Below are positions 1-64,000 of a stretch of DNA of 64,000 bases, piece by piece. The number at the start of each line of letters is the position of its first letter. Position 1 is the first letter of the stretch. The stretch lies in assembly GCA_963762355.1 (NCBI GenBank), contig CAVXKJ010000001.1:24860-88859 (forward strand). Direction: 5' to 3'. Both the position numbers and the translations under genes were made by a program. The notes beneath the pieces are model-generated. The model was given only the letters and a program-made list of their open reading frames with translations. It was not told where the DNA came from and made no database searches. Source of the stretch: an uncultured Candidatus Micrarchaeota archaeon (GTDB lineage: Archaea; Micrarchaeota; Micrarchaeia; Micrarchaeales; Micrarchaeaceae).

Positions 1-38
1 TTAGCTTTGTTCTGTGTGGGGGCGTTTGCATAGGCACA

Positions 39-1376
39 TTGAAGAATCTTAGAACTGTGGATCCTGAGATATATAAGGGAATAAAGAATGAGCTTAAGCG
101 CCAGCGCACATGCCTTGAGATGATACCCTCCGAGAACTTTGCAAGCCTGAACGTTATCAATACATTGGGTACAGTGCTAAACAACAAATATTCGGAAGGA
201 TATCCTAAGAGAAGATATTATGCGGGCAACGAATTCATAGATGACATAGAGAGCATTGCAATAGAAAGAGCAAAGAGTCTTTTCAAGGTGCCTTATGCCA
301 ATGTGCAGCCATATTCTGGCTCTCCCGCAAACCTTGCTGTTTACGCTGCTCTCTGCAATCCTGGAGACACGATAATGGGACTCAACCTTAGCGATGGGGG
401 GCACCTTACCCACGGCTGGAAGACAAGCATAACAGGAAGGTTCTTTAATAGCGTTCCCTACCATTCAAAGGAGGATGGCTACATAGACATAGAGGAGGCA
501 AAAAGGCTTGCAATTGAGAACAGGCCAAAACTGATTTGGATAGGAGCTACAGCATATCCAAGGGCATTGCCATTTGAGGAATTTGCGCAGATTGCGGATG
601 AATGCGGGGCATATCTTGCCGCTGATATATCCCATGTTGCAGGATTGGTAATTGGAGGTGTCCATAAGAGCCCTGTTGATTATGCCCACATTGTTACGAC
701 AACAACACACAAGACTTTAAGGGGACCGCGGGGTGCAATAATACTTGTTACAGATAAGGGACTTAAAAAGGATGCAGAGCTTGGTGAAAAGATAGACAAA
801 ACGATAATTCCTGGCATGCAGGGAGGACCTCATGACAATGTGACAGCTGCAATGGCAGTGGCATTCCTTGAGGCCTCAAAACCAGAGTTTGCAGAATATG
901 CATCCCAAATAGTGGATAATTGCAAGGTACTTGCAAATGAGCTAATGAAAAATGGGATTAAGCTTGTGACAAACGGGACTGATAACCATTTGGCTGTTAT
1001 CGATCTTACCCCATTTGGAAATGGTAAGGGGGTATTCGTGCAAGATGCCCTTGAGCTTGGTGGAATAGTTGTTAACAAGAACACAATACCAAAGGAACCG
1101 TCCAGCCCGTTCTATCCTAGCGGAATAAGGCTTGGCGCACCTGCAATTACGTCAAGAGGAATGAAAGAGGAACAGATGATAACCATCGCGGGGCTTATTG
1201 CAAGTATAATAAAAGAGGTAAAGGATTACAGCATACCAGAAGACAAGGAAAGGCGAGCGCAATACATGAAGAAGTTCCACAAGGAAATCAAAAAGAACAA
1301 AACCATAAAGGAATCGAGAGAGAAGGTAGTGAGCATGTGCAACGAATTCCCGCTTTATGCTGATTTAAAATTATAG
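39..1376 (+). CDS. glyA: serine hydroxymethyltransferase
   Basis: 445-aa ORF with SHMT motifs (NKYSEGYPKRRYYAGNE; TTTTHKTLRGPRG around the PLP lysine). Confidence 0.95.
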   Translation: MKNLRTVDPEIYKGIKNELKRQRTCLEMIPSENFASLNVINTLGTVLNNKYSEGYPKRRYYAGNEFIDDIESIAIERAKSLFKVPYANVQPYSGSPANLAVYAALCNPGDTIMGLNLSDGGHLTHGWKTSITGRFFNSVPYHSKEDGYIDIEEAKRLAIENRPKLIWIGATAYPRALPFEEFAQIADECGAYLAADISHVAGLVIGGVHKSPVDYAHIVTTTTHKTLRGPRGAIILVTDKGLKKDAELGEKIDKTIIPGMQGGPHDNVTAAMAVAFLEASKPEFAEYASQIVDNCKVLANELMKNGIKLVTNGTDNHLAVIDLTPFGNGKGVFVQDALELGGIVVNKNTIPKEPSSPFYPSGIRLGAPAITSRGMKEEQMITIAGLIASIIKEVKDYSIPEDKERRAQYMKKFHKEIKKNKTIKESREKVVSMCNEFPLYADLKL

Positions 1377-1390
1377 GATATTATGTTAAC

Positions 1391-1621
1391 ATGATAAGTG
1401 ATTTTATGAGCAATAATGGAAGCAAATTCCAGAGGAGTATAAAGGGAATGCGTGATAGAAGAGATCTTGCAGCTATGCTTCATGGCGAAGAGGAGCTGAC
1501 TGTAGATCTTGCCAGAATTATTAGAGGTGTAAGAGATAGGTCAGTTGCTAATCAAGTTTTGAGAAGGAGTGAGTTAGACGCCAAGAATACAAAGACCAGG
1601 GCTGCTGGTGCTGGTGTATAA
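1391..1621 (+). CDS. hypothetical small protein (76 aa)
   Basis: ORF fills the glyA-pelota gap on the same strand. No recognisable motif. Confidence 0.3.
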   Translation: MISDFMSNNGSKFQRSIKGMRDRRDLAAMLHGEEELTVDLARIIRGVRDRSVANQVLRRSELDAKNTKTRAAGAGV

Positions 1622-1672
1622 ATTTCTATATTGTATCAAAACTACTAAATCCTTATTTTTCAATATATTCAT

Positions 1673-2701
1673 ATGAAGATAGTGAAATTCTACGAAAGCA
1701 CGGGCACACTGAAACTTAAGGTAGATACATTGGAAGACCTATGGACAGCGCAGCGCATAATATTTGCAAATGATATTGTAAAATCAGAGAGCGAACGTAA
1801 ATTCAAATCCAGCGAGAGCGACAAGGGAGAATTAAAAAAGGTTGTAATAACATTAAGGGTTGAAAAGACAGAGCTTGACAAGGATGCGATGCGGCTTAGA
1901 ATACTTGGAAAGATAGTTGATGGCAAGCCTCTTGAGTACATAAGGATAAACAGCTACCACACCCTCAATATCGCGCCTGGTGATGTATTTGACATAATAA
2001 AGGGCGAATGGCAGGATTACATAATAAGCGTTGTTAAGAATGCGGTATCAGATTCAAAGAGGCCGAGATTGGGGCTGATTGTGATAGATGAGGAAAAGGC
2101 GCTCCCTGCGTATATGCTCGGCTATGGAGTCGATTTCGGCAATGAGGTATATAGCAAATTAAGCAAGAGAATGAGCCAGAAGGACTTCCAGGAGCAGCAG
2201 AACAAGTATTATGATAATATATTTGAGTTGATTAAAAGCCTTGTAGTGGACACTGTTGTGGTTGCAGGGCCTGGCTTCACTAAGGATGACATAAAAGCCT
2301 ATGGCGAATCTTCCGGAATCATAAAAAAGATTGATAAGAGGATAATCTTTGAAAGTGTAAGCAATTCGGAGCGCTCAGGAGTTTATGAATTGATAAAAAG
2401 CGACAAGTTTGCAAGGATATTGGAGAAGGAGCGCATAAGGACAGAATTCAAGCTCATAGAGGAATTCCTCACGAACCTAGGCACAGGAAAGTCAAAATAT
2501 GGAATAGAAAATGTAACAATAGCCCTGGAAAACAGTGAGGCAAGTCTTATACTGGTCAATGACAGCATTCTGGGAGACCCAGCTGTACAGGCACTTCTGA
2601 GCGATGCGGAAAAAGATAGAATAGAGATAGAGGTCATAAACTCAACAGACGAGGTCGGTGAGCAGCTTCACGGATTCAAGGACATTGCAGTTATAGCTTA
2701 A
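1673..2701 (+). CDS. pelA: mRNA surveillance protein Pelota (Dom34)
   Basis: 342 aa with typical archaeal Pelota length and N-terminus (LKLKVDTLEDLW...) and an eRF1-like C-terminal region. Confidence 0.88.
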   Translation: MKIVKFYESTGTLKLKVDTLEDLWTAQRIIFANDIVKSESERKFKSSESDKGELKKVVITLRVEKTELDKDAMRLRILGKIVDGKPLEYIRINSYHTLNIAPGDVFDIIKGEWQDYIISVVKNAVSDSKRPRLGLIVIDEEKALPAYMLGYGVDFGNEVYSKLSKRMSQKDFQEQQNKYYDNIFELIKSLVVDTVVVAGPGFTKDDIKAYGESSGIIKKIDKRIIFESVSNSERSGVYELIKSDKFARILEKERIRTEFKLIEEFLTNLGTGKSKYGIENVTIALENSEASLILVNDSILGDPAVQALLSDAEKDRIEIEVINSTDEVGEQLHGFKDIAVIA

Positions 2702-2794
2702 GTCCATTTATATAGCTTAAGTCCATTTAAAAAGAGCGTATAGATAGAGATTTAATCCTTTGATTGCTTATCAACTATAGAATTGGTGCAATTT

Positions 2795-3205
2795 ATGTCA
2801 CTTGGCTCTGAATTCAAGGACTTCATTATGAAAGGAAATGCAATAGACCTAGCGATAGGTGTTGTTGTAGGGGTTGCATTCAATGCTGTTGTCACTGCAT
2901 TGGTGTCTGACATAATAACACCATTAATAGGCATACCGGGCCATGTAAATTTCTCGGCGTATACTTACACAGTAAACGGAAGCGTATTCATGGTTGGCGC
3001 ATTCGTAAATGCATTGATAAGCTTCATAACCATAGCAATAGTCGTTTTCTTCTTTGTTGTCAAGCCGATATCAAAGATGAAAGAGGCAAGTGCAGCAAAG
3101 AACAAGAAGGAGGAAAAGGCAACGACAAAGAAGTGCCAGGAATGCCTTTCTGAAATACCTATAGCAGCAAGGAGGTGCGCATTCTGCACATCTGAAGTTA
3201 AATGA
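2795..3205 (+). CDS. mscL: large-conductance mechanosensitive channel MscL with C-terminal zinc ribbon
   Basis: N-terminal signature FKDFIMKGNAIDLAIGVVVGVAF and two TM segments. The tail carries CQEC...CAFC. The ATG at 2795 is preferred over the TTG at 2783. Confidence 0.85.
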   Translation: MSLGSEFKDFIMKGNAIDLAIGVVVGVAFNAVVTALVSDIITPLIGIPGHVNFSAYTYTVNGSVFMVGAFVNALISFITIAIVVFFFVVKPISKMKEASAAKNKKEEKATTKKCQECLSEIPIAARRCAFCTSEVK

Positions 3206-3448
3206 ATCAGCTCAGGAAGGTCGATACAAAAGATTTAAATATATATCATTCGTTATAAGAATACACACTTGGAATGTTTGGTGTAATGATGCAAATGTTA
3301 CAGCATTGGTTTAGTATGCCAGTCGCGGTTATAGGTAGCACAGGCATTTGCGCACATCTCATTGTAGATACACCAAATAATAATAAGGACCAGGTTGCTG
3401 CCGCATAAATTAACTTTTTTTAAAGTTTTGGTGGTTTATGTGGCACAA

Positions 3449-3841
3449 ATGGTATATGGTAGAGTGTATAAAGAAATCAGGATTAGCAGGAGAGAGCAAC
3501 TCATGCTTCTTGAGATCGAAGAGGATTTTATAGACACAGCCTCCAGCTTTGTCGATTACATGAAAGATGAGTATGGATTCTCTAAAAGCTCGGTATGGTA
3601 TTGCCTGAACAGGCTAAAGGGATTCGGGCTTGTAGAATTCGCAAACAAGGACGAGATAGGCAAGCCGCTCAGCCTGACAAGGCATGGACTGGACGAACTT
3701 GCAAGGCTAGAGAGTATAAGGAATGAGGTAATAGATCGCTTCAGCGGCGAATTTGTCCAAAAGATGCAGAGCAAGAGTGCAAGCGCCAATTATGCAAACA
3801 GGTACAACGGCATGGCAAATGGGGTTTACGCTTACAGATGA
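3449..3841 (+). CDS. winged-helix transcriptional regulator (MarR/ArsR-like)
   Basis: The segment GFSKSSVWYCLNRLKGFGLVEF...GKPLSLTRHGLDEL looks like HTH plus wing. The start is uncertain (ORF opens at 3395, first ATG at 3449). Confidence 0.5.
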   Translation: MVYGRVYKEIRISRREQLMLLEIEEDFIDTASSFVDYMKDEYGFSKSSVWYCLNRLKGFGLVEFANKDEIGKPLSLTRHGLDELARLESIRNEVIDRFSGEFVQKMQSKSASANYANRYNGMANGVYAYR

Positions 3842-4004
3842 CAGCTTGGCGACCTAGGTGATGGGATGGAACAGAGGACTGGCATGTCAGCAATACCGGC
3901 TGGCTGTCTTTCTATTTTATTTGGATGCAAGCAGAGAATAAGGGTTAATTAGGCGACTTTGTGGGACAACGGATAGGTTTAAAAATATCAATAGTGATAA
4001 TATA

Positions 4005-4262
4005 GTGATGAATATGAAGACCAGTTTAGTACAATTGCAGGAAGAGGTTACTGTGATTAGGCGCGAGCTCAAAGGAATAAAAAAGAAATTAGACCGCCCA
4101 ATTTTAGGACCTATAATAATAGAGGGTGTGAGTGAAAGTGAGCTGACGTTAAAGGATAAGAAACATCTTGAAGAGGCCAGAGCGGATCTAAAAGCTGGAA
4201 GGATGAGTAAATTCGTAACACTTGACGAAGTGGAAAGGACGCTTAAAAAGAGAAAAACTTAA
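4005..4262 (+). CDS. small coiled-coil protein, possible antitoxin-like
   Basis: 85 aa with a charged helical N-terminus and a C-terminal LEEARADLKAGR..FVTLDEV segment. It is convergent with, and overlaps by 4 nt, the RelE-like gene. Confidence 0.4.
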   Translation: MMNMKTSLVQLQEEVTVIRRELKGIKKKLDRPILGPIIIEGVSESELTLKDKKHLEEARADLKAGRMSKFVTLDEVERTLKKRKT

Positions 4263-4465
4263 CCTTTTGAATAGCTTATTCTACCTCTTATATCTATTTC
4301 TGTTATGTATAATATATCACCTTCTACTGCAAAAATAATTCTATAGTTACCTCTTCTTATCCGATATACATGATGTTCTAACTTTTTAAAATCTGCATGT
4401 ATCATTGGAAACTGTTCCAGCGTTTTCGCAGTTTCGAGTATCTTCTCAACTATAAAGCTGGGCAT
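4259..4465 (-). CDS. RelE/ParE-family toxin (N-terminus probably extends to about 4516 without a canonical start)
   Basis: YRIRRGNYRIIFAVEGDILYITEIDIRGR is a RelE/ParE core. In-frame upstream codons read ITKVIIQKRAAKKLDK-MPSF, which is a typical RelE N-terminus. There is no ATG/GTG/TTG between the stop at 4541-4543 and 4465. Confidence 0.72.
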   Translation of the reverse strand: MPSFIVEKILETAKTLEQFPMIHADFKKLEHHVYRIRRGNYRIIFAVEGDILYITEIDIRGRISYSKG

Positions 4466-4569
4466 TTTGTCTAGCTTTTTGGCCGCGCGTTTTTGAATAA
4501 TAACTTTCGTAATTACACCACATATATTTTGATTTAGGATTTATATTACTACTGATTCATGCGATTTGT

Positions 4570-4585
4570 GGGCTTCATCCCATAA
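4570..4585. repeat. IS left terminal inverted repeat
   Basis: GGGCTTCATCCCATAA, the exact reverse complement of 5766-5781. Confidence 0.88.
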
Positions 4586-4654
4586 TTCAATAACGGCGTG
4601 AATAGCGGAATTTCTAGAGGACAATTTTTATCCTTTTTCTGACCTACTCAAAAC

Positions 4655-5608
4655 ATGGGAAAACCCAAAAAGAGGGTGAACCCGAAGGTGGTAAGTAGAG
4701 TTGATAGGAACCTTGAAGAATTGACTGTAAAAGAGGCAAAGAAGTTCGTTGATAGACTTCCCCCACCATGGGAAGAATACAGCAGAGGCCGACCAGTAAT
4801 ACACAACAGTAGAACCGTATTTGTGTTATGTTTATTGATGGTCTCTCTGAATTTCACCTATGACAAGATGGCATCAGAAATGAGGAAGGAATACCTTGAG
4901 AAATTACTCAAGGTCAACAACCTTCCAAGTCGCAGTGTCTTGAATAGAGGTATGCTGCGCCTTAATCAGAAATACGTCAGGAGATTTAATAAATGTCTTG
5001 TCAGGAAGATTCTCAAAAGAGGAAGGTTGACGATTGTTGTGGATTCAACAGGCATACGTCTGAAAACCAGTAGCTCATGGTATGATATTCGGATAAAGAG
5101 GCAAAACAAAAGAAAGGACAATGCAAAAGTACATATTGCGCTCAGTATTAACAGAAATGTTATTACCGAATACAAAATAACGAACTGGAAAAGGAATGAT
5201 TCACCGCAACTTGAGTTTCTCTTGAGAAACATCGACGAACTCATTGCAGTTCTTGCAGATTCAGGTTATCCATCAATAAAGAATTTTGATATCGTCGCAA
5301 AGAAGGCAGGCAGACCATTCATCAAGTTCAAGAAGAATGCGGGCAAAAATGGTTCTAAAGTATGGGACGAGATGGTTGATTTTTCAAGATCGTATAAGGA
5401 AATTTACGATACAATTTACCACCTCCGTTCGATAATAGAAAGTATAATGTCTGCTCTGAAAAGACGATATGGAAATTATGTTAGGGCGATAAAGACAAAG
5501 GCAAGAAATATGTCCATTGCTTTGAGAATACTTGCCTTCAACATCAAACAAACACTCTACGATAAGACCGCAACACGACTCGGTCTTCCATATTGGGTAC
5601 ATTGCTGA
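4655..5608 (+). CDS. DDE transposase (IS4/IS5-superfamily type)
   Basis: 317 aa with candidate DDE triad contexts VVDSTGIRL, VLADSGYPS and IIESIMSALKRRYG. It lies inside the TIR-bounded element. Confidence 0.85.
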   Translation: MGKPKKRVNPKVVSRVDRNLEELTVKEAKKFVDRLPPPWEEYSRGRPVIHNSRTVFVLCLLMVSLNFTYDKMASEMRKEYLEKLLKVNNLPSRSVLNRGMLRLNQKYVRRFNKCLVRKILKRGRLTIVVDSTGIRLKTSSSWYDIRIKRQNKRKDNAKVHIALSINRNVITEYKITNWKRNDSPQLEFLLRNIDELIAVLADSGYPSIKNFDIVAKKAGRPFIKFKKNAGKNGSKVWDEMVDFSRSYKEIYDTIYHLRSIIESIMSALKRRYGNYVRAIKTKARNMSIALRILAFNIKQTLYDKTATRLGLPYWVHC

Positions 5609-5765
5609 CCAGTGAAAAACGACCAATGTAGGTTCAACAGTTAGTGGATACTTTATTCTACTTTCTAATCCCACATAGATTTATTGAATTTTTGATTATA
5701 ATCTGTGAAAATAGTCTACCAACTCTTTACAGAGGATGGAATAATTGTTTTCAGATGTCAATTAT

Positions 5766-5781
5766 TTATGGGATGAAGCCC
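5766..5781. repeat. IS right terminal inverted repeat
   Basis: TTATGGGATGAAGCCC, the reverse complement of 4570-4585. Confidence 0.88.
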
Positions 5782-5847
5782 GATTTGTGAGCGTTATAGG
5801 GACTATGTATTAATAGAACAGCTGAATAAGCTTCCAATAGTTTAAGA

Positions 5848-6204
5848 TTATTTCTCAGTTCCAAGCAATGCAAAGTTTATAGATTTGACATGCTTGTCAC
5901 GCTTTAATGCGCTGAACAATTCACGGATTTTATTCGCATCTGCATTTACATTTATTATGTCAAGACACATCGCATGCTGGTGCTGGTGTATTGTCGTCTT
6001 TATGGAGTTCTCAAACTTATGTAGTACATTTGAAACCTGATCTCTTTGGTGTTCCCTATAAGTTATTATCAACACAAGCTCGTGTCTTCCCTTGAGCGAA
6101 TCTATTATCCTGAATTCGTTCATCAGCGAATCGATTGTTGCCCTTATCATTTTTGACCTGCTTTTAAAACCCAGATTACGCTGTATGCTGTTGAGCTCCT
6201 TCAA
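5848..6204 (-). CDS. NikR-like metal-responsive regulator (RHH plus ACT-like metal-binding domain)
   Basis: His-rich C-domain (HQHQHAMC). The RHH strand ISISLDEETLKELN continues in frame upstream of the listed TTG start, to about 6240. The gene is divergent from the metal ABC operon. Confidence 0.68.
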   Translation of the reverse strand: MKELNSIQRNLGFKSRSKMIRATIDSLMNEFRIIDSLKGRHELVLIITYREHQRDQVSNVLHKFENSIKTTIHQHQHAMCLDIINVNADANKIRELFSALKRDKHVKSINFALLGTEK

Positions 6205-6357
6205 TGTTTCCTCATCGAGGGATATGCTTATTATCTCCAGTAAACCACTTTTTATTAAGATTTAATGCTTTCCACTTAATAGTTAATAATTAAAACACGA
6301 AGACTTATTAACTTTTGTTTTAGCATTGTATATTGAGATTTAAATTTTAGTGATGCA

Positions 6358-7335
6358 ATGGCAAAAACAAATAGATATGCACTTGTTGGGATTACAGCAG
6401 TTGTAGTAATCATAATAGCGATAGCGGGTTTTGTTTTGTATAGCAGCAATAACCATGCTTCAGGTCTGACTTCCAAACAGTTATCTAACTCGAGTTTGTC
6501 TAATTCAAGTTCCATGAATGTTATACAGATTGTTGCTGCCGAGAACTTTTGGGGCAGCCTGATGCAGCAGCTTGGTGGGACGCATGTTAATGTAACAAGC
6601 ATTGTCACCGATCCTAATGCTGATCCCCACGAATATGAGAGCAATGCGGCTGATGCGCGAGATATAGCAAATGCAAAGATCGTGATTGTCAATGGGGTTG
6701 GATATGATGACTGGGCACTGAAGCTCATATCCGCAAACAACAATCCGAACCAGACAGTACTTAATGTGGCAGATCTGCTTAACGTGCCAAATGGATCAAA
6801 CCCTCACCTCTGGTATAATCCTACTTATGTAAATACGACTGTAAAACAGATGTATTTGGACCTTGTAAGGACAGATCCTGCTGATGCTGCTTATTACAAG
6901 CAAAGGTACAATAACGTAACCGCCTCGCTTGCACAGGTTGACAGCCGCATGACCGAAATAAGAGACCAGTTTGGCGGCACAAAAGTGGCTTCTACAGAAA
7001 GCATATTTGTTTACCTTGCTAATGCTACGGGACTTGATTTGGTTTCACCCCCAGCATTTATGGATGCTGTTGCAGAGGGGGTAGACCCGCCAGCTCAGAG
7101 CGTTTCAGAATTTGAGAACCAGCTTGAGAGCAAAAATGTAAGTGTGCTGGTCTACAATGAGCAGACTGTAACCTCGCTGACGCAGCAGATCAAGCAGATA
7201 GCAGTTGATAACAACGTCACAATAGTCGGTGTGACTGAGACAATCCAGCCTCCAGATGTTACATTCCAGGTCTGGATGAATGGGGAATTGCTGCAGCTGC
7301 AGAATGCACTCAATGCAAATGCGCTGGGCCAGTGA
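6358..7335 (+). CDS. metal (Zn/Mn/Fe) ABC transporter substrate-binding protein, ZnuA/TroA family
   Basis: N-terminal TM anchor. Motifs IVAAENFWGSL, DPNADPHEYE and NGVGYDDW are typical of cluster-9 SBPs. Confidence 0.85.
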   Translation: MAKTNRYALVGITAVVVIIIAIAGFVLYSSNNHASGLTSKQLSNSSLSNSSSMNVIQIVAAENFWGSLMQQLGGTHVNVTSIVTDPNADPHEYESNAADARDIANAKIVIVNGVGYDDWALKLISANNNPNQTVLNVADLLNVPNGSNPHLWYNPTYVNTTVKQMYLDLVRTDPADAAYYKQRYNNVTASLAQVDSRMTEIRDQFGGTKVASTESIFVYLANATGLDLVSPPAFMDAVAEGVDPPAQSVSEFENQLESKNVSVLVYNEQTVTSLTQQIKQIAVDNNVTIVGVTETIQPPDVTFQVWMNGELLQLQNALNANALGQ

Positions 7336-8129
7336 TGAAAATGAGCATCAAAGAGGAGATAGTGTCTGCCAAGAACCTTACCATAGGCTATGGTGAGAAG
7401 CCAGTCTGGAAGGACGCACACTTCAGTGTTAATCGTGGAGAGTTTGTGGCTGTGATTGGCCCTAATGGCGCCGGAAAGACAACAATGTTCCGCTTGCTCC
7501 TCGGCCTACAGCAGCCGATGAGCGGAACGATAAAGGTATTCAATGCCAAACCTATGCGCGGCAATCCTAAGATCGGATACATACCACAGCGCCACACTAT
7601 CGACAATGACACCAATATCGAATGTGCAGAACTGGTTCGCCTTGCATATTCAGGAAATAAGTGGGGATTTAACTTGTCACCAAGTGCAGAGAAAAAATTA
7701 GCATCAGATACATTAGCAGCTGTTGGCGCTACAGAATTGGCTAAAAAATCGCTCGGTTCACTTTCTGGAGGTGAACTACAGAGGATATTTCTTGCAGAGG
7801 CATTGGTAAGCAACCCGGAGATGCTATTGCTAGATGAACCCTTATCCAATCTTGATATAAGGAGAATCAAGGACCTTGTAGAGCTGATGAATTCCGTGGT
7901 AAAATCACGCAACGTCACAGCATTCCTGGTAGCTCACGATATCAATCCACTGATACAGTATCTCGATAAGGTAATATACATAGCAAATGGCAAGGTTGCG
8001 ACTGGAACCCCTGAGGAGGTACTTACATCAAAGCGCCTTAGCTCTCTGTATGGAACCAGTGTAGAGGTCCTGCGCGATTCAAAGAACAACATAGTAGTTG
8101 TAGGCGCAGAGGATTATCACGGTGACTGA
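7332..8129 (+). CDS. metal ABC transporter ATP-binding protein
   Basis: Walker A GPNGAGKTT, signature LSGGELQR and Walker B LLLDEP. It overlaps the upstream gene by 4 nt. Confidence 0.92.
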   Translation: MMKMSIKEEIVSAKNLTIGYGEKPVWKDAHFSVNRGEFVAVIGPNGAGKTTMFRLLLGLQQPMSGTIKVFNAKPMRGNPKIGYIPQRHTIDNDTNIECAELVRLAYSGNKWGFNLSPSAEKKLASDTLAAVGATELAKKSLGSLSGGELQRIFLAEALVSNPEMLLLDEPLSNLDIRRIKDLVELMNSVVKSRNVTAFLVAHDINPLIQYLDKVIYIANGKVATGTPEEVLTSKRLSSLYGTSVEVLRDSKNNIVVVGAEDYHGD

Positions 8130-8970
8130 TACCATGTATATACCATTTAGCATCAATTTGATTTCAGATTTTAAGGAGATTTTTCAGTACCAGTTCATGC
8201 AGCATGCATTTGAGGCTGGCACTATTATAGCAATAATAGCTGGAATAATTGGCTATTTCGTTGTACTGCGACGCTCATCATTCGCCGCACATGCACTTTC
8301 AGAGATAGGTTTTGCAGGTGCTGCAGGCGCGGTGCTTGTCGGAATAAATCCTATCTTCGGTCTTTTATCTTTCTCAACAGTAAGCGGCGCCGGGATTGCG
8401 GTACTTGGCAAACGTGCCTCGCACCGTGATATTGAGATAGGCTCCGTGCTTGCATTCGCACTAGGCGTTGGGGTATTGTTCATAAGCCTTTATACAGGTT
8501 ATGCCACAGAGGCATACTCCATACTTTTTGGAGAGATACTTGGCATAAGCACAAGCGGCGTAATCATAACATTTGTACTTAGTCTTGCAATCCTTGTAGC
8601 GGCAGCATTTGTGTATAGGCCGCTTTTGTTTTCCTCGCTCGATGAGGAGGTCGCCGAGGCAAAGGGAATACCAACACTTCTTATCGGGATTATCTTTATG
8701 TTATTACTTGCTGCGGCAGTCTCAATAGCAGTCCAGGTTGTTGGGGTGCTTCTTATCTTCGCACTGATGGTAACGCCAGCCGCTACCGCAATTAGGTTGA
8801 CAAAGAAACCTACATATGCCATAGTCATATCTATACTTATTGCCTTATTCGCAACATGGCTGGGGCTCTTCATTTCCTTTTACGCACCATATCCAGTAAG
8901 CTTCTTCGTTACAGCAATAGTGTTTGGCTCATATCTGTTTGTCAGATTGGCACGCCCGAATAACTCTTAG
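8122..8970 (+). CDS. metal ABC transporter permease (ZnuB/TroD-like)
   Basis: 282 aa and polytopic, with ABC-3 family character. It is translationally coupled to the ATPase. Confidence 0.9.
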   Translation: MTDTMYIPFSINLISDFKEIFQYQFMQHAFEAGTIIAIIAGIIGYFVVLRRSSFAAHALSEIGFAGAAGAVLVGINPIFGLLSFSTVSGAGIAVLGKRASHRDIEIGSVLAFALGVGVLFISLYTGYATEAYSILFGEILGISTSGVIITFVLSLAILVAAAFVYRPLLFSSLDEEVAEAKGIPTLLIGIIFMLLLAAAVSIAVQVVGVLLIFALMVTPAATAIRLTKKPTYAIVISILIALFATWLGLFISFYAPYPVSFFVTAIVFGSYLFVRLARPNNS

Positions 8971-8973
8971 ATA

Positions 8974-9675
8974 TTATATTGCAAATTCTATCCTGAAAAA
9001 TGGCTCTGCATACTTGTACTTCCATTTCTTGCCCATTCTTGCAGCCATCTCCTTCACAAATCCAGGATTTGATCCTATACCTTGGCTCTTGTGCTCGGAT
9101 AAGGCCTTTACCTTCAGGTCTATGAATTTGCTTATATCCACAGCAAAGTTTGGGTTTCCAAAGTTTGCCAGATACATCTCCTTTACCCTGTGTGGCTCAT
9201 GCCCTTCCTCCCTAAGTTCAGGAAATGTCATCATATTCCTTGCTGCGGGAAAGACCGCATCTATAGTTGCAAGGCCTGCAGCCCTATGATCGGTATGGTT
9301 AACGAACCTATCCGAGAATATGTAACTTGGATCGTGTGTTATCACTATATCCGGCTTCAACTTCCTAACGTATCGCACTATTTCCTTCCGTAGGTTTATG
9401 TCTGCAACAAGTTCGCCGTCCTTATGATCGAGAAAGAAAACATCTTTTATGCCCAGAAGCTTTGCCGATGCCTTTTGCTCCTTTACCCTTATCTCTGCCA
9501 GTTTCCTGTGCGTCATTTTGGGATCCCTGCTTCCCTTTGACCCATCAGTGCATATCAGATAATAGCATTCTGCACCATCTTTTGCAAACTTTGCAAATGT
9601 TCCAGCTGCGCCAAAATCAATATCGTCAGGATGTGCGCCTACGCCCAATACAACAAGCTTTTCTTTTTGTTTCAT
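8974..9675 (-). CDS. PIG-L/LmbE-family deacetylase
   Basis: VLGVGAHPDDIDFGAAGT plus an HTDHR motif. Confidence 0.8.
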   Translation of the reverse strand: MKQKEKLVVLGVGAHPDDIDFGAAGTFAKFAKDGAECYYLICTDGSKGSRDPKMTHRKLAEIRVKEQKASAKLLGIKDVFFLDHKDGELVADINLRKEIVRYVRKLKPDIVITHDPSYIFSDRFVNHTDHRAAGLATIDAVFPAARNMMTFPELREEGHEPHRVKEMYLANFGNPNFAVDISKFIDLKVKALSEHKSQGIGSNPGFVKEMAARMGKKWKYKYAEPFFRIEFAI

Positions 9676-9684
9676 AAAATCACT

Positions 9685-9987
9685 TTATATTAATGCACCT
9701 TCTTCCATAAGTAGCATTCTTTTCCTTTCGGTTCCGCCGGAATTATAATTACCGAGGGAACCGTCGCTTCTGACTACCCTATGGCATGGCACAATTATTG
9801 GCAGTGGATTATTTTTCAGAGCTGTACCTACAGCCCTGCATGAATTAGGATTGCCTATCTTGCTTGCGATATCCTTGTATGTGAGTGTATAACCTTTCTT
9901 TATAGATAGGGTTGCAAGCAATACCTTTCTTTCGAACTTTGTAAGTCCGTATGAATTAAGCTTTTTGAGGATCTTTGCCCTTTTCAT
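9685..9987 (-). CDS. ogt: methylated-DNA--protein-cysteine methyltransferase (DNA-binding/active-site domain only)
   Basis: Active-site motif IIVPCHRVV within a 100-aa protein. Confidence 0.85.
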   Translation of the reverse strand: MKRAKILKKLNSYGLTKFERKVLLATLSIKKGYTLTYKDIASKIGNPNSCRAVGTALKNNPLPIIVPCHRVVRSDGSLGNYNSGGTERKRMLLMEEGALI

Positions 9988-10463
9988 GCAGCAGCCCTCC
10001 TTAAAAGCCTCAATCCTTTTGTTGCAAGGCTGTAATTGCTGTAGTTATCGTTACCAGTAATCTCGGTGCACCAAGCTGGTGGAACAAATGCTTTTGCCCT
10101 ATCGAAGTTTTTGAATTGCACATCTAAAATGATTACGTGGGATGCAAGTTTTCCCCGGAATATATTTATGGTCATTTTAGAGCAGCCATTGTAATTAACA
10201 GAATGGCTGCTTAGCTCTACCTTTCTCCCGGTATTTGCATACCATGCTTTCCAAAAATCTATCTCTCTAATTCGTGCTGCTTTGGCTGGTAATCCATTAC
10301 CATTTTGCAGGCATTCTTTGTATTCTTCTGTATTGTTGTCCCTTATGGTCCTAGTCAGCTTTCTGCCATCAAGATATATCTCGTGAATCCAGGAAAAGTT
10401 ACCTTCTCTCAGTTTGCTAGGAAGCTCTCTGACTAGAAATTTTCTTTCTACCATTGCCCCCAT
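9984..10463 (-). CDS. CYTH-like domain protein
   Basis: N-terminal ERKFLV and C-terminal FVPPAWCTEITGNDNYSNYSLA match the CYTH pattern. Several acidic positions appear substituted (IILDVQF instead of the EvEf type). It has an ATGA overlap with ogt. Confidence 0.5.
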   Translation of the reverse strand: MGAMVERKFLVRELPSKLREGNFSWIHEIYLDGRKLTRTIRDNNTEEYKECLQNGNGLPAKAARIREIDFWKAWYANTGRKVELSSHSVNYNGCSKMTINIFRGKLASHVIILDVQFKNFDRAKAFVPPAWCTEITGNDNYSNYSLATKGLRLLRRAAA

Positions 10464-10522
10464 AGTCAGATATTCTACGCAAAACTATTTAAATTATCCA
10501 TGAAATTCATTTACGTGTTTGT

Positions 10523-11440
10523 ATGAGGAAGAATGCCGACCTTTATTTCTGGCTTAATGGAAAGATGATAAAACAGAAGGACGCAGTTGTTCCCATACTG
10601 ACGCATTCAATGCAGTATGGCAGCGGGATATTTGAGGGCATACGCGCGTACAAGACGCCCAAGGGTGCTGCAATATTCAGGCTTGATGACCACATAAAGA
10701 GGTTCCTCAAGACTGCCAAGGTATACGCGATGGATTTTGGATATAACCATAAGGAAATACATGACGCAATAATAAAAACGGTGCTGCACAACAGGCTCGA
10801 GAGCTGCTATATAAGGCCATTCGCATTCTACGACGATGACAGCATAGGAATAAGCACTGCAGGCAAGAAGATCAGCCTGTTCATTGCCGCCAGGCCCTTT
10901 GGGGCATATTACGGAAAGGGAAGGGAGAATGGGATAACATGCAAGATATCATCATGGCAGAGGATCAATTCGCTCATACTTCCTCCTGAGGCAAAGGCAA
11001 GCGGCAATTACATCAATTCCATAATAGCAAACCTTGACGCAAGGATGGCAGGAGCTGACGAGGCAATACTGACATCACTTGATGGTTATGTTGCAGAAGG
11101 TCCAGGGGAGAACATATTCATAGTAGAGGATGGAAACATTGTAACGCCGTCAAGGGAGGCAGACATACTTCTTGGAATAACACGAGATTCAATAATAAAA
11201 ATTGCTGAGAGCACAGGATTTAAGGTTATTGAGAGGAACATCCACAAGGAGGAATTGTATACATGTGAGGAGGCATTCTTTACAGGCACCGCCGCAGAGA
11301 TAACACCGATAATTAAAATAGATTCCAGAATTGTTGGAAATGGAAAGCTCGGAACGATAACAAAAACGCTTGCTGCAAAGTACTCAAGAATCGTTGAGGG
11401 TAAAGAAGGGGAATTTGGGGAATGGCTCACTTATATCTAA
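10523..11440 (+). CDS. ilvE: branched-chain amino acid aminotransferase
   Basis: 305 aa with fold-type IV PLP enzyme motifs (YGSGIFEGIRAY, EGPGENIF). Confidence 0.9.
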   Translation: MRKNADLYFWLNGKMIKQKDAVVPILTHSMQYGSGIFEGIRAYKTPKGAAIFRLDDHIKRFLKTAKVYAMDFGYNHKEIHDAIIKTVLHNRLESCYIRPFAFYDDDSIGISTAGKKISLFIAARPFGAYYGKGRENGITCKISSWQRINSLILPPEAKASGNYINSIIANLDARMAGADEAILTSLDGYVAEGPGENIFIVEDGNIVTPSREADILLGITRDSIIKIAESTGFKVIERNIHKEELYTCEEAFFTGTAAEITPIIKIDSRIVGNGKLGTITKTLAAKYSRIVEGKEGEFGEWLTYI

Positions 11441-11447
11441 GATTATG

Positions 11448-11834
11448 TTAGCATCTTATTACCTTGATGCCTAACTTCTCTGCGACATTGCTCTGTTCTT
11501 CATCGCATGAAATTAGATCAAGATTTTCTTCCAAAGCAGCCGCTATGAAGATGCTATCGTAAGTTGTAATCTTGTTGTTGATTGATATTCTGAATGCAGA
11601 CCCTAAATATTTCTTCTGGTCTAGAAGAACCGCACTATCTGCATATTGGGTTATAAAATTCAGTGCCTTTTCCAAACTTATTCCACCGCTAATTACTTTG
11701 CTCCTTAGTGCATTAGACAGCTCCAAAATTGCAATCGGGATCGAAAATGACTGGGATACGTAAACTTGAACTTTTTCCCATCCAGGTTCCTTGGAAAAGA
11801 ATTTGACTATCGCGGAAGAATCAATGAGCCGCAT
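11448..11834 (-). CDS. vapC: PIN-domain toxin VapC
   Basis: MRLIDSSAIV start, a conserved D near the N-terminus and a TYDSIFIAAA segment. The ORF opens at 11864, but the ATG at 11834 fits PIN N-termini. Confidence 0.72.
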   Translation of the reverse strand: MRLIDSSAIVKFFSKEPGWEKVQVYVSQSFSIPIAILELSNALRSKVISGGISLEKALNFITQYADSAVLLDQKKYLGSAFRISINNKITTYDSIFIAAALEENLDLISCDEEQSNVAEKLGIKVIRC

Positions 11835-12057
11835 CCCTATCGCCTCGTACCGAATTAGCTGCAAAGCCAGATTTTGATGGTTTGATCTCTTTTTCTCTTA
11901 TAGCTCGCGACAATCTCTCCACCGTTTTCTTAAGCTTTATGAATGCCTCTTTCTGGGCTATAAATTCTCTTATTGATTCCTCTAAATTTATACCAGCATG
12001 TTCGAGATTTGTTTTAGTTTCTCTCTTTATTCTTACACTAACTACTACGCTATCCAT
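11821..12057 (-). CDS. vapB: VapB-like antitoxin (RHH-like N-terminus)
   Basis: 78 aa, immediately upstream of and overlapping vapC. It begins VVVSVRIKRETKTNLE, a beta-strand-like start. Confidence 0.6.
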   Translation of the reverse strand: MDSVVVSVRIKRETKTNLEHAGINLEESIREFIAQKEAFIKLKKTVERLSRAIREKEIKPSKSGFAANSVRGDRDAAH

Positions 12058-12137
12058 ACAATCACAATAATATTAGAATGTAAACATTTATAAACATTTG
12101 TTTACAAATAATAGGCCATTAGTTTGATTAGGTTTAC

Positions 12138-12503
12138 TTACAGGAGCTTGAACCCTTTTGTGAACAGGTCTATTTCTGACGATTTCCATGGGCCTATTCC
12201 CAATGCTGTTTTTGTGCCCGGAGGCAACTGCGTCAGACCCGCATCGCTCACAAGAGCGCATGGAACCTTCTTGAACTCGAATGCCTTAAAGAGCTTTACC
12301 AGCGTTTCCTCGTCACTTGCCTTGAGCACTATCTTCTTTTCTCCGGTATCAAGCCATTCCTTTGCGATTAATTTGTTCTTTTTCTCGGCTTCAAGATAGC
12401 TCATTAATGATGCATGACAACCTTGGGCGATAGTTTTGCCCTTCCCCATGGTTATGTCCATCCTTATGAGTATTACCTGCTTTATTTCATCTTCAAGTTG
12501 CAT
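12138..12503 (-). CDS. pth2: peptidyl-tRNA hydrolase, archaeal type
   Basis: 121 aa with the GKGKTIAQGCHAS motif. Confidence 0.9.
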   Translation of the reverse strand: MQLEDEIKQVILIRMDITMGKGKTIAQGCHASLMSYLEAEKKNKLIAKEWLDTGEKKIVLKASDEETLVKLFKAFEFKKVPCALVSDAGLTQLPPGTKTALGIGPWKSSEIDLFTKGFKLL

Positions 12504-12560
12504 ATGAACATCTTAGCATAATAAATTATTAATCATATCTAATATATTATCGGTGCTTCT

Positions 12561-13712
12561 TTGCTAAATGAAAAGGACTCTGCATTCTTCAAGGGGCTTA
12601 TAAGGCAGTTCTATTCTGATATAGAGAATATAGCCCCGCCTAATATTGAGAGGAGGGAATTTGGGTTTGGGGATTTTGAGAGGAAGATACATTATAGGCA
12701 TTATGCATTCCAGAATGAGAAAATATTGAAAACTTACCTTTCTACGGAAAGCCCTCCTTTTGTTTCATATTCATCTGCAGAGTACACCAAACCGGATGGC
12801 CGACCCATGGAAAGCAAGGGATGGATCGGCTCTGATCTCATCTTTGACATCGATGCGAGCGACCTTAACCTGAGGTGCAAGGGCGTCCATCCAAGCTCAT
12901 GGGTATGTAGTATATGCCTAGATGGCGCAAAGGCCGAGACGATAAAGCTTATCGAGGAGTTTCTTGTTCCGGACTTTGGCTTTAGCGAGAAAAGCATATT
13001 GATCAACTTCAGCGGAAATAGGGGATACCACATACATGTGCATGATGATAGCGTATTCAGGCTTGACGGGAATGCAAGGAAGCAGATAGGCAACTACATA
13101 ACTGGAAACGGGATAAAGCTTACTGCATTCTTCCCCACCCTCAGAAGAAGGGGAGTTCGGCTTGAGGGGCCGCGGCCATTGGACAATGGCTGGGGAGGCA
13201 AGCTTGCAAACGGTGTCATAAATGCGGTGAACAGCGGAACCAACTCGCTCATCGAGCTTGGAATAGAAAAGAAATACGCCGAGATGCTTACAAGAAAGAG
13301 CGCAGAGGTTGTGCTTGGCATAAGCACCGGCAACTGGGACAAGATAAACATACCAAAAAAGGGCGAGTTCTGGGAGAATGTGCTTAAGAACATAGCGATA
13401 AAGCAGAGCGATGCGATAGACAAGAATGTAAGCACTGACATATACCATCTCATAAGGCTTCCTGGAACGATACACGGCGATACCGGCCTTGTTGCAAAAA
13501 GGGTCAGATCACTGAAGGCTCTTGATGGTTTTGAACCTATGGATGATGCAGTAGCATTCGGCGAGAGCTTTATAAAAATAAAGACCGCAAAAGTTCCCAA
13601 GTTTTCGATGGCAAGCAACTCTTTTGGCCCATACGACGGTAATGAAATTGAGCTTCCAGCTTATGCAGCATCATATCTTGTGCTTAAGGGATTTGCATCT
13701 TTGATTCAGTGA
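12561..13712 (+). CDS. priS: DNA primase catalytic (small) subunit PriS
   Basis: Motifs LIFDIDASD and NFSGNRGYHIHV, with a zinc-knuckle segment CKGVHPSSWVCSIC. Confidence 0.9.
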   Translation: MLNEKDSAFFKGLIRQFYSDIENIAPPNIERREFGFGDFERKIHYRHYAFQNEKILKTYLSTESPPFVSYSSAEYTKPDGRPMESKGWIGSDLIFDIDASDLNLRCKGVHPSSWVCSICLDGAKAETIKLIEEFLVPDFGFSEKSILINFSGNRGYHIHVHDDSVFRLDGNARKQIGNYITGNGIKLTAFFPTLRRRGVRLEGPRPLDNGWGGKLANGVINAVNSGTNSLIELGIEKKYAEMLTRKSAEVVLGISTGNWDKINIPKKGEFWENVLKNIAIKQSDAIDKNVSTDIYHLIRLPGTIHGDTGLVAKRVRSLKALDGFEPMDDAVAFGESFIKIKTAKVPKFSMASNSFGPYDGNEIELPAYAASYLVLKGFASLIQ

Positions 13713-13718
13713 CATCCT

Positions 13719-13738
13719 CCCACGAATAAATTCGTGGG
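13719..13738 (+). terminator. perfect hairpin directly after the priS stop
   Basis: CCCACGAA-TAAA-TTCGTGGG (8-bp stem, 4-nt loop) lies 7 nt after the stop. A role in termination or stability is inferred only. Confidence 0.35.
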
Positions 13739-13992
13739 CTTCCTCTGCATTCATGCTGCTGAGGATCATGGTAATTAGGTTTGGGACTATCCGTAATACA
13801 CCAGCATAAAGTGTGTTATTGTGACCAAACACAGATATGTCTCTGTTTTTTGGCATAATAAAATCATTGTAATGATGATTATCGATAGTCATCCGACAAA
13901 TTGGTAGATAAATATCATGCTACTTTTCCCGCTTCAAAAGAGCCGGGTGATAGGCTTTTAATCTTTCAGATACATTTATATATGGTGTACTG

Positions 13993-15213
13993 ATGGCAGA
14001 GCGCATACTTGTACTTGCTATTGACGTTGACAACGACCTTTACCGCAAGACGAAGATAACTGGTCCGGTAATTGGGCGTATTGACAACCTTAAGGCAGCG
14101 GCTAAGCTGGCCCTAGCCGACCCCCAGGATACCGATGCAAACGCAATGTTTGAGGCTGTGCGCAAATATGACGAGCTTAAGAAGAAGGGCTATTCAGTAA
14201 ATGTGGCTACAGTAACAGGCGCGGAGAAGGAGGGTTATGTTGCTGATGTTGAAGTTGTACGCCAGATAGAGCTTGTGCTTGAGAGGCTTAAGAGCGACGC
14301 ATGCGTTCTTGTGACTGACGGCAGCAGCGACTCCAGAGTTCTGCCCTTGCTTAAGAACCGCATAAAGGTTAACAGCGTTGACATAGTGCACATGAAGCAG
14401 GCGGAGGGTCTTGAGAACACCTATTTCACCCTTCTTGAGAAGCTCAAGGAGCCACACTATTCAAGGATAGTATTCGGCATACCAGCAGTTTTGCTTATAC
14501 TATTTGCAATCAGCTATTACTTCAACTTCGGATGGCAATTGCCGGCAGCATTGATAGGAATATACCTCATAATGAAGGGCTTCGGCCTCGAGGATGCTAT
14601 AGTTGGCTCATTCAAGGGGCTTGGCTTCAGCATTGAGAGGTTCAGCTTTGTGTTCTATATCGGTGCTATAATATTCTTCCTTATCAGCCTGATAATAGGA
14701 TATGCCGCATATTCAGTAGCATTAAGCACCGCTACCAACAACCTTATAATTGCATCGCAGGCAATAGAGGGTTTCCTTACATTATTCCCGGTAAGCCTTA
14801 TACTTTACCTTATAGGCAGGATGATAGACCTTGAGAACAAGCGCATGCGATACAGGGCGATATCACAGGGCACTTATGCAGCATACGTGATAGTTGCAAT
14901 AGCGCTTCTCTACCTTACCTCATCATGGATAATCGGCCAGATATACTTCTGGCAGTTCCTTCTTTTCGGCAGCATCGCTATACTCGCAGGGTATGGAATA
15001 TCAATTTTCAGCGTATTCCTTAGGAGACGTGCACTCAGGCATGCAAGGATAAAGGACAAGAGCGTGATAAATGACATAGGGGCCTATATAGGCAAGATAA
15101 CAGATGTCGACTCCAAGCGCGGATTGATATTCGTCAAGACAGACTACGGAAACGTGATAAAGTACGATGTTGACAGGATTACCGGAGTCTCAGACAGAGT
15201 AATAATAAGATAG
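13993..15213 (+). CDS. DUF373-family archaeal membrane protein
   Basis: Soluble N-domain (ILVLAIDVDNDLYRKT...), followed by about 6 TM segments and a C-terminal soluble domain. Confidence 0.72.
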   Translation: MAERILVLAIDVDNDLYRKTKITGPVIGRIDNLKAAAKLALADPQDTDANAMFEAVRKYDELKKKGYSVNVATVTGAEKEGYVADVEVVRQIELVLERLKSDACVLVTDGSSDSRVLPLLKNRIKVNSVDIVHMKQAEGLENTYFTLLEKLKEPHYSRIVFGIPAVLLILFAISYYFNFGWQLPAALIGIYLIMKGFGLEDAIVGSFKGLGFSIERFSFVFYIGAIIFFLISLIIGYAAYSVALSTATNNLIIASQAIEGFLTLFPVSLILYLIGRMIDLENKRMRYRAISQGTYAAYVIVAIALLYLTSSWIIGQIYFWQFLLFGSIAILAGYGISIFSVFLRRRALRHARIKDKSVINDIGAYIGKITDVDSKRGLIFVKTDYGNVIKYDVDRITGVSDRVIIR

Positions 15214-15244
15214 TTCTAATAATCCAGAATAAAGTGATACTGTC

Positions 15245-15607
15245 ATGCCAATAGGGATAGTAAAAAGGTCTGATAACAAAGATCCGGTCGAGACAAGAGT
15301 AGAGTCGCTTATTAGAGAAATGCACAATAACAAAGGTCAACTAATAGGCAGCAGGATATCGATAAAAGGGCATTTAAAGCGCATAACAAGCACACCGGAT
15401 AAGATGACTTTTGAGATTTATAATGACGATAATCCCTCAAAGACTGTAGGCCTGAAGATAAATAAGATAATGCTTGAAAGGGCCAATAGGGCATTAAATG
15501 AGAGGGTAGGGGTAAGGCTTTATTGTGACGTGACCAAGGGCAAAGATGGAATAGATATAAGTGTCTATGATTTCCAGATTCTTCCAGACAGCACAGCAGA
15601 TGTTTAG
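15245..15607 (+). CDS. hypothetical protein (possible OB-fold)
   Basis: 120 aa on the same strand, directly upstream of the RNase P/r-protein cluster. No firm motif. Confidence 0.45.
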   Translation: MPIGIVKRSDNKDPVETRVESLIREMHNNKGQLIGSRISIKGHLKRITSTPDKMTFEIYNDDNPSKTVGLKINKIMLERANRALNERVGVRLYCDVTKGKDGIDISVYDFQILPDSTADV

Positions 15608-15714
15608 AATTTTTGTTTTCTTCTTCGGCTGTACGTCAAAAGGCATTGCTGCGCTGGATGCAATGCAATTGCTTTTATTCAACGTCAGGATTGCAAAAAG
15701 AAAGGTTTAAATGT

Positions 15715-16017
15715 ATGCACGGCTATAATAATAAGAACATTGTGCTTCATGAACTTATAGGTCTCTACACCGAAGTAATAGACTGTAAGGATAGTTCGCA
15801 GATAGGTATTGAAGGAAGAGTAATTAACGAAACAAAAAATCTTCTCTATCTTAGGCATGATTCGAAGACAAGAAAGGTAGTAAAGAAAATCTCCAAATTC
15901 AGGTTTTCGCATGGCAATGAATCTTTTGTTGTCGATGGCGTGGAGATAAATTTCAGGCCTCATGAGCGAACTGAGAAGGCACTTAAGTTTTACAAAAGGA
16001 GGAGTTTGAACAAGTGA
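15715..16017 (+). CDS. rnp1: RNase P protein component 1 (Rpp29)
   Basis: [35 protein letters not shown] matches the Rpp29 core. It occupies the conserved position before rps17. The ATG at 15715 lies inside the longer listed ORF. Confidence 0.8.
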
Positions 16018-16021
16018 TGTA

Positions 16022-16315
16022 TTGGAATGCAAAGATCCGAAGTGCCCTGTGCACGGCATGCTAAAGACGCGCGGCAACGAGATTGAGGGTATTGTGGTGA
16101 GCGACAAGGCCAAAAAGAGCGTTATAGTCGAGCATGCTTATACGACATTCCTTACCAAATATGAGAGATCGCTAAGAAAGACATCAAGGATAGCCGCATA
16201 CAATCCTGAATGCATAAATGCAAGGACAGGAGACATGGTGCTTATAGCAGAGACGCGCAGGCTAAGCAAGACAAAATCCTTTGTCGTTGAAAAAATACTT
16301 AAGAAGGCTGAATGA
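16022..16315 (+). CDS. rps17: 30S ribosomal protein S17 (uS17)
   Basis: [28 protein letters not shown], at the expected synteny position. Confidence 0.9.
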
Positions 16316-16316
16316 C

Positions 16317-16718
16317 ATGAAAGGGCTATCGACAACAATACCAAGAAACCTTATACCGAGCTCAGTCCTGACATGCGCTGACAACAGCGGGGCAAGGACA
16401 TTGATGATTATAAACAGGATAGGAAAGGGAGGCGGAAGAAAAGGACGGTATTCAAGGTCGGGCATTTGCGACGTTGTGATAGCAAGCGTTAAGTCCGGAA
16501 CGCCGCAGTATGTAAAGAAGAAGGTCAGGGTCATGATAATAAGGCAGAAAAGCCCGATGAGAAGGGCAAACGGAATGCGGGTAAGATTTGAGGACAACGC
16601 GGGCATACTTGTAACCGAGAACAATCTTGCGATCGGAACAGAGGTAAAGGGCGCAATGGCAAGGGAGGTAGTAGAAAGATACGTGAAGCTTGCCGGAATC
16701 GCATCAAGAGTCGTATGA
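16317..16718 (+). CDS. rpl14: 50S ribosomal protein L14 (uL14)
   Basis: LTCADNSGARTLMII motif. Starts at the ATG at 16317. Confidence 0.95.
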   Translation: MKGLSTTIPRNLIPSSVLTCADNSGARTLMIINRIGKGGGRKGRYSRSGICDVVIASVKSGTPQYVKKKVRVMIIRQKSPMRRANGMRVRFEDNAGILVTENNLAIGTEVKGAMAREVVERYVKLAGIASRVV

Positions 16719-16731
16719 TATTTGTGATATT

Positions 16732-17043
16732 ATGCCAGTAACTATAGATGTGATCAAAAAAGAAGCAAGTCCTAAGATAGTACATCCCATAAGTAAGGAT
16801 TGGCATAATGCAGAGGGATGGAATGCCATAAAGCAACTAAACATGGGCCAAGGCCTAATCTTCACTATTCTCTCATTATCACCTGCAATATATTTGGTTG
16901 CTAAGGAGCAGGAGTATCCAGCAGCAGCATTTACAATTGGAGGCGTATTAACAGTAACATTTGCAGTTGCAGCAATGCGTTCAATAAATTCTGCAATTGA
17001 GATAAGTCGCTTCCTGCGCAAAGAGGAGAGTAAGGTCGAATAA
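16732..17043 (+). CDS. orphan 2-TM membrane protein inserted between rpl14 and rpl24
   Basis: 103 aa with two hydrophobic helices (GLIFTILSLSPAIYLV and AAFTIGGVLTVTFAVAA). It fills the gap exactly and has no r-protein similarity. Confidence 0.5.
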   Translation: MPVTIDVIKKEASPKIVHPISKDWHNAEGWNAIKQLNMGQGLIFTILSLSPAIYLVAKEQEYPAAAFTIGGVLTVTFAVAAMRSINSAIEISRFLRKEESKVE

Positions 17044-17044
17044 T

Positions 17045-17530
17045 ATGATTAAAAGCAGCAAGCCAAGAAAGCAGAGATTTTTCAGGTACAATGCACCCAT
17101 GCACGTGCGACAGCATTTTGTACACTCTCATATTGATAAGTCCTTGAAGGCAAAGCTTGGGATAAAGAGGCGCTCTGTCCAGATTTCGAAGGGCGACACG
17201 GTCAAGGTAATGGCAGGCAGCAAAAAGGGCACAAGCGGCAAGGTGTTAAGCGTAAGCCTAAGGACAGGAAAGATAAGGATAGATTCGCTTGTAAAGAAAA
17301 CAGCAAAGGGCAAGGAGTTCAATATTCCGATAAGCGCAAGCTGTGTTTATATTACAGATCTTAATCTAAGCGACAAGATGCGTGCAGCAAAGCTAAAGGT
17401 TGCACAGCAGAAGCAGCCTGTAAAGACATCCAACATAGGCGCAAGCGCTGTCGTAGATACAAATATAGATGTAAAGGAACCAAAGAAGGAAAGCAGCAAG
17501 CCTGTTCTTGCTGCAGTCCAGAACAAATGA
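17045..17530 (+). CDS. rpl24: 50S ribosomal protein L24 (uL24) with a C-terminal extension
   Basis: KPRKQRFFRYNAPMHVR and the KOW segment ISKGDTVKVMAGSKKGTSGKV. It has about 40 extra C-terminal residues. Confidence 0.9.
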   Translation: MIKSSKPRKQRFFRYNAPMHVRQHFVHSHIDKSLKAKLGIKRRSVQISKGDTVKVMAGSKKGTSGKVLSVSLRTGKIRIDSLVKKTAKGKEFNIPISASCVYITDLNLSDKMRAAKLKVAQQKQPVKTSNIGASAVVDTNIDVKEPKKESSKPVLAAVQNK

Positions 17531-17539
17531 GATGATTAG

Positions 17540-18211
17540 ATGGCTAAAAGAGGAAATAGCGGTCACATTAAGAGGCTGAATGCGCCTAGGTATTTTGCAA
17601 TACACAGGAAGGAGCACAAATATTCGATAAAGCAGAATCCCGGAAGGCACAGCTTGCATAAATCTGTTGCACTTACCCTCCTGGTAGGGAAGGTAGGCGC
17701 TGCCTCAAACAGAAAGGATGCAGACAGGATAATAAAGGAGGGAATGGTAAGCGTAAATGGGAAGAAAATAGCAGACCCCAAATATCCGGTAGGGCTGCAT
17801 GACATGTTCTCTATAGGAGAGGACAAATATAGGGTAGGCATAAACAGCAAGGGCCAGATAAGCATAACAAAGGGCGAAAAAGACAGCGGGCAGGTTTACA
17901 AGATAGTAGGAAAATACAAATACAGCAATGGCACAATAATGCTGCGCCTTCATGACGGCACTCTTGTAAAGGCAAGCGGTGGCGCAAATGTTGATGATTC
18001 ACTCCTGCTCTCAGGGGAGGGGGCGCCAAAGGTAGTCAAATTGGACAAGGATGCAATGTGCGAGGTAATAGATGGCGTGCACGTGGGCAAGGCAGGAAAG
18101 GTAAAGGATATAGGCAAGGGAAACATGCACAAGACAAAATCAGTAATTGTAGAGGAGCATAATGGGGGAAAGTTCGAGACCCTTGTAAAGAACATAATAG
18201 TGGTAGAATAG
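17540..18211 (+). CDS. rps4e: 30S ribosomal protein S4e
   Basis: GHIKRLNAPRYF N-terminus, at the expected synteny position. Confidence 0.95.
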   Translation: MAKRGNSGHIKRLNAPRYFAIHRKEHKYSIKQNPGRHSLHKSVALTLLVGKVGAASNRKDADRIIKEGMVSVNGKKIADPKYPVGLHDMFSIGEDKYRVGINSKGQISITKGEKDSGQVYKIVGKYKYSNGTIMLRLHDGTLVKASGGANVDDSLLLSGEGAPKVVKLDKDAMCEVIDGVHVGKAGKVKDIGKGNMHKTKSVIVEEHNGGKFETLVKNIIVVE

Positions 18212-18212
18212 A

Positions 18213-18740
18213 ATGGTCGACAATAATATCATGAGGGATCTTAGGCTGAACAAGCTTGTGATAAACATAGGCACGGGCAGCGACGAGAATCTGCAGCTCA
18301 ATGCGAAGAGGCTTATAGAGGCAATAACCGGAAGGAAGCCGGCAAACGAGATATCACGCACAAGAAACCCTTCATTCAAGATAGCAAAGGGGCAGAAGAT
18401 AGGCGCATTTGTCACCATAAGGGGAGAGCATGCCAAAAAGCTTGCGGTAAAGCTGTTTGATGCGGTAGACAACAAGATAAAGGAAAGCTCAATAACAAGC
18501 AACAGCCTGAGTTTCGGGATAGCTGAATACATCGACATAAGCGGCGTAAAGTACGATCCGAAGATAGGAATGCTTGGAATGAATGTAAACCTCTCATTCA
18601 GGAGGAGCGGCCTTAGGGTAGCTTTGAGGAAAAGGCGGAATTCAAAAGTGCCATCAAAGCACAGGTCGGTGTCAAGGGAAGAAATAATAGATTACATTAA
18701 AAAGGAGTTCAATGTGAGCATTGTAGAGCAGGCAGCGTAA
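18213..18740 (+). CDS. rpl5: 50S ribosomal protein L5 (uL5)
   Basis: LNKLVINIGTG and FGIAEYID motifs. Confidence 0.95.
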   Translation: MVDNNIMRDLRLNKLVINIGTGSDENLQLNAKRLIEAITGRKPANEISRTRNPSFKIAKGQKIGAFVTIRGEHAKKLAVKLFDAVDNKIKESSITSNSLSFGIAEYIDISGVKYDPKIGMLGMNVNLSFRRSGLRVALRKRRNSKVPSKHRSVSREEIIDYIKKEFNVSIVEQAA

Positions 18741-18902
18741 GTGATTGATTTGAAACCAGAGGAAAAATTCAAGGGAAAAGGGATCAGGAAGTGCAGGATA
18801 TGCGGCGGAGCAAGGGGACTGGTAAGATCGCACAAGCTTTACATGTGCAGAAGGTGCTTCAGGGAGGTTGCGCGCAGCATTGGATTCAAGAAATATGGAT
18901 GA
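18741..18902 (+). CDS. rps14: 30S ribosomal protein S14 (uS14, zinc type)
   Basis: Not in the ORF track because it is under 60 aa. Hand translation from the GTG at 18741 gives VIDLKPEEKFKGKGIRKCRICGGARGLVRSHKLYMCRRCFREVARSIGFKKYG, which has the CxxC...CxxC pattern. Confidence 0.85.
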   Translation: MIDLKPEEKFKGKGIRKCRICGGARGLVRSHKLYMCRRCFREVARSIGFKKYG

Positions 18903-19287
18903 TCACATGGACAGATTCGCAGACGCAATAAATGTTATAAAGACAAATGAGCGCATAGGCCGCATGCAGTGCGTATTATACTCGACAAAGCTGCTAAAGG
19001 CTGTCCTTGATGTCATGAAAAAGGAATCATACATAAAGGATTATGAGGAATTTACCGACAAGAGGATCAAGTACGTTAGGGTTGCGCTTTCAAACAAGAT
19101 AAACAGCATAGGCGTAATAAAGCCAAGGTACGCTGTGCAGAATGAGTTTATGCAGAAATACGAGATGCGATACATACCGAGCAGGGACTTTGGAATACTG
19201 ATACTCACAACCCCACAGGGAATAATAACAAACAAGGAGGCACGTGAGAGAAAGATAGGCGGAAGGCTTATCGCATATGTATATTAG
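18895..19287 (+). CDS. rps8: 30S ribosomal protein S8 (uS8)
   Basis: DRFADAINVIKTNER... and a C-terminal GGRLIAYVY. The start overlaps the rps14 stop. Confidence 0.9.
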   Translation: MDDHMDRFADAINVIKTNERIGRMQCVLYSTKLLKAVLDVMKKESYIKDYEEFTDKRIKYVRVALSNKINSIGVIKPRYAVQNEFMQKYEMRYIPSRDFGILILTTPQGIITNKEARERKIGGRLIAYVY

Positions 19288-19848
19288 GTGAAAAAAATGG
19301 CTACATCAATGTCTACAGCAAATTTATCTCGTGAGACGATTATACAAAGAGAAAAGTCAATTATTGAAATGGCATTGGTACACCATAAAATGCAATATAA
19401 AAAATTATTTGGAGTATATCCTAGAGTCGATGAAGAACATGGTAGAATAGCACGTATAGAACAGACAGTCTGTGTACTTGAGGATATGCTCAGGAGAAAA
19501 GAATACAGCACATTACACACAGCTATCAAAAATCGGCCTGAACTGTCGCAGGCGCTAGACACAATTGACTTAGTTAAAAGGGAATATGCAATAAGACTAT
19601 TTTATGCAGCATATGAGGAAAAGAATTATCGTATTGCATTGCATACGTATGATTTTATTTTAGAATGGCACTCTGGTAGTACTAAAGGTAACTTTACAGT
19701 TCCAGATGATGTTTCTACAAAAGGGAACAAGTTATTTAAAGCATTTATAGATGTTAGATTAAACGAGTTGACTGGTATGGAGTTAAGAGATATATTAAGA
19801 AAACTTGGTACGTTCCCAATTTCTGAGGATGGATTAGATAGAACATAG
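19288..19848 (+). CDS. orphan protein inserted between rps8 and rpl6
   Basis: 186 aa with no recognisable domain. Codon usage differs visibly from the flanks (many TTA, AGA, AAA and ATT codons). Confidence 0.5.
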   Translation: MKKMATSMSTANLSRETIIQREKSIIEMALVHHKMQYKKLFGVYPRVDEEHGRIARIEQTVCVLEDMLRRKEYSTLHTAIKNRPELSQALDTIDLVKREYAIRLFYAAYEEKNYRIALHTYDFILEWHSGSTKGNFTVPDDVSTKGNKLFKAFIDVRLNELTGMELRDILRKLGTFPISEDGLDRT

Positions 19849-19855
19849 TGAATAA

Positions 19856-20377
19856 ATGATAGAATTTCCAATAAGCGAGGGAGTAACTGTGGAGATAAAA
19901 GGAAATGAGATCCACACAAAGGGCAGCCTCGGCTCAAATGCAAGAAAATACAATGATGCGCTTCTACAGATATCAAAGAAAGGTAACACAATAGTCATAG
20001 AATCAGTGACGGACAAGGTGCTTGCAAAGAAGGCGGCAATGGTTGAAAGGACATTCAAGAAGGAGCTTGAGAACGACATGCAAGGTGTAACACAGCACTT
20101 CGAGAAAAAGATGAAGGCGGTTTTTGCCCACTTCCCGATCACTGTCGAGGTAAAGGGCAGCGACGTCCTAATAAAGAACATAATAGGCGAGAGATTCCCA
20201 CGGATATCAAAAATCGTGGGAAACACAAAGCTTGAGGTAAAGGGCCAGAACCTGCGGATATACGGAACAAGCCTTGACGACGTGTCACAGACTTCGGCAA
20301 ACATAAGGCAGATCTGCAAGATGAGGAACAAGGACATAAGGGTATTCCAGGACGGATTATACTATGATACAGAATGA
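19856..20377 (+). CDS. rpl6: 50S ribosomal protein L6 (uL6)
   Basis: 173 aa with the two-domain L6 pattern, at the expected synteny position. Confidence 0.9.
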   Translation: MIEFPISEGVTVEIKGNEIHTKGSLGSNARKYNDALLQISKKGNTIVIESVTDKVLAKKAAMVERTFKKELENDMQGVTQHFEKKMKAVFAHFPITVEVKGSDVLIKNIIGERFPRISKIVGNTKLEVKGQNLRIYGTSLDDVSQTSANIRQICKMRNKDIRVFQDGLYYDTE

Positions 20378-20748
20378 TGATTATGGAAAAGAAGAGCCAT
20401 CCGAAATTCACTGTGCCAAACTATGGCGCGAAGGGCAGAAAGAGAGTTCTGCCGAGATGGAGGAAGCAGCGCGGAATAGACAGCAAGAAGCGCATAAAGA
20501 GGAACTTCATGGGTGCAGAGCCAACAATAGGATACAGGAATCCTAAGGAATTGAGGGGAAGACGGGCAAACGGTAACAGAATTCTGATAGTAAGGAACCC
20601 CGAAGAGCTTAAGATGCTGATAGATAAGAAGTCCTTAAACGAGACTGACCTTACCATCGCAAAGGGAGTCTCTACACGGAAGAGGATAGTAATGACAGAG
20701 ATCGCGAACAAAAGCAAGATAAGAATAACAAATGGTGCGTATAAATGA
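20374..20748 (+). CDS. rpl32e: 50S ribosomal protein L32e
   Basis: RWRKQRGIDSKKRIK and GYRNPKELRG motifs. Confidence 0.9.
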   Translation: MMIMEKKSHPKFTVPNYGAKGRKRVLPRWRKQRGIDSKKRIKRNFMGAEPTIGYRNPKELRGRRANGNRILIVRNPEELKMLIDKKSLNETDLTIAKGVSTRKRIVMTEIANKSKIRITNGAYK

Positions 20749-21218
20749 GCATAAAGCTTACAAGAAGAATAGCAGCTGAGCTTCTCAAGAGAGGAGAGAG
20801 CGCGGTGCGCATCAAGCCTGCTTTCACCAAGGATGCCGAAAAGGCAATTACTCGTGAGGATGTTCGCAGCATGATAAAGAGCGGCAGCATATATACGACA
20901 AAATTAAAGCATAATATAAGCGCATATTCAAAGGTTCTAAAGGAAAAGAGGAAGAAGGGAAGGCGAAGAGGTACAGGAAGAAGGAAGGGAACACTCAAGG
21001 CTCGCGGAACTGTAGAGTACAAGAAGCGCATAAGGGGCCAAAGAAGGGTCCTTAAGGTATTGAAAGAAGAGAAATTGGTCGACAATGAGAGGTTCAAGAA
21101 GTATTATGCACTTGTAAAGGGGGGAACCTTTGCGAACAAGGCCTCGTTGCTCAGCCGCATGAAAAATGATGGCGTAGAGATAAAAGAAGAAAAGATGAAA
21201 GAGCTCAGGCATATGTGA
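20745..21218 (+). CDS. rpl19e: 50S ribosomal protein L19e
   Basis: LTRRIAAELLKRGESAVRIKP N-terminus with a basic central region. Confidence 0.95.
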   Translation: MSIKLTRRIAAELLKRGESAVRIKPAFTKDAEKAITREDVRSMIKSGSIYTTKLKHNISAYSKVLKEKRKKGRRRGTGRRKGTLKARGTVEYKKRIRGQRRVLKVLKEEKLVDNERFKKYYALVKGGTFANKASLLSRMKNDGVEIKEEKMKELRHM

Positions 21219-21766
21219 TGTTAATGTACAGAAAAATAAGGCATAGAAGATTGACCTCCGTTACAAATTACAAGAAGCGAGTGGAAGCGCTGAAGAGCGG
21301 CATGAAGAGGGTAACGGTAAGGAAGAGCAACAGGGAGATATCTATGCAGATAATACAGTATGAGGTAAATGGCGACAAGGTGCTTGCAAGTTGCAATTCA
21401 AAAGAGTTAAAGCCATTAGGATGGGAGCCAAGATGCAATATACCAACAGCATACCTTACTGGGCTATTATTGGGAAAGAAGCTTAATGACAACAATTCAG
21501 AATATATACTTGACATAGGTCTTTATAGGCCGATAAAGGGATCGGTGATATTTGCGGCTGCAAAGGGATTTGCAGATTCCGGGGCAAAGCTACACAACAG
21601 CATAGAGTTTGATGAGAAAAGGCTTTCGGGATCGCATATAGCGAAATATGCGGAGCAAGAGATGAAAAATAAGGTTCAGTTCTCAACATATACAAAGGCA
21701 GGGTTTGAGGCAAAATCGATAGAGAACAAATTCGATTCGATAAAAAAACAGATTGTTGCAAAGTGA
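21215..21766 (+). CDS. rpl18: 50S ribosomal protein L18 (uL18)
   Basis: RLTVRKSNREISMQII-like segment, at the expected synteny position. Confidence 0.9.
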   Translation: MMLMYRKIRHRRLTSVTNYKKRVEALKSGMKRVTVRKSNREISMQIIQYEVNGDKVLASCNSKELKPLGWEPRCNIPTAYLTGLLLGKKLNDNNSEYILDIGLYRPIKGSVIFAAAKGFADSGAKLHNSIEFDEKRLSGSHIAKYAEQEMKNKVQFSTYTKAGFEAKSIENKFDSIKKQIVAK

Positions 21767-21770
21767 TCGT

Positions 21771-21986
21771 ATGGCAAAAAATAGAATGAAGCATAATCCA
21801 GAATTAGCGCGCAGTACGATAATGATAGGATATATGCGTATTCACAGATCAGTACCAGAAATACCGGATATAAGTTCTAAAGTTTTAATTGATTACGCGC
21901 GTGAAAATAGAATGACAAATGCAGAAGTAGAAATTGCAAAAGCCGCAATTAGATTAGTAAATCAAACAGAGACATGTAGTAAGTGA
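21771..21986 (+). CDS. orphan small protein inserted between rpl18 and rps5
   Basis: 71 aa from the ATG at 21771. Uses A/T-rich codons and has no known motif. Confidence 0.35.
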   Translation: MAKNRMKHNPELARSTIMIGYMRIHRSVPEIPDISSKVLIDYARENRMTNAEVEIAKAAIRLVNQTETCSK

Positions 21987-21990
21987 TATT

Positions 21991-22660
21991 TTGGATAGAC
22001 CTAGATATGATCGAAGGGAACGCGAAAGAAGCGTATTCAACATAGAGGCATGGCAGCCCAAGACAGAATTGGGCAGGGATGTCAAGGAAAGGAGAGTTAC
22101 ATCAATAGAACAGGTATTCCATGATGGCAGAAGGATAGAGGAACCTGAGATAATAGAGGTTCTTCTTCCAGACCTGAACAACGAGGTAATAGAGATTGCC
22201 AATGTCCAGAGAATGACAAAGAACAACCGCAAGATGAAATACAGGGCAACGGCTATAGTCGGAGATGGAAAGGGCCATGTAGGTGTAGGCTCAGGGAAGG
22301 ACGTTGAGGTAAAGGCGGCCATTGAGAGTGCCGTACTCGATGCAAAGAGCAATGTCATACCGATAATCATGGGCTGCGGCTCATGGCAGTGCCAATGCGG
22401 CACAAAACACAGCCTTCCGATAAAGGTAACGGGAAGATGCGGAAGCGTTGAGGTAATACTTAAGCCAGCGCCAAGAGGCCTTGGGATAGTTGCAAATCCT
22501 GCCAGTAAAGAAGATGCTAGAGCTCGCTGGCGTAAAGGATGCCTGGGAATTCTCAAGGGGAAGGACACGAGCAAAATACAATACAGTTCTTGCGGCTTAC
22601 AGGGCATTGGGAAGCATAAATGAGATGAAGAATATATCTGAGGAAAACATAAATAGATGA
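21991..22660 (+). CDS. rps5: 30S ribosomal protein S5 (uS5), reading frame broken by a 1-nt indel near 22500-22505
   Basis: The listed ORF (21991-22623) has an S5 N-terminal and central region. After ...PAPRGLGIVANP the conserved tail VKKMLELAGVKDAWEFSRGRTRAKYNTVLAAYRALGSINE continues in the +1 frame and ends at the TGA at 22658-22660. Confidence 0.88.
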
Positions 22661-23283
22661 TTATTATGGGAATTGAGGCTGACGCATTCGTAATTCCTGG
22701 CGAAAGGATTGCAACTGAGGAGGAGATGGCAGCAGGAAGCAATACCTTTATCGAAGATGGGATTATATATTCTTCTGTGATAGGCAACATAATAAAAGAG
22801 AATGGATCTATAGCAGTAGCCCCTGCAGGAAGGGAGATAAAGATAATAGACAAGAACATGTTGGTTCTTGGCACTGTGACTGATGACGTAAAGAGCGTTA
22901 TATTTGTAAAAATAGGCGACATCAACATAGAGAAGAAGGATTACCTTGCGCTGAAGGACGGCAAGATAATAATGGACAGGCCAAGGCCAAGTTTTGGAGG
23001 TGGTGGAGGCCGTGACAATCGCTTCCATGCCGAAAAGCCGATAAAACCATGTGCAGTAGGAGACACAATACTTGCAAGAGTGCAGTATAACGACAAGGAT
23101 TCATATACGCTCTCGCTTAATGGAAATGAGACAGGAGTAATATACGCAAAGTGCGAGATGTGTGGAAATGATCTCCAAAGGGATGCGAACAGCCTATTAT
23201 GCGGCGAATGCGGACACAGGGAAAGAAGGAAGATAAGCGATCTTTACAACAAGCCGCAAGAGATAAAAAGTCTTTTTGTATAA
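22657..23283 (+). CDS. csl4: exosome RNA-binding subunit Csl4
   Basis: N-terminal VIPGERIATEEE, a central S1-like domain and the C-terminal zinc ribbon CEMCGN...CGECGH. It is adjacent to rpoL, as in the archaeal exosome neighbourhood. Confidence 0.78.
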   Translation: MIIMGIEADAFVIPGERIATEEEMAAGSNTFIEDGIIYSSVIGNIIKENGSIAVAPAGREIKIIDKNMLVLGTVTDDVKSVIFVKIGDINIEKKDYLALKDGKIIMDRPRPSFGGGGGRDNRFHAEKPIKPCAVGDTILARVQYNDKDSYTLSLNGNETGVIYAKCEMCGNDLQRDANSLLCGECGHRERRKISDLYNKPQEIKSLFV

Positions 23284-23308
23284 GATATAACAATGATAAT
23301 GTGATTAT

Positions 23309-23578
23309 TTGAAAATAAAAGTGCTGAAGGAGGAAAGCAAGGAACTTGTTGTGGAATTCCAGACACATGACCTTACAATACCAGACCTTATCGCAAGCGA
23401 ATTGCTGGAAAGCGATTCCGTGGAATTTGCTGGTGTATCAAAGGATCATCCTGAGACCGGAAATGCGGTTCTCGTTGTCAAGTCAAGCAAGAAGGCAAAG
23501 GAAGAGCTTCTGAAGGCGATAGAAAGCCTTGATGAGCAGTTTGCCGAATTGAAGACGCAGATATCAAAGAAGAAGTAG
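23309..23578 (+). CDS. rpoL: DNA-directed RNA polymerase subunit L (Rpo11)
   Basis: HDLTIPDLIASELLESDSVEFAGVSKDHP matches the RpoL core. It uses a TTG start. Confidence 0.85.
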   Translation: MKIKVLKEESKELVVEFQTHDLTIPDLIASELLESDSVEFAGVSKDHPETGNAVLVVKSSKKAKEELLKAIESLDEQFAELKTQISKKK

Positions 23579-23588
23579 AAACCCAATC

Positions 23589-24161
23589 ATGATGAAGGAA
23601 GGAGTAAGATATATCGCAATTGCCAGCGGGCCTATCAAGAATCGGTATATTGGCAAAAGGAAAGACACACTTATTATAGGGATTATCTTCAGAGAGAATT
23701 ATATCGAGGGATTTCTTTCAACAAAGATAACATCAAACGGGACTGATTCTACAAGGCGGATAATAGAAATGGTAAATAACTCCAGATTCAAGGAGCAGAT
23801 AAGGATTCTCATTTTTAACGGAATTGCGATTGCGGGGCTTAATATAATAAATCCTAAGATTCTTGAGGAAAAGCTTGATTCAAAGGTTGTGCTTCTTAAC
23901 AGGAGAAAGCAGAACGCAAATGAGTTGATAAATGCACTTAGCCATTTTTCAAAGGCAAATAAAGTAAATGTAAGAGACCAGATTGAAATAGTGAAAGAGA
24001 GTTCGAATATTAAGCCACTTAGGACAGATGGATTTTTCATCCAAAGCGGTTTAGATAATAACTACATCAAAAATTTCACGGCTAACGCATTTGAGGCATT
24101 GAGGATAGCACATATTGTTGCAAGGGGCATAGCAACAGGCGAGTCAAAAGGGAGATTATAG
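23589..24161 (+). CDS. DUF99 (UPF0215) family protein
   Basis: The pattern IAIASGPI...IIGIIFREN.IEGFL..KITSNGTDST..I..MV..SRF..QIRILIFNGIAIAGLNII matches DUF99. Confidence 0.7.
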   Translation: MMKEGVRYIAIASGPIKNRYIGKRKDTLIIGIIFRENYIEGFLSTKITSNGTDSTRRIIEMVNNSRFKEQIRILIFNGIAIAGLNIINPKILEEKLDSKVVLLNRRKQNANELINALSHFSKANKVNVRDQIEIVKESSNIKPLRTDGFFIQSGLDNNYIKNFTANAFEALRIAHIVARGIATGESKGRL

Positions 24162-24170
24162 CATTGAATT

Positions 24171-24224
24171 TTTGACATTTGAATATCAAATTATGCGATC
24201 TTTTTGATATTTGAATATCAAATT
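24171..24224. promoter_or_regulatory. two copies of a roughly 20-bp palindromic box
   Basis: TTTGACAT-TTGA-ATATCAAA (24171-24190) and TTTGATAT-TTGA-ATATCAAA (24203-24222). They share a 16-nt core, ATTTGAATATCAAATT, at 24177-24192 and 24209-24224. Confidence 0.4.
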
Positions 24225-24444
24225 TATAGCACTACGCTTGGAGAATATGTCGTATTATCAGCCTTTTTGCACACCAATTTACTGCTTACAGAGTAAATCC
24301 GATAAATAGCGACGGAGAATAGCTTTATATACCTTTTTGTATCATATTGATAAGATTAGTTGAGGTTTCTCGACTTGACAATCCAGGATCAGAAAGCATA
24401 AGGTTATTAATATAATAAGTGAATAATATTTAGCACGACTATAG

Positions 24445-24705
24445 GTGGATAATATGGTAAAGTTCATTATAGCAAAACAACTTGTAGGGAAGAAAGTAAT
24501 AACAAACGATGGTTTCGATCTGGGCAGATTCGTAGATGCAGAGATAAGCAAGGTAACTGGCAAGATTAACGTATTGCTTATAGAACCTGATCCAGATAGC
24601 TCATTGGCTGCGAAGATCAAGAGCGATGATGACCAGGTAAAGGTGCCGTACAATTCAGTAATGGCGGTAAACGATTACATCGTAGTTGACAGGAAGAATC
24701 TTTAA
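24445..24705 (+). CDS. PRC-barrel domain protein
   Basis: LVGKKVITNDGFDLGRFVDAEI...VKVPYNSVMAVNDYIVVD. An alternative ATG lies at 24454. Confidence 0.75.
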   Translation: MDNMVKFIIAKQLVGKKVITNDGFDLGRFVDAEISKVTGKINVLLIEPDPDSSLAAKIKSDDDQVKVPYNSVMAVNDYIVVDRKNL

Positions 24706-24738
24706 ATTCATTTTCCTTTCCTATAGTCGGCCTATTCG

Positions 24739-25443
24739 GTGGTCTTTATAATAATCTGCGGTGGAGATGAGGCTGGGCGCGGTGCGATATTGGGTCCACT
24801 TGTTATAAGCATTGTATCGATAAACAACGCCAGCGTGCACAGGCTTGTAAAGATAGGCGTGCGCGATTCAAAACTACTCTCAGAGGCACGAAGGAACCAA
24901 CTGTATAGCCAAATAGGCGATATAGCCTCTGACATAAAGATAGACAAAATCTATCCAAACGAAATAAATGAGGCGATGAAAAATCATATATCGCTGAACG
25001 AACTTGAGGCAAACAGGTTTGCTGCGCTTTTTGACAAGATAGAGAGCGAGGTAGGCTCCGTGTACCTTGATTCTCCTGACGTTATAGCAAACAGGTTTGG
25101 AACAAGGTTCAAACTCTCAAGCACAAAGCCTACAAAGGTAATGGGCATAAAGGAGAATCCGCATGCAAAGGGCATAAAATACACAAAGATAATAGCTGAG
25201 CATAAGGCCGATTCAAGGTATCCGATCGTCTCTGCAGCAAGCATAATAGCAAAGGTTACTCGCGACAGGGAAATCAAAAAACTTGAAAAGGCGCTCAAGA
25301 TAGTGATAGGCTCTGGTTACCCGTCCGATAACAAGACCATAGATATGATAAGGAACAACTTAAAGAGTGGCATTCTTACCGGCAACATAAGGGAGAAGTG
25401 GAGCACGATGGAGCGAATAAAGCAGAAAAAGCTTGTTCTTTAA
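24739..25443 (+). CDS. rnhB: ribonuclease HII
   Basis: ICGGDEAGRGAILGPLV catalytic motif and DSKLLS. It uses a GTG start. Confidence 0.9.
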   Translation: MVFIIICGGDEAGRGAILGPLVISIVSINNASVHRLVKIGVRDSKLLSEARRNQLYSQIGDIASDIKIDKIYPNEINEAMKNHISLNELEANRFAALFDKIESEVGSVYLDSPDVIANRFGTRFKLSSTKPTKVMGIKENPHAKGIKYTKIIAEHKADSRYPIVSAASIIAKVTRDREIKKLEKALKIVIGSGYPSDNKTIDMIRNNLKSGILTGNIREKWSTMERIKQKKLVL

Positions 25444-25495
25444 CTGATTAGACAAGGCTCTCGCATATAATAAATTTGTCTTGCATAATATTGTA

Positions 25496-25608
25496 GGGCC
25501 TGTGGCGCAACTTGGATAGCGCACTTGGCTTCGGACCAAGTGGTTGCGGGTTCAAATAAACTTTTGATAAACGTTTAATCAAAAGATTGGAAAATCCCGT
25601 CAGGCTCA
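25496..25608 (+). tRNA. tRNA-Arg (anticodon UCG) with an intron of about 38 nt in the T-loop
   Basis: Hand-folded cloverleaf, by arm:
- Acceptor stem GGGCCTG/CAGGCTC (one G-U pair).
- D-arm GCGC-AACTTGGATA-GCGC.
- Anticodon arm CTTGG-CTTCGGA-CCAAG.
- T-stem GCGGG/CCCGT.
- T-loop TTCAAAT, interrupted by TAAACTTTTGATAAACGTTTAATCAAAAGATTGGAAAA.
- Discriminator A at 25608. Confidence 0.8.
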
Positions 25609-25666
25609 TATACGCTTACACGTTTAATATATTTGCAGTTTACCATTCGCTAAAAGACGCAGGTTT

Positions 25667-26077
25667 TCAGAAGTTATATGTATTTCCATCGCCATCTGTA
25701 ACATAACCCCTTATTGAAATGCCATCAACACCACAAACCTCTGCTGCTACGGCTATACTGGTTAATATTGGATCTACCAAATCAGAAGAAGCAGATCGGC
25801 TTGACTTTATCTCTTCGTCTTTCCTAGGGTCTTTTAGCCTGATCATATCAATGATTGCTTTAAGATGTATGTAATTATTACTTTGGTCCAGTCTACTTAT
25901 GCCATTATTCATATCATCTATTGCTGTATAACATTTTGGGGTGTTATTGCGAGTAGGCCCTCCATATAGAAGGACAAACGCCTCTGGTAATTTTACGGTG
26001 TATTTATCGTATGTAGCTGCTGCCAGAATGGCGCCACAAGCTATTATTGGTAAAACTTCCTTTGTTTTTGCTCTCAT
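25667..26077 (-). CDS. hypothetical secreted or lipoprotein-like protein
   Basis: 136 aa with a signal-like N-terminus containing Cys (LPIIACGAILAAA). A/T-rich codons. Confidence 0.5.
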   Translation of the reverse strand: MRAKTKEVLPIIACGAILAAATYDKYTVKLPEAFVLLYGGPTRNNTPKCYTAIDDMNNGISRLDQSNNYIHLKAIIDMIRLKDPRKDEEIKSSRSASSDLVDPILTSIAVAAEVCGVDGISIRGYVTDGDGNTYNF

Positions 26078-26081
26078 TGAA

Positions 26082-26957
26082 TCAATTCGGTAAGCCTGCC
26101 ATTTTTAGGCAATTGGCCCAATATGGGTTAAGCCTCTTTTGTATTGTTGCAAGCTTTGGATATCTTTTCCCATCTTTCTTTTTGAATGCTATATAATCCT
26201 TTATTGTTAGCTTGACATTCTCCTTCTCCGCTGGAGTCAATTCAGGTTTATCTAATTCAACTGCCACTTGCAGGCATTTTTCTTCGTATGCTAATTTTAA
26301 TACAGATAATAGATCATCAGTTGTATACTTTGTCTTTTTTCCATGGGTTTTGATAATTCCGATCCCCAGTTGTTCAAAAATTACTGCAGCCATTAAATGT
26401 TTAAAAAGTTTTGTTGGAACCTGGGGCACTTTATTTTCCCGTACCGCTGTTATTAGCTCCTTTCTGCCTATTGAACGCTTTTCTTGCAGTTGAAATCTTT
26501 CAGCGTACTCTCTCAGTCTTCCGATATAAAGATCTTTGTCTGCCATTTCGAAATGCATTGGAGGGGATGCGAATGTAGCAGGTAGTTCTAGCAAATTTGC
26601 AAGATGAATGATGCCACCAAAGTGTTGGCAAAGCGTGCTGAAATGAGGAAGCTTGCCTGACTTGTGCCAGCGGCCAATAAATTCCTTGTCTATCTTTATT
26701 AACCGTTTTTCATCTTCTGTGAGGATCCTACCAAGTTGACGTTCCTTAAGTTTAATTTCTTGCTCCCATGATTCTCTCAAAAGGACCTTTAAGCGCTCGT
26801 TAGTGTACTCGGATCGGTTATTGCTGCGGAGTAGCACTGCGCCCTTTTCCGGTTCACGGATCAAACTGTGAAATGCATCTGCAGCATTTCCTGCAATATG
26901 CGTACGCTTTTCAGTTGATGCTGATTTAGTGAACATTTTATCATATTTATAGGGCAT
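26082..26957 (-). CDS. hypothetical protein with repeated P..STL..FGG/..AGLP-type helical modules
   Basis: 291 aa. The segments KLPHFSTLCQHFGGIIHLANLLEL and RYPKLATIQKRLNPYWANCLKMAGLPN resemble the homing-endonuclease-associated repeat pattern (weak call). Confidence 0.5.
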   Translation of the reverse strand: MPYKYDKMFTKSASTEKRTHIAGNAADAFHSLIREPEKGAVLLRSNNRSEYTNERLKVLLRESWEQEIKLKERQLGRILTEDEKRLIKIDKEFIGRWHKSGKLPHFSTLCQHFGGIIHLANLLELPATFASPPMHFEMADKDLYIGRLREYAERFQLQEKRSIGRKELITAVRENKVPQVPTKLFKHLMAAVIFEQLGIGIIKTHGKKTKYTTDDLLSVLKLAYEEKCLQVAVELDKPELTPAEKENVKLTIKDYIAFKKKDGKRYPKLATIQKRLNPYWANCLKMAGLPN

Positions 26958-27081
26958 TTTATAATATAAATACTTTTCTTTTCGGCAAAACCTATCGGCA
27001 AAAGCTTTATAACCCTTTCTGATAGAATAGTATTGTTAATGCTGATTTTCCCGCATTACTGCACTTTGCAGGAGGGATTAG

Positions 27082-27714
27082 ATGGACAAGGAGACAATTG
27101 AGAAGTTTAGTGCTTTTATCCAGGAGAACAAGGGCAAACGCAAGTTTAACCAGAGCGTTGAGATTGCTGTCAATTTCATGGGTATTGACATGTCAAAGCA
27201 GGACAACCGCCTCAACCTTGAGATAAAGATGCCAAACCCTAAGGGAAAGTCGCACAAGGTAGTTGTATTCGCAGATGATAAGACAATAGTCGCAAAGGCC
27301 CAGGAGTCTGGAGCAACAGTCATACCGGGCTCTGGCATACAGTCGATAATGAATGACAAGATAAAGATAAACGAGCTACTTCACAGCGAGCTTCTCGCAC
27401 AGCCAAGCCTTATGCCGCAGATCGCGAAGGCGCTTGGTCAGTTCCTCGGCCCCAGGAACAAGATGCCAAGGCCTCTTATGGGGCTTGATATTAAAACAGC
27501 GGTAGAGGATACCGCCAGAAGCGTATTCATACGCAGCAAGGGCAAGTACCTGCCAACCGCACACTGTATGGTTGCAACAGAGAACATGGAGATAGCTGCA
27601 ATAACCGCAAATATAGACGAAGTAGTCAATGCGATAATAAAGAGGATAGGCAAGCAGCACTTAAAATCAGTGTATGCAAAGCTCACGATGAGCAAGCCGA
27701 TAAGGATAATGTGA
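27082..27714 (+). CDS. rpl1: 50S ribosomal protein L1 (uL1)
   Basis: 210 aa with FNQSVEIAVNF and LGPRNKMP motifs. A GGAGG lies upstream. Confidence 0.95.
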   Translation: MDKETIEKFSAFIQENKGKRKFNQSVEIAVNFMGIDMSKQDNRLNLEIKMPNPKGKSHKVVVFADDKTIVAKAQESGATVIPGSGIQSIMNDKIKINELLHSELLAQPSLMPQIAKALGQFLGPRNKMPRPLMGLDIKTAVEDTARSVFIRSKGKYLPTAHCMVATENMEIAAITANIDEVVNAIIKRIGKQHLKSVYAKLTMSKPIRIM

Positions 27715-28559
27715 TACTTATGCTTACAAAGAATGATAAGATAAAATTCGTTTCTGAGCGCGCAAAGCTGCTCAAGGAATACAAGGTAATAGGCATAGTT
27801 CAGCTTAGCGGAATTCCAGACAGGCTTCTCCAATCGACAAAGAACAAGCTTAGGGCCAATACAAGATTCATAATAGGCAGGAAGCGACTTCTTGCCAAGA
27901 TACTTGAGAGCAACGAGCATGCAAAGAGGCTTGCAAAGGAGCTCACGGCAACAAGCGCAATAATACTCAGCAATGAGGATCCGTTTGAGCTTTACGCGAA
28001 GTTCAAGTCAAACAGCCTGCGCCTTGCCGCAAAGCCCGGGCAGGTCTCGCCCGAGGATGTAAGCGTAACTGCTGGCGAGACAGGCATACAGCCGGGACAG
28101 ACCGTCACAGACCTAAAAAGCGCTGGCGTTGATGTGCAGATACAGAAGGGCAAGGTGGTAATAGCAAAGGACAAGGTGCTGGTCGCCAAGGGCGAAACGG
28201 TAAGCGTTAAGATATCAAAGGCGCTGCACATACTTGACATACTGCCGTTCAAGGCAGTAATAGAGCCCTCCTTTTTGCTGAGCAATGGAATGGTATTCAG
28301 CAAGGCCGTCCTTGGAATAGATGCGGAAAGCACAACAAGGGATATAGCAATATGCTTTAGGAATGCGCTTTCACTCTCGCTTGAGGCGAATATAATAAAT
28401 GCTTACACCATAAATACATTCATAGAAAAGGCATACATGAATGCCATGCATCTTGGGATAGAGCGCAAGATACCCGATTCGGGAATAATAGACATGCTCA
28501 TTGCCGATGCTGCGATGCAGGCTGCATCGCTCAACAGCATGGCTGATAACAAGGAATGA
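27711..28559 (+). CDS. rpl10: 50S ribosomal protein L10 / P0 (uL10)
   Basis: 282 aa in the synteny L1-L10-L12. Confidence 0.9.
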
Positions 28560-28584
28560 TAATGCTAAAATAGACGGTGAAAAT

Positions 28585-28899
28585 ATGGAATACGTATACG
28601 CTGCGCTTCTCTTGGACGCTGCTGGAAAGGAGATAAGCGAAAAGGGCATAGAGGATGTGGTAAAGGCCGCAGGCATGACGCCTGACGAGGCACAGGCAAA
28701 GGCGATCGTCGCATCGCTAAAGGGCGTGAACATAAAGGATGTTATAAAGAACGCCCAGTCGATGCAGCATGCCGCGCCCGCAGCTGCAGCTCCACACCAT
28801 GCAGAAGGAGGAGAGAAGAAGCACAAGGAAGAGAAGAAGGAAGAGGTCAACGAAGAGGAGGCTACAGGAGGCCTTGCAAGCCTGTTCGGTGGAGCATAA
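28585..28899 (+). CDS. rpl12: 50S ribosomal protein L12 / P1
   Basis: [10 protein letters not shown] start, an acidic/Ala-rich hinge and the C-terminal [10 protein letters not shown]. Confidence 0.9.
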
Positions 28900-28972
28900 T
28901 TGCGATTCTTTTTGGTGAATGCCAAACAGAAGCAATTTATAGTTTCACAGGACATAATAGAAAAGTGACTCT

Positions 28973-29332
28973 ATGGACGTCTTCGTAAACAAGGTCAAGT
29001 GCACTGGCTGCCAGCACTGCAAGGACGTGTGCCCGGTTGCTGTATTCGAAATGGAAAGCCGGAACGACCCTGCAAAGGCGAATGCTGACACAGCACCTGA
29101 TGACATGAAGTGGAAGGGCGCAACAGACCCTGAGATCCATGCAAAGTGGGCTGAGGCGAAGGACGGGCACAAGCACTTTGCGAATGACAACGATGGCACT
29201 AGCGGAGGACTCTCTGTAGCAGTGGCAGGAAGCGCATGCATCCTGTGCCAGGCATGCCTCATAGAATGCGAAGGTGAATGCATACACATAACCGACGACG
29301 CAGGAGTAAGATATGATTCCATATATAAGTGA
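28973..29332 (+). CDS. 2x[4Fe-4S] ferredoxin-like protein with a long insert between the cluster motifs
   Basis: CTGCQHCKDVCP and CILCQACLIECEGEC are separated by about 60 charged residues. Confidence 0.72.
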   Translation: MDVFVNKVKCTGCQHCKDVCPVAVFEMESRNDPAKANADTAPDDMKWKGATDPEIHAKWAEAKDGHKHFANDNDGTSGGLSVAVAGSACILCQACLIECEGECIHITDDAGVRYDSIYK

Positions 29333-29377
29333 CACAGCCATATCAAATAATTATTTTGCTCGTAACATGCTGATAAA

Positions 29378-29845
29378 ATGATAACTGCAAAAGATCTGCA
29401 ACCGGTCCGAACGATTTTCAAGGGCAGTAGAACAAGCCTTATGTGTGAAAGAGGCGGAGATGACACTCTAAGGTACAATCACACAGTCTTTAGGACAATC
29501 ACTGGAAGTATAGAGCAAACAATAAATTTATACTTCGAACCGAATCAGGCTTTTATAACTCTAGATACTAGTCAAAACGATCGCAACACGAAAAATGGAT
29601 TTGTAATAACAGGCAACGATTATGAAACATTGGTGGCCCATAATATTGGGTCTGATAGTAACTCAATTAGGTCCTTGTATGGAAAGACCGTTGATATTTT
29701 AGCATTTAACCTTGGCAAATACATAATTGAGAATACAAGCTTTACAATTGGAGAATCAATAATGCTTGCTGATCGCCTTTCTGAGTTGATTGTACTCAGA
29801 AAACTTGTAGAAGTAGATGCTGCTGTTATGGAGTTACTTAGATAG
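29378..29845 (+). CDS. orphan hypothetical protein
   Basis: 155 aa with A/T-rich codon usage and no motif. Confidence 0.45.
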   Translation: MITAKDLQPVRTIFKGSRTSLMCERGGDDTLRYNHTVFRTITGSIEQTINLYFEPNQAFITLDTSQNDRNTKNGFVITGNDYETLVAHNIGSDSNSIRSLYGKTVDILAFNLGKYIIENTSFTIGESIMLADRLSELIVLRKLVEVDAAVMELLR

Positions 29846-29919
29846 TGTTCTTAAATCTTAGAATTCTGGGAGATGAGTATCTTTTTATGCTTTTTTAGAC
29901 ATAGTATAGCGGTAAATAG

Positions 29920-31071
29920 ATGGCAGTCAAAAAAAAGGCAAAGGCCAAAGCGAAGACAAAATCCACCGCAAGGGCTAAGGCAACTAAAGCTCCTCAGGAG
30001 GAGGAGCAGTTTATCCGGTCCCCTGACGACCAGGAGATCCAAAAATTTGTTGACGCAACAAAGGGAAAGGTTTATGTTATAGGAATTGGCGGAAGCGGGT
30101 CAAACACCATGACAAGGATGACTGAATTGCGCATAGAGGGCGCCAACCTTATTGCTGCAAATACAGATGCGCCGCATCTTGAGGCAACAAAGGCGCATAG
30201 GAAGATACTGCTTGGCCGGACTGTGACAAAGGGGCTTGGCGCAGGCAGCGACCCTGTTCTTGGAGAGGAGGCGGCAGCTGAGAATATGGATGAGATAAAG
30301 CACACTATAGAGGGAGCGCAGCTTGTGCTCGTAAATACAGGATTAGGTGGAGGCACAGGGACTGGTGCAACGCCGGTAATTGCAGGCGAGGCAAAGGAAT
30401 CCGGTGCGCTTACTATAGCGCTTGTAACGCTACCATTCACAAGCGAGGGCAAGGCGCGCATGAAGAATGCGCTCGTTGGGCTTGCAAGGCTTAAGAAGAA
30501 TACAGACACAACGATAGTGATACCTAACGACAAGCTGCTCACGCTTGCACCAGAGATCTCGCTTGAAAAGGCATTCAAGAGGATAGACGACCTGCTTGCA
30601 AATGCGACAAAGGGCATAATAGAGATGATAACAAAGCCTGGCATGGTTAATATCGACTTTGCAGACCTGAAGGGAGTGCTCAAGGATTCCGGTTATGCAT
30701 TGATAGGCGTGGGCGAATCGCATGCGGTCAAGGAGGAAAAGCGCATAGATAATGCGATAAGCGAAACGCTCAACAGCTCCTTCCTTGACATAGACATATC
30801 AAAGGCAAAGAAGGCGCTTGTCAGCATAGTAGGCGGAAGCGACCTTACCCTAAAGGAGGCCGAGAACGTCTTCCATGCGGTATCAAGCAGGATAAACGAG
30901 GATGCGATGCTTAAATGGGGCGCAAGGGTCGATCCAGCAATGCACAAGAAGACATTGAGGGTGATGGTAGTGATGAGCGGATTGGAGCTTGCGAAATATG
31001 TCGAGGAAAGCATACAGCAAAGCGACATAAAGATAGACATAGACGATCTTGGCATAGAGGACATAGACTGA
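29920..31071 (+). CDS. ftsZ: cell division protein FtsZ
   Basis: GIGGSGSN and NTGLGGGTGTGATPVIA tubulin signature. It has a basic N-terminal extension. Confidence 0.95.
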   Translation: MAVKKKAKAKAKTKSTARAKATKAPQEEEQFIRSPDDQEIQKFVDATKGKVYVIGIGGSGSNTMTRMTELRIEGANLIAANTDAPHLEATKAHRKILLGRTVTKGLGAGSDPVLGEEAAAENMDEIKHTIEGAQLVLVNTGLGGGTGTGATPVIAGEAKESGALTIALVTLPFTSEGKARMKNALVGLARLKKNTDTTIVIPNDKLLTLAPEISLEKAFKRIDDLLANATKGIIEMITKPGMVNIDFADLKGVLKDSGYALIGVGESHAVKEEKRIDNAISETLNSSFLDIDISKAKKALVSIVGGSDLTLKEAENVFHAVSSRINEDAMLKWGARVDPAMHKKTLRVMVVMSGLELAKYVEESIQQSDIKIDIDDLGIEDID

Positions 31072-31142
31072 CTTAATAGCGCAAATTTTTTTTAATCAGG
31101 CAGTTATATATATTTGAAAATTCATAAATAATAGGTGATATA

Positions 31143-31502
31143 ATGAGCTTTAGAAATATGATGGATAAAAAATCTCAAAAAGCAGCTGCGCTTTGTGATG
31201 ATATCGTAAGAAACGGTGATGTAGCTGAAAGGGCCATAATTGCAGGCGGCCCATTTGCCGCAAGAGTTATGGATATGGGAACATTAAGGGCTTTAGAAAG
31301 GGATACTGCGCCTCTTGTTCAATTTTACTTTAGACGTAATAGAATTGCACAACATAGAATTGCAAGTCCAAAACAGCAGGTATTTCACCTAGCGCCTGGT
31401 GCCTTTATTAGTAGCATGTGTAGAGATGATGAGAAAAGGCCTGAAGTAGACATTGGCAATGTCATTTGGGATTCTCCTCTTCCTGTTATTCGCAAAGAAT
31501 AG
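31143..31502 (+). CDS. orphan hypothetical protein
   Basis: 119 aa with no motif. Confidence 0.4.
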   Translation: MSFRNMMDKKSQKAAALCDDIVRNGDVAERAIIAGGPFAARVMDMGTLRALERDTAPLVQFYFRRNRIAQHRIASPKQQVFHLAPGAFISSMCRDDEKRPEVDIGNVIWDSPLPVIRKE

Positions 31503-31586
31503 ACCATTTAATACCCTAATAGGATGCCATTTTTAGGCAATCCTTTTAGCTTTTTATGAGAGATATAAACTACACGACCAGTTAGC

Positions 31587-34286
31587 GTGTATAATCCTAT
31601 TTTGATTTTTATGATAACACATGCGGAGAGGGCGTTTGATGATAAGGAGAGCCTTGCAGTGCTTAACAAGTATGTAAGGGAGTGGTTTACCGGTAGGTTT
31701 GATGAGCTCACTCCGCCCCAAAAGTATGCGTTCAGACTCATAAGCGAAAAGAAGAACATACTGATTGCTGCCCCGACAGGGAGCGGGAAGACAATGTCAG
31801 GATTCCTTACGATAATAAGCAAACTATTTGACTATTCGCTGGAAGGAAAGCTTGAGGATAAGGTATACTGCCTGTATGTCTCGCCGCTTAGGGCACTGAA
31901 CAATGATGTATATAATAATCTATCAAAGCCGCTTGAGGAAATCTACGAATTGATAAAGAAGGAAAAGGGTGTTGATCTGCTAAAGGAGAACATACAGCAG
32001 GTGAGGATAGGCGTACGGACAGGTGACACGACACAGAATGAGCGGCGCAAGATGCTTATCAAGCCACCCAACATACTTGTAACAACCCCTGAGAGCCTTG
32101 CCATCCTCATCAATTCGGAGAAGTTCGTGGAGCACCTGAAAAGCGTAGAATACATAATAATAGACGAGATACATGAGCTGGCGAACAACAAGAGGGGAGT
32201 GCACCTATCACTCTCGGTAGCAAGGCTTGAGAACATAATAGGGCATGATGTTGCAAAGGTCGGGCTTGGTGCAACGCTTCATCCGCTTGAGGAGGCTGCA
32301 AAGTACCTTGTTGGATGGAACGTCAATGAAGCAAAAGATTGCATAATAGTGGATGCCTCATGGAGCAAGAAGCTTGATGTAAAGGCCTTAAGCCCTGTAA
32401 AGGACATGATACATGCAAAGGAGGGAGAGATAGACGACAATATGTACAAGGAGCTCAATGCGATAATAAAAAAGAGCAAATCAACCCTTATATTCACCAA
32501 TACAAGGAGCGGAACCGAACGTGTTGTATTCAACCTAAAGAAAAGATTCAAGTATGGAGAGGACATAGCAGCACACCACAGCTCGCTATCAAGGGAGTCA
32601 AGGCTTGAGGTTGAGGATATGCTGAAGAAGGGCTCGCTGAGGTGCGTAGTCTCATCAACAAGCCTTGAGCTTGGGGTAGATGTCGGCACCATAGAGAATG
32701 TTGTGCAGCTTGGCTCACCGAAAAGCGTAACAAGGGCTGTCCAGAGGATAGGAAGGGCAGGCCACTCTTACAAGGCAACTGCAAAGGGCGAAATCATAGT
32801 CCTTAACAGGGATGACCTTATAGAATGTTCGGTGCTGTTGGATGCTGCGCTGAAGAAGCACCTTGATGCATTTGTTGTTCCCCAGAACGCGCTTGATGTT
32901 CTTGCACAGCACATAATCGGAATGTCATTAACAAAGAAATGGGATATTGATGAGGCGTACAATGTGATAAAAGGCGTTTATGCCTACCATAACCTTCCGA
33001 AGGATGACTACATGTCGCTGATAAATTACCTTGCTGGTAATTATGTGGGCCTGGAAAGCAGAAGGGTGTATGGAAAGATATGGTATGATGAAAAGGAGCA
33101 GATGTTCGGGAAGAGGGGAAAGCTTGCGAAGGTAATATACATGCTAAACCTGGGAACAATTCCAGACGAGGTGGCTGTAGGGGTATTCAACACCACCAGC
33201 AAGAAATGGATAGGGAACATAGAGGAGGAATTCCTGACCAAGCTTAAGGAAGGCGATATCTTCACATTGGGAGGAAGACTATACAAGTTTGAATATGCAA
33301 AAGGGATGAAGGCGTATGTGAGCGATGCCCATGCGACAGCGCCAACAATTCCTCCATGGTTCTCCGAGCAACTGCCGCTTAGCTATGAGCTTGCAAACGA
33401 GATAGGAGAATTCAGGGAAAAGCTGTCTGCGATGATGCGCAAGCATATGGCTGCAAAGGATATAACCAAATTCAGGAAGGGAATGAAAATACCCGAAGAG
33501 ATAAACAAATACTTATCAACGCTACCGATTGATGAGAATTCAAAGAAGGCAATATTCGGCTACTTCCTTGAGCAAATGCTCTTTGCCGATGAGGTTCCGA
33601 CAAACAGGCTGCTACTCATAGAGCTTACAAAGGACATATCGGAAAAGGATGCGAATTACATAATATTTCATTCGCTTTTCGGTAGAAGGGTGAATGATGC
33701 GCTATCAAGGGCATTTGCATTGCAGATGGGTGAGATGTTTGACACTGATGTTGACATAATGGTAAATGACAACGGATTCGTTTTCAGAACAGAGGAGCAG
33801 ATAAAGCTTACTCAGAAGGACATGAAGAATTTGGTTGATGACATTTACACTACAAAAATATCGGTATTGCTAAAGAAGAATATAAGGAAAACAGAGCTAA
33901 TGAGAAGGAAGTTCAGGCATGTCGCCGCAAGAAGCTTCATGATTCTGCGAAATTACAAGGGCTATAAAATACCGGTCGGAAAGCAGCAGATAAATTCGCA
34001 GCTGATATTCAAGGCCGCAGAGGAGATAGACCCGAACTTTCCGGTAATAAAAGAAACATACAGGGAAATAATGAATGAGACTATGGACATACAGAGGACA
34101 AGCGAGCTGATATCAGGATTAAGGGATGGAAAGGTATCATTCAAGATAATAAAAACCCCACTCCCATCGCCGTTTTCACATTCGATGCTGACATTCGGGC
34201 ATGCTGATGCAATCATGATGAAGGAGCGCCATAAATACCTCCAAAAGCTCCACAAGAGCGTAATGAAAAGGATAGGAAGTAAGTAA
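31587..34286 (+). CDS. Lhr-type large DEAD/DEAH-box helicase
   Basis: Motif I AAPTGSGKT, motif II DEIHEL, a helicase C domain and a long Lhr-type C-terminal domain. 899 aa. The start is uncertain (31587 or the ATG at 31611). Confidence 0.85.
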   Translation: MYNPILIFMITHAERAFDDKESLAVLNKYVREWFTGRFDELTPPQKYAFRLISEKKNILIAAPTGSGKTMSGFLTIISKLFDYSLEGKLEDKVYCLYVSPLRALNNDVYNNLSKPLEEIYELIKKEKGVDLLKENIQQVRIGVRTGDTTQNERRKMLIKPPNILVTTPESLAILINSEKFVEHLKSVEYIIIDEIHELANNKRGVHLSLSVARLENIIGHDVAKVGLGATLHPLEEAAKYLVGWNVNEAKDCIIVDASWSKKLDVKALSPVKDMIHAKEGEIDDNMYKELNAIIKKSKSTLIFTNTRSGTERVVFNLKKRFKYGEDIAAHHSSLSRESRLEVEDMLKKGSLRCVVSSTSLELGVDVGTIENVVQLGSPKSVTRAVQRIGRAGHSYKATAKGEIIVLNRDDLIECSVLLDAALKKHLDAFVVPQNALDVLAQHIIGMSLTKKWDIDEAYNVIKGVYAYHNLPKDDYMSLINYLAGNYVGLESRRVYGKIWYDEKEQMFGKRGKLAKVIYMLNLGTIPDEVAVGVFNTTSKKWIGNIEEEFLTKLKEGDIFTLGGRLYKFEYAKGMKAYVSDAHATAPTIPPWFSEQLPLSYELANEIGEFREKLSAMMRKHMAAKDITKFRKGMKIPEEINKYLSTLPIDENSKKAIFGYFLEQMLFADEVPTNRLLLIELTKDISEKDANYIIFHSLFGRRVNDALSRAFALQMGEMFDTDVDIMVNDNGFVFRTEEQIKLTQKDMKNLVDDIYTTKISVLLKKNIRKTELMRRKFRHVAARSFMILRNYKGYKIPVGKQQINSQLIFKAAEEIDPNFPVIKETYREIMNETMDIQRTSELISGLRDGKVSFKIIKTPLPSPFSHSMLTFGHADAIMMKERHKYLQKLHKSVMKRIGSK

Positions 34287-34490
34287 TTGAGCAATAAAAA
34301 AGGCTAAGTTCCCAAATCCACCTCCAATAACAAGAGCGGCAGTTGGACTGACTTCAGTAGGTGTGATATTCCCTTTTCTTATTCAACCCTTGTATTGCGA
34401 TCTTAAGGGCATAAATCTTCTATGATGGTTATTTATATTTGGTAAATCAACAAATTAATCTAGTTAGAAATATTTTATAAAGATGGAATA

Positions 34491-35294
34491 ATGGCTCCAA
34501 GTGCAAATTCTACCAAAAATGCGGATACGCAAACTAATATTAGGTCTATTCTAAGACATGCAAGGAGCGCGGTGGCACCAGTTGCAATGGTACTTCTTTT
34601 TACAAATGCTGCAATATACACTGAACGTGTCCCGGTTTGCCAACCGATTATTGTACCAAAAGCATCAGAAATCAGCATACTTATGTCAATACAGGATGTA
34701 ATAGACTCAAGGGTAAAAAGTGCATATAAGAAAGACGGCAAAATTGATATAAACGAATTAAAAAGTGCGCAGGATGACTTCTTTAATTTTCTAAAGGATC
34801 ATGCAGAACAGTCAGAGGTAAACGGCATTTCTGATCTGGTTATAAGACTAATTCCTACTATTTTAAAAGTTTCTGAAGTAGAGAAGATCGATCCGTATCT
34901 GATTGCTGCAGTGGTACAATCTGAGTCTTATGGTTATGAATATTCAGTAGGAGATAATGGTAGATCTCTAGGGCTAACACAGATAAATGTATATGCACGC
35001 AGGGACAAAATAAGAACATTAGAGTATAAAGATATCATTAAGCCTGAGAATAACATAAGATTGGCTTCAAGAGCATTGAAATATTATATTAACGAGTTCA
35101 ATGGGAATTTAATGCTTGGATTAGAAGCATACAATGCAGGTCCAGGGAAGTTGTTAAGTAATCATACTCCAAGAAGTTCAAAAGAATATGCAGAACATGT
35201 ATTGGAACTTAAGGATAGAATAAGAGAATATGTAGAAAACAATAAAAATGCAAATAGTGATATCAAGGTAAACACACCGGAAAATCCTAATTAG
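34491..35294 (+). CDS. lytic transglycosylase (SLT domain) with N-terminal membrane anchor
   Basis: Family-1 LT motifs VVQSES (catalytic Glu-Ser), GLTQIN and LEAYNAGPG. An N-terminal hydrophobic segment is present. Confidence 0.8.
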   Translation: MAPSANSTKNADTQTNIRSILRHARSAVAPVAMVLLFTNAAIYTERVPVCQPIIVPKASEISILMSIQDVIDSRVKSAYKKDGKIDINELKSAQDDFFNFLKDHAEQSEVNGISDLVIRLIPTILKVSEVEKIDPYLIAAVVQSESYGYEYSVGDNGRSLGLTQINVYARRDKIRTLEYKDIIKPENNIRLASRALKYYINEFNGNLMLGLEAYNAGPGKLLSNHTPRSSKEYAEHVLELKDRIREYVENNKNANSDIKVNTPENPN

Positions 35295-35477
35295 CCATCT
35301 CTGTATACTGATCTGCGCTTTACTTCATCCAGAATAAGAGTTTTATAATAATGAAATAAAGTACCTGTTTCCATCAAATACCACTATCGCCAAACTACCT
35401 TGCCACTGCCAAGATCTGAATTATCTTATATTTAAGCAAAGGAATAAAATTTACATACTGCTTATACTTTTGATAAT

Positions 35478-36233
35478 ATGATTCTCAACAAGGACGTGGA
35501 GCTGCTTGAGGGACTTCCAATAGCATACATAAGGAGCCTGAATGCTCTTGTTATTTCCGATCTTCACCTGGGCTATGAGAGCCATATGGCAAGGAAGGGA
35601 GTATTCATACCCAAAGTCAACTTGAAGAAGATACTTGACGAATTGGACACAGGGCTAAGGCTAAGAAAGGCAAAAAGGATAATAGTTGTTGGCGATATAA
35701 AAAACGATTTCTCAACTGTCGGTGAAGATGAATTCAACGAGCTTTACGAATTCATAAAGCTGTGCAAAGACAAAAAGATTGAGCCTATACTCATAAAGGG
35801 CAACCATGACAACTTCGTTGACAGATACAAAGAGCCGTTTAAGCTCACTGTTTATAATGATGAGGCACGGATAGGCGATTACCTATTCTTCCATGGTGAC
35901 AGGCTACCTAAACTATCGGAGGTTAAGAATAAGCCAAAAATGCTTATTTCAGGGCATGAACACCCTTCAATAGGCATTGCAAATTCCGTTGGGAGGACAG
36001 AGCGGCTACGCTGTTTCCTTTCAGGAGAGTACAAGCGCATAGATTTGCTAGTATTGCCTGCGATAAGCTATTTTGCGGCCGGCTCGGACATAAACTTCCA
36101 GAGCAAAAAGAATCTTCTTTCCCCTGTTCTAAGAAGCATTGACATAGACAAGATGCATGCGATAGCATTGGGATACGGCTCCACCATTGACTTCGGAAGC
36201 ATAGGAAACCTGAGGAAGCTTAATCAGAGATAG
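35478..36233 (+). CDS. calcineurin-like metallophosphoesterase
   Basis: Motifs ISDLHLG, VVGDIKND, GNHDN and GHEHP. Confidence 0.8.
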   Translation: MILNKDVELLEGLPIAYIRSLNALVISDLHLGYESHMARKGVFIPKVNLKKILDELDTGLRLRKAKRIIVVGDIKNDFSTVGEDEFNELYEFIKLCKDKKIEPILIKGNHDNFVDRYKEPFKLTVYNDEARIGDYLFFHGDRLPKLSEVKNKPKMLISGHEHPSIGIANSVGRTERLRCFLSGEYKRIDLLVLPAISYFAAGSDINFQSKKNLLSPVLRSIDIDKMHAIALGYGSTIDFGSIGNLRKLNQR

Positions 36234-37714
36234 AAGAACCATGGAAGTATGTTTATTACTATGAGTATTATTATCAACGCGCCCACGAAGTTTATGAACT
36301 TCTTGTTCTTTATGTTTGCATAGTATATTCTCCATCCATCGAATCCTGGTATTGGCGCAAAGTTCAGTATTCCTACAAAGAAATTGAGCAGCATTGACAG
36401 CGCAAACACGGTAAATATGAAATATACAGCACTTGCATAAGTGCCATTTATTGCGGGAGCATATTGCTCAGCCAACGAGACTCCTATTACGCCCCTTGAG
36501 CTGTTTGATGGGCTTGGAACCGCCTTTATGCTGTATGCACCCATATTTGTGATTACCGATATGTTTTTGTTGGGCCTTTCTGAGGAGCTTGCTGAGATAA
36601 GCGCTGCTGATGTTGCATTTAGTGTTGTAAGATTAGCCATCGATACATTGTTCCATCTCAATATCTGCATTCCGCTTCTAAGGATATTGTTTGCAGGATA
36701 GTTTGGCTCTATCCCGGCTATTACGACCTTGTACTGGTATGTTATATGGACTATTGGAAAAATGTATATCATAGTTGCGAACATCAGTATAAACAGTATA
36801 ATTGTTGCTATGAAGTTAGCTGCTACCCCAGCAGAAAATATCTTTGTTTGTTTTATATTGTCAAGCTTTTCTACCATCTTTTCATCCGGTTCAACATATC
36901 CGCCTATAGGTATGAAGCCGAATACCAGAAGGCCTATCTCCTTTAGCTTGACCTTGGCCCTCCTTGCAAGTATGCCATGTGAAAACTCATGGATTATGAG
37001 AAGAGTAGCTATTGCTATTATACCGGCGAATAGCGGTATGTCTATCCCCGGTATTATTGGTGCAACACCCGCCTGGTTTGCAACTGCGCCTGCTGCTGCG
37101 CCGGATGGGCTTGCCGCGAATTGTATTATGCCCCATAATATTGATTCAGCGCCGACAAAGAGTGATGAGAGAAGGAATCCTGAAAATCCGGCAAATATTG
37201 TAATCGCGATTATGGCATAGTATATTGTGGTGAAGTTGAATGATAGTCCTGATTGGCCTGAGCTTGCAACTGCTGCAGCCTGCACCTGTGGCAGGTTTAT
37301 GAATTGCAGTGATGTTCCTATATGGGGAAATATGAATACCATAATGAGAAATAGGGTTATCAATCCCGAGGCGTATACCCTCTTATCTATTTTGCCCTTA
37401 AGGAGCGGATATGTAAGTATGCCAAAGCCCAATGTAAGCCCCCATAATGACATCACGTCCCAGAAGCTTCCGTAATTTTTCGATATCCTGTCTATTGTTG
37501 ATAGGCCGCCCTTGCTTCCCAGCATATAGAACCCGTAGCCTCCCTTGAAGCCGAGAAGCCTCTGGATTGTCCATCCAACACCAATAAGTATAGCTATAGC
37601 AAGAACCGCGCGTATTATTACGCTTACCACACTTGCCGTGTAAAGTAAGTAGATAAGCATTATTGATATTATTATTAGCGCAAGGCTTGCAATCCTTGCT
37701 GTTGAGCCCTTCAT
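36224..37714 (-). CDS. site-2 protease family (M50) membrane metalloprotease
   Basis: HEFSHGILAR (HExxH) in a polytopic 496-aa protein with an internal soluble (PDZ-like) segment. Confidence 0.85.
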   Translation of the reverse strand: MKGSTARIASLALIIISIMLIYLLYTASVVSVIIRAVLAIAILIGVGWTIQRLLGFKGGYGFYMLGSKGGLSTIDRISKNYGSFWDVMSLWGLTLGFGILTYPLLKGKIDKRVYASGLITLFLIMVFIFPHIGTSLQFINLPQVQAAAVASSGQSGLSFNFTTIYYAIIAITIFAGFSGFLLSSLFVGAESILWGIIQFAASPSGAAAGAVANQAGVAPIIPGIDIPLFAGIIAIATLLIIHEFSHGILARRAKVKLKEIGLLVFGFIPIGGYVEPDEKMVEKLDNIKQTKIFSAGVAANFIATIILFILMFATMIYIFPIVHITYQYKVVIAGIEPNYPANNILRSGMQILRWNNVSMANLTTLNATSAALISASSSERPNKNISVITNMGAYSIKAVPSPSNSSRGVIGVSLAEQYAPAINGTYASAVYFIFTVFALSMLLNFFVGILNFAPIPGFDGWRIYYANIKNKKFINFVGALIIILIVINILPWFFYL

Positions 37715-37793
37715 CTAACCAGTCCGTTATTGATGGGATTATATGGCAGCAAATTAATATTAATAGCATGCACTAAATCTTATTGGTGGTCTG

Positions 37794-38246
37794 GTGGAGG
37801 AATGTGAGCTGTGTGGCAAAAGAACCTCGGATGTCTATATAGTGAATGTTGAGGATGTCGAGCTTAGGGTCTGCACCAAGTGTGCAAGCGGCAAAAAAAT
37901 AGTCTCAAAGCTCGTTGAGCAAAGAAAGGTTCCAAAAACATACACAACTGAAAGAAAGAACGATTATGAACTTCTTGTTGATGATTATGGGACTGTGATA
38001 CGCAACGCAAGAGAGCGCATGAAAATTCCCGTTAAGGTACTTGCAGAGTTGATAAATGAGAAGGAGACATATTTACTGCACGTTGAGCAGCAGAAGACAC
38101 GCCCTTCGGAGGCATTGAGAAAGAAGCTTGAGAGGGAATTGGGCATAACACTTGTTGACAAATCAGCAGCAAGCGGAGATAGTTCTCATGGGAGAGGCGG
38201 CGGTGACGGAATAGTTCTTGGGGATTTCATCACAAAGAAGAAATAA
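37794..38246 (+). CDS. mbf1: archaeal multiprotein-bridging factor 1 (zinc ribbon plus HTH)
   Basis: CELCGK...CTKCA ribbon, then an HTH region IRNARERMKIPVKVLAELINEKETYL. Confidence 0.8.
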   Translation: MEECELCGKRTSDVYIVNVEDVELRVCTKCASGKKIVSKLVEQRKVPKTYTTERKNDYELLVDDYGTVIRNARERMKIPVKVLAELINEKETYLLHVEQQKTRPSEALRKKLERELGITLVDKSAASGDSSHGRGGGDGIVLGDFITKKK

Positions 38247-38260
38247 TAGAATGATGTGTA

Positions 38261-39313
38261 TTGATGGCCGTAGACCTTAGCAAACTAATATCAAAGAGGA
38301 AACTGCTCTTTGATGATCTTAGGGAAAAAACAATAGCAATAGACGGCTATAATGTTCTCTACCAGTTCCTCTCGATAATCAGGCAGCCTGACGGCACCCC
38401 TCTGATGGATTCGCATGGCAATGTCACAAGCCATCTTTCAGGAATATTCTACAGGACGATAGAGCTTGCAGATTATGGCATACGGCCTATATACGTGTTT
38501 GACGGCCTTCCCTCTGTCCTAAAGCAAAAGACAATAGCTGCAAGGATGCAGAGGAAGAAAGAGGCGCACGAGGCATTTGAGAGGGCAAAGGCATCCGGTG
38601 ACATAGAGGCGATGAGATCGCATGCGATGGCAACCACAAGGATAGACAAAAACATAATAGAGAGTTCAAAGCTGCTTCTTGATACTATGGGCATAGGATA
38701 CATGACCGCTCCAAGCGAGGGGGAGGCTCAGGCAAGCTACATGTCAAAGAACGGGCTTGTATATGCTGCGGCAAGCCAGGATTATGATACGCTTCTATTT
38801 GGTGCACGCTACATAGCGAGGAACCTTACATTCAGCGGGAGAAGAAAGCTTCCAAGAAGGAACGTATACATAAACGTGGAGCCGGAGCTTGTAAGCCTTG
38901 AGGATACGTTAAGCGCTTTGGGAATAAGCCGAAGGCAGCTTATCTGGCTGGGGATATTACTTGGAACCGACTTCAACAAGGGAATAAAGGGCGTCGGGCC
39001 CAAAACTGCGCTTAAGATAGTGAAGGATGCAAAGAGCATAGACAATGTAAAGGAGTATGTGGCAAAAAACTGCAAGGAGGATTTCGAGCTTGACATAAAT
39101 GAGGTTGAGGATCTTTTCCTAAACCCTGAGATAAAGGAAATGAATCCGGACGATGTTGAAAAGCTGCTTAGCAAATCTTATGACAGAGAGAAAATAATAA
39201 ACGTAATGTGCAAGGATCATGGCTTTTCAGAGGAAAGGATATCGAAATACATAGACAAGCTTGCAAAGGGCAAGATCGACACAAAGCAGAAAGGGATAGG
39301 CAGCTGGTTCTGA
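38261..39313 (+). CDS. fen: flap endonuclease 1
   Basis: AIDGYNVLYQFLS, IYVFDG, EGEAQASYM and LGTDFN motifs. Confidence 0.95.
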   Translation: MMAVDLSKLISKRKLLFDDLREKTIAIDGYNVLYQFLSIIRQPDGTPLMDSHGNVTSHLSGIFYRTIELADYGIRPIYVFDGLPSVLKQKTIAARMQRKKEAHEAFERAKASGDIEAMRSHAMATTRIDKNIIESSKLLLDTMGIGYMTAPSEGEAQASYMSKNGLVYAAASQDYDTLLFGARYIARNLTFSGRRKLPRRNVYINVEPELVSLEDTLSALGISRRQLIWLGILLGTDFNKGIKGVGPKTALKIVKDAKSIDNVKEYVAKNCKEDFELDINEVEDLFLNPEIKEMNPDDVEKLLSKSYDREKIINVMCKDHGFSEERISKYIDKLAKGKIDTKQKGIGSWF

Positions 39314-39356
39314 TTCCTGAAAGTAAAGCGTTATATAACTTACTTCATATAATTCT

Positions 39357-39737
39357 TTGATTCCGATGGAAAATAGGGATGACCAGAGCAACAAGAATAA
39401 TGATGGGAGAAATTGGAATGCGATCACCCGCCATCAGATGGATATTGCATTCGAGAGAATAGTTCCGTTTGTCGAACTGATAGACAAGCATGACTGCATT
39501 GTAATAGTTGTTGAATTGCACGGCTACAATAGCAGGGAGATACAGCTCAATACTGACGGCTCAGTGCTAAATATACATGCCGATGCGCTTGGAAGAACAT
39601 GGAATAAGGGCATAACATTTCCAGTAGCAATAGACCCCAAGAACTCCGAGGCAACATACAACAATGGCATACTTGAGGTGACTCTTAAAAAGGGCTACTG
39701 CGGCAGTGAGGGGTTTGTGCTGATAGAATTGATTTAA
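39357..39737 (+). CDS. Hsp20/alpha-crystallin small heat-shock protein
   Basis: C-terminal ATYNNGILEVTLKK motif. Confidence 0.8.
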   Translation: MIPMENRDDQSNKNNDGRNWNAITRHQMDIAFERIVPFVELIDKHDCIVIVVELHGYNSREIQLNTDGSVLNIHADALGRTWNKGITFPVAIDPKNSEATYNNGILEVTLKKGYCGSEGFVLIELI

Positions 39738-39746
39738 GGTGTAAGA

Positions 39747-39878
39747 ATGCAGATAAAAGTAAAAAGATCGAAAAAGCTGATAGGAAAATCGTATAGGAAC
39801 GTTAGAAAGATAGCAAGGTTGAGAAAAAAGCACAGGAAGACCATTAGGGCAAACAGGAACAAGAGAAAGAAGAGCTAG
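39747..39878 (+). CDS. candidate very basic 43-aa protein
   Basis: Hand translation gives MQIKVKRSKKLIGKSYRNVRKIARLRKKHRKTIRANRNKRKKS. It is not in the track because it is under 60 aa, and it lies 9 nt after the hsp20 stop. Confidence 0.3.
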   Translation: MQIKVKRSKKLIGKSYRNVRKIARLRKKHRKTIRANRNKRKKS

Positions 39879-39931
39879 TCAGTATATACCTCAATAGTGG
39901 CTTTCCTAAAATAATTATCCAGAAATATATT

Positions 39932-40426
39932 TTAATATAAATAGACCCTTTTCTGGGATACTGCTACCGCTGCATCTGCTTTTCTAAGTAATTCATTTGG
40001 TGCTTCTGACTGTTCTTGCGGTGCGGCAGCCTCGCTGCCATTTATTTCTAAAACCACCACACGAGAAACGCCGCCATAACCGTTGTAGTCACAGACGAAC
40101 AGCCCCCCACCGAACCTGCTGTGCACGAGGCAGGCGGCAAGAGACATTGATTCAACTTCTTCGTCGCGAAGGTATGTCCATTGGCCGGATTTTAATTTGT
40201 CTGCAAATACAGCATTTGATTCGGGATCGTTTACTATTTCACTGCCTCTTTTCAGTGTGAGCATCTTTCTTCCTTCCATGCCGTCCGTTATTTCCATTAT
40301 CTGTTTCAGGTTGAAGCCTTCGGCAAATATGAGTTTTTCATATAACTTGCCATTTGCTGCAAAATTTTCAGTAATTATCGGTTTCGGCAATTGCCTTTGT
40401 GTTGTTTTTTTAGCTTCAGCACTCAT
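39932..40426 (-). CDS. hypothetical protein
   Basis: 164 aa with native-like codon usage and no motif. Confidence 0.5.
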   Translation of the reverse strand: MSAEAKKTTQRQLPKPIITENFAANGKLYEKLIFAEGFNLKQIMEITDGMEGRKMLTLKRGSEIVNDPESNAVFADKLKSGQWTYLRDEEVESMSLAACLVHSRFGGGLFVCDYNGYGGVSRVVVLEINGSEAAAPQEQSEAPNELLRKADAAVAVSQKRVYLY

Positions 40427-40570
40427 TTTATCACTTCAGATAATTGTAATTGTTATGATATTTAAGCCTTCCGAATGGGGCTTTTTAAACCTATATTTTT
40501 AGCTTCTTGAGCTTCTGTTATTGATAACAACGTGCATTTCAATAATATTCTCACATATAAGCTAATCTGT

Positions 40571-41221
40571 TTAGTATAGATCTCCAAACATCTGGTTGTT
40601 GAATTCGTATGCAACAGTATCCTCGTTGAAATCAATCTCCTTGAGCATGTCGTCCTTTGCGTTGAATTCCTTCGGGTCCTTGCCATTCTCAAGCACGTAT
40701 ATCGTCGACTTGAATTCATAATATACAAAAACCCTTCTTGCACTATCGTCTATCTTTACAAAAACCCTTGAGGAGGGATTTCCAAGCCTTATAAGCATGC
40801 TGCAGAGAAGTATTGCCTTGTCCATTATGTCACCCATCATGAATGTTATTGCCTCTGTAGGTGTTATCCAGAACTGAAGCGGAAGGATGACGTCCTCTAT
40901 CTCGCGGCTCACAAAATCGAATGCGAGAATGCTTGCATCGTAGAAGTTGTTCGCATATGTGTAATTCATAAACCTTGATTTTACCCATTCTGCCTTTTCC
41001 TTTACCGCACTGGAATCTGGCGTTACAAGAGTTGGAAGCTCGGCAACAGAAAGGTCCTCCTTTTCCTCTATGTAATCCTTGTATCTTGATATTATTGCGA
41101 TATATAGATCATTCAGCCTTCGTATCCTTTCGTTGTCAGCGGCGCCTTCCATTTTTATCGTATACTTATGCCATGCAAAGTAAATTAGCATTTTGGGCAG
41201 ATGCTGGTAGAGGGAAGCCAA
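40571..41221 (-). CDS. hypothetical protein, possibly an inactivated transglutaminase-like fold
   Basis: GDIMDKAILLCSMLIRLGNPSSRVFV resembles the G-x-C...A..L...LLRa.GiPaR core, but has Ile at the catalytic Cys position. Confidence 0.45.
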   Translation of the reverse strand: MASLYQHLPKMLIYFAWHKYTIKMEGAADNERIRRLNDLYIAIISRYKDYIEEKEDLSVAELPTLVTPDSSAVKEKAEWVKSRFMNYTYANNFYDASILAFDFVSREIEDVILPLQFWITPTEAITFMMGDIMDKAILLCSMLIRLGNPSSRVFVKIDDSARRVFVYYEFKSTIYVLENGKDPKEFNAKDDMLKEIDFNEDTVAYEFNNQMFGDLY

Positions 41222-41315
41222 TAGGAAGCTATATAAACCGATCGGAAAAGACTTATATATATGGGCAGCGGTATATTATCACGTGATAAATGCGTAAATG
41301 GGATAAACTGATACT

Positions 41316-42341
41316 ATGGCCTCACCAAAAGAGCTGGCATTATGCCATGTGATAAAGAACGGAAGCATTCTATTGATAAAGGGAGATTCAGGACTAAATG
41401 ATGGGAAGTGGAATGCTCCATCAACTGAGATTGAAAGCGGGGAAAGGCATGACAAGGCGGCAATTAGGGCAGTATTCCAGCAAAGCGGTATTTTTGCAAA
41501 CAAAGTAATTAATCATGGCACAATAAGAATTTTCCTTAACGGCAAGGTGGAATATGATTACAAGATTCAATTATACTCAACAAAGGTTTTCAGCGGCGAC
41601 CTTAGGCCAAACATACAGGGAGAGGCCCGCTGGTTCAATACAAGCGAAATTCCATTTTACGAGATGTGGCCAGACAACAAGTACTGGATGACTCTTCTTC
41701 TTGAGGGAAAGAAGTTTGACGCTGATTTCTTCCTTGACGAGAATAACGAGACTGTTGTCAAGTACCAGATAAGGGAAAAGAAAGAGATTGTAAAGAAGGC
41801 ACTACCTTTGATAATTGTGGCTGCAGTTATCACACTTCTGATATTTGGGATAGTGAGCAGCGGTATACTCAACCAGAAGGCGGCGGCAAAGCCGGTTGCA
41901 GTGCTTACTCCGCCAAAATCTACAACTTCAACAACTACCACTATTGCAACAACTACAATACCAGCACCGCAGATAATCCCTCCTGCGCCTATTTCACAGA
42001 GTGAATTCACTAATACGACATACATTTATTACATATATTATTCGGGAAGTCCTCCACAGGCAGAGACATATTATGCCGTGGCAAACGGAACTGGAATAAG
42101 CAACTGGAAAGTGCTTGTGGGAAACCCTGTATATTTGAAGAGCGCGTACTGTTCAGTTTACAGCTTCTACACCTATTGCACCAGTTCAATCAACTATGCG
42201 AATTCAAACAGCAGCAATTCAACAGCAGCTACAGCTACATCAACAAAAGAGATAAGGATAGCAAATCCGGAGTGCCTTGCGCTCAAACCATCAAACCCAA
42301 ATATATGCTACAACACATATTACAATACAACAAGCAGCTGA
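41316..42341 (+). CDS. NUDIX-like domain fused to a TM helix and a Thr/Ser/Asn-rich C-terminal region
   Basis: The N-terminal Nudix fold has a degenerate box (GERHDKAAIRAVFQQSGI). It is followed by the TM segment LPLIIVAAVITLLIFGIV, then STTSTTTTIATTTIP and a Tyr/Asn/Ser-rich tail with Cys residues. Confidence 0.6.
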   Translation: MASPKELALCHVIKNGSILLIKGDSGLNDGKWNAPSTEIESGERHDKAAIRAVFQQSGIFANKVINHGTIRIFLNGKVEYDYKIQLYSTKVFSGDLRPNIQGEARWFNTSEIPFYEMWPDNKYWMTLLLEGKKFDADFFLDENNETVVKYQIREKKEIVKKALPLIIVAAVITLLIFGIVSSGILNQKAAAKPVAVLTPPKSTTSTTTTIATTTIPAPQIIPPAPISQSEFTNTTYIYYIYYSGSPPQAETYYAVANGTGISNWKVLVGNPVYLKSAYCSVYSFYTYCTSSINYANSNSSNSTAATATSTKEIRIANPECLALKPSNPNICYNTYYNTTSS

Positions 42342-42345
42342 TCAA

Positions 42346-42987
42346 ATGAGTACGAATACAAAGACCCGTTATACAAAAGCGCAACTAGACACAGTGCTTG
42401 GAGTAATAAGGATAAGGCAAGGTGAGTACAATCTCGAATCTTCAATACGTGATATTTTTAAGTCTGGCGGCAGACTGGTTTATACCAATTTATGCGATGG
42501 CAACACTTACAATAAAGTTGTTGATACTTTAGGATTTAGGGAAGGCAGTAGCGCAGAAACTCTTCTTAATAAGATCTATATCGATGTTGTTATAGCAGTA
42601 AATAGAGATATTACTATGATTGGAGGGGCCTTTTTAGACGCTAGTGCTGAAAGAAAATTTTTAAGTGATAACTCATATAAACATGCAGTTAAGAGTTTTG
42701 TTGAAAGATTTCGATCCCGGCTTAGTGGGTTTGGTTTGGATGATATGGAAAATATAAATGGCGCGATAGTATATGCTATAACTATACCTGCTATATGTGA
42801 TATTAGAGGGTGTGATATTAGGCTTGCCTCATTTGTAGCACCATTAATCGAAGAACTAAAGAATTCAGAAAAGAGCGATAGACTAAAAGCGTTGATAGAT
42901 TTCCTTGTCAAAACCAACGATGTAAAACAGTTTGTAGGAGCTGGAGAATTTACAGATATTACTTCGTATATGAGAGTGGTGCATTAG
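42346..42987 (+). CDS. orphan hypothetical protein
   Basis: 213 aa from the ATG at 42346, with A/T-rich codons. Confidence 0.45.
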   Translation: MSTNTKTRYTKAQLDTVLGVIRIRQGEYNLESSIRDIFKSGGRLVYTNLCDGNTYNKVVDTLGFREGSSAETLLNKIYIDVVIAVNRDITMIGGAFLDASAERKFLSDNSYKHAVKSFVERFRSRLSGFGLDDMENINGAIVYAITIPAICDIRGCDIRLASFVAPLIEELKNSEKSDRLKALIDFLVKTNDVKQFVGAGEFTDITSYMRVVH

Positions 42988-43053
42988 CATTTCTTATTAT
43001 CTTGATTTGGCATACTAATTTTTAAGTTTTCCTTGCTCCATACTATTGTTTGC

Positions 43054-44784
43054 ATGGACAACAAGCTTATTGCGGATATCTTCAATACGATTGCTGCAAT
43101 GATTAGCATTGAGGAGACGCCCAGTTCCCGCTTCGAGGTGCGGGCGTACCAGAAGGCTGCGCTTACAATTGGAACGCTCCAGGAAGCGGTTGAGGACATA
43201 TACAGGAAGGAGGGCAAGGCTGGGCTTATCAAACTGCCTGGCATAGGCAGGGGGCTTGCTGACAAGATAGAGGAATATATAAAAACAGGGCATATAAGGA
43301 AATACGAGGAGCTTCAGAAGAGGTACCCAATCGACATGAAGGCCCTTACAAGCATAGAAGGGGTAGGCGCAAAGAAGGCTATCGCTCTTTATAGTGAGCT
43401 TGGGGTCAAGGACATAGGCACATTGAAAACTGCAGTAAATTCGCATAAGATCAGGACGCTTCCAGGATTTGGGGAGAGAAGCGAGAGCATGATAAAGAGG
43501 GGCATTGAGTTGCTCGAGGGGCAGAAGGGAAGGCTATTGCTTGGTGATGCGCTGCCTGTTGCTGAGTCAATGATTGATAGGCTTCTCAAAAGCGGGCTTG
43601 TCGATAGTGCTGTAATTGCAGGATCTGCGCGCAGGATGAGGGAGACTGTAGGAGACCTTGACATACTTGCGCTTTCAAAGAATGGAGGAAAGGTAATGGA
43701 TTTCTTCGCTAAGATTCCTGAGGTGTCGGACATTATAGCAAAGGGCCCTACAAAGAGCACCGTATCCCTCAAGATAGGCCTGAATTGCGACCTTAGGGTT
43801 ATATCTCCAGATAGCTTTGGGGCTGCACTGCAGTATTTCACCGGGAGCAAGGACCACAATGTGCAGGTGCGGACAATAGCTGTAAGGAAGGGATATAAGC
43901 TGAATGAGTATGGGCTGTTCAAGAAGAATGGCAGACTTATGCAGACAAAAGATGAGAAAGAGGTATACGGCAAACTTGGCATGGACTACATGCCTCCGGA
44001 GATGCGCGAGGCAAGGGGCGAGGTAAAGCTTGCGCAGGAGCACATGATACCAAGGCTCGTAGAGCTGGCTGACATAAGAGGTGACATGCATACGCATACA
44101 AGTGATACTGACGGCGCAAACAGCATAGAAGAAATGGCAGAGTACGCTGCAAAGGCCGGGCTGGACTATTTTGCAACAACAAACCATACAAAAAGCCTTG
44201 GTATAGCGCGAGGAATGAATGAAAAGCAATTTGAAAAATTCTTCAAAAAGGTCGACAAGCTGAATGATTCATTGGACGGCAGAATTCATATACTGAAAGG
44301 CGCAGAGGTTGACATACTAAAGGATGGATCGCTCGACTTGTCTGACGAATGCCTTAAATCAATGGATTGCGTAGTAGGCGCTGTGCATTCGTATTTCAAG
44401 ATGAGCGAGGCAGAAATGACAAAAAGAATATGCAAGGCTCTTGATACCGGCCTTGTGAACATATTAGCGCATCCTACGGGAAGGGAATTGAATGCAAGGG
44501 AGCAGTATCCGCTTGACATTGAAAAGCTGTTCGAGAATGCGGAGCGCAACAAGGTTACTCTTGAGATAAACTCATTCCCAAGCAGATTGGATCTTAGCGA
44601 CACCAATATAATGAAAGCCTCAAAATACAAGGTAGACTTCTCAATAGACACAGATGCCCACAGGACATCCCACTTTGCATTCCTGAGATACGGGGTCGGC
44701 ACCGCAAGGAGGGGCTGGCTTACAAAGGAAAGAGTACTGAATACGCTTACTTTCAAGGAGATTGTCAAGAAACTGGAAAGATAA
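43054..44784 (+). CDS. family X DNA polymerase with C-terminal PHP domain
   Basis: HhH motifs (LPGIGRGLADKI, IEGVGAKKA), the nucleotidyltransferase motif GDLDIL, and the PHP motifs DMHTHTSDTDG and AHPTGR. Confidence 0.9.
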   Translation: MDNKLIADIFNTIAAMISIEETPSSRFEVRAYQKAALTIGTLQEAVEDIYRKEGKAGLIKLPGIGRGLADKIEEYIKTGHIRKYEELQKRYPIDMKALTSIEGVGAKKAIALYSELGVKDIGTLKTAVNSHKIRTLPGFGERSESMIKRGIELLEGQKGRLLLGDALPVAESMIDRLLKSGLVDSAVIAGSARRMRETVGDLDILALSKNGGKVMDFFAKIPEVSDIIAKGPTKSTVSLKIGLNCDLRVISPDSFGAALQYFTGSKDHNVQVRTIAVRKGYKLNEYGLFKKNGRLMQTKDEKEVYGKLGMDYMPPEMREARGEVKLAQEHMIPRLVELADIRGDMHTHTSDTDGANSIEEMAEYAAKAGLDYFATTNHTKSLGIARGMNEKQFEKFFKKVDKLNDSLDGRIHILKGAEVDILKDGSLDLSDECLKSMDCVVGAVHSYFKMSEAEMTKRICKALDTGLVNILAHPTGRELNAREQYPLDIEKLFENAERNKVTLEINSFPSRLDLSDTNIMKASKYKVDFSIDTDAHRTSHFAFLRYGVGTARRGWLTKERVLNTLTFKEIVKKLER

Positions 44785-44836
44785 TACTCAGATTACGACA
44801 TATGACGGGCATCATACGACAGTATAAATATCAGGG

Positions 44837-46351
44837 ATGCTGCTATTATATTGTGATAAATTGGCATTGCTAAAGAGGACTTTGTCAAGCGGAGCTGCAT
44901 TTAGAGGAGTAGGTGCAGCCATAGCAAGCGGCGCTATCGCATATGAAATCGGCCCGGTAATCAATAAGGTATTTGCAGCCCAATCCGAGACGCCGATGTA
45001 CAATGGCTCTTATGCTACTGGCTTTGTGTTATCAGGCGTTCTTGCGACAATGGCTGTTGACTCTATCGCAAGACCAGTTTTAACATACTGCAAGGAAAGC
45101 AGCTACTCAAGATACATAAGAAAAAACGTCCCGGAATTGGCACAGAATGCACAATTAGATCTAAATCTAATATCTGTAATGTACCTAGATGCCATAGTTG
45201 CAAAAGGCGCCAGCAAGGGGTTCAGCCGAAAAAGAGTATACACTCTTTTAGGTGCTGTTTATGAGAGTGCTGAGCCGTGCAACCTTTTAGAGGATATGAT
45301 TCCTAAAATGCCTAGCGAGATTCAGAAAAATCTCATTAGGAAGACTAGAGTACTAGCAAGCGAAAGGCTTGAGGTTTTAGAGAACTGCGAAGAGACAATT
45401 AAGAGAAATAAAGATAAACCTATGAAATTTACATCCGATGGCAATAGCATTAGAGCTATACTAAGGGGTGTTGAATTCAATGGCGAATTATACATTACGA
45501 AGCTAGAGGATCCCACTACGCATGCAATTGGTTCTCTTCCGCAGGACATACGCGATCCCCAGCGCAGACACTTAGATCCTATAAGTATACAACTTAATCC
45601 GAATACAGGCAGGTATGAACCATCTAGAAGATATGTACAACCAATTATAGATGCACGTGATGACTTTGGAGACAAAGATAAATTGCTTGATTTTCAGTTC
45701 TTTCGCAATCCACTTATTGGTGCTGCATTAGGAGGAGTTGCAGCGATAATGGATATCAATCATGGAAATAATATTGGGCTTACAGGACTCGCCATTGGCG
45801 TATTTGGAGGAGGAGCAATAGGCTTCATGCCACAATTGCTTGATCCGTATAGCAGGCTTCATAATAGTATAGAGGAATGGATGTATGATAAGGAGAACCG
45901 CCTACCTTTGTATCACCGTCCAATCGGATGGTGGGCATATAGATTAGGAGGTCTTGTCTATGCAGATAGTTATGTTCATCATCAGATAAGACATTGGTTT
46001 ATGACTGAAAGGCATTGGTATTTGTTCCTGCCCCTATGGCCGTTTAGAGTGGGATACGAAACTGCATGGCTATTGGCTTTGAAGGCACCACAGGATTCAA
46101 TAAAAGTAATCGGAGGATTTATTGTAGATAAGTTTTTCAAAGAGAAAGTAAAACAGTTGTATAAGATATGGAAGTTCTCTGCAGGATTAGCTCTTACATA
46201 TGAAACCGTGGCACATGTCATAGAACCTGGATTGCAGAGCATTGGATTAAGCGACAAAAGCAGGGATGTGTTGGAGGTCGGCATAGGAGCCGCTGCCTAT
46301 TATCTTGTACCTAAAACCGTCGATGTGTTGAGAAAGGCTTTGAAAAAGTAA
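44837..46351 (+). CDS. orphan Gly-rich membrane-associated protein
   Basis: 504 aa with glycine-zipper-like segments (GAAFRGVGAAIASGAIAY and LIGAALGGVAAIM...GLAIGVFGGGAIGF). No known domain. Confidence 0.5.
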   Translation: MLLLYCDKLALLKRTLSSGAAFRGVGAAIASGAIAYEIGPVINKVFAAQSETPMYNGSYATGFVLSGVLATMAVDSIARPVLTYCKESSYSRYIRKNVPELAQNAQLDLNLISVMYLDAIVAKGASKGFSRKRVYTLLGAVYESAEPCNLLEDMIPKMPSEIQKNLIRKTRVLASERLEVLENCEETIKRNKDKPMKFTSDGNSIRAILRGVEFNGELYITKLEDPTTHAIGSLPQDIRDPQRRHLDPISIQLNPNTGRYEPSRRYVQPIIDARDDFGDKDKLLDFQFFRNPLIGAALGGVAAIMDINHGNNIGLTGLAIGVFGGGAIGFMPQLLDPYSRLHNSIEEWMYDKENRLPLYHRPIGWWAYRLGGLVYADSYVHHQIRHWFMTERHWYLFLPLWPFRVGYETAWLLALKAPQDSIKVIGGFIVDKFFKEKVKQLYKIWKFSAGLALTYETVAHVIEPGLQSIGLSDKSRDVLEVGIGAAAYYLVPKTVDVLRKALKK

Positions 46352-46412
46352 GTACGCTAACAATATATGTCCAATTAAGGATAAATTCTGCATTGCATAT
46401 ATTTTCTTTTTG

Positions 46413-49400
46413 CTACATGTATTTTGAGAGGTTGAACTGCTTTGTCGGTGCAGCCTCCGCATCGCCTCCGAATACATTGTTTATCTCGTCTTTTATCAGA
46501 AGCAGCCTCTGCTTAAGATATGGCTCAAGGTTGTATCTGTTCGCAAGGTCTATCGCCATTGTAAGGTACTTCTCTATGCTGCCCTTTGATATTGTCAGCA
46601 CTATCTTCCCATTGCACCTTGTGCATTTACCGACAAGCGGAACTCTCCTGTATTTTGCGTTGCATGCAACGCACCTGAACTGCTGCTTTGAGAATGAATG
46701 CATGTTTCCTATAAGGTCTGGTATGAAATGACTCATTATGAGCCGTCTTGCCGTGTCTTGGCGGTCAACGCTATAGAGCATGTCCATCAGCCTGAACTGC
46801 GCCTCTATTTTCTCCTTCATGCTATTTAGCTTCGTATACATGCTTCTGTGGGGAGCACTAATTATTGCCGTAGAGCCGCTCAGGTGGGTGAACATCAGCC
46901 CTTCGTACTCTCCCTTTTTATTTGAAAGCCTGCTTTTTACTATATCAACGGAGAGTTCTGATGGGGGAAGATACTGGAATGTCTTGCTGTAGAAATCAAG
47001 CCCAAAGCCATTTGTGACCTCCATCTCGTGGACCTCATCATCAACCTCTCCTGGCTCTACCCTTATTGTAAGTATTAGCGGCGCATCCATTGTGCCGCCT
47101 ATTGTAACTGGAAGATAGCTCCTTGAGAAATTTATAAGGGCGTCGAGAAGCAGCATCGTCGTGTCCTCATCGCCGTCGCAATTCCTTCTTCTTGCTGATA
47201 TGACATAAGGATGGGCAAACCCTACATTTGCATCTGTGAATCCGGCTATCCTGCACAGCACCCCTGCAGATGTATGCGGCGATAGTGTTATAACATAGTG
47301 GCCGACAAGCTCGTCTATCGATGATATGTTGTAGAACGACTCCAGATGGTAGAACCCGACCAGAAGCTGGTCTATGAATCTTGCCACATTCAGGAAATGC
47401 TCTGCGCCCTTCCTGTTGAGTATTACATCCTGGTGCCTCATCTCTACAAGCTGGTCCCCATTCTTCAACTCGTTTCCGAGGTAATCATTTGTGTATCCTA
47501 ATTCGTTTAACTTATCAACGCCCACCATCGCCTCGTTGGGATAGAAATGGGTCATTGGCATGTCTGTTGCATCAAATCTTGAGGTGCCATCCTTGAATAT
47601 GTGCACATTATTATTTGCACGCAGTATTCCCTTTTCCATTGGCTCGCATATCTTGTCCCTGCTGAATAATCCCTTTACGCCCTTTATGCCCTTATTGAGC
47701 TGGCGCTCGCCTAGTTCCTTGAGCGCACTCTCGACTACCTCATTTATGTTTATGATGCGCTGCTCCTTTGCAAATGCGCTTCCGCCGCAGTTCATGCACT
47801 TCTCCGTATTCGATATCATTCCGCAGCTTGCGCATGTCAGCTCAAGCCTTGCATTTGATTTGTGGGTTTTGCAATATGGGAGGAACGTTGTCTCCTTTCC
47901 CGCAATGCACCTGTACTTTGCTATCTCGATGCTTATGCCTGCACCACCAAACTTCCTTTTCTCGCCGTTGTACGCCTTGTAGATGCTCCTCTCCCTGCCA
48001 CCCGCCTCGGCTACTGGAAATATGATATGCGGTGATGGCTTCATGAGGCGTTCCCTTGCCTTCTCCGGCCTTCCTATTCGGGCGCCAATCCTTGTAGACC
48101 GCCTCATCACCATGAATTGGGATACAGAGTTTATTGCATCGAGTGTTGACATACCGGAATCTGATCTTTCTTTTGCCTTCATGGCAAGCCTGCCATTGCT
48201 TTCGGCAAAGCCAAGAGTTGCAAGAATGCTTTGGGCATGCTCCCCTCTGATAATTACTGATGATTCCCTTTCCGCATGTGGGATGCATATCCTTTCCGCA
48301 AGATCAACGATTGATGTGGATTCGCTCACCTTTGGAAGGCTTATCGATGCAACATCAAAGACAGACTCGCCGCTCTTTTCTATGCTTGAAAGCAGAATAG
48401 CATTGCGCAGTTCGGCAAGCTCATCGGGGTTTATCTCAGAATAATCATAAATGTAAAGAGGATGCATGGGCACCTTATGTGCAAGTGAGATCTCATATGC
48501 GCTTTTGAATGATATCCCATTCGGAATTTCTCCTGAATAACCTGATGCCCTAAGCTGTGCCTCCCAATATTCCTCAACATAGCTTGTTGGCTGATAGCGG
48601 TGTATTTGATTTCTTGAAATCGCCGTATGTGACCAGTATGTCACCAACAGCTAATATCTTCCTTACCATTGGCACCAATTCTCTTGCAATAGCTGCATCA
48701 TTTATGCGGAACGCCTCCCCATTGTCAAGCTTCACAAATGGTCCCTCTATGCTGTCTACTGGTGCTGCAACGCATCCCTTCCCCGGCTTTTCTATCCTAA
48801 GTTGCGTGCCAGTAGCTATGAAGTCGTTGAGTATTATCATCGTCGCAGGGCTGAAGCCCTTTGCTGCTATGCCTGTGAGCCTTGATCTCCCATATCGCAG
48901 CCTGAAGCTGCCGTTCATTCCAGGATAGGAGAGCACAGGCCTGCCGGCAACGAGCTCCTGGAGGAATACGGCATTGTTCTTATCCTTGTCCTCTCTTTGG
49001 GCACGGGCTCTTCTCTACTTTTATTATGTTGTTGAGCCAGCTCCAGTCGAGATCAACAGCCTTTGTGTACTTGAGCACGCTCTTTGCTTTCTGCGCTATG
49101 CCCTCGCATACAACAAGTCCTATTCCGCCGCGCACCCTGTTCGTGATAGGCTGCTCCTTTCCCTTGCCATCAAGCCTTTTTATATTCCTGTGTATGCTTA
49201 CCTCTATCTTTTCAGTTGGCATGCCGTCGACGCAGACAGCACAATTCTCCAGTATATGTCGCTTATGTCGCTCTCAGGCGGATAGTATTGGAGACGTGCG
49301 ACATCTTGAATTATATATCTGTATTTCCTCTATGTACCTCTCGATCTCTGATTGCTGTGCCTTGTATGCACCTACCCCAAGGAGCTTGCGCGCATAGTCA

Positions 49401-49881
49401 GCAAGCGCCACTGACATTGCCGCACCAGTCCCTCCAGCGCCCCTTATGGGCCCCGCATAAAGAAGTGCGATATAGTCAGACCCGTCACTATTCCTATGCA
49501 TCTCAACTTTTTGTATTCCTTCTGTAGGTGCAACAACTATACCCTCGGTGAGTATTGCAAGGCCTACGCGAACCCCAAGCAGTATCTTCTCGTCGTAGTT
49601 TTCTTGTCGAATGAAGATCCTGTGCATATCTCTTTTACCATCTCGAAGGCAAGCTCTTGGCGGCCTTTTCCAGTGACCCTTGCCTTTATCATCTCGGCTA
49701 TGCCATCTATGCCTATTATCCCGCCTACCCTTGATGCAAGGTCAGGCGCAGGCACTATCTCAACATACCTTTTCGGATCGTACCCCCGCTCGCGTGCATG
49801 AGTTGCAACTATGTTTATAGACTCGAAGTCTCTCTTAAGCATCTCAAAATACTCCTCGGTTTCCATCTTATCCCTGGCCAT
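46413..49881 (-). pseudogene. polC: DNA polymerase D large subunit DP2, interrupted by about 5 frameshifts
   Basis: Five consecutive minus-strand ORFs together spell a colinear DP2: 49881-49564, 49627-49274, 49222-48980, 48936-48574 and 48647-46413. Recognisable segments are ...[52 protein letters not shown] and C-terminal zinc modules. Each junction is repaired by a 1-nt shift. Confidence 0.9.
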
Positions 49882-51380
49882 CGAAGTTCACTATAGTGAA
49901 CTTGTCGCTCTTCGCCTCGTATATCGGAACCATGCATGGGGTTGGCACATGCCCGAGCGAAAGCTGGTAATCTGTTGTTGACTGCCATGTGCCGCTGTTT
50001 ATTATGTCAACGCCATGGTAGTTTGCCATGCCATTCTTGTGCACGTGCCCCATGTGCAGTATGTCGGGCACCCTGTCTATCACCATGTTGTCGTTCTTGC
50101 TGGGCACTATTATGTTGCCCCCGTATATGGGCGAGAGGTGCCTCCTCTTTAGTATCTCTGTCATTGCCTTCTCAGGCTTTGCGTAGCTGGTGCCCGGGAA
50201 TTGCGCTTATAACCGAATCAAGGGATGTTCCGTGATATGCGAGTATGTCTATGCCGTGCAGTGTGAGGAAGCTCGGGTTCGGGATTATGTGCACGTTATC
50301 CGCCTTGAAGTCTCCTACAAGCTCATTGCTGAGCTGCGGCTGCGGTTCTGCCCTCTGCACCGCATCATGATTGCCAGGTATTATGAAAACCTGCACATAA
50401 TCGGGAATCATGCCTATGAAATTGAAGAATATCTTGTATTGGGAATATATGTCAAGCACTGTGAGGCTTCTGTCCTGGTTCGGATAGACGCCGATTCCAT
50501 CCACCACATCACCGCCTATGACAAGATACTTTACCTTGCCGCAAGATCCTCGCGCTTCTCGTAGTTTCCATTGAGCCACTTTATGAAATTGGAGAAATTC
50601 TTTTCCATGAAGAACTTGCTGCCCACGTGTGTGTCTGATATGAATGCTATCGCCACGTCATCTTCAGCCTGCTTGCGCTCCTTTATGGGTATGTCAGGCC
50701 AGACAAACTCGGATGCTATTATAAAAGGCCCTGATATCTTCCCGCTTATTGCTATTACCTCGTCATCAACAAGATGCCGGGCCTTCTCGAAGAGCTCGCG
50801 TGATTGCTTGGAGGAGCCGTTCATGAAAATTATCTTGGCATCAGCGGTCTCGTCATCGATCACGACCATTATGTTTCCATTCTTGGTTGTAATTTTGTTC
50901 GCTATTATTCCCAATACCGTTATCTCGCGCCCATTTGAGTATGACTTTACGCTTTCCAGATTGGCAACCATGCCATTCAGGCTATTCCTGTGCTGCAGTA
51001 TTATCTTCCTCAGTCTTTCAAGCCTGCTGCGGAAGTATGAGACAAATCCATCAACAGTACCGTTTGAGTATTCGATCGGCTTGTTCGATATGCATATAAC
51101 GTGCATCTATCTCCGATGCAGAGGCCTTGAAACCGCTCTTCTGCAGCATCTCAATTGGCTTGGGGGATTTTTCAATCCTTATCTGGTCGACTATGTTGGA
51201 TATGTCCATCTTGTTTATTATGTTGAAGCTTGGATCAGAGATCATTCTCTCTATTATCCTTGATGCTATCGCCTCTATGTCAAGCCCTGAAAAGTCTCCC
51301 TCATTGACATCAGCCGCAACCAGGACACCAAATTTCGAAAGTTTCCCTACGAGATTCTTGACAGAATTTTCACCAGGCAT
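49868..51380 (-). pseudogene. polB: DNA polymerase D small subunit DP1, interrupted by 3 frameshifts
   Basis: Four colinear ORFs: 51380-51051, 51106-50531, 50579-50172 and 50164-49868. Calcineurin-like phosphoesterase motifs are present (ISDTHVGS, GGDVVDGIG, IPGNHDA, GHVH). Junctions lie near 51095, 50555 and 50170. Confidence 0.9.
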
Positions 51381-51381
51381 G

Positions 51382-51651
51382 TCAATTACTGGTCTTTATC
51401 GATTCCAGCATGCTAAGTATGCTCCAGACACCGGTGCGCGCCTGAGCAGGAAGATTTATATCGTTGCTTATCGAGTCCATGCTGTATATTGCGGATGAGA
51501 CCCGAACAACATAATCACCATCGGAACTGAGATGATCCTTCGCCTGCTTTACTGCGCTCTTCACATTCTTTGGAACGCTTGTGTCGCTCAACAGCATATC
51601 TATCTGCCTCTTTATCTGGTCTATAAGTTCAGCTACCTCCTCATCGTTCAT
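51382..51651 (-). CDS. UPF0147-family protein
   Basis: 89 aa. DTSVPKNVKSAVKQAKDHL ... SNDINLPAQARTGVWSILSMLE matches the UPF0147 pattern. It ends 1 nt before the DP1 start. Confidence 0.7.
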   Translation of the reverse strand: MNDEEVAELIDQIKRQIDMLLSDTSVPKNVKSAVKQAKDHLSSDGDYVVRVSSAIYSMDSISNDINLPAQARTGVWSILSMLESIKTSN

Positions 51652-51737
51652 TTGTACACCCCTTAGGAATTAGACCTAATACTATCAGTTATAAAGTATT
51701 TATTCCTATCTGAATAGCCGCGACAATGCATTACTAG

Positions 51738-52466
51738 CTATACAGGTACAGGCCCTAGGAAGTGTCCTATCAGATAACCGGCAAATCCTGCAGCCATTCC
51801 TATAATCAGCATCTGCATCCCGCTTTTCCATATGGAGCCAACAGTGGTTTTTGCCTCGTAAGCCCCGATTATAAACAATGCAATGGCACTGATTGCTATA
51901 GACCATATAACTCCAGTAAGTATAGCACTACCTATGAAGAAGAATGGGATTAACGGGATTATGGATCCGAATACTGCTGCAACACCGACTATGGCAGCGC
52001 TTTTCAGCGCTTCGGATTTTTCAATAGGTGAAAGTTTGAGCTCGTATGCCATCATGAATTCAAGCATAGCCTTTGGATTTGAGGCGATCTTATCGGTCAT
52101 GTGCTCAAGCTCCTTGCCTTTATAGCCCCAGTTCTTGAATATCTCCCTGACCTCCTCACGTTCCTTGGCAGGCACCTCTTTCATTTCACGCTTCTCCCTC
52201 TCGACCTCTTTCAGGTAGAGCTTGCGTCTTGCCAATGTTGAGGTGTACGCAACTGCACCCATTGATATTGATTCCGCACCCAGAGCGGCCAAAGCCGCTA
52301 CAAATATTATACGGATATCCGAAGTGGCTGCGCTTACCCCGAGTATTATGCCTAGGACATTTACTAAACCATCCTGCCCTCCAAGAATAAAGTTTGAGAG
52401 AAGAGTAGGCCTGGTATGATGCTCCTCATTATTGAATAGATTGAATTTCAACATCGTATATACCAT
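51738..52466 (-). CDS. VIT1/CCC1-family iron/manganese transporter
   Basis: ILGGQDGLVNVLGIILGV motif, a central cytosolic helical segment and C-terminal TM segments. Confidence 0.85.
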   Translation of the reverse strand: MVYTMLKFNLFNNEEHHTRPTLLSNFILGGQDGLVNVLGIILGVSAATSDIRIIFVAALAALGAESISMGAVAYTSTLARRKLYLKEVEREKREMKEVPAKEREEVREIFKNWGYKGKELEHMTDKIASNPKAMLEFMMAYELKLSPIEKSEALKSAAIVGVAAVFGSIIPLIPFFFIGSAILTGVIWSIAISAIALFIIGAYEAKTTVGSIWKSGMQMLIIGMAAGFAGYLIGHFLGPVPV

Positions 52467-52470
52467 TCTG

Positions 52471-53817
52471 TCAATTGCTTTTAACCTTTCCCTTCTTGTA
52501 ATTAGTGGTTATGCCATTTGTAATCCTAGCAATCACTGCACATGATGCATATGAAAGCAGAAAGACTGTAACCATTACCACGACAATGCCGAATGCCTCT
52601 ATTCCAAGCTGGGAAACTGCTGCCATTCCACCCCCGAAGAGGAGACCATTTGGCAGGCTCGGGTTTCCTGAGGCAGCAGCAAATGCTCCCTGCGCAAATA
52701 CTGCAATCATCAAAACTCCGAACAATCCACCCACAAGATGGCCGGGAAATAGGCCAACAGGATCAGAGAACCATTTCTGCCTTGAAAACCACCTGTTTGC
52801 GTATGTAAATAGAAGTCCTCCGAGCAGGCCGAGGATGGCTGCGCTTCCAGGGCTTACAAATCCCGCAAGTGGCGTTATTACTATAAGACCCATAAGTATT
52901 CCATTGGTTACCGTGAGTATGCCTGGCTGCTCCTTTGCTATTAGATAGCCGAACAGCATGGTGGAGAACATTGCTGTTGCCGCAGCAAGGAATGTTGTAA
53001 CGACTACTGTCATTGCGCTACCATTGAAGGCAAGCACACTTCCGGGGTTAAAACCAAACCATCCGATCCAGAGAAACAGTATTCCAAGTGCAAGCCATTC
53101 GCTGTTTACTTTTATGGGGACTTGCGGACTTTTGGTATATCCTTTTTTCTTTTCCTCTTTCCATATCTGAAGTAGGATGCCAAATCCTGCAGCTGCAGCG
53201 GCGCCATGCACTACTAGTCCTCCGGCAAAATCACGGAATCCAATGCTGTAAAGCCAGCCTGTGGGATTCCATATCCATGCAGCAGGAAGTGTCCAGATTA
53301 TTATGAAATAGACAAATGAGTATATCACAAATGAGGTAAGCTTCATCTTCCTAAGAACTATTACGCCGACAAGTGCAAGAGTCACTGATGCGAAGGCAGC
53401 CTCAAACAGGAAGTATGTACCTGTTGAGAGTCCGGTATTGAAATAGCTGGCAGTCATTGACCACCAAGCTCCATTAAGCAATCCTATTGAATTGCTCGAG
53501 AAGCCACCAAGGAAAAGACCGTTATAGAATGGATTTCCTATAAGCCCGTGAAGGATTGTAGGCGCAAATGCGATGTTGAAGCCTATGAATGCCATAACAA
53601 ATATTGCCGATCCTGTTATCAGTATTGTCTTGAGCAGACTGCGTGAGAATTTCTCGCCGAGCTCGCCAACCTCAAGAAAGCCGACAGCTATAGTCATCAG
53701 AAATACAAGAAGAGCTGCTATCAAAACCCAAAGGTTGTTTATCAATGCTATAGGATCCGCCACATCCCCGCCCCAATAAAGAATGCAAGGGAGCAAATAA
53801 AAACCCTTTGCATGCAA
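52471..53817 (-). CDS. amt: ammonium transporter
   Basis: 448 aa and polytopic, with Amt/MEP motifs (DFAGGLVVHG..., GWFGFNPGS). No adjacent glnK. Confidence 0.95.
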   Translation of the reverse strand: MHAKGFYLLPCILYWGGDVADPIALINNLWVLIAALLVFLMTIAVGFLEVGELGEKFSRSLLKTILITGSAIFVMAFIGFNIAFAPTILHGLIGNPFYNGLFLGGFSSNSIGLLNGAWWSMTASYFNTGLSTGTYFLFEAAFASVTLALVGVIVLRKMKLTSFVIYSFVYFIIIWTLPAAWIWNPTGWLYSIGFRDFAGGLVVHGAAAAAGFGILLQIWKEEKKKGYTKSPQVPIKVNSEWLALGILFLWIGWFGFNPGSVLAFNGSAMTVVVTTFLAAATAMFSTMLFGYLIAKEQPGILTVTNGILMGLIVITPLAGFVSPGSAAILGLLGGLLFTYANRWFSRQKWFSDPVGLFPGHLVGGLFGVLMIAVFAQGAFAAASGNPSLPNGLLFGGGMAAVSQLGIEAFGIVVVMVTVFLLSYASCAVIARITNGITTNYKKGKVKSN

Positions 53818-53930
53818 GAGTTAGAAAGAACAGAAGGATTCGCATTTGTTTATATCTATAAAGTCTACAGTTGATCTTGAAAAGTGGGATCTGAACCTTA
53901 AGTAGTGTGCCTTGGGATTCGGATCCATTT

Positions 53931-54581
53931 TTATATAATGTATGGTATTATCCTTGCCGTGCTTTTAGAATATTCTTTGTACTTGCTTCCGAACCTGTTG
54001 ACCAGTGCCTTTTCCTCTACGCTTATGCGGTATACATAAGCAAGCGACAAGAAAGCAGTATATAATATTGCAATAAACAATGATCCTGTCACTATTCCGA
54101 ATCCTAAGATTATGAGTAAACCGCCAGAGTATCCAGGATGCCTTACGAATCTGTACGGGCCCTTTGTGATGAGCTTTTGAAGCCTTGAAGTCACTACGAA
54201 ATAGGTGAAGGACCTGCCTAGGGTATAAGTTGCCCATAATCTTAATGATTCACCTGCTATAATCAAAATAATGCCTAGAGCTATTGCGGACAAAGGCAAC
54301 ATCAAGTAGCCAATTTTTATCCCTAATATGTTCGTTCCTACAAGCAGGAAAATACCTAAATATTCAGCAGAGTATACTAAGAAAAACGAGAGCTTGTCTT
54401 CCTTTATAGCAGCCTTTATTATAGATATGATGCCCATATGTGATAATTCCTTGTGGTACTTTAATGGTACGAATATCATCTGATTGAGTATCTGTAGTGT
54501 CTCAGAAACACCCACAAAAAAGGAGCTGAAAAGTAGCAACTCTGAGAACCCAAAGATAGTAGGCATGCAACACACGAGCAA
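53931..54581 (-). CDS. isoprenylcysteine carboxyl methyltransferase (ICMT/PEMT) family membrane protein
   Basis: TKGPYRFVRHPGYSGGLLIILG motif. Confidence 0.8.
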   Translation of the reverse strand: MLVCCMPTIFGFSELLLFSSFFVGVSETLQILNQMIFVPLKYHKELSHMGIISIIKAAIKEDKLSFFLVYSAEYLGIFLLVGTNILGIKIGYLMLPLSAIALGIILIIAGESLRLWATYTLGRSFTYFVVTSRLQKLITKGPYRFVRHPGYSGGLLIILGFGIVTGSLFIAILYTAFLSLAYVYRISVEEKALVNRFGSKYKEYSKSTARIIPYII

Positions 54582-54656
54582 TTGATTAAATTAATATATT
54601 GATTATGTAGTGCTGCTTTTAAGCCTAACACTGCGGGCTTCATCTTTCAAACATTA

Positions 54657-54670
54657 CGCCTTGGCCGGGA
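54657..54670. repeat. direct repeat copy 1 of a tRNA 3'-end core (att-like)
   Basis: CGCCTTGGCCGGGA is identical to 56688-56701. Its 12-nt core CGCCTTGGCCGG also occurs at 56151-56162. Confidence 0.8.
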
Positions 54671-54754
54671 ACCTAACTTTTATTGAGGTTCCGCAGTATT
54701 TATAAGCCACCACCAAAAGCATTAAATATATTCACATACTGAATAATTCATTAG

Positions 54755-56137
54755 GTGAATATTATTAGGTTTATTAACAGAGAGGAAGAGCTTGCCAGGC
54801 TAAGGGAAATAAAGATTCTTTCAAAGGACAAGTTATTTGTCGCAATAATATATGGACTCAGAAGGATAGGCAAAACACGGTTGTTGATAGAGTTCATAAA
54901 GAATGATGGACTTTATTTCTTTGTAAATAAGAACAAAACATCATCAGATCTGCTAAATGAATTTCAGGGCATATTAAAAGAAAACAATATTTTGGGGGAA
55001 CTGGAAACTTTACCATCTTGGGACAAATTTTTTGAGATTTTAACATCAAGAAAACCATTAACTGCTGTTTTTGATGAATTTCAAAATTTTGCTTTTGTTG
55101 AGCCTGCTGCTTTTGGCATACTCCAGAAAACTATTGATTTGAATGAGAACAAGAGCGGTATGATAATCCTATCAGGATCTTTGATCGGCCTTGTGAAGGA
55201 TCTCTTTAAGAACAATAAGGAACCATTGTATGGTCGGGTTAAGTTTAGTAAAAAAATAGAACCGTTGAGTCTAAGGTCATGTGTTAGTATTGGAAAAGAG
55301 CTTGGTCTTGAGCCAGAGACGCTATTAAAGCTTTATATGGTATTTGGCGGATATCCAAAGTACTACGTTACACTTGAAGACTACAAATCTGAAAGCCAGA
55401 CCATGGATGTAATTCTTGATCTCTTAATTTTTAATAAGAATGCGCCATTGGAAGACGAAGTAAATACTATACTATCGCAGGAATTTGGGAACAGAAGCGG
55501 AATTTATTATTCGATTATAGAGGCAATAGCAACAGGCAACAATACAATATCGGCAATTGCTGGCTATTTGAATGTGCCTGCAACTTCAATAACCCGCCAG
55601 CTAGGTGAGCTTAAAGATTATTTTGAACTTATAGATCTAGAAATGCCCTATCAGGGTAAAAGAGGCGTATATAGGGTAGTTCATCCATTCCTTTACTTTT
55701 GGTTTTCAAAAATATATAAGAACCAGTCTGATTATGCCTCAAGAAAGCCAGAATTCATAAAATCAGCAAAGTCGGATCTCAATGTCTTCTTTGGAAGAAG
55801 ATTTGAAGTGTTAGCAAAGGAATTCTTAACAAATAAATTGAAATTTAGTCGATCGCATAGGCAATGGGGAAAAATTCCAATGGCAAAAAGTGGTGAAACT
55901 ACTTACGAGATTGATCTTATAGGAGATAATAATGATGGTTGTTATGCTTTTGAATTTAAATGGAAAGATCTTGATTATATAGAAGCAATAAGAATAATAG
56001 AGAAACTTAAAAGTAAGTGTGGATATGTCCAGGAATTACCAAAGAACCCTAGATTTGGAATCGTTGCAAAGAAAATTACAAACAAACAAAAAATATTAGA
56101 TGCTGGTTATCTGGCTTATGATTTAAGCGATTTCTAG
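54755..56137 (+). CDS. archaeal AAA+ ATPase (Arch_ATPase N-domain plus DUF234-like C-domain)
   Basis: FINREEELARL..., Walker A GLRRIGKT and a DEFQ Walker B-like motif. The C-terminal segment YEIDLIG...AFEFKW is nuclease-fold-like. Confidence 0.8.
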   Translation: MNIIRFINREEELARLREIKILSKDKLFVAIIYGLRRIGKTRLLIEFIKNDGLYFFVNKNKTSSDLLNEFQGILKENNILGELETLPSWDKFFEILTSRKPLTAVFDEFQNFAFVEPAAFGILQKTIDLNENKSGMIILSGSLIGLVKDLFKNNKEPLYGRVKFSKKIEPLSLRSCVSIGKELGLEPETLLKLYMVFGGYPKYYVTLEDYKSESQTMDVILDLLIFNKNAPLEDEVNTILSQEFGNRSGIYYSIIEAIATGNNTISAIAGYLNVPATSITRQLGELKDYFELIDLEMPYQGKRGVYRVVHPFLYFWFSKIYKNQSDYASRKPEFIKSAKSDLNVFFGRRFEVLAKEFLTNKLKFSRSHRQWGKIPMAKSGETTYEIDLIGDNNDGCYAFEFKWKDLDYIEAIRIIEKLKSKCGYVQELPKNPRFGIVAKKITNKQKILDAGYLAYDLSDF

Positions 56138-56150
56138 ACTACCAAATATT

Positions 56151-56162
56151 CGCCTTGGCCGG
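56151..56162. repeat. direct repeat copy 2 (att-like core)
   Basis: CGCCTTGGCCGG, 14 nt after the ATPase stop. Confidence 0.75.
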
Positions 56163-56218
56163 TCTTTATTCGTATGTTTAACACCTAGTCTTGTGTCTTT
56201 GCAAAGAGGCGAGGAACC

Positions 56219-56530
56219 TTAGCTACCTTTCACCATTTTACGTAGTAATTTTGTTATAGAATGTGTTGCTTTCAGTCCGTATATACCCAAAGATGAAGCT
56301 ATAAGTGCTACGGAAGTTTCAACACCGAAAACAATATTTGGATGTTTATATTTTGCTAGGGTTGATATTCCAATACTTGTTACTGACAGTCCTATAGCTA
56401 TATATGATATTGCTGTATTTCTAACATTTCGTCTTTGTTCTTTCCAGCTTTCAACGCTTATAGGAAAACCAGTTTTGGGGTCTTCTATCGTTTTTCTATC
56501 TTTATATATACCGACCATTTCATTACCCAA
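56219..56530 (-). CDS. small 2-TM membrane protein
   Basis: 103 aa with two hydrophobic helices (AISYIAIGLSVTSIGISTL and VETSVALIASSLGIYGL). Confidence 0.45.
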   Translation of the reverse strand: MGNEMVGIYKDRKTIEDPKTGFPISVESWKEQRRNVRNTAISYIAIGLSVTSIGISTLAKYKHPNIVFGVETSVALIASSLGIYGLKATHSITKLLRKMVKGS

Positions 56531-56687
56531 GATATACTTTTTCCTTGGATTTAATAAACCTTTTCTATTTTTGGATTTACTAGGTATGATACAAATCTTA
56601 GGGTTTTAATTCCAGTTAGGGATTCGAACTCTGGGTTCGAAACCCAATCGACGACAAGAAAAATCCTAGACGTCAAAGTGGGTTCGA

Positions 56688-56732
56688 CGCCTTGGCCGGG
56701 ATTCGAACCCGGGTTACAACCGTGACAGGTCG
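56688..56732 (-). pseudogene. tRNA 3'-portion remnant (T-arm plus acceptor 3' strand)
   Basis: The minus strand reads CGACCTGTCACGGTTGTAA-CCGGG-TTCGAAT-CCCGG-CCAAGGC-G. No matching 5' half was found. Further T-loop-like GGTTCGA / TCGAACC fragments lie at 56619-56646, 56679-56687 and 56791-56803. Confidence 0.6.
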
Positions 56733-56976
56733 AGCATTATGCTCGTAATTTAAGCTTTTAGTTAGTAATTTCCATAGCTTCATCTTTTAGGAGAATCGAA
56801 CCCTTTTATTAAGCAGTTTATGAAGCTTGAAATTTATATAGACATCGGGTGCGATTTTGTATAAAATTGAACCCCAGAATAACTTAGATAGAGCCAATAA
56901 CTGCGTAAGCAGAACGGCTATATCGTAGAAGTTTTCTGTTATGTCTATCCATACCTGTTTTTGCCTAAAAATAGGC

Positions 56977-57012
56977 TCAGGTAGACTAAAACACCCTTTC
57001 AGGTAGACTAAA
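56977..57012. repeat. 14-bp direct repeat x2
   Basis: TCAGGTAGACTAAA at 56977-56990 and 56999-57012. Confidence 0.8.
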
Positions 57013-57017
57013 TTGGC

Positions 57018-57060
57018 TGACTTTTACCCTGTTTTACCTCGTTTTCCCTCGTAAAAGTCA
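57018..57060. repeat. 9-bp inverted repeat enclosing three tandem roughly 10-bp iteron-like units
   Basis: TGACTTTTA (57018-57026) and TAAAAGTCA (57052-57060). The interior is CTTTTACCCT GTTTTACCTC GTTTTCCCTC. Confidence 0.75.
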
Positions 57061-57123
57061 CCATTAGTCGAGAATCGACCATTTTGTCATGATTTTGCTA
57101 AAAGCATGTAGAGTAAAGCATTA

Positions 57124-57190
57124 AGCCCGCCACGCCGCCGAACAGCTAAAGCTGTTCGTCGTCTACCGCCACCTGCGGTGGCTGCGGGCT
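57124..57190. other. GC-rich three-helix element (candidate structured RNA or DNA element)
   Basis: Closing helix AGCCCGC (57124-57130) / GCGGGCT (57184-57190). It encloses two hairpins, CGAACAGC-TAAA-GCTGTTCG (57139-57158) and GCCACC-TGC-GGTGGC (57168-57182). Confidence 0.45.
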
Positions 57191-57405
57191 CTGCTTTCAA
57201 AATTATAACTATAATTTTGGTTGTTTACCAGTTAAAACAACACTCTAAAAGACCACTTTTGCCCCCCCTCAAAAGTGGTCGCTATTCTGATGAATCTTCC
57301 TAAGAGTCAAGGTTCCTTAGTCTGCTAGGTAGCTAGCTTAAAGCTCGTTGGAGCTAGGGGGAGACCCTTGCAGCTTCGCTGTGAAACTTATAAAAGTTTC
57401 AGGTT

Positions 57406-57418
57406 GACCCCAAGGAAA
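57406..57418 (+). promoter_or_regulatory. shared 13-mer upstream of an element ORF (copy A)
   Basis: GACCCCAAGGAAA is followed by the TATA-like sequence TAAATATAAAA, 43 nt before the ATG at 57462. Confidence 0.45.
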
Positions 57419-57461
57419 TAAATATAAAATAAACCACCCTAATATCATTCGGTGAAAATAT

Positions 57462-57890
57462 ATGTTGTATACTACCCCATTTCTCTTGTTTGATGGTAAT
57501 TGTGCTGAAGCGATGACATTTTACCAAAAATGTCTTGGAGGCGAACTAACCCTCACAAAACTTACTGATACCCCTATGAAAGACCAGTATCCAAAAGAGA
57601 AGCATAACAGAATCATTAACGCTCACCTGAAAAGCGGTGCTATAGAAATCACTGCTTCAGACTGGATGGCATCCCCAACTTGGGAGCCAAAACAGGGTAA
57701 CAATCTTGGCATATTTGTTATAGGTGGAACATATGACGAGATAAAAGTAGTCTTTGATAGACTTGCAGAAAGAGCAGATAAGGACAGGGCACTTTCCGTG
57801 GAGCTACAAAATATGCCATTTGGAACCTATGGACAATTCACCGATAAGTATGGCGTTCCGTGGAAATTCAAAGGAGATAAGAAAGAATAG
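57462..57890 (+). CDS. VOC-superfamily protein (PhnB/YjdN-like, glyoxalase fold)
   Basis: 142 aa. PFLLFDGNCAEAMTFYQKCLGGEL ... FGTYGQFTDKYGVPWKF is typical of the PhnB-like family. Confidence 0.8.
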   Translation: MLYTTPFLLFDGNCAEAMTFYQKCLGGELTLTKLTDTPMKDQYPKEKHNRIINAHLKSGAIEITASDWMASPTWEPKQGNNLGIFVIGGTYDEIKVVFDRLAERADKDRALSVELQNMPFGTYGQFTDKYGVPWKFKGDKKE

Positions 57891-58187
57891 ATGAGGAAGA
57901 GCTAGACGATTAAGGAAAAGATGCTCGGCTCGGTCTGCGGGCGAGTCCGAGGAAGATGCCGTATCAGTCCTAAAGTCCTAATCCACAACCAAGCGAAATG
58001 AATTTCGTTCCGCTGACATTAGTAAATCCTACGATTTACTTCCGCACTCCCTCGCACTGCGGCTTCGGTCAGTCGGCTTCGCCCAAGGCTCAGACCGAGA
58101 CCTCAGCGTTGCGTTCTCACACCTATTACCGCACGGGCAGGTGGCTCGTTTCAAAAATTCCTCCACTTAACAGTGAAGAGGAATTTT

Positions 58188-58346
58188 ATGAAAACTCGCA
58201 AAAAATACACCTGCCCGAACTGCGGATGGAGTGATGGATTCAGCCACAGGCCTTTGAGCGTCAGCGAAATAAGGCAGTGCCACAAGTGGCACAGGAAACC
58301 TAAAGGTTTCCTAGAACGTTTGAGCGCGTTTCTGGCGCGCTTATAG
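58188..58346 (+). CDS. candidate 52-aa zinc-ribbon-like protein
   Basis: Hand translation gives MKTRKKYTCPNCGWSDGFSHRPLSVSEIRQCHKWHRKPKGFLERLSAFLARL. It is preceded by GAGGAA. It lies in a hairpin-rich GC-rich stretch, so coding status is uncertain. Confidence 0.3.
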   Translation: MKTRKKYTCPNCGWSDGFSHRPLSVSEIRQCHKWHRKPKGFLERLSAFLARL

Positions 58347-58364
58347 CTTAGGGGTCGACCTGCC

Positions 58365-58377
58365 GACCCCAAGGAAA
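58365..58377 (+). promoter_or_regulatory. shared 13-mer upstream of an element ORF (copy B)
   Basis: GACCCCAAGGAAA forms the 3' arm of the hairpin GGGGTCG-ACCTGC-CGACCCC. It lies 40 nt before the ATG at 58418, with the A/T-rich sequence ACTATAATAA in between. Confidence 0.45.
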
Positions 58378-58417
58378 AGATAGCAACTATAATAAGCTTA
58401 CTTATTGTTATTTTATC

Positions 58418-59296
58418 ATGCGAAAGGATTTTGAAAGCAATTTTGTAATCGGCAAGGTACACATAGTGACACAATATACCCTAAATTCGAAGGGGAAAAT
58501 AGATTTTAAAGAGCAGGCAGAGAACTTAATATCGAAAAGCAGTCCACAAGTCGAAAAAACTAAGAAAGGAGGAGAAAAGGCGACGTGGGTGTTTGGCGAT
58601 GTTGGAACGATGCAAATAGAAGGGGAAACTATATTGTATGGGAAATTAGGCAAAATTAAGGGAGACAGAATAGGAACTTTTTATGATTTGCAGAATAGAA
58701 TTTTCAAGAGAGAACACATGACTATGCCTTTGACACAATCCTATTCGAATTTTTTAATTCATCCTAGGACGCAAACCATAATATTTGAAGAGAAAAGACC
58801 GATGCTCAAGATTAGGAAGTTTATTGAAATGTTTGAAGAGATTGCTTCTGTTTACTTTTCGCAAGGACAACATGCTTTTCTGAAAATAGACCTAATTAAA
58901 GAGGAAGGAAAAATATTTGGACTGTTGAAAGATAAACTCATAGTTAATCTGGGATTTTCTATAAGGCCTTCAAATCCTGATGACAGAGAGATTTTCAAAC
59001 GTTTAGATGAAATGCTTAAAAAGTCAGGTATAGAAAAGGGAAAAATGCAGTTTGAAAATAAATCGGATGGGCTAAAATTGGATGAGGGAGGAATTGCGAG
59101 AGAGGCCATAGCTCTTAGTGATGCTGGATATGGCGACTATACTGCCAAAGTAAAAGATGGGGAGAAAACACAGACAATACGCTCTAAGGATAATGTAGTA
59201 AGGGAGACAGTTCCTTCAGGGCAGAATAGGGAAAATTTAGTAAAAACTTTATTTCATAGATTTAAAAACTATCTAAAAGGAAGTGAGAAAAAATGA
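58418..59296 (+). CDS. uncharacterised soluble protein (292 aa), first gene of a 3-gene module
   Basis: Long ORF with coding-like composition and no motif I can name. Its stop overlaps the next start (ATGA at 59293-59296). Confidence 0.6.
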   Translation: MRKDFESNFVIGKVHIVTQYTLNSKGKIDFKEQAENLISKSSPQVEKTKKGGEKATWVFGDVGTMQIEGETILYGKLGKIKGDRIGTFYDLQNRIFKREHMTMPLTQSYSNFLIHPRTQTIIFEEKRPMLKIRKFIEMFEEIASVYFSQGQHAFLKIDLIKEEGKIFGLLKDKLIVNLGFSIRPSNPDDREIFKRLDEMLKKSGIEKGKMQFENKSDGLKLDEGGIAREAIALSDAGYGDYTAKVKDGEKTQTIRSKDNVVRETVPSGQNRENLVKTLFHRFKNYLKGSEKK

Positions 59297-59808
59297 AATA
59301 CGAAGAAACTACTTTTTGGTTTTTGCTTAATAAATATGGAAAACTTAGAGTAATCAAGTCGGTAGATTTCATATTAGCATTAGTATTAGCTGTGATATTT
59401 ACTGGATTGGCTATATATACAAATTTAGAAGTTCCGCTACTTAAAACTACTTCACCAATTTTTGCTGCGATTGGTTCAGGAATGATCGCAATTGTGATTG
59501 CGGCATTGGCTATTTTAGTTTCTATGTCGGATAATGACTTTGTGTATTTATTAAAGGAAAGTAAGATGTATGATGAAATACTGTTTATTTTTTGGTATGT
59601 TTCTATTCTTGCAGGAATTAGCATATTTATTGATGTAATAAGTACGATTTTCATTACAGTTGCATCGAGCGCCTTGATAAGTATGGGACTGGTATTTATT
59701 ACAACTTTCATAACTTCTTATGCTGTTTTTGCAGTGATATTAGCTATTGGAACAGTTATGAGATACGGTTTATATCGTGGGGAATTCATAAGACAAAAAG
59801 GGAAATAA
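59293..59808 (+). CDS. uncharacterised 4-TM membrane protein
   Basis: 171 aa with four long hydrophobic helices. It is translationally coupled to the upstream gene. Confidence 0.6.
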   Translation: MKYEETTFWFLLNKYGKLRVIKSVDFILALVLAVIFTGLAIYTNLEVPLLKTTSPIFAAIGSGMIAIVIAALAILVSMSDNDFVYLLKESKMYDEILFIFWYVSILAGISIFIDVISTIFITVASSALISMGLVFITTFITSYAVFAVILAIGTVMRYGLYRGEFIRQKGK

Positions 59809-59835
59809 TAAAAGCTCTGTTGTACCAACTAATTC

Positions 59836-60090
59836 ATGGCGGAACTACATAGGAATACTAAGATATGGCTTCTAATTATCGGAATATGTGTCGTAGCCAT
59901 CATATTCTTTAGGTTCTTACTAGGAATAATATTTTTAGGAGCAATAGTGGTAGGGTTTGGATACTTATTCTACAAGGGAATAAGAAGTAAGATAGAGAAC
60001 TTCGGAGAAACCCAAAACAGCAAGTCAGAGGATGCACGAGACGAAAGCGCACAGATGCAGGCGATAAGGGATAGGAGCAGACATGATTAG
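59836..60090 (+). CDS. small 2-TM membrane protein with a charged tail
   Basis: 84 aa with helices IWLLIIGICVVAIIFF and IIFLGAIVVGFGYLF, followed by an acidic/basic tail. Confidence 0.5.
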   Translation: MAELHRNTKIWLLIIGICVVAIIFFRFLLGIIFLGAIVVGFGYLFYKGIRSKIENFGETQNSKSEDARDESAQMQAIRDRSRHD

Positions 60091-60383
60091 GTTTTTGCTG
60101 TCAAAGCTGTACTAAAGCCCATCTTCACGTCGTATTTACGACGACAAAAACGAAAGATATAAATATTTCCTATGACGTAATATAGTAGGAGAGAAGTAAG
60201 AAGGAACAGTTCAGTACAGAAAAGGAAAGACTAATTTTTACAGTTCAATCACAGGCAAAAAGCCACACTTTAAGCGTGGCTAAAGAATAAAAAGAATGAT
60301 GTACCAACATAAGTTATGAACAAGAAGAATACACCCAATTTGATTATGGCTACGCCATACAGAAATACCGAAAGGTAAACCCG

Positions 60384-61661
60384 ATGGCCAATAAAAAGTA
60401 TACCGATGACTTTTTCTATTCAAGGTATTTGGTCGTCGGGTTCGGGAATTTGGAGCTATTTGTGGATAGTAATAGGCCTAGGAATTTTGTCTTTAATCGC
60501 AATAGGAATAACAAAATTCTGGATTATAGGCGTATTCTGGTTAGTATATACAATATACCTGACGATAAGATTAGTTCACGTCCAACCACAGCCGAACGCA
60601 AAGGAGCCGTAAGCAGCCAGCTCCGTAAGGCTGTTAACAAACAAATTTATTTTGCGAAGCAAGACTCCGCTAGAGAAAATAATAGAAAGAAAAGCTCTGG
60701 TGAACGTAAGCCTGTTGACCTGAAAAACTACATAGAAAACAAGGCCAACAGGAACGTGATGATAGTAGGCACGTCAGGGCAAGGAAAATCCTTGCTAACA
60801 AGATACTTGCTAGAGCTTTTCGACAACAGAAAAGTCATTTTCTCGTTCAAGCCCAATGATGAATATCTAAAAATGGGATACAAAATAGTCGAGGCTTCGA
60901 AAGCGTTGCCAAACGCCTTCCGTGACATCGAAGCCTTCGTAAATGCGTTCGCAATTACCTTTCCGATGACGGCTATTGGGATTACAGCCCAATACATACC
61001 AGTCTATCTACGAGAGATCGGAAAGGACTCAAAAGACTGGAAAGACTTTCAGCCAAAGGCTAGACAAAGCGATTTCAAGCTCAAAGAACCAAACACAACA
61101 GAGTGCGCTGCTCTTCGTAAGAGAGCACGCAAAATCGCTTTACAACGATGCTACGCATGAAGTTCCTGAATTAGACGAGAGCGTAGTTTTTGACTTTTCA
61201 AGCCTCAACGAGGACGCAAAAACCTTCTATGCGGAACTTATACTAAGACAGGTCTGGAAGGACATGACAGAAACTGGACATAAGCGCAACAATACGCTTA
61301 TTTGCGTAGACGAGGCCCACAGACTTTAAGAACATTCGAGAAATACGAGTCCATATACGGCGAAATGAGCCGTGAGATAAGAGCCTTCGGACTCTTATGG
61401 ACTTCTACGCAGAACTTTACAGATATACCAGATAAAGTGCGAAACCAGTTCGCAACCCAGTTTCTTTTCAATACAAATCATCAAGATGATTTAGTGGCTC
61501 TTCGAGCCATAGACGAAAAGCTGTCTTGGGCAGCTTCCAGCCTGCCAAAGCACTGTTTCACAGATGCGCGCTACGAGTGGATACACAACGTAGTGCCGGA
61601 ATACACGCTTTTCGTACAAGACGGAGGACAAGGAAAGGAACTATTACGAGGCGCAGACTGA
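60384..61661 (+). pseudogene. plasmid/conjugation-type P-loop ATPase (HerA/VirB4/VirD4-like), interrupted by 2-3 frameshifts
   Basis: Walker A MIVGTSGQGKS, Walker B TLICVDEAHRL and a TSTQNFTDIP..VRNQ C-motif are spread over frames 0, +1 and 0. The overlapping frame at 60406-60612 encodes two clean TM helices, possibly the true N-terminus. Confidence 0.72.
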
Positions 61662-61674
61662 CGCTGAACCTCTT

Positions 61675-62263
61675 ATGTTCGCCTTGCCTCAAAACAGGCC
61701 TACGCCTACGATACACGCAGCCATGCTCGCAATACAATACAACCAAGGCTCAAACATGAGCGTGCTCGCAGACTGGCTGAAGAAGAAGGGCTTTATTACA
61801 AGCAATAACACCATCTACGGCTACGGCACAAGGCAGGGAGTCTTCGATACTGCCGTATCGCTTGGCTTCATAGAGAAGCGCAAGGGAGGCTATAAGCTTA
61901 CTGATAAAGGCAAGAAGTGGGTAGATGCTGATACTATACTAGAAGGTGAGCTAAACGCAGGTAGCGAGCTACATAAGCAGATATCTAGCCAAGACCATAC
62001 AAAAGCTTCACGAAACCAATACCTTGGTCGTGGCTCCGAAGGAGCGTCAAGCTTTCGACCTAGTGGCTTATCCTGTGGATAAGGGCAAGAAGCACCTATG
62101 GGATGATAAGAAGAGGATGGGTTATGAGATACAGACTACGGCTAGGAAGGATGCAGTTATGGCTAACGCCGAAAAGAGAGATAGAGGCGTGCCTATAACT
62201 TGGGTAGCCTGCGATGAGAATGTTCTAAAGAACATAAAGCAGGAAACAGGAGATAAGGACTAA
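61675..62263 (+). pseudogene. wHTH plus restriction-endonuclease-fold-like protein, one frameshift
   Basis: The N-terminal part is KKGFITSNNTIYGYG...GFIEKRKGGYKLTDKG (wHTH-like). The C-terminal part FDLVAYPV...GYEIQTTARK continues in the +1 frame from about 61955-62030. Confidence 0.55.
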
Positions 62264-62558
62264 CTGATAATACTAGAAGGTGAGCTGAACGCAGGAGCGA
62301 ACTGATAAGAGATTAGAAGAATACAAAAGCTTACGAAAATATGGGGGCTAAGGAGGTAAGCTGAAATAGATCTGGGATAAAGGCAAGAAGCACCTGTGGG
62401 ATGATAAAAACAAGATGGGGTATGAGATACAAACTAATGCTAGGAAGGATGCGGTTATGGCTAACGCAAAGAGAGATAAAGGCGTGCCAATAACTTGGGT
62501 AGCCTGTGATGAGAATGTTCTGAAGAACATAAAGCAAGAAACAGGAGATAAGGACTAC
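62264..62558 (+). repeat. degenerate tandem duplicate of 61928-62263
   Basis: Begins with the same CTGATA(C/A)TA...CTAGAAGGTGAGCT(A/G)AACGCAGG and ends with the same AACATAAAGCA(G/A)GAAACAGGAGATAAGGAC. The middle part is decayed or deleted. Confidence 0.8.
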
Positions 62559-62577
62559 TATATGATGGTGAGCTTAA

Positions 62578-63009
62578 ATGAATGAAGAGATAGAGGATAT
62601 TGTAATTCAAATAACTAAGGTCGTAAGTCCTGAGATAAAACATAATGATACGATTAACCAGTTAGAGATGATATTTAGGAAGAATGGATTTTATACAACA
62701 AAAGAATACCCGATATTTAAGATGAAAGATAAACCTGAAAGAACAGGGAGAATAGACTTAGTGGCTAGAAAAGGGAAATTTAGAGTAGTTGTTGAATACG
62801 ACCATCATAGACTGATAAAGTGGAAGAGCTTTCAGAAGATGGTTCAGATAAAGCCTGATGTGGCTATTGGAATAACTGGGAGTGGGCTGATGGAACCTAA
62901 TTTTGAAAGAGCTGTGAAGTATAGGGAAAAAGCTAAATCTTTGCTTTACGTGGTCTCTTTAAGGCAGAGGAGATATAAGCTGGTTGATGCAACCAAGGTG
63001 AGTTTATAG
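62578..63009 (+). CDS. hypothetical protein, possible PD-(D/E)xK nuclease fold
   Basis: 143 aa. The GRIDLVARKGKFRVVVEYD pattern is the basis for the call (weak). Confidence 0.45.
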   Translation: MNEEIEDIVIQITKVVSPEIKHNDTINQLEMIFRKNGFYTTKEYPIFKMKDKPERTGRIDLVARKGKFRVVVEYDHHRLIKWKSFQKMVQIKPDVAIGITGSGLMEPNFERAVKYREKAKSLLYVVSLRQRRYKLVDATKVSL

Positions 63010-63166
63010 TAAAGTATATAAGCTTGTACTTACATAAAAAGATTAGAAAAATTGCGTTTTGGCAACGCTATACAAATAGTCTGCGGTTTCTGGGTGAGGT
63101 TATAAGGCTTTCAGTGCTATACTTTGTTAGTTTTGACTGTGAAAATAATAAGGAAATGGTGGTGTA

Positions 63167-64000
63167 TTGCAAAATTTACTAAATGATTTGAAAGAGCTTC
63201 TTTCAAAGACGAGAGACTAGTTTCCGGAGGAGAATTATTAAAAAATAAAGTTATTGAACTCGCTCTGAAATTAGATGAGGATTTGATAAAATTATTATTA
63301 TCTAAGAGTGAATTTAAGCAGCACTTTTTTGTTGAAGTGGACAAGGTTTTGATTTTTGATAAAGATAAGTTCATAAGGTTTGTTAATAATAAAGAATTTT
63401 TGCCTGATTCTTATACCAGTTTTAAAAATAAGATAGGGTTAGCTGAAGATGAAAATTTCATTAGTCAGAATAAAGAGGTTGTACTTTTATTTCCGTTTAA
63501 GGATTGTATATTGGAAGGCGATCAGAGCAGGGAGGAAGAAAAACATGATGAAATTTTCTGGAATGTAACACTCGCACCTGATGAGATTGATAGGCTTTTA
63601 GAGCCAAAAGTTTTTACGAGTTTTAAGAAAGTGGATGTGTCTGGTGAGCACGATGCCACAGAAATTAAGCAAAATGATAACCTGATAGTCAAAGGAAATA
63701 ATCTGCTTGCTCTTGCTTCGCTCAAGAAAAAGTTTTCTGGTAAGATAAAACTTATTTACATAGACCCGCCATATAATACAGGAAATGATAGTTTTAGGTA
63801 TAATGATAGATTTAACCATTCCACATGGTTAACTTTTATGAAGAATAGATTAGAATTAGCTAAAGATTTACTTAAAGATACAGGTATTATTTTCGTGCAT
63901 CTCGATTATAATGAGTCTCATTACTGCAAGGTTTTGCTAGATGAAATATTTGGTAGAGAGAATTTTATTAACGAAATTGTCTGGAAGAGAAAATCAGGGA
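63167..64000 (+). CDS. mod: Type III (beta-class) N6-adenine DNA methyltransferase Mod, 5' part, one frameshift near 63205; runs off the window
   Basis: Hand translation in the frame of 63187-64000 gives ...NNLLALASLKKKFSGKIKLIYIDPPYNTGNDSFRYNDRFNHSTWLTFMKNRLELAKDLL. The N-terminal LQNLLNDLKELLSK lies in the adjacent frame. The gene is absent from the ORF track because it has no stop within the window. Confidence 0.85.

Follow-up and report, generated by a model that had tools for sequence, protein, structure and literature searches.

Frameshifts in the DNA polymerase D operon of a metagenome-assembled Micrarchaeota contig are probably local consensus errors

The DNA polymerase D (PolD) operon discussed here lies on a 93,937-bp metagenome-assembled contig from an uncultured Candidatus Micrarchaeota archaeon, from which a stretch of 64,000 nucleotides, referred to throughout as the window, was analysed. 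Both genes are encoded on the minus strand. The small exonuclease subunit, DP1, spans 49868..51380 (~503 aa when corrected) and the large catalytic subunit, DP2, spans 46413..49866 (~1150 aa when corrected, with an alternative ATG at 49881), and the two sit within a conserved gene order of Amt, VIT1, UPF0147, DP1, DP2, a 504-aa protein and PolX. As deposited, three frameshifts divide DP1 into four minus-strand ORFs (51051-51380, 50531-51106, 50172-50579 and 49868-50164), and five frameshift events divide DP2 into five (49564-49881, 49274-49627, 48980-49222, 48574-48936 and 46413-48647), so that an uninterrupted DP2 frame of ~1150 codons is missing from the deposited sequence. Searches by tblastn with intact orthologues accordingly pass through frames -3/-1/-3/-1 in DP1 and -2/-1/-2/-3 in DP2. 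The preliminary description of this DNA had already reported the four and five colinear ORFs, together with at least eight frameshifts and no stops beyond those that the shifts cause, and all three statements hold: eight events of 1-2 nt were recovered by protein-to-DNA and nucleotide alignment, and no in-frame stop is left in DP1 or DP2 once they are corrected.

The eight events, all given on the minus strand, were defined by frameshift-aware protein-to-DNA alignment together with a nucleotide alignment that included four relatives. The first (51094..51095) is one extra nucleotide, where the relatives read ACA-GCAT and the window reads ATATGCAT; the second (50540..50542, event at 50541) is the loss of one nucleotide in CTTGC-GGCAAG; the third (50195..50198, event at 50195) is one extra nucleotide within CCCGGG; and the fourth (49596..49597) is again a loss of one. 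The fifth and sixth (49257..49303) form a compensating pair, +1 at 49303 and +2 at 49257-49263, which leaves ~13 codons in a frame differing from that of both flanks. A loss of two nucleotides, equivalent to +1, in a variable linker makes the seventh (48994..48999, event at 48999), and the eighth (48594) is one extra nucleotide, where the relatives read CCGCTG-CAGCC and the window reads CCGCTATCAGCC. All of these fall within 2.5 kb (48594-51094), and the final 2.2 kb of DP2 is clean. The junction positions first given, including that of the compensating pair at ~49225-49275, agree with these to within ~15-45 nt.

Once corrected, both proteins have the features expected of a normal PolD. The three DP2 domains, PolC_DP2_N, PolC_DP2_central and PolC_DP2_cat, are present in order with near-complete Pfam profile coverage (PF03833, profile positions 1-270/271; PF24844, 7-368/372; PF24846, 4-299/299), the catalytic NxDGDED motif of the double-psi beta-barrel is preserved as RRRNCDGDEDT, and the Zn-binding cysteine clusters are retained as CASCG...CMNCG and CVACN...CTRCNG. 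Corrected DP2 also matches the PDB chains 6KNB_B and 6HMS_B at E ~1e-157. DP1 has the Mre11-like calcineurin-type phosphoesterase domain and the polymerase subunit-B fold, with matches to PF00149 (Metallophos) and PF04042 (DNA_pol_E_B), and its phosphodiesterase motifs, expected as DxH, GD, GNHD and GHxH, are read as ISDTHVG, GGDVVDG, PGNHD and MGHVH. Identity to the nearest relative (L001) is 83% for DP1 and 79% for DP2. Conservation was further assessed at alignment columns that are ≥95% conserved, using 116 homologues for DP2 and 69 orthologues for DP1. The window deviates at 0/339 such columns over the whole of DP2, at none of the 143 within its frameshifted N-terminal 430 residues, and at none of 110 in DP1, which for the affected part of PolD overall amounts to 0/253 highly conserved columns altered. 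The two genes contain neither nonsense codons nor larger deletions, every indel being of 1-2 nt, and the damaged stretch therefore shows indels alone, with no excess of substitutions or nonsense codons. A decaying pseudogene would be expected to have gathered missense and nonsense mutations and deletions of several bases beside its frameshifts, a picture that this stretch does not fit.

A second cluster of six frameshifts lies in an unrelated gene, a membrane-anchored P-loop ATPase on the plus strand (60406..62000; homologues of 480-640 aa), at ~60577, 60615, 60706, 61053, 61324 and 61614, and thus within about 1 kb (60.6-61.6 kb) of a low-GC, mobile-element-like region. Here too no in-frame stop is left after correction, and a 258-aa fragment of the ATPase found no match beyond the source contig. 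No split was found in the other conserved genes, so that the damage is patchy and falls in unrelated genes. The genes for Lhr, PolX, the M50 protease, Amt, glyA, priS and FtsZ, which had been described as uninterrupted, are indeed intact by full-length Pfam profile coverage, as are those for FEN1 and the ribosomal proteins. When the window was compared by blastx with the ORFs of relatives, frame breaks with multiple support occurred in PolD only, and no frameshift was found in any other testable core gene of the window. The earlier contrast of eight frameshifts in 5 kb with one in the remaining core sequence needs amending on this evidence: the eight PolD events occupy 2.5 kb, the single frameshift elsewhere has no counterpart in the core genes tested, and the second cluster, in the ATPase, points to patchy sequence quality. 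Two further candidates for split genes were discarded, namely a NUDIX gene and its 213-aa neighbour (41316-42987) and the overlaps among ribosomal-protein ORFs, since in both cases relatives and an independently assembled contig carry the ORFs as genes in their own right, with matches to full-length profiles.

The local sequence at the fourteen PolD and ATPase sites is indistinguishable from background. A homopolymer longer than four occurs at none of them (0/14), and an XXXYYYZ heptamer is found at only two, where the indel is in both cases an extra base, so that a -1 slip would not correct it. An association of the indels with homopolymers or slippery sites was therefore rejected, there being no long homopolymer and no usable slippery site. 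Such a pattern, with background-like context, is that expected of random low-depth consensus errors.

Among 80 related Micrarchaeota loci PolD is split across frames in none, and none of the shifts seen here recurs, which is as expected if the interruptions are artefactual. These loci include seven from MFD (Microflora Danica, Nanopore) metagenome-assembled genomes (MAGs), and the idea that PolD is generally error-prone in related long-read MAGs was set aside on the same count.

Run ERR12036785 also has an independent assembly in the public Logan set. Three of its contigs match the window on both sides of PolD, 22.8 kb in total, and over the 11,986 + 5,106 + 1,638 bp read they are 100% identical to it with no indel differences. 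On the left, a 16,022-bp contig (L081) covers 30801..46822, of which bases 34837-46822 were read and are identical and gap-free; on the right, a 5,106-bp contig (L082), also identical and gap-free, covers 51610..56715. Neither a contig nor a gene product was found for the stretch between them (46823..51609), which takes in the PolD operon except for the final 410 nt of DP2. No PolD, whether frameshifted or intact, was found among the Logan products of this run, and the gap is negative evidence that offers no sequence at variance with the window. Moreover, its first 1.8 kb (46823-48594) is free of frameshifts, which we count against an artefact. Two PolD fragments, P0095 and P0122, are present only in the source contig. 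Exact-product look-ups of the PolD fragments returned no match and likewise failed for some apparently intact genes; such look-ups also fail trivially, where a different start codon is used or a gene runs across a contig end, as illustrated by VIT1, which is 238 aa in Logan and 242 aa as an ORF here. Protein searches with corrected full-length DP2 and the N-terminus of DP1 returned only the source contig's own fragments as same-species copies, and none of the collections searched by protein, JGI included, yielded a PolD allele of >79% identity. Sensitivity was imperfect, as a search with the variable middle of DP2 returned no match and missed even the window's own fragment. No repeats that would hint at a cassette or duplication were found in the window flanking the unsupported stretch.

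Taken together, we consider it highly probable that the frameshifts mark places in a metagenome-assembled genome where the consensus is poorly supported, and that the real PolD operon is intact. This rests on damage confined to indels with conserved residues untouched, on the same damage in an unrelated ATPase, on Logan flanks that are identical but with nothing over the operon, and on a PolD that is unsplit in each of the 80 relatives. The contig of this DPANN archaeon would then carry a normal, functional PolD operon in a conserved neighbourhood, the eight frameshifts would be uncorrected 1-2 nt consensus errors absent from the organism, confined to a 2.5-kb patch in which few reads, or conflicting ones, backed the consensus, and a second such patch at 60.6-61.6 kb would have damaged the ATPase. 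As to the cause, we infer that a consensus of long-read or hybrid type suffered from low depth or from a mixture of alleles. Of the two readings offered in the preliminary description, a local sequencing or assembly problem is thus the one supported, whereas a recent inactivation of PolD is hard to square with the mutation spectrum and would call for further coincidences.

Such an inactivation, genuine and very recent, whether throughout the lineage or in a sub-population only, with replication taken over by a polymerase of family B or by a second polD copy elsewhere, appears unlikely. The indels do stand in the deposited sequence, the assembly otherwise looks accurate where Logan matches it, and DPANN genomes are reduced and host-dependent, gene loss being common in the group. 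Against this, eight indels without a nonsense codon, a larger deletion or a conserved-site change do not resemble neutral decay, under which at least about eight changes at conserved sites would be expected if substitutions outnumber indels several-fold. The unrelated ATPase shows the same pattern, the relatives keep PolD whole in 80/80 cases, the frameshifted fragments are missing from the ERR12036785 Logan assembly although their flanks are present, and a second polD copy was sought within the window and not found there. PolD is, furthermore, the essential replicase in those Euryarchaeota in which this has been tested.

Quite unlikely too, in our view, is a consensus drawn from a mixed population, in which two or more alleles, present side by side for the PolD region and for the ATPase, would fragment the k-mer graph, and consensus building or polishing would yield a hybrid with spurious indels. 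The artefact would in that case stem from real strain heterogeneity rather than from low depth, and it fits that the Logan contigs end near the operon boundaries, as they would at a branch point, and that some members of the population may lack the mobile-element-like region of the ATPase. The protein searches, however, revealed no second allele above 79% identity in any collection, and the mixing of alleles should also have added substitutions, of which there are none at conserved sites. That all fourteen PolD and ATPase frameshifts are real and fixed, through a replicase only just lost or through some unknown recoding or editing that preserves the protein, is very unlikely. Its second form, in which real shifts are bypassed in expression by programmed ribosomal frameshifting, transcriptional slippage or RNA editing, accords with the perfectly kept coding information flanking every shift and is nevertheless extremely improbable, as the shifts run in both directions, have no A or T runs at their sites, coincide with a heptamer at just two sites, where a -1 slip would not put the frame right, and are conserved in none of the 80 relatives; we know of no archaeal recoding system at such a density of frameshifts.

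If uncorrected consensus error is indeed the explanation, gene calls are unreliable in at least two patches of the contig, at 48.6-51.1 kb and 60.6-61.6 kb, and it would be a mistake to take the deposited PolD fragments, among them products of 684 aa and 191 aa, for pseudogenes or for a sign that this genome lacks PolD. Were the frameshifts real, the loss of an essential archaeal replicase, or recoding within it, would be remarkable. The case also serves as a worked example of how a check of conserved columns separates frameshifts of the error type from those of decay.

Among known systems, poly(A) transcriptional slippage, which rescues frameshifted genes in the reduced genomes of endosymbionts, and programmed frameshifting in replicase genes, bacterial dnaX among them, need long homopolymers, or slippery heptamers with stimulatory elements, and are conserved among relatives with one event per gene. 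PolD as deposited resembles them in that a shift of one base within an essential gene carries the coding sequence over into a different frame, and differs in all three respects, that is in its slippery sites, in conservation and in the number of events per gene. The case can also be compared with indel errors of long-read or low-coverage assemblies. Indels that break up genes have been documented as errors that persist in long-read (meta)genome assemblies of low coverage (PMC9262707; proovframe, bioRxiv 10.1101/2021.08.23.457338; Kastor, PMC12007338) and have been documented for Flye/Medaka soil MAGs (PMC12313526); there, as here, indels of 1-2 nt split conserved genes into colinear ORFs without accompanying substitutions or nonsense codons, occur in patches and in unrelated genes, and are not shared by relatives. 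In well-covered Nanopore or HiFi assemblies residual errors typically lie in long homopolymers, whereas no site does so here, which suggests that local depth was very low or that the reads were mixed, rather than a systematic basecalling error. Compared lastly with archaeal PolD of known structure, from Pyrococcus abyssi (6HMS, 6T8H) and Thermococcus kodakarensis (6KNB), the operon has the same arrangement of DP1 followed by DP2, with all three DP2 domains and the DP1 phosphoesterase domain, and it is set apart from its 80 Micrarchaeota orthologues solely by the eight interruptions of frame in the sequence as deposited.

The operon for DNA polymerase D (PolD), which encodes the small exonuclease subunit DP1 (49868-51380, minus strand) and the large catalytic subunit DP2 (46413-49866, minus strand), appears in the ORF list for 45.5-52.5 kb as nine colinear minus-strand ORFs. 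Four of these belong to DP1 (51051-51380, 50531-51106, 50172-50579 and 49868-50164) and five to DP2 (49564-49881, 49274-49627, 48980-49222, 48574-48936 and 46413-48647). With intact orthologues as tblastn queries, DP1 runs through frames -3, -1, -3 and -1, and DP2 through -2, -1, -2 and -3. The preliminary description had counted at least eight frameshifts, and eight events were indeed placed, in agreement, by frameshift-aware protein-to-DNA alignment and by nucleotide alignment with four relatives: 51094 (+1), 50541 (-1), 50195 (+1, in CCCGGG), 49596 (-1), 49303 (+1), 49257 (+2), 48999 (-2, equivalent to +1) and 48594 (+1), all on the minus strand. They fall inside 2.5 kb, leaving the final 2.2 kb of DP2 uninterrupted. 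The compensating pair previously put at about 49225-49275 corresponds to the indels at 49303 and 49257, between which 13 residues are out of frame with both flanks. As had also been claimed, no stops occur beyond those that the shifts cause: the corrected genes contain none in frame, are 83% (DP1) and 79% (DP2) identical to the closest relative, and recover in Pfam all three DP2 domains at nearly full profile length together with the DP1 phosphoesterase domain.

The 744-aa C-terminal DP2 piece matches the solved DP2 chains 6KNB_B and 6HMS_B (E ~1e-157) and is 76% identical to the best related loci. A scan of species-representative genomes gave 80 such loci, labelled nearly all Micrarchaeota or Micrarchaeia, which assigns the window to an uncultured DPANN archaeon of this group. 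PolD is split across frames in none of the 80; in the relatives examined (L001, L008 and L038), DP1 (~501-506 aa) and DP2 (~1148-1152 aa) are single ORFs. Synteny is conserved: Amt, VIT1 and UPF0147 lie upstream of PolD, and downstream of it come a 504-aa protein and PolX. In the closest Nanopore MAG (L002, MFD05512.bin.2.41; positions 8731-8903), the first-ATG DP2 ORF has 1093 aa against ~1150 in other relatives; tblastn finds no frame change there, so the difference reflects a start-codon or in-frame difference rather than a frameshift. Several DP1 homologues from other assemblies (P0124-P0127) have just 157-373 aa despite long contigs (21-271 kb), and truncated DP1 calls are thus also present in other public MAGs.

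Multiply supported frame breaks were confined to PolD when the whole window was compared by blastx with every ORF of the 80 loci. The other long genes had been described as intact, and this holds for Lhr, PolX, the M50 protease, Amt, glyA, PriS and FtsZ, which cover their Pfam profiles in full, as do eRF1, MscL, ZnuABC, DUF373, RNase HII, FEN1 and the ribosomal proteins S17, L14, L24, S4e, L5, S8, L6, L32e, L19e, L1, L10 and P1. It does not hold for a membrane-anchored P-loop ATPase (60406-62000, plus strand; Walker A GTSGQGKS, Walker B VDEAH; homologues 480-640 aa), whose ORF pieces lie at 60384-61160, 60976-61329 and 61302-61661. Tblastn and frameshift-aware alignment to a 64% identical reference (P0132) place six frameshifts in it, at 60577, 60615, 60706, 61053, 61324 and 61614, and no in-frame stop remains after correction. 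Indels therefore form two patches, PolD (3.2 per kb) and the ATPase (5.8 per kb), with none detected elsewhere in the window.

The ATPase, which has weak collinear matches to a PHROG carrying the annotation terminase large subunit, sits in a low-GC region (56.5-64 kb) resembling a mobile element. The 3' part of the ATPase region recurs in a direct duplication of ~300 bp (61936-62262 and 62270-62557; 89-96% identity, differences mostly substitutions), and the repeated sequence takes in the peptide '...MGYEIQT.ARKDAVMANA..VPITWVACDENVLKNIKQETGDKD'. At the transition into this region, 56530-57462 (~930 nt) has no ORF above 44 aa, matches neither Rfam families nor tRNAs, and may be an integrated-element boundary. 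Elsewhere, a DDE transposase (PF01609; 4655-5608, plus strand) flanked by short fragmentary ORFs marks an IS element, whereas the region around it is compact. In the ribosomal-protein operon, a 186-aa ORF (19288-19848, plus strand) separates the genes for S8 and L6. It has no match in Pfam or PDB, and the pentapeptide FPISE occurs both in its C-terminus and in the L6 N-terminus.

In the protein collection, the PolD fragments of the window (P0095 and P0122) come only from a single 93,937-bp NCBI/ENA contig. A look-up of PolD-neighbouring proteins led to Logan contigs, an independent public assembly, of run ERR12036785, which match the window at 100% identity without gaps over 34837-46822 (L081; the whole contig would cover 30801-46822), 51610-56715 (L082, ending within the ORF-poor stretch at 56715) and 58275-59912 (L083). 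Agreement is thus perfect on both sides of PolD, and the contigs break off 410 nt into the DP2 3' end and 230 nt upstream of DP1. The intervening hole (46823-51609) is frameshift-free over its first 1.8 kb. Protein search and exact look-ups found no PolD from this run, frameshifted or intact, which is negative evidence from imperfect tools: exact-product look-ups can fail trivially (VIT1 has 238 aa in Logan against a 242-aa ORF here), and one word-indexed search did not recover even the fragment from the window itself. Look-up likewise found no copy of the ATPase fragment in the independent assembly.

We consider it very probable that the PolD frameshifts are an assembly artefact. On the simplest account, the PolD operon and the ATPase would lie in stretches with little or conflicting read support for the deposited consensus, where uncorrected 1-2 nt indels would have been left. 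Genuine inactivation of PolD is very unlikely. Judging from general mutation spectra, neutral decay that has reached eight indels is expected to bring several-fold more substitutions, some at conserved columns. Of the columns at least 95% conserved, however, the window departs from 0 of 143 in the part of DP2 that carries the frameshifts (N-terminal 430 residues), 0 of 196 in its intact C-terminal part (116 homologues for both) and 0 of 110 in DP1; PolD has no nonsense codons and no indel above 2 nt, and the unsplit genes of all 80 relatives also argue against inactivation. Local consensus failure could stem from chance low depth or from strain heterogeneity, and a form of the same artefact driven by heterogeneity seems distinctly improbable. 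No homopolymer longer than 4 occurs at any of the 14 indel sites in PolD and the ATPase, and their context is that of the background, which also speaks against systematic homopolymer errors. Recoding by programmed frameshifting or slippage has next to no probability, since long homopolymers are lacking and slippery-type heptamers occur at just two of the 14 sites, both with an extra base that a -1 slip there could not correct.

Set against known systems, the PolD interruptions do not behave as a decaying pseudogene, with neither stops nor conserved-column changes, nor as a programmed frameshift, given the few heptamers and the unsplit relatives. They fit a recognised type of error, indels in an assembly consensus: gene-fragmenting indels are well documented in low-depth long-read assemblies (PMC9262707; bioRxiv 10.1101/2021.08.23.457338; PMC12007338), and error-related low coding density has been reported for low-coverage archaeal MAGs in a Flye/Medaka Nanopore catalogue (PMC12313526), to which some of the related Micrarchaeota MAGs among our matches belong. 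Once corrected, this is an archaeal PolD of the ordinary kind.

Follow-up and report, generated by a model that had tools for sequence, protein, structure and literature searches.

Two adjacent genes in the 64,000-nucleotide stretch of DNA analyzed here (hereafter the window) likely form a two-gene abortive-infection or exclusion cassette of the RexAB/Sbash/CarolAnn type, carried as AT-rich foreign cargo in an archaeal island. The first gene encodes a RexA-like cytoplasmic component assigned to the Pfam family DUF4747, and the second encodes a four-helix membrane partner, the presumed effector. The pair is an archaeal member of an already known kind of system and opens no new class. A preliminary description made from the sequence had considered the architecture uncharacterized, but this kind of locus has already been catalogued as the "DUF4747/CarolAnn prophage system", which is counted among immune operons and adjoins restriction-modification operons (PMC13373217). 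For the annotation, three "hypothetical" genes become a named module, with the unit corrected to two genes.

Gene organization and extent of the module

Three open reading frames of 292, 171, and 84 aa lie on the forward strand at 58418-59296 (gene 1), 59293-59808 (gene 2), and 59836-60090 (gene 3), in agreement with the preliminary description, including its ATGA overlap and 27-nt gap. The junction between genes 1 and 2 reads ...AAAAAATGAAAT... around 59293, where the ATG of gene 2 (59293-59295) overlaps the TGA of gene 1 (59294-59296), and the two genes are predicted to be translationally coupled through this overlap. Direct reading of the sequence also revealed a candidate archaeal TATA box, TATAATAA, on the forward strand at 58388-58395, with its center approximately 27 nt 5' of the gene 1 ATG, a position implying that the gene 1 transcript may be leaderless or nearly leaderless. 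Genes 1 and 2 are more than chance open reading frames, since gene 1 has 242 homologue clusters and gene 2 has 12 homologues. Among sequencing runs, the stretch was found only in one DNA metagenome and in no RNA run.

The protein encoded by gene 3 contains a single 44-residue hydrophobic stretch (residues 6-49) interrupted by R26, which is compatible with a two-helix hairpin and with its earlier designation as a 2-TM protein. Gene 3 is probably co-transcribed with genes 1 and 2. It lies on the same strand 27 nt after gene 2 and is followed by a 294-nt gap, and no obvious terminator was detected between genes 2 and 3 by a bacterial-model scan, which is uninformative for an archaeon. These features, together with the extra small membrane gene found downstream in some relatives (a gene for a 165-aa 4-TM protein in locus L012), would suit a three-gene system in which the 84-aa hairpin protein is an integral component, such as a second membrane subunit or regulator. 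However, tblastn across all related loci recovered no counterpart of gene 3 (best E about 8), an IS element lies directly 3' of gene 2 in L007 and L008, the next gene is on the opposite strand in L025 and L026, and gene 3 has a GC content of 0.40, unlike genes 1 and 2 (0.31-0.36), making such a three-gene system unlikely. Gene 3 is therefore treated as a lineage-specific neighbor rather than a conserved part of the module, and the "three-gene module" of the preliminary description is reduced to two genes. Searches of Pfam, PADLOC, and PHROG with the 84-aa protein gave sub-threshold compositional matches only, and NCBIfam gave no match. Two candidate identities were rejected, namely a holin/lysis gene, for which a sub-threshold PHROG spanin match was the sole support, and the PADLOC family PDC-M67B, which matched with 14 bits in the hydrophobic segment.

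Gene 1 encodes a DUF4747 protein with a predicted RexA-like fold

Profile searches and structure prediction, proposed at the outset as checks on the locus, placed the gene 1 protein in the DUF4747 family and yielded a model with a RexA-like fold. The preliminary description had found no recognizable motif in the 292-aa protein. This proved incorrect, as the protein matches Pfam DUF4747 (PF15931) above the gathering threshold (35.6 bits against a cut-off of 27; E = 8.7e-9) over profile positions 98-254 of 257, and by sequence it is a member of that family. It also matches phrog_10040 (E = 7.4e-9), and 24 of 70 aligned relatives match DUF4747 and no other family. Homologues fall into 242 representative clusters at E <= 1e-3, nearly all of 270-300 aa.

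Searched against the PDB, the AlphaFold model of the protein (pLDDT 93.6) gave lambda RexA (8twq_B; prob 0.99, E = 6.8e-4) in first place, with no other significant match. Computationally, the model corresponds to the two-domain RexA/RdgC fold (global TM-score 0.32 to RexA), in which a split beta-rich domain is predicted to accommodate an inserted four-stranded, helix-backed domain. The order of elements, comprising an N-terminal domain rich in beta structure, an insertion built from four strands and 3-4 helices, and a C-terminal helix, agrees with that described for RexA, whose inserted four-stranded, helix-backed domain is the dimerization domain (PMC11077077). The low global TM-score to RexA (rmsd 14.5 A) may reflect domain orientation. 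In the BFVD structural search, uncultured caudoviral proteins were the best matches of the model (E from 1e-13 to 1e-8).

Profile methods did not recover a relationship to RexA. The RexA HMM (PF15969) gave no match to the gene 1 protein at E <= 0.1, with lambda RexA itself scoring 326.8 bits. An hhalign comparison of the 70-sequence gene 1 family profile with lambda RexA gave a probability of 0.1%, and a PDB-sequence profile search with the DUF4747 family returned noise only, without 8TWQ. NCBIfam matched neither the gene 1 protein nor lambda RexA. In addition, tblastn with the gene 1 protein found no match among 50,697 phage records or in plasmid collections.

Gene 2 encodes a four-helix membrane partner

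Four long helices in the gene 2 protein, noted in the preliminary description as transmembrane helices, were recovered both by hydropathy and in the AlphaFold model (pLDDT 85.8), where they span residues 24-43, 46-77, 92-123, and 127-170. Both termini are rich in K and R, implying an N-in/C-in topology, and the protein is accordingly modeled as a four-TM protein whose termini and conserved central loop (SMSDNDF..LLKE) are predicted to be cytoplasmic. An indexed search recovered 12 homologues, and the family has the conserved motifs M.YEDT.F at the N-terminus, MIAI.IA.LAI.VS.SD, and GT.MRYGLYR.EF at the C-terminus.

No match to the gene 2 protein was found in Pfam, PHROG, PADLOC, or NCBIfam, and a PDB-sequence profile search with the 4-TM family gave noise only. 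The RexB HMM (PF15968) matched neither the gene 2 protein nor six of its relatives at E <= 10, with lambda RexB scoring 305 bits, and no solved structure of RexB was found. An hhalign comparison of a 16-sequence 4-TM profile with a 13-sequence RexB profile reached 28% probability (E = 6e-4) across just 34 columns, covering TM2 and the following loop. The gene 2 protein is not demonstrably homologous to RexB. The BFVD matches of the gene 2 model were all weak (E > 0.1), and the second-ranked was a 165-aa uncharacterized Sbash protein, which has the length of gp31 (E = 0.63, prob 0.77, TM 0.46).

The two genes are inherited together in related loci

Homologues in which the soluble and membrane genes are unlinked had been named in advance as evidence against a defence role. 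A gene 2-family gene was instead found directly 3' of a DUF4747 gene in 11 of 12 distinct related loci, and the paired loci comprise the window, L007, L008, L011-13, L014/15, L020, L021, L022/23, L024, L025, and L026. The DUF4747 proteins of these loci share 20-56% identity with the window protein in the alignment, and the 4-nt overlap is retained in five of the eight full pairs. Across pairs, the sequence identities of one protein track those of the other (r = 0.86), a value reached by 1 of 5000 permutations in a Mantel test. Side by side and in the same orientation, the two genes are passed on as a unit in most of the related loci, with exceptions: L009/10 and L016/17 carry the 4-TM gene but no DUF4747 gene, and in one DUF4747 lineage (L001-6) other small membrane proteins take the partner's place. 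Searching for related loci with three sequences recovered a single genome locus (L008), a single locus from metagenomes (L021), and nothing among viral contigs.

Genomic setting and alternative roles

The module has a GC content of 0.35, compared with 0.43 in the window core, and the AT-rich pair is read as foreign cargo within a genomic island. The genome is archaeal, since PolD is present in the window. A 12-mer that occurs three times in the island is read as integration scars, and Rfam detected only an 18-nt tRNA-like 3' end fragment between 54 and 64 kb. Two neighbors reported in the preliminary description were recovered, namely a P-loop ATPase downstream (60384-61661, read in three frames), with weak matches of the TraG/HerA/VirB4 type, and a Type III Mod methyltransferase starting at 63283, 3.2 kb downstream. 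No CapK/CapS-type regulators were found upstream of the pair.

A housekeeping context of the homologues, likewise named in advance as evidence against defence, is not what the neighborhoods indicate; computational analysis places the relatives in mobile or defence surroundings instead. Their nearby restriction-modification genes include Type ISP/IIG, HsdS, BglI, and Dcm with Vsr, and another relative lies near an MvaI/BcnI endonuclease with its methyltransferase and an integrase. Further neighbors are a Swt1-like HEPN gene and IS4 transposases.

Such a mobile context could also mean that the pair serves the element itself, with the RexA-like protein modulating a switch between integrated and replicative states and the membrane partner tuning it. 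In lambda, RexA tips the CI/Cro switch in favor of lysis and stabilizes the lytic state without needing RexB, and it binds DNA non-specifically (PMC11077077); the integration scars in the window and the integrases adjoining relatives would fit a comparable role. However, neither the ORF list nor the family search revealed a repressor/Cro-like pair adjoining the window pair, many relatives adjoin restriction-modification genes rather than immunity regions, and a switch modulator would not need strict pairing with a membrane protein, so we give this role a low probability. The close coupling of the two genes in translation and their joint divergence, together with their mobile context, might alternatively reflect a toxin-antitoxin-like addiction module that stabilizes the island, in which a depolarizing membrane toxin is restrained by the soluble protein. 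This reading is quite improbable: L009/10 and L016/17 carry the 4-TM gene with neither a DUF4747 gene nor an obvious partner, a situation in which a bare toxin would be lethal, the soluble gene of L008 is split while its membrane gene is intact, and the characterized relatives act against infecting phages. A membrane-tethered, RdgC-like recombination-associated DNA-binding factor of DNA metabolism, unrelated to virus conflict, is suggested by RdgC (2owl_B) at rank 7 of the PDB structure search (prob 0.77) and by a phage "recombination-associated protein" at BFVD rank 8, but it is highly improbable, because RexA ranks above RdgC, RdgC is not known to be paired with a membrane gene, and the distribution is patchy and AT-rich, within islands and beside restriction-modification genes rather than in conserved DNA-repair contexts.

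Proposed mechanism and significance

The preliminary description had likened the locus to abortive-infection and exclusion systems that couple a soluble sensor to a small membrane effector, and this comparison gains support from the DUF4747 assignment, the RexA-like fold, and the Sbash/CarolAnn precedent. For the abortive-infection or exclusion cassette, a mechanism can be drawn by analogy with the lambda RexAB, Sbash, and CarolAnn systems. The soluble protein, which probably dimerizes and binds DNA, would detect a cue from an infecting virus or another invading element and would then engage the cytoplasmic face of its membrane partner. The partner would in turn dissipate the membrane potential, so that ATP would drop and replication of the invader would be aborted. 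From these analogous systems we infer that the proteins may dimerize, bind DNA, interact physically, and possess channel activity, and that the pair may confer a defence phenotype.

Rex-type (DUF4747) cassettes are absent from the main text of a recent census of archaeal defence systems (PMC12988326) and are missed by PADLOC v2; the PADLOC-DB v2 defence models likewise gave no match to genes 1 and 2. A cassette lineage in archaea, with near relatives among other archaeal MAGs, would therefore add an abortive-infection system to a domain with few known examples. With its compact size, the pair also lends itself to testing whether membrane effectors of the Rex type function in archaeal membranes.

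A broader and more doubtful proposal is that bona fide DUF4747 proteins and this 4-TM family together represent a strictly co-evolving Rex-type branch of immunity, with an effector independent of RexB, that has crossed the boundary between bacteria and archaea. If this proposal were true, the branch would work in the ether-lipid membrane of a small-genome, probably symbiotic (DPANN-type) archaeon and would supply a second, suicidal line of defence backing the neighboring restriction-modification systems. The lineage-specific 84-aa hairpin protein could then be an added membrane subunit or a brake.

Comparison with known exclusion systems

Like lambda RexA/RexB, the window pair consists of a soluble gene of approximately 280-290 aa followed at tight spacing by a small 4-TM gene, and both pairs are carried on a mobile element. 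The PDB search ranked lambda RexA (8TWQ) first for the gene 1 model, and RexB and the window partner both have four helices, with a similar TM2 motif, G(T/S)MIAI(L/V)IAAL, at an equivalent position. However, the window proteins lack HMM-level similarity to RexA and RexB, and the motifs M.YEDT.F (N-terminal) and GT.MRYGLYR.EF (C-terminal) of the window partner family are missing from RexB. The window pair further differs from lambda rex in having no adjoining cI-like repressor and in its archaeal host.

The actinophage pairs Sbash gp30/gp31 and CarolAnn gp44/gp43, as well as Butters gp30/gp31, are two-gene units that combine a DUF4747-similar soluble protein with a 4-TM protein of 165-178 aa (the Sbash pair was located by tblastn with CarolAnn gp44). 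Sbash gp30/31 and CarolAnn gp44/43 have been shown experimentally to defend against heterotypic phages and have been likened to RexAB (PMC6426596, PMC6426606, PMC7542560), and SEC-MALS and EMSA have been applied to RexA, Sbash gp30, and CarolAnn gp44 (PMC11077077). The soluble proteins of these actinophages are approximately 370 aa long and have no DUF4747 match in hmmscan, whereas the window protein fits DUF4747 far better. Comparisons by hhalign with CarolAnn gp44/gp43 and with three-phage alignments gave probabilities of at most 0.4% for both window proteins. With the bacterial and phage cassettes that combine DUF4747 and 4-TM genes, the window pair shares both the Pfam family of gene 1 and the architecture of the partner. 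Unlike those cassettes, the copy in the window, like its nearest relatives, comes from archaeal genomes or elements, as indicated by PolD in the window and by the assignment of L008 to an "uncultured archaeon".

Gene organization and genomic setting

The locus comprises three plus-strand ORFs, gene 1 (58418-59296, 292 aa), gene 2 (59293-59808, 171 aa) and gene 3 (59836-60090, 84 aa), with the coordinates and lengths given in a preliminary description, which proposed a three-gene membrane-acting defence or exclusion module. Inspection of the junctions confirmed that the start of gene 2 overlaps the TGA of gene 1 (...AAAAAATGAAAT...) and that gene 3 follows after 27 nt; a 294-nt gap separates gene 3 from the next ORF. 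A TATAATAA box lies ~27 nt 5' of the gene 1 ATG and would yield a leaderless transcript in an archaeon; a gene for the PolD large subunit shows the window to be archaeal. The GC-rich, hairpin-dense spacer just 5' of gene 1 contains a 57-aa ORF (58173-58346) with a C-x2-C...C-H-x2-H pattern (YTCPNCGW...QCHKWH), for which no family match was found; it may be a gene, possibly a small regulator.

The pair formed by genes 1 and 2 has a GC content of 0.35; over the window's first 54.6 kb the value is 0.43. Three copies of the 12-mer CGCCTTGGCCGG (54657, 56151 and 56688; zero expected by chance) frame an archaeal ATPase_2/DUF234 gene, with the third adjoining an 18-nt fragment resembling a tRNA/tmRNA 3' end (56696-56713, minus strand). 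These repeats are probably serial integration scars marking the start of an island. A Type III Mod gene lies 3.2 kb downstream of the pair, matching the methyltransferase noted earlier at about 3 kb, and together with the low GC, the repeats, the ATPase_2/DUF234 gene and a P-loop ATPase it forms an island-like setting that agrees with the proposed cargo position in an integrated element. This P-loop ATPase, the conjugation- or plasmid-type ATPase described previously, gives weak TraG/HerA/VirB4-like matches and is readable only across three frames (60384-61661; pieces of 258, 117 and 119 aa), reflecting either a pseudogene or assembly indels. Further downstream (62024-62585), the end of a gene is present twice, as diverged copies in head-to-tail order, each carrying MGYEIQT.ARKDAVMANA..RD.GVPITWVACDENVLKNIKQETGDKD, for which no Pfam match was found.

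The gene 3 product contains a single 44-residue hydrophobic stretch that one arginine interrupts and that plausibly forms a two-helix hairpin, compatible with the two-TM assignment made earlier. No gene 3 homologue was found in any of the fetched related loci, and at 0.40 its GC departs from the values for genes 1 (0.36) and 2 (0.31). The conserved unit is therefore genes 1 and 2 only, rather than a three-gene module.

A DUF4747 protein with a predicted RexA-like fold

Although the 292-aa protein had been described as lacking any recognizable motif, its score against Pfam DUF4747 exceeds the curated threshold (35.6 versus 27 bits), and it also matches phrog_10040. An exhaustive HMMER search recovered 242 representative homologue clusters at E <= 1e-3, nearly all 270-300 aa long. 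The AlphaFold model, built from a 70-sequence alignment (pLDDT 93.6, pTM 0.89), retrieved lambda RexA (8twq_B) as its top and sole significant PDB match (prob 0.99, E = 6.8e-4), with E. coli RdgC lower in the list, mirroring the RexA-RdgC relationship reported together with the RexA crystal structure (PMC11077077). The model runs from a beta-rich N-terminal domain through an inserted domain, made up of four strands and three to four helices, to a long C-terminal helix, an order of elements that agrees with the published RexA topology. The global TM-score against RexA is low (0.32), which is tentatively attributed to domain orientation, because RexA has hinge and swivel loops. The best viral structure matches were uncharacterized proteins from uncultured tailed phages (E 1e-13 to 1e-8).

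At the sequence level, no link was found to lambda RexA, gp30 of mycobacteriophage Sbash or gp44 of Gordonia phage CarolAnn. These actinophage proteins themselves did not reach DUF4747 in hmmscan, and only weak HHpred matches to it are reported in their papers (PMC6426596, PMC6426606, PMC7542560), making the window protein a truer DUF4747 member than either characterized protein.

A four-helix membrane partner

The gene 2 protein contains four long helices according to both hydropathy and its AlphaFold model (pLDDT 85.8), as originally described. It has no match in Pfam, PHROGs, PADLOC or NCBIfam, but nonetheless belongs to a clear family sharing an N-terminal motif (M.YEDT.F...YG..R...S.DF), a TM2 motif (MIAI.IA.LAI.VS.SD..F), an ILF.FWY at the beginning of TM3 and a C-terminal motif (GT.MRYGLYR.EF). 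From the K/R distribution (five at each terminus, 0-1 in the two short loops), both ends of the protein and its conserved central loop are predicted to be cytoplasmic. The second helix of lambda RexB contains GTMIAILIAAL, resembling the TM2 motif; since profile-profile comparison of the two families gave only 28% probability over 34 columns and the RexB HMM did not match the gene 2 protein, homology to RexB is at most putative. The fold search with the gene 2 model returned no significant match; its weak viral matches include, in second place, a 165-aa Sbash protein of the same length as gp31, and a protein of uncultured siphovirus ctylc9, also the source of one of the top viral matches of the gene 1 model.

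Linkage and surroundings of related loci

Related loci (L001-L026) were sought from both the DUF4747 and the membrane side, and six-frame translations of all fetched loci were scanned with the HMMs of both families. In 11 distinct loci (the window, L007, L008, L011-13, L014/15, L020, L021, L022/23, L024, L025 and L026), whose DUF4747 proteins share 20-56% identity with that of the window, homologues of genes 1 and 2 lie side by side in the same orientation; of eight complete pairs, five retain the 4-nt overlap. Pairwise identities of one protein correlate with those of the other (r = 0.86), a value reached by one of 5000 permutations. Homologues with unlinked soluble and membrane genes had been named in the preliminary description as a finding that would refute its defence proposal, and the pair withstands this test. 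The exceptions are a DUF4747 lineage without the 4-TM partner (L001-6) and 4-TM genes without a DUF4747 gene (L009/10 and L016/17). Taken together, gene 1 almost certainly encodes a DUF4747 protein of RexA fold whose 4-TM partner co-evolves with it. In L001-L006 (L001:8001-9499), where the DUF4747 protein is 48-50% identical to that of the window, the next two genes encode single-helix proteins (116 and 98 aa), which suggests effector swapping within the family.

Relatives are surrounded by restriction-modification genes, integrases, IS4-type transposases and a HEPN protein, and no housekeeping operon was found among these neighbourhoods. The closest genome-collection relative, L008 (OY969902.1, uncultured archaeon MAG, chromosome of 853 kb), carries a split gene 1 (L008:519-8555): the N-terminal part (115 codons, 519-866) lies ~7.1 kb from the C-terminal part (184 codons, 8001-8555), while the 4-TM gene is intact (8552-9076). 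Encoded on the insertion are a BglI-type endonuclease, a methyltransferase, an IS4-like transposase, a HATPase_c_3 protein, a Dcm methyltransferase and Vsr, and a second IS4-like transposase lies 3' of the 4-TM gene; the arrangement resembles a composite insertion, laden with restriction-modification genes, in a defence gene. In L009/L010, the 4-TM protein (L009:4137-4805) is fused to a 50-residue tail; in L007 (1052-3055) this tail has an ORF of its own (61 aa), on the far side of an inserted IS. A Type IIG/ISP restriction-modification gene follows in L007 as well as in L009. The DUF4747 gene is missing from L009, which adjoins a D5-type primase and numerous small ORFs and is therefore probably a virus or plasmid. 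In L022/23 (L022:1340-3563), the pair closes a four-gene run that lies 3' of a Type I HsdS gene and opens with ORFs of 45 and 234 aa, the second sharing 4 nt with the start of the DUF4747 gene, and L026 (317-2874) has an upstream neighbour with a near-threshold Swt1-like HEPN domain. These extra genes may be accessory components in some lineages.

Predicted function and comparison with known systems

Lambda excludes T4 rII by means of two interacting proteins, soluble RexA and 4-TM RexB, and Sbash gp30/31 and CarolAnn gp44/43 protect lysogens from heterotypic phages (PMC6426596, PMC6426606, PMC7542560). Their authors proposed that the soluble protein switches on ion-channel activity of the membrane protein, whereupon ATP falls and infection is aborted (PMC6426596, PMC6426606, PMC7542560, PMC11077077). 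With the fold, topology, pairing and context of the window pair established computationally, we infer by analogy that the gene 1 protein would sense an infection cue, interact with the gene 2 protein and activate it; the latter would depolarize the membrane through ion-channel activity, lowering ATP and aborting infection, thereby conferring protection. Because the Rex/Sbash/CarolAnn mechanism is itself unsettled, maintenance of the mobile element stays a live rival role for the pair. The explanation as a whole, including the predicted abortive-infection function, is considered reasonably likely, and the earlier defence proposal, drawn from gene architecture, was right in kind but not in gene number or in finding nothing recognizable.

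PADLOC v2 models missed the pair, and the main text of a recent archaeal defence census mentions neither Rex nor CarolAnn (PMC12988326), making the archaeal occurrence of this cassette mildly new. DUF4747/CarolAnn operons, which frequently lie 3' of restriction-modification systems, have been classed as immune operons (PMC13373217), and the window pair is an archaeal instance of this already known DUF4747 plus 4-TM cassette type.
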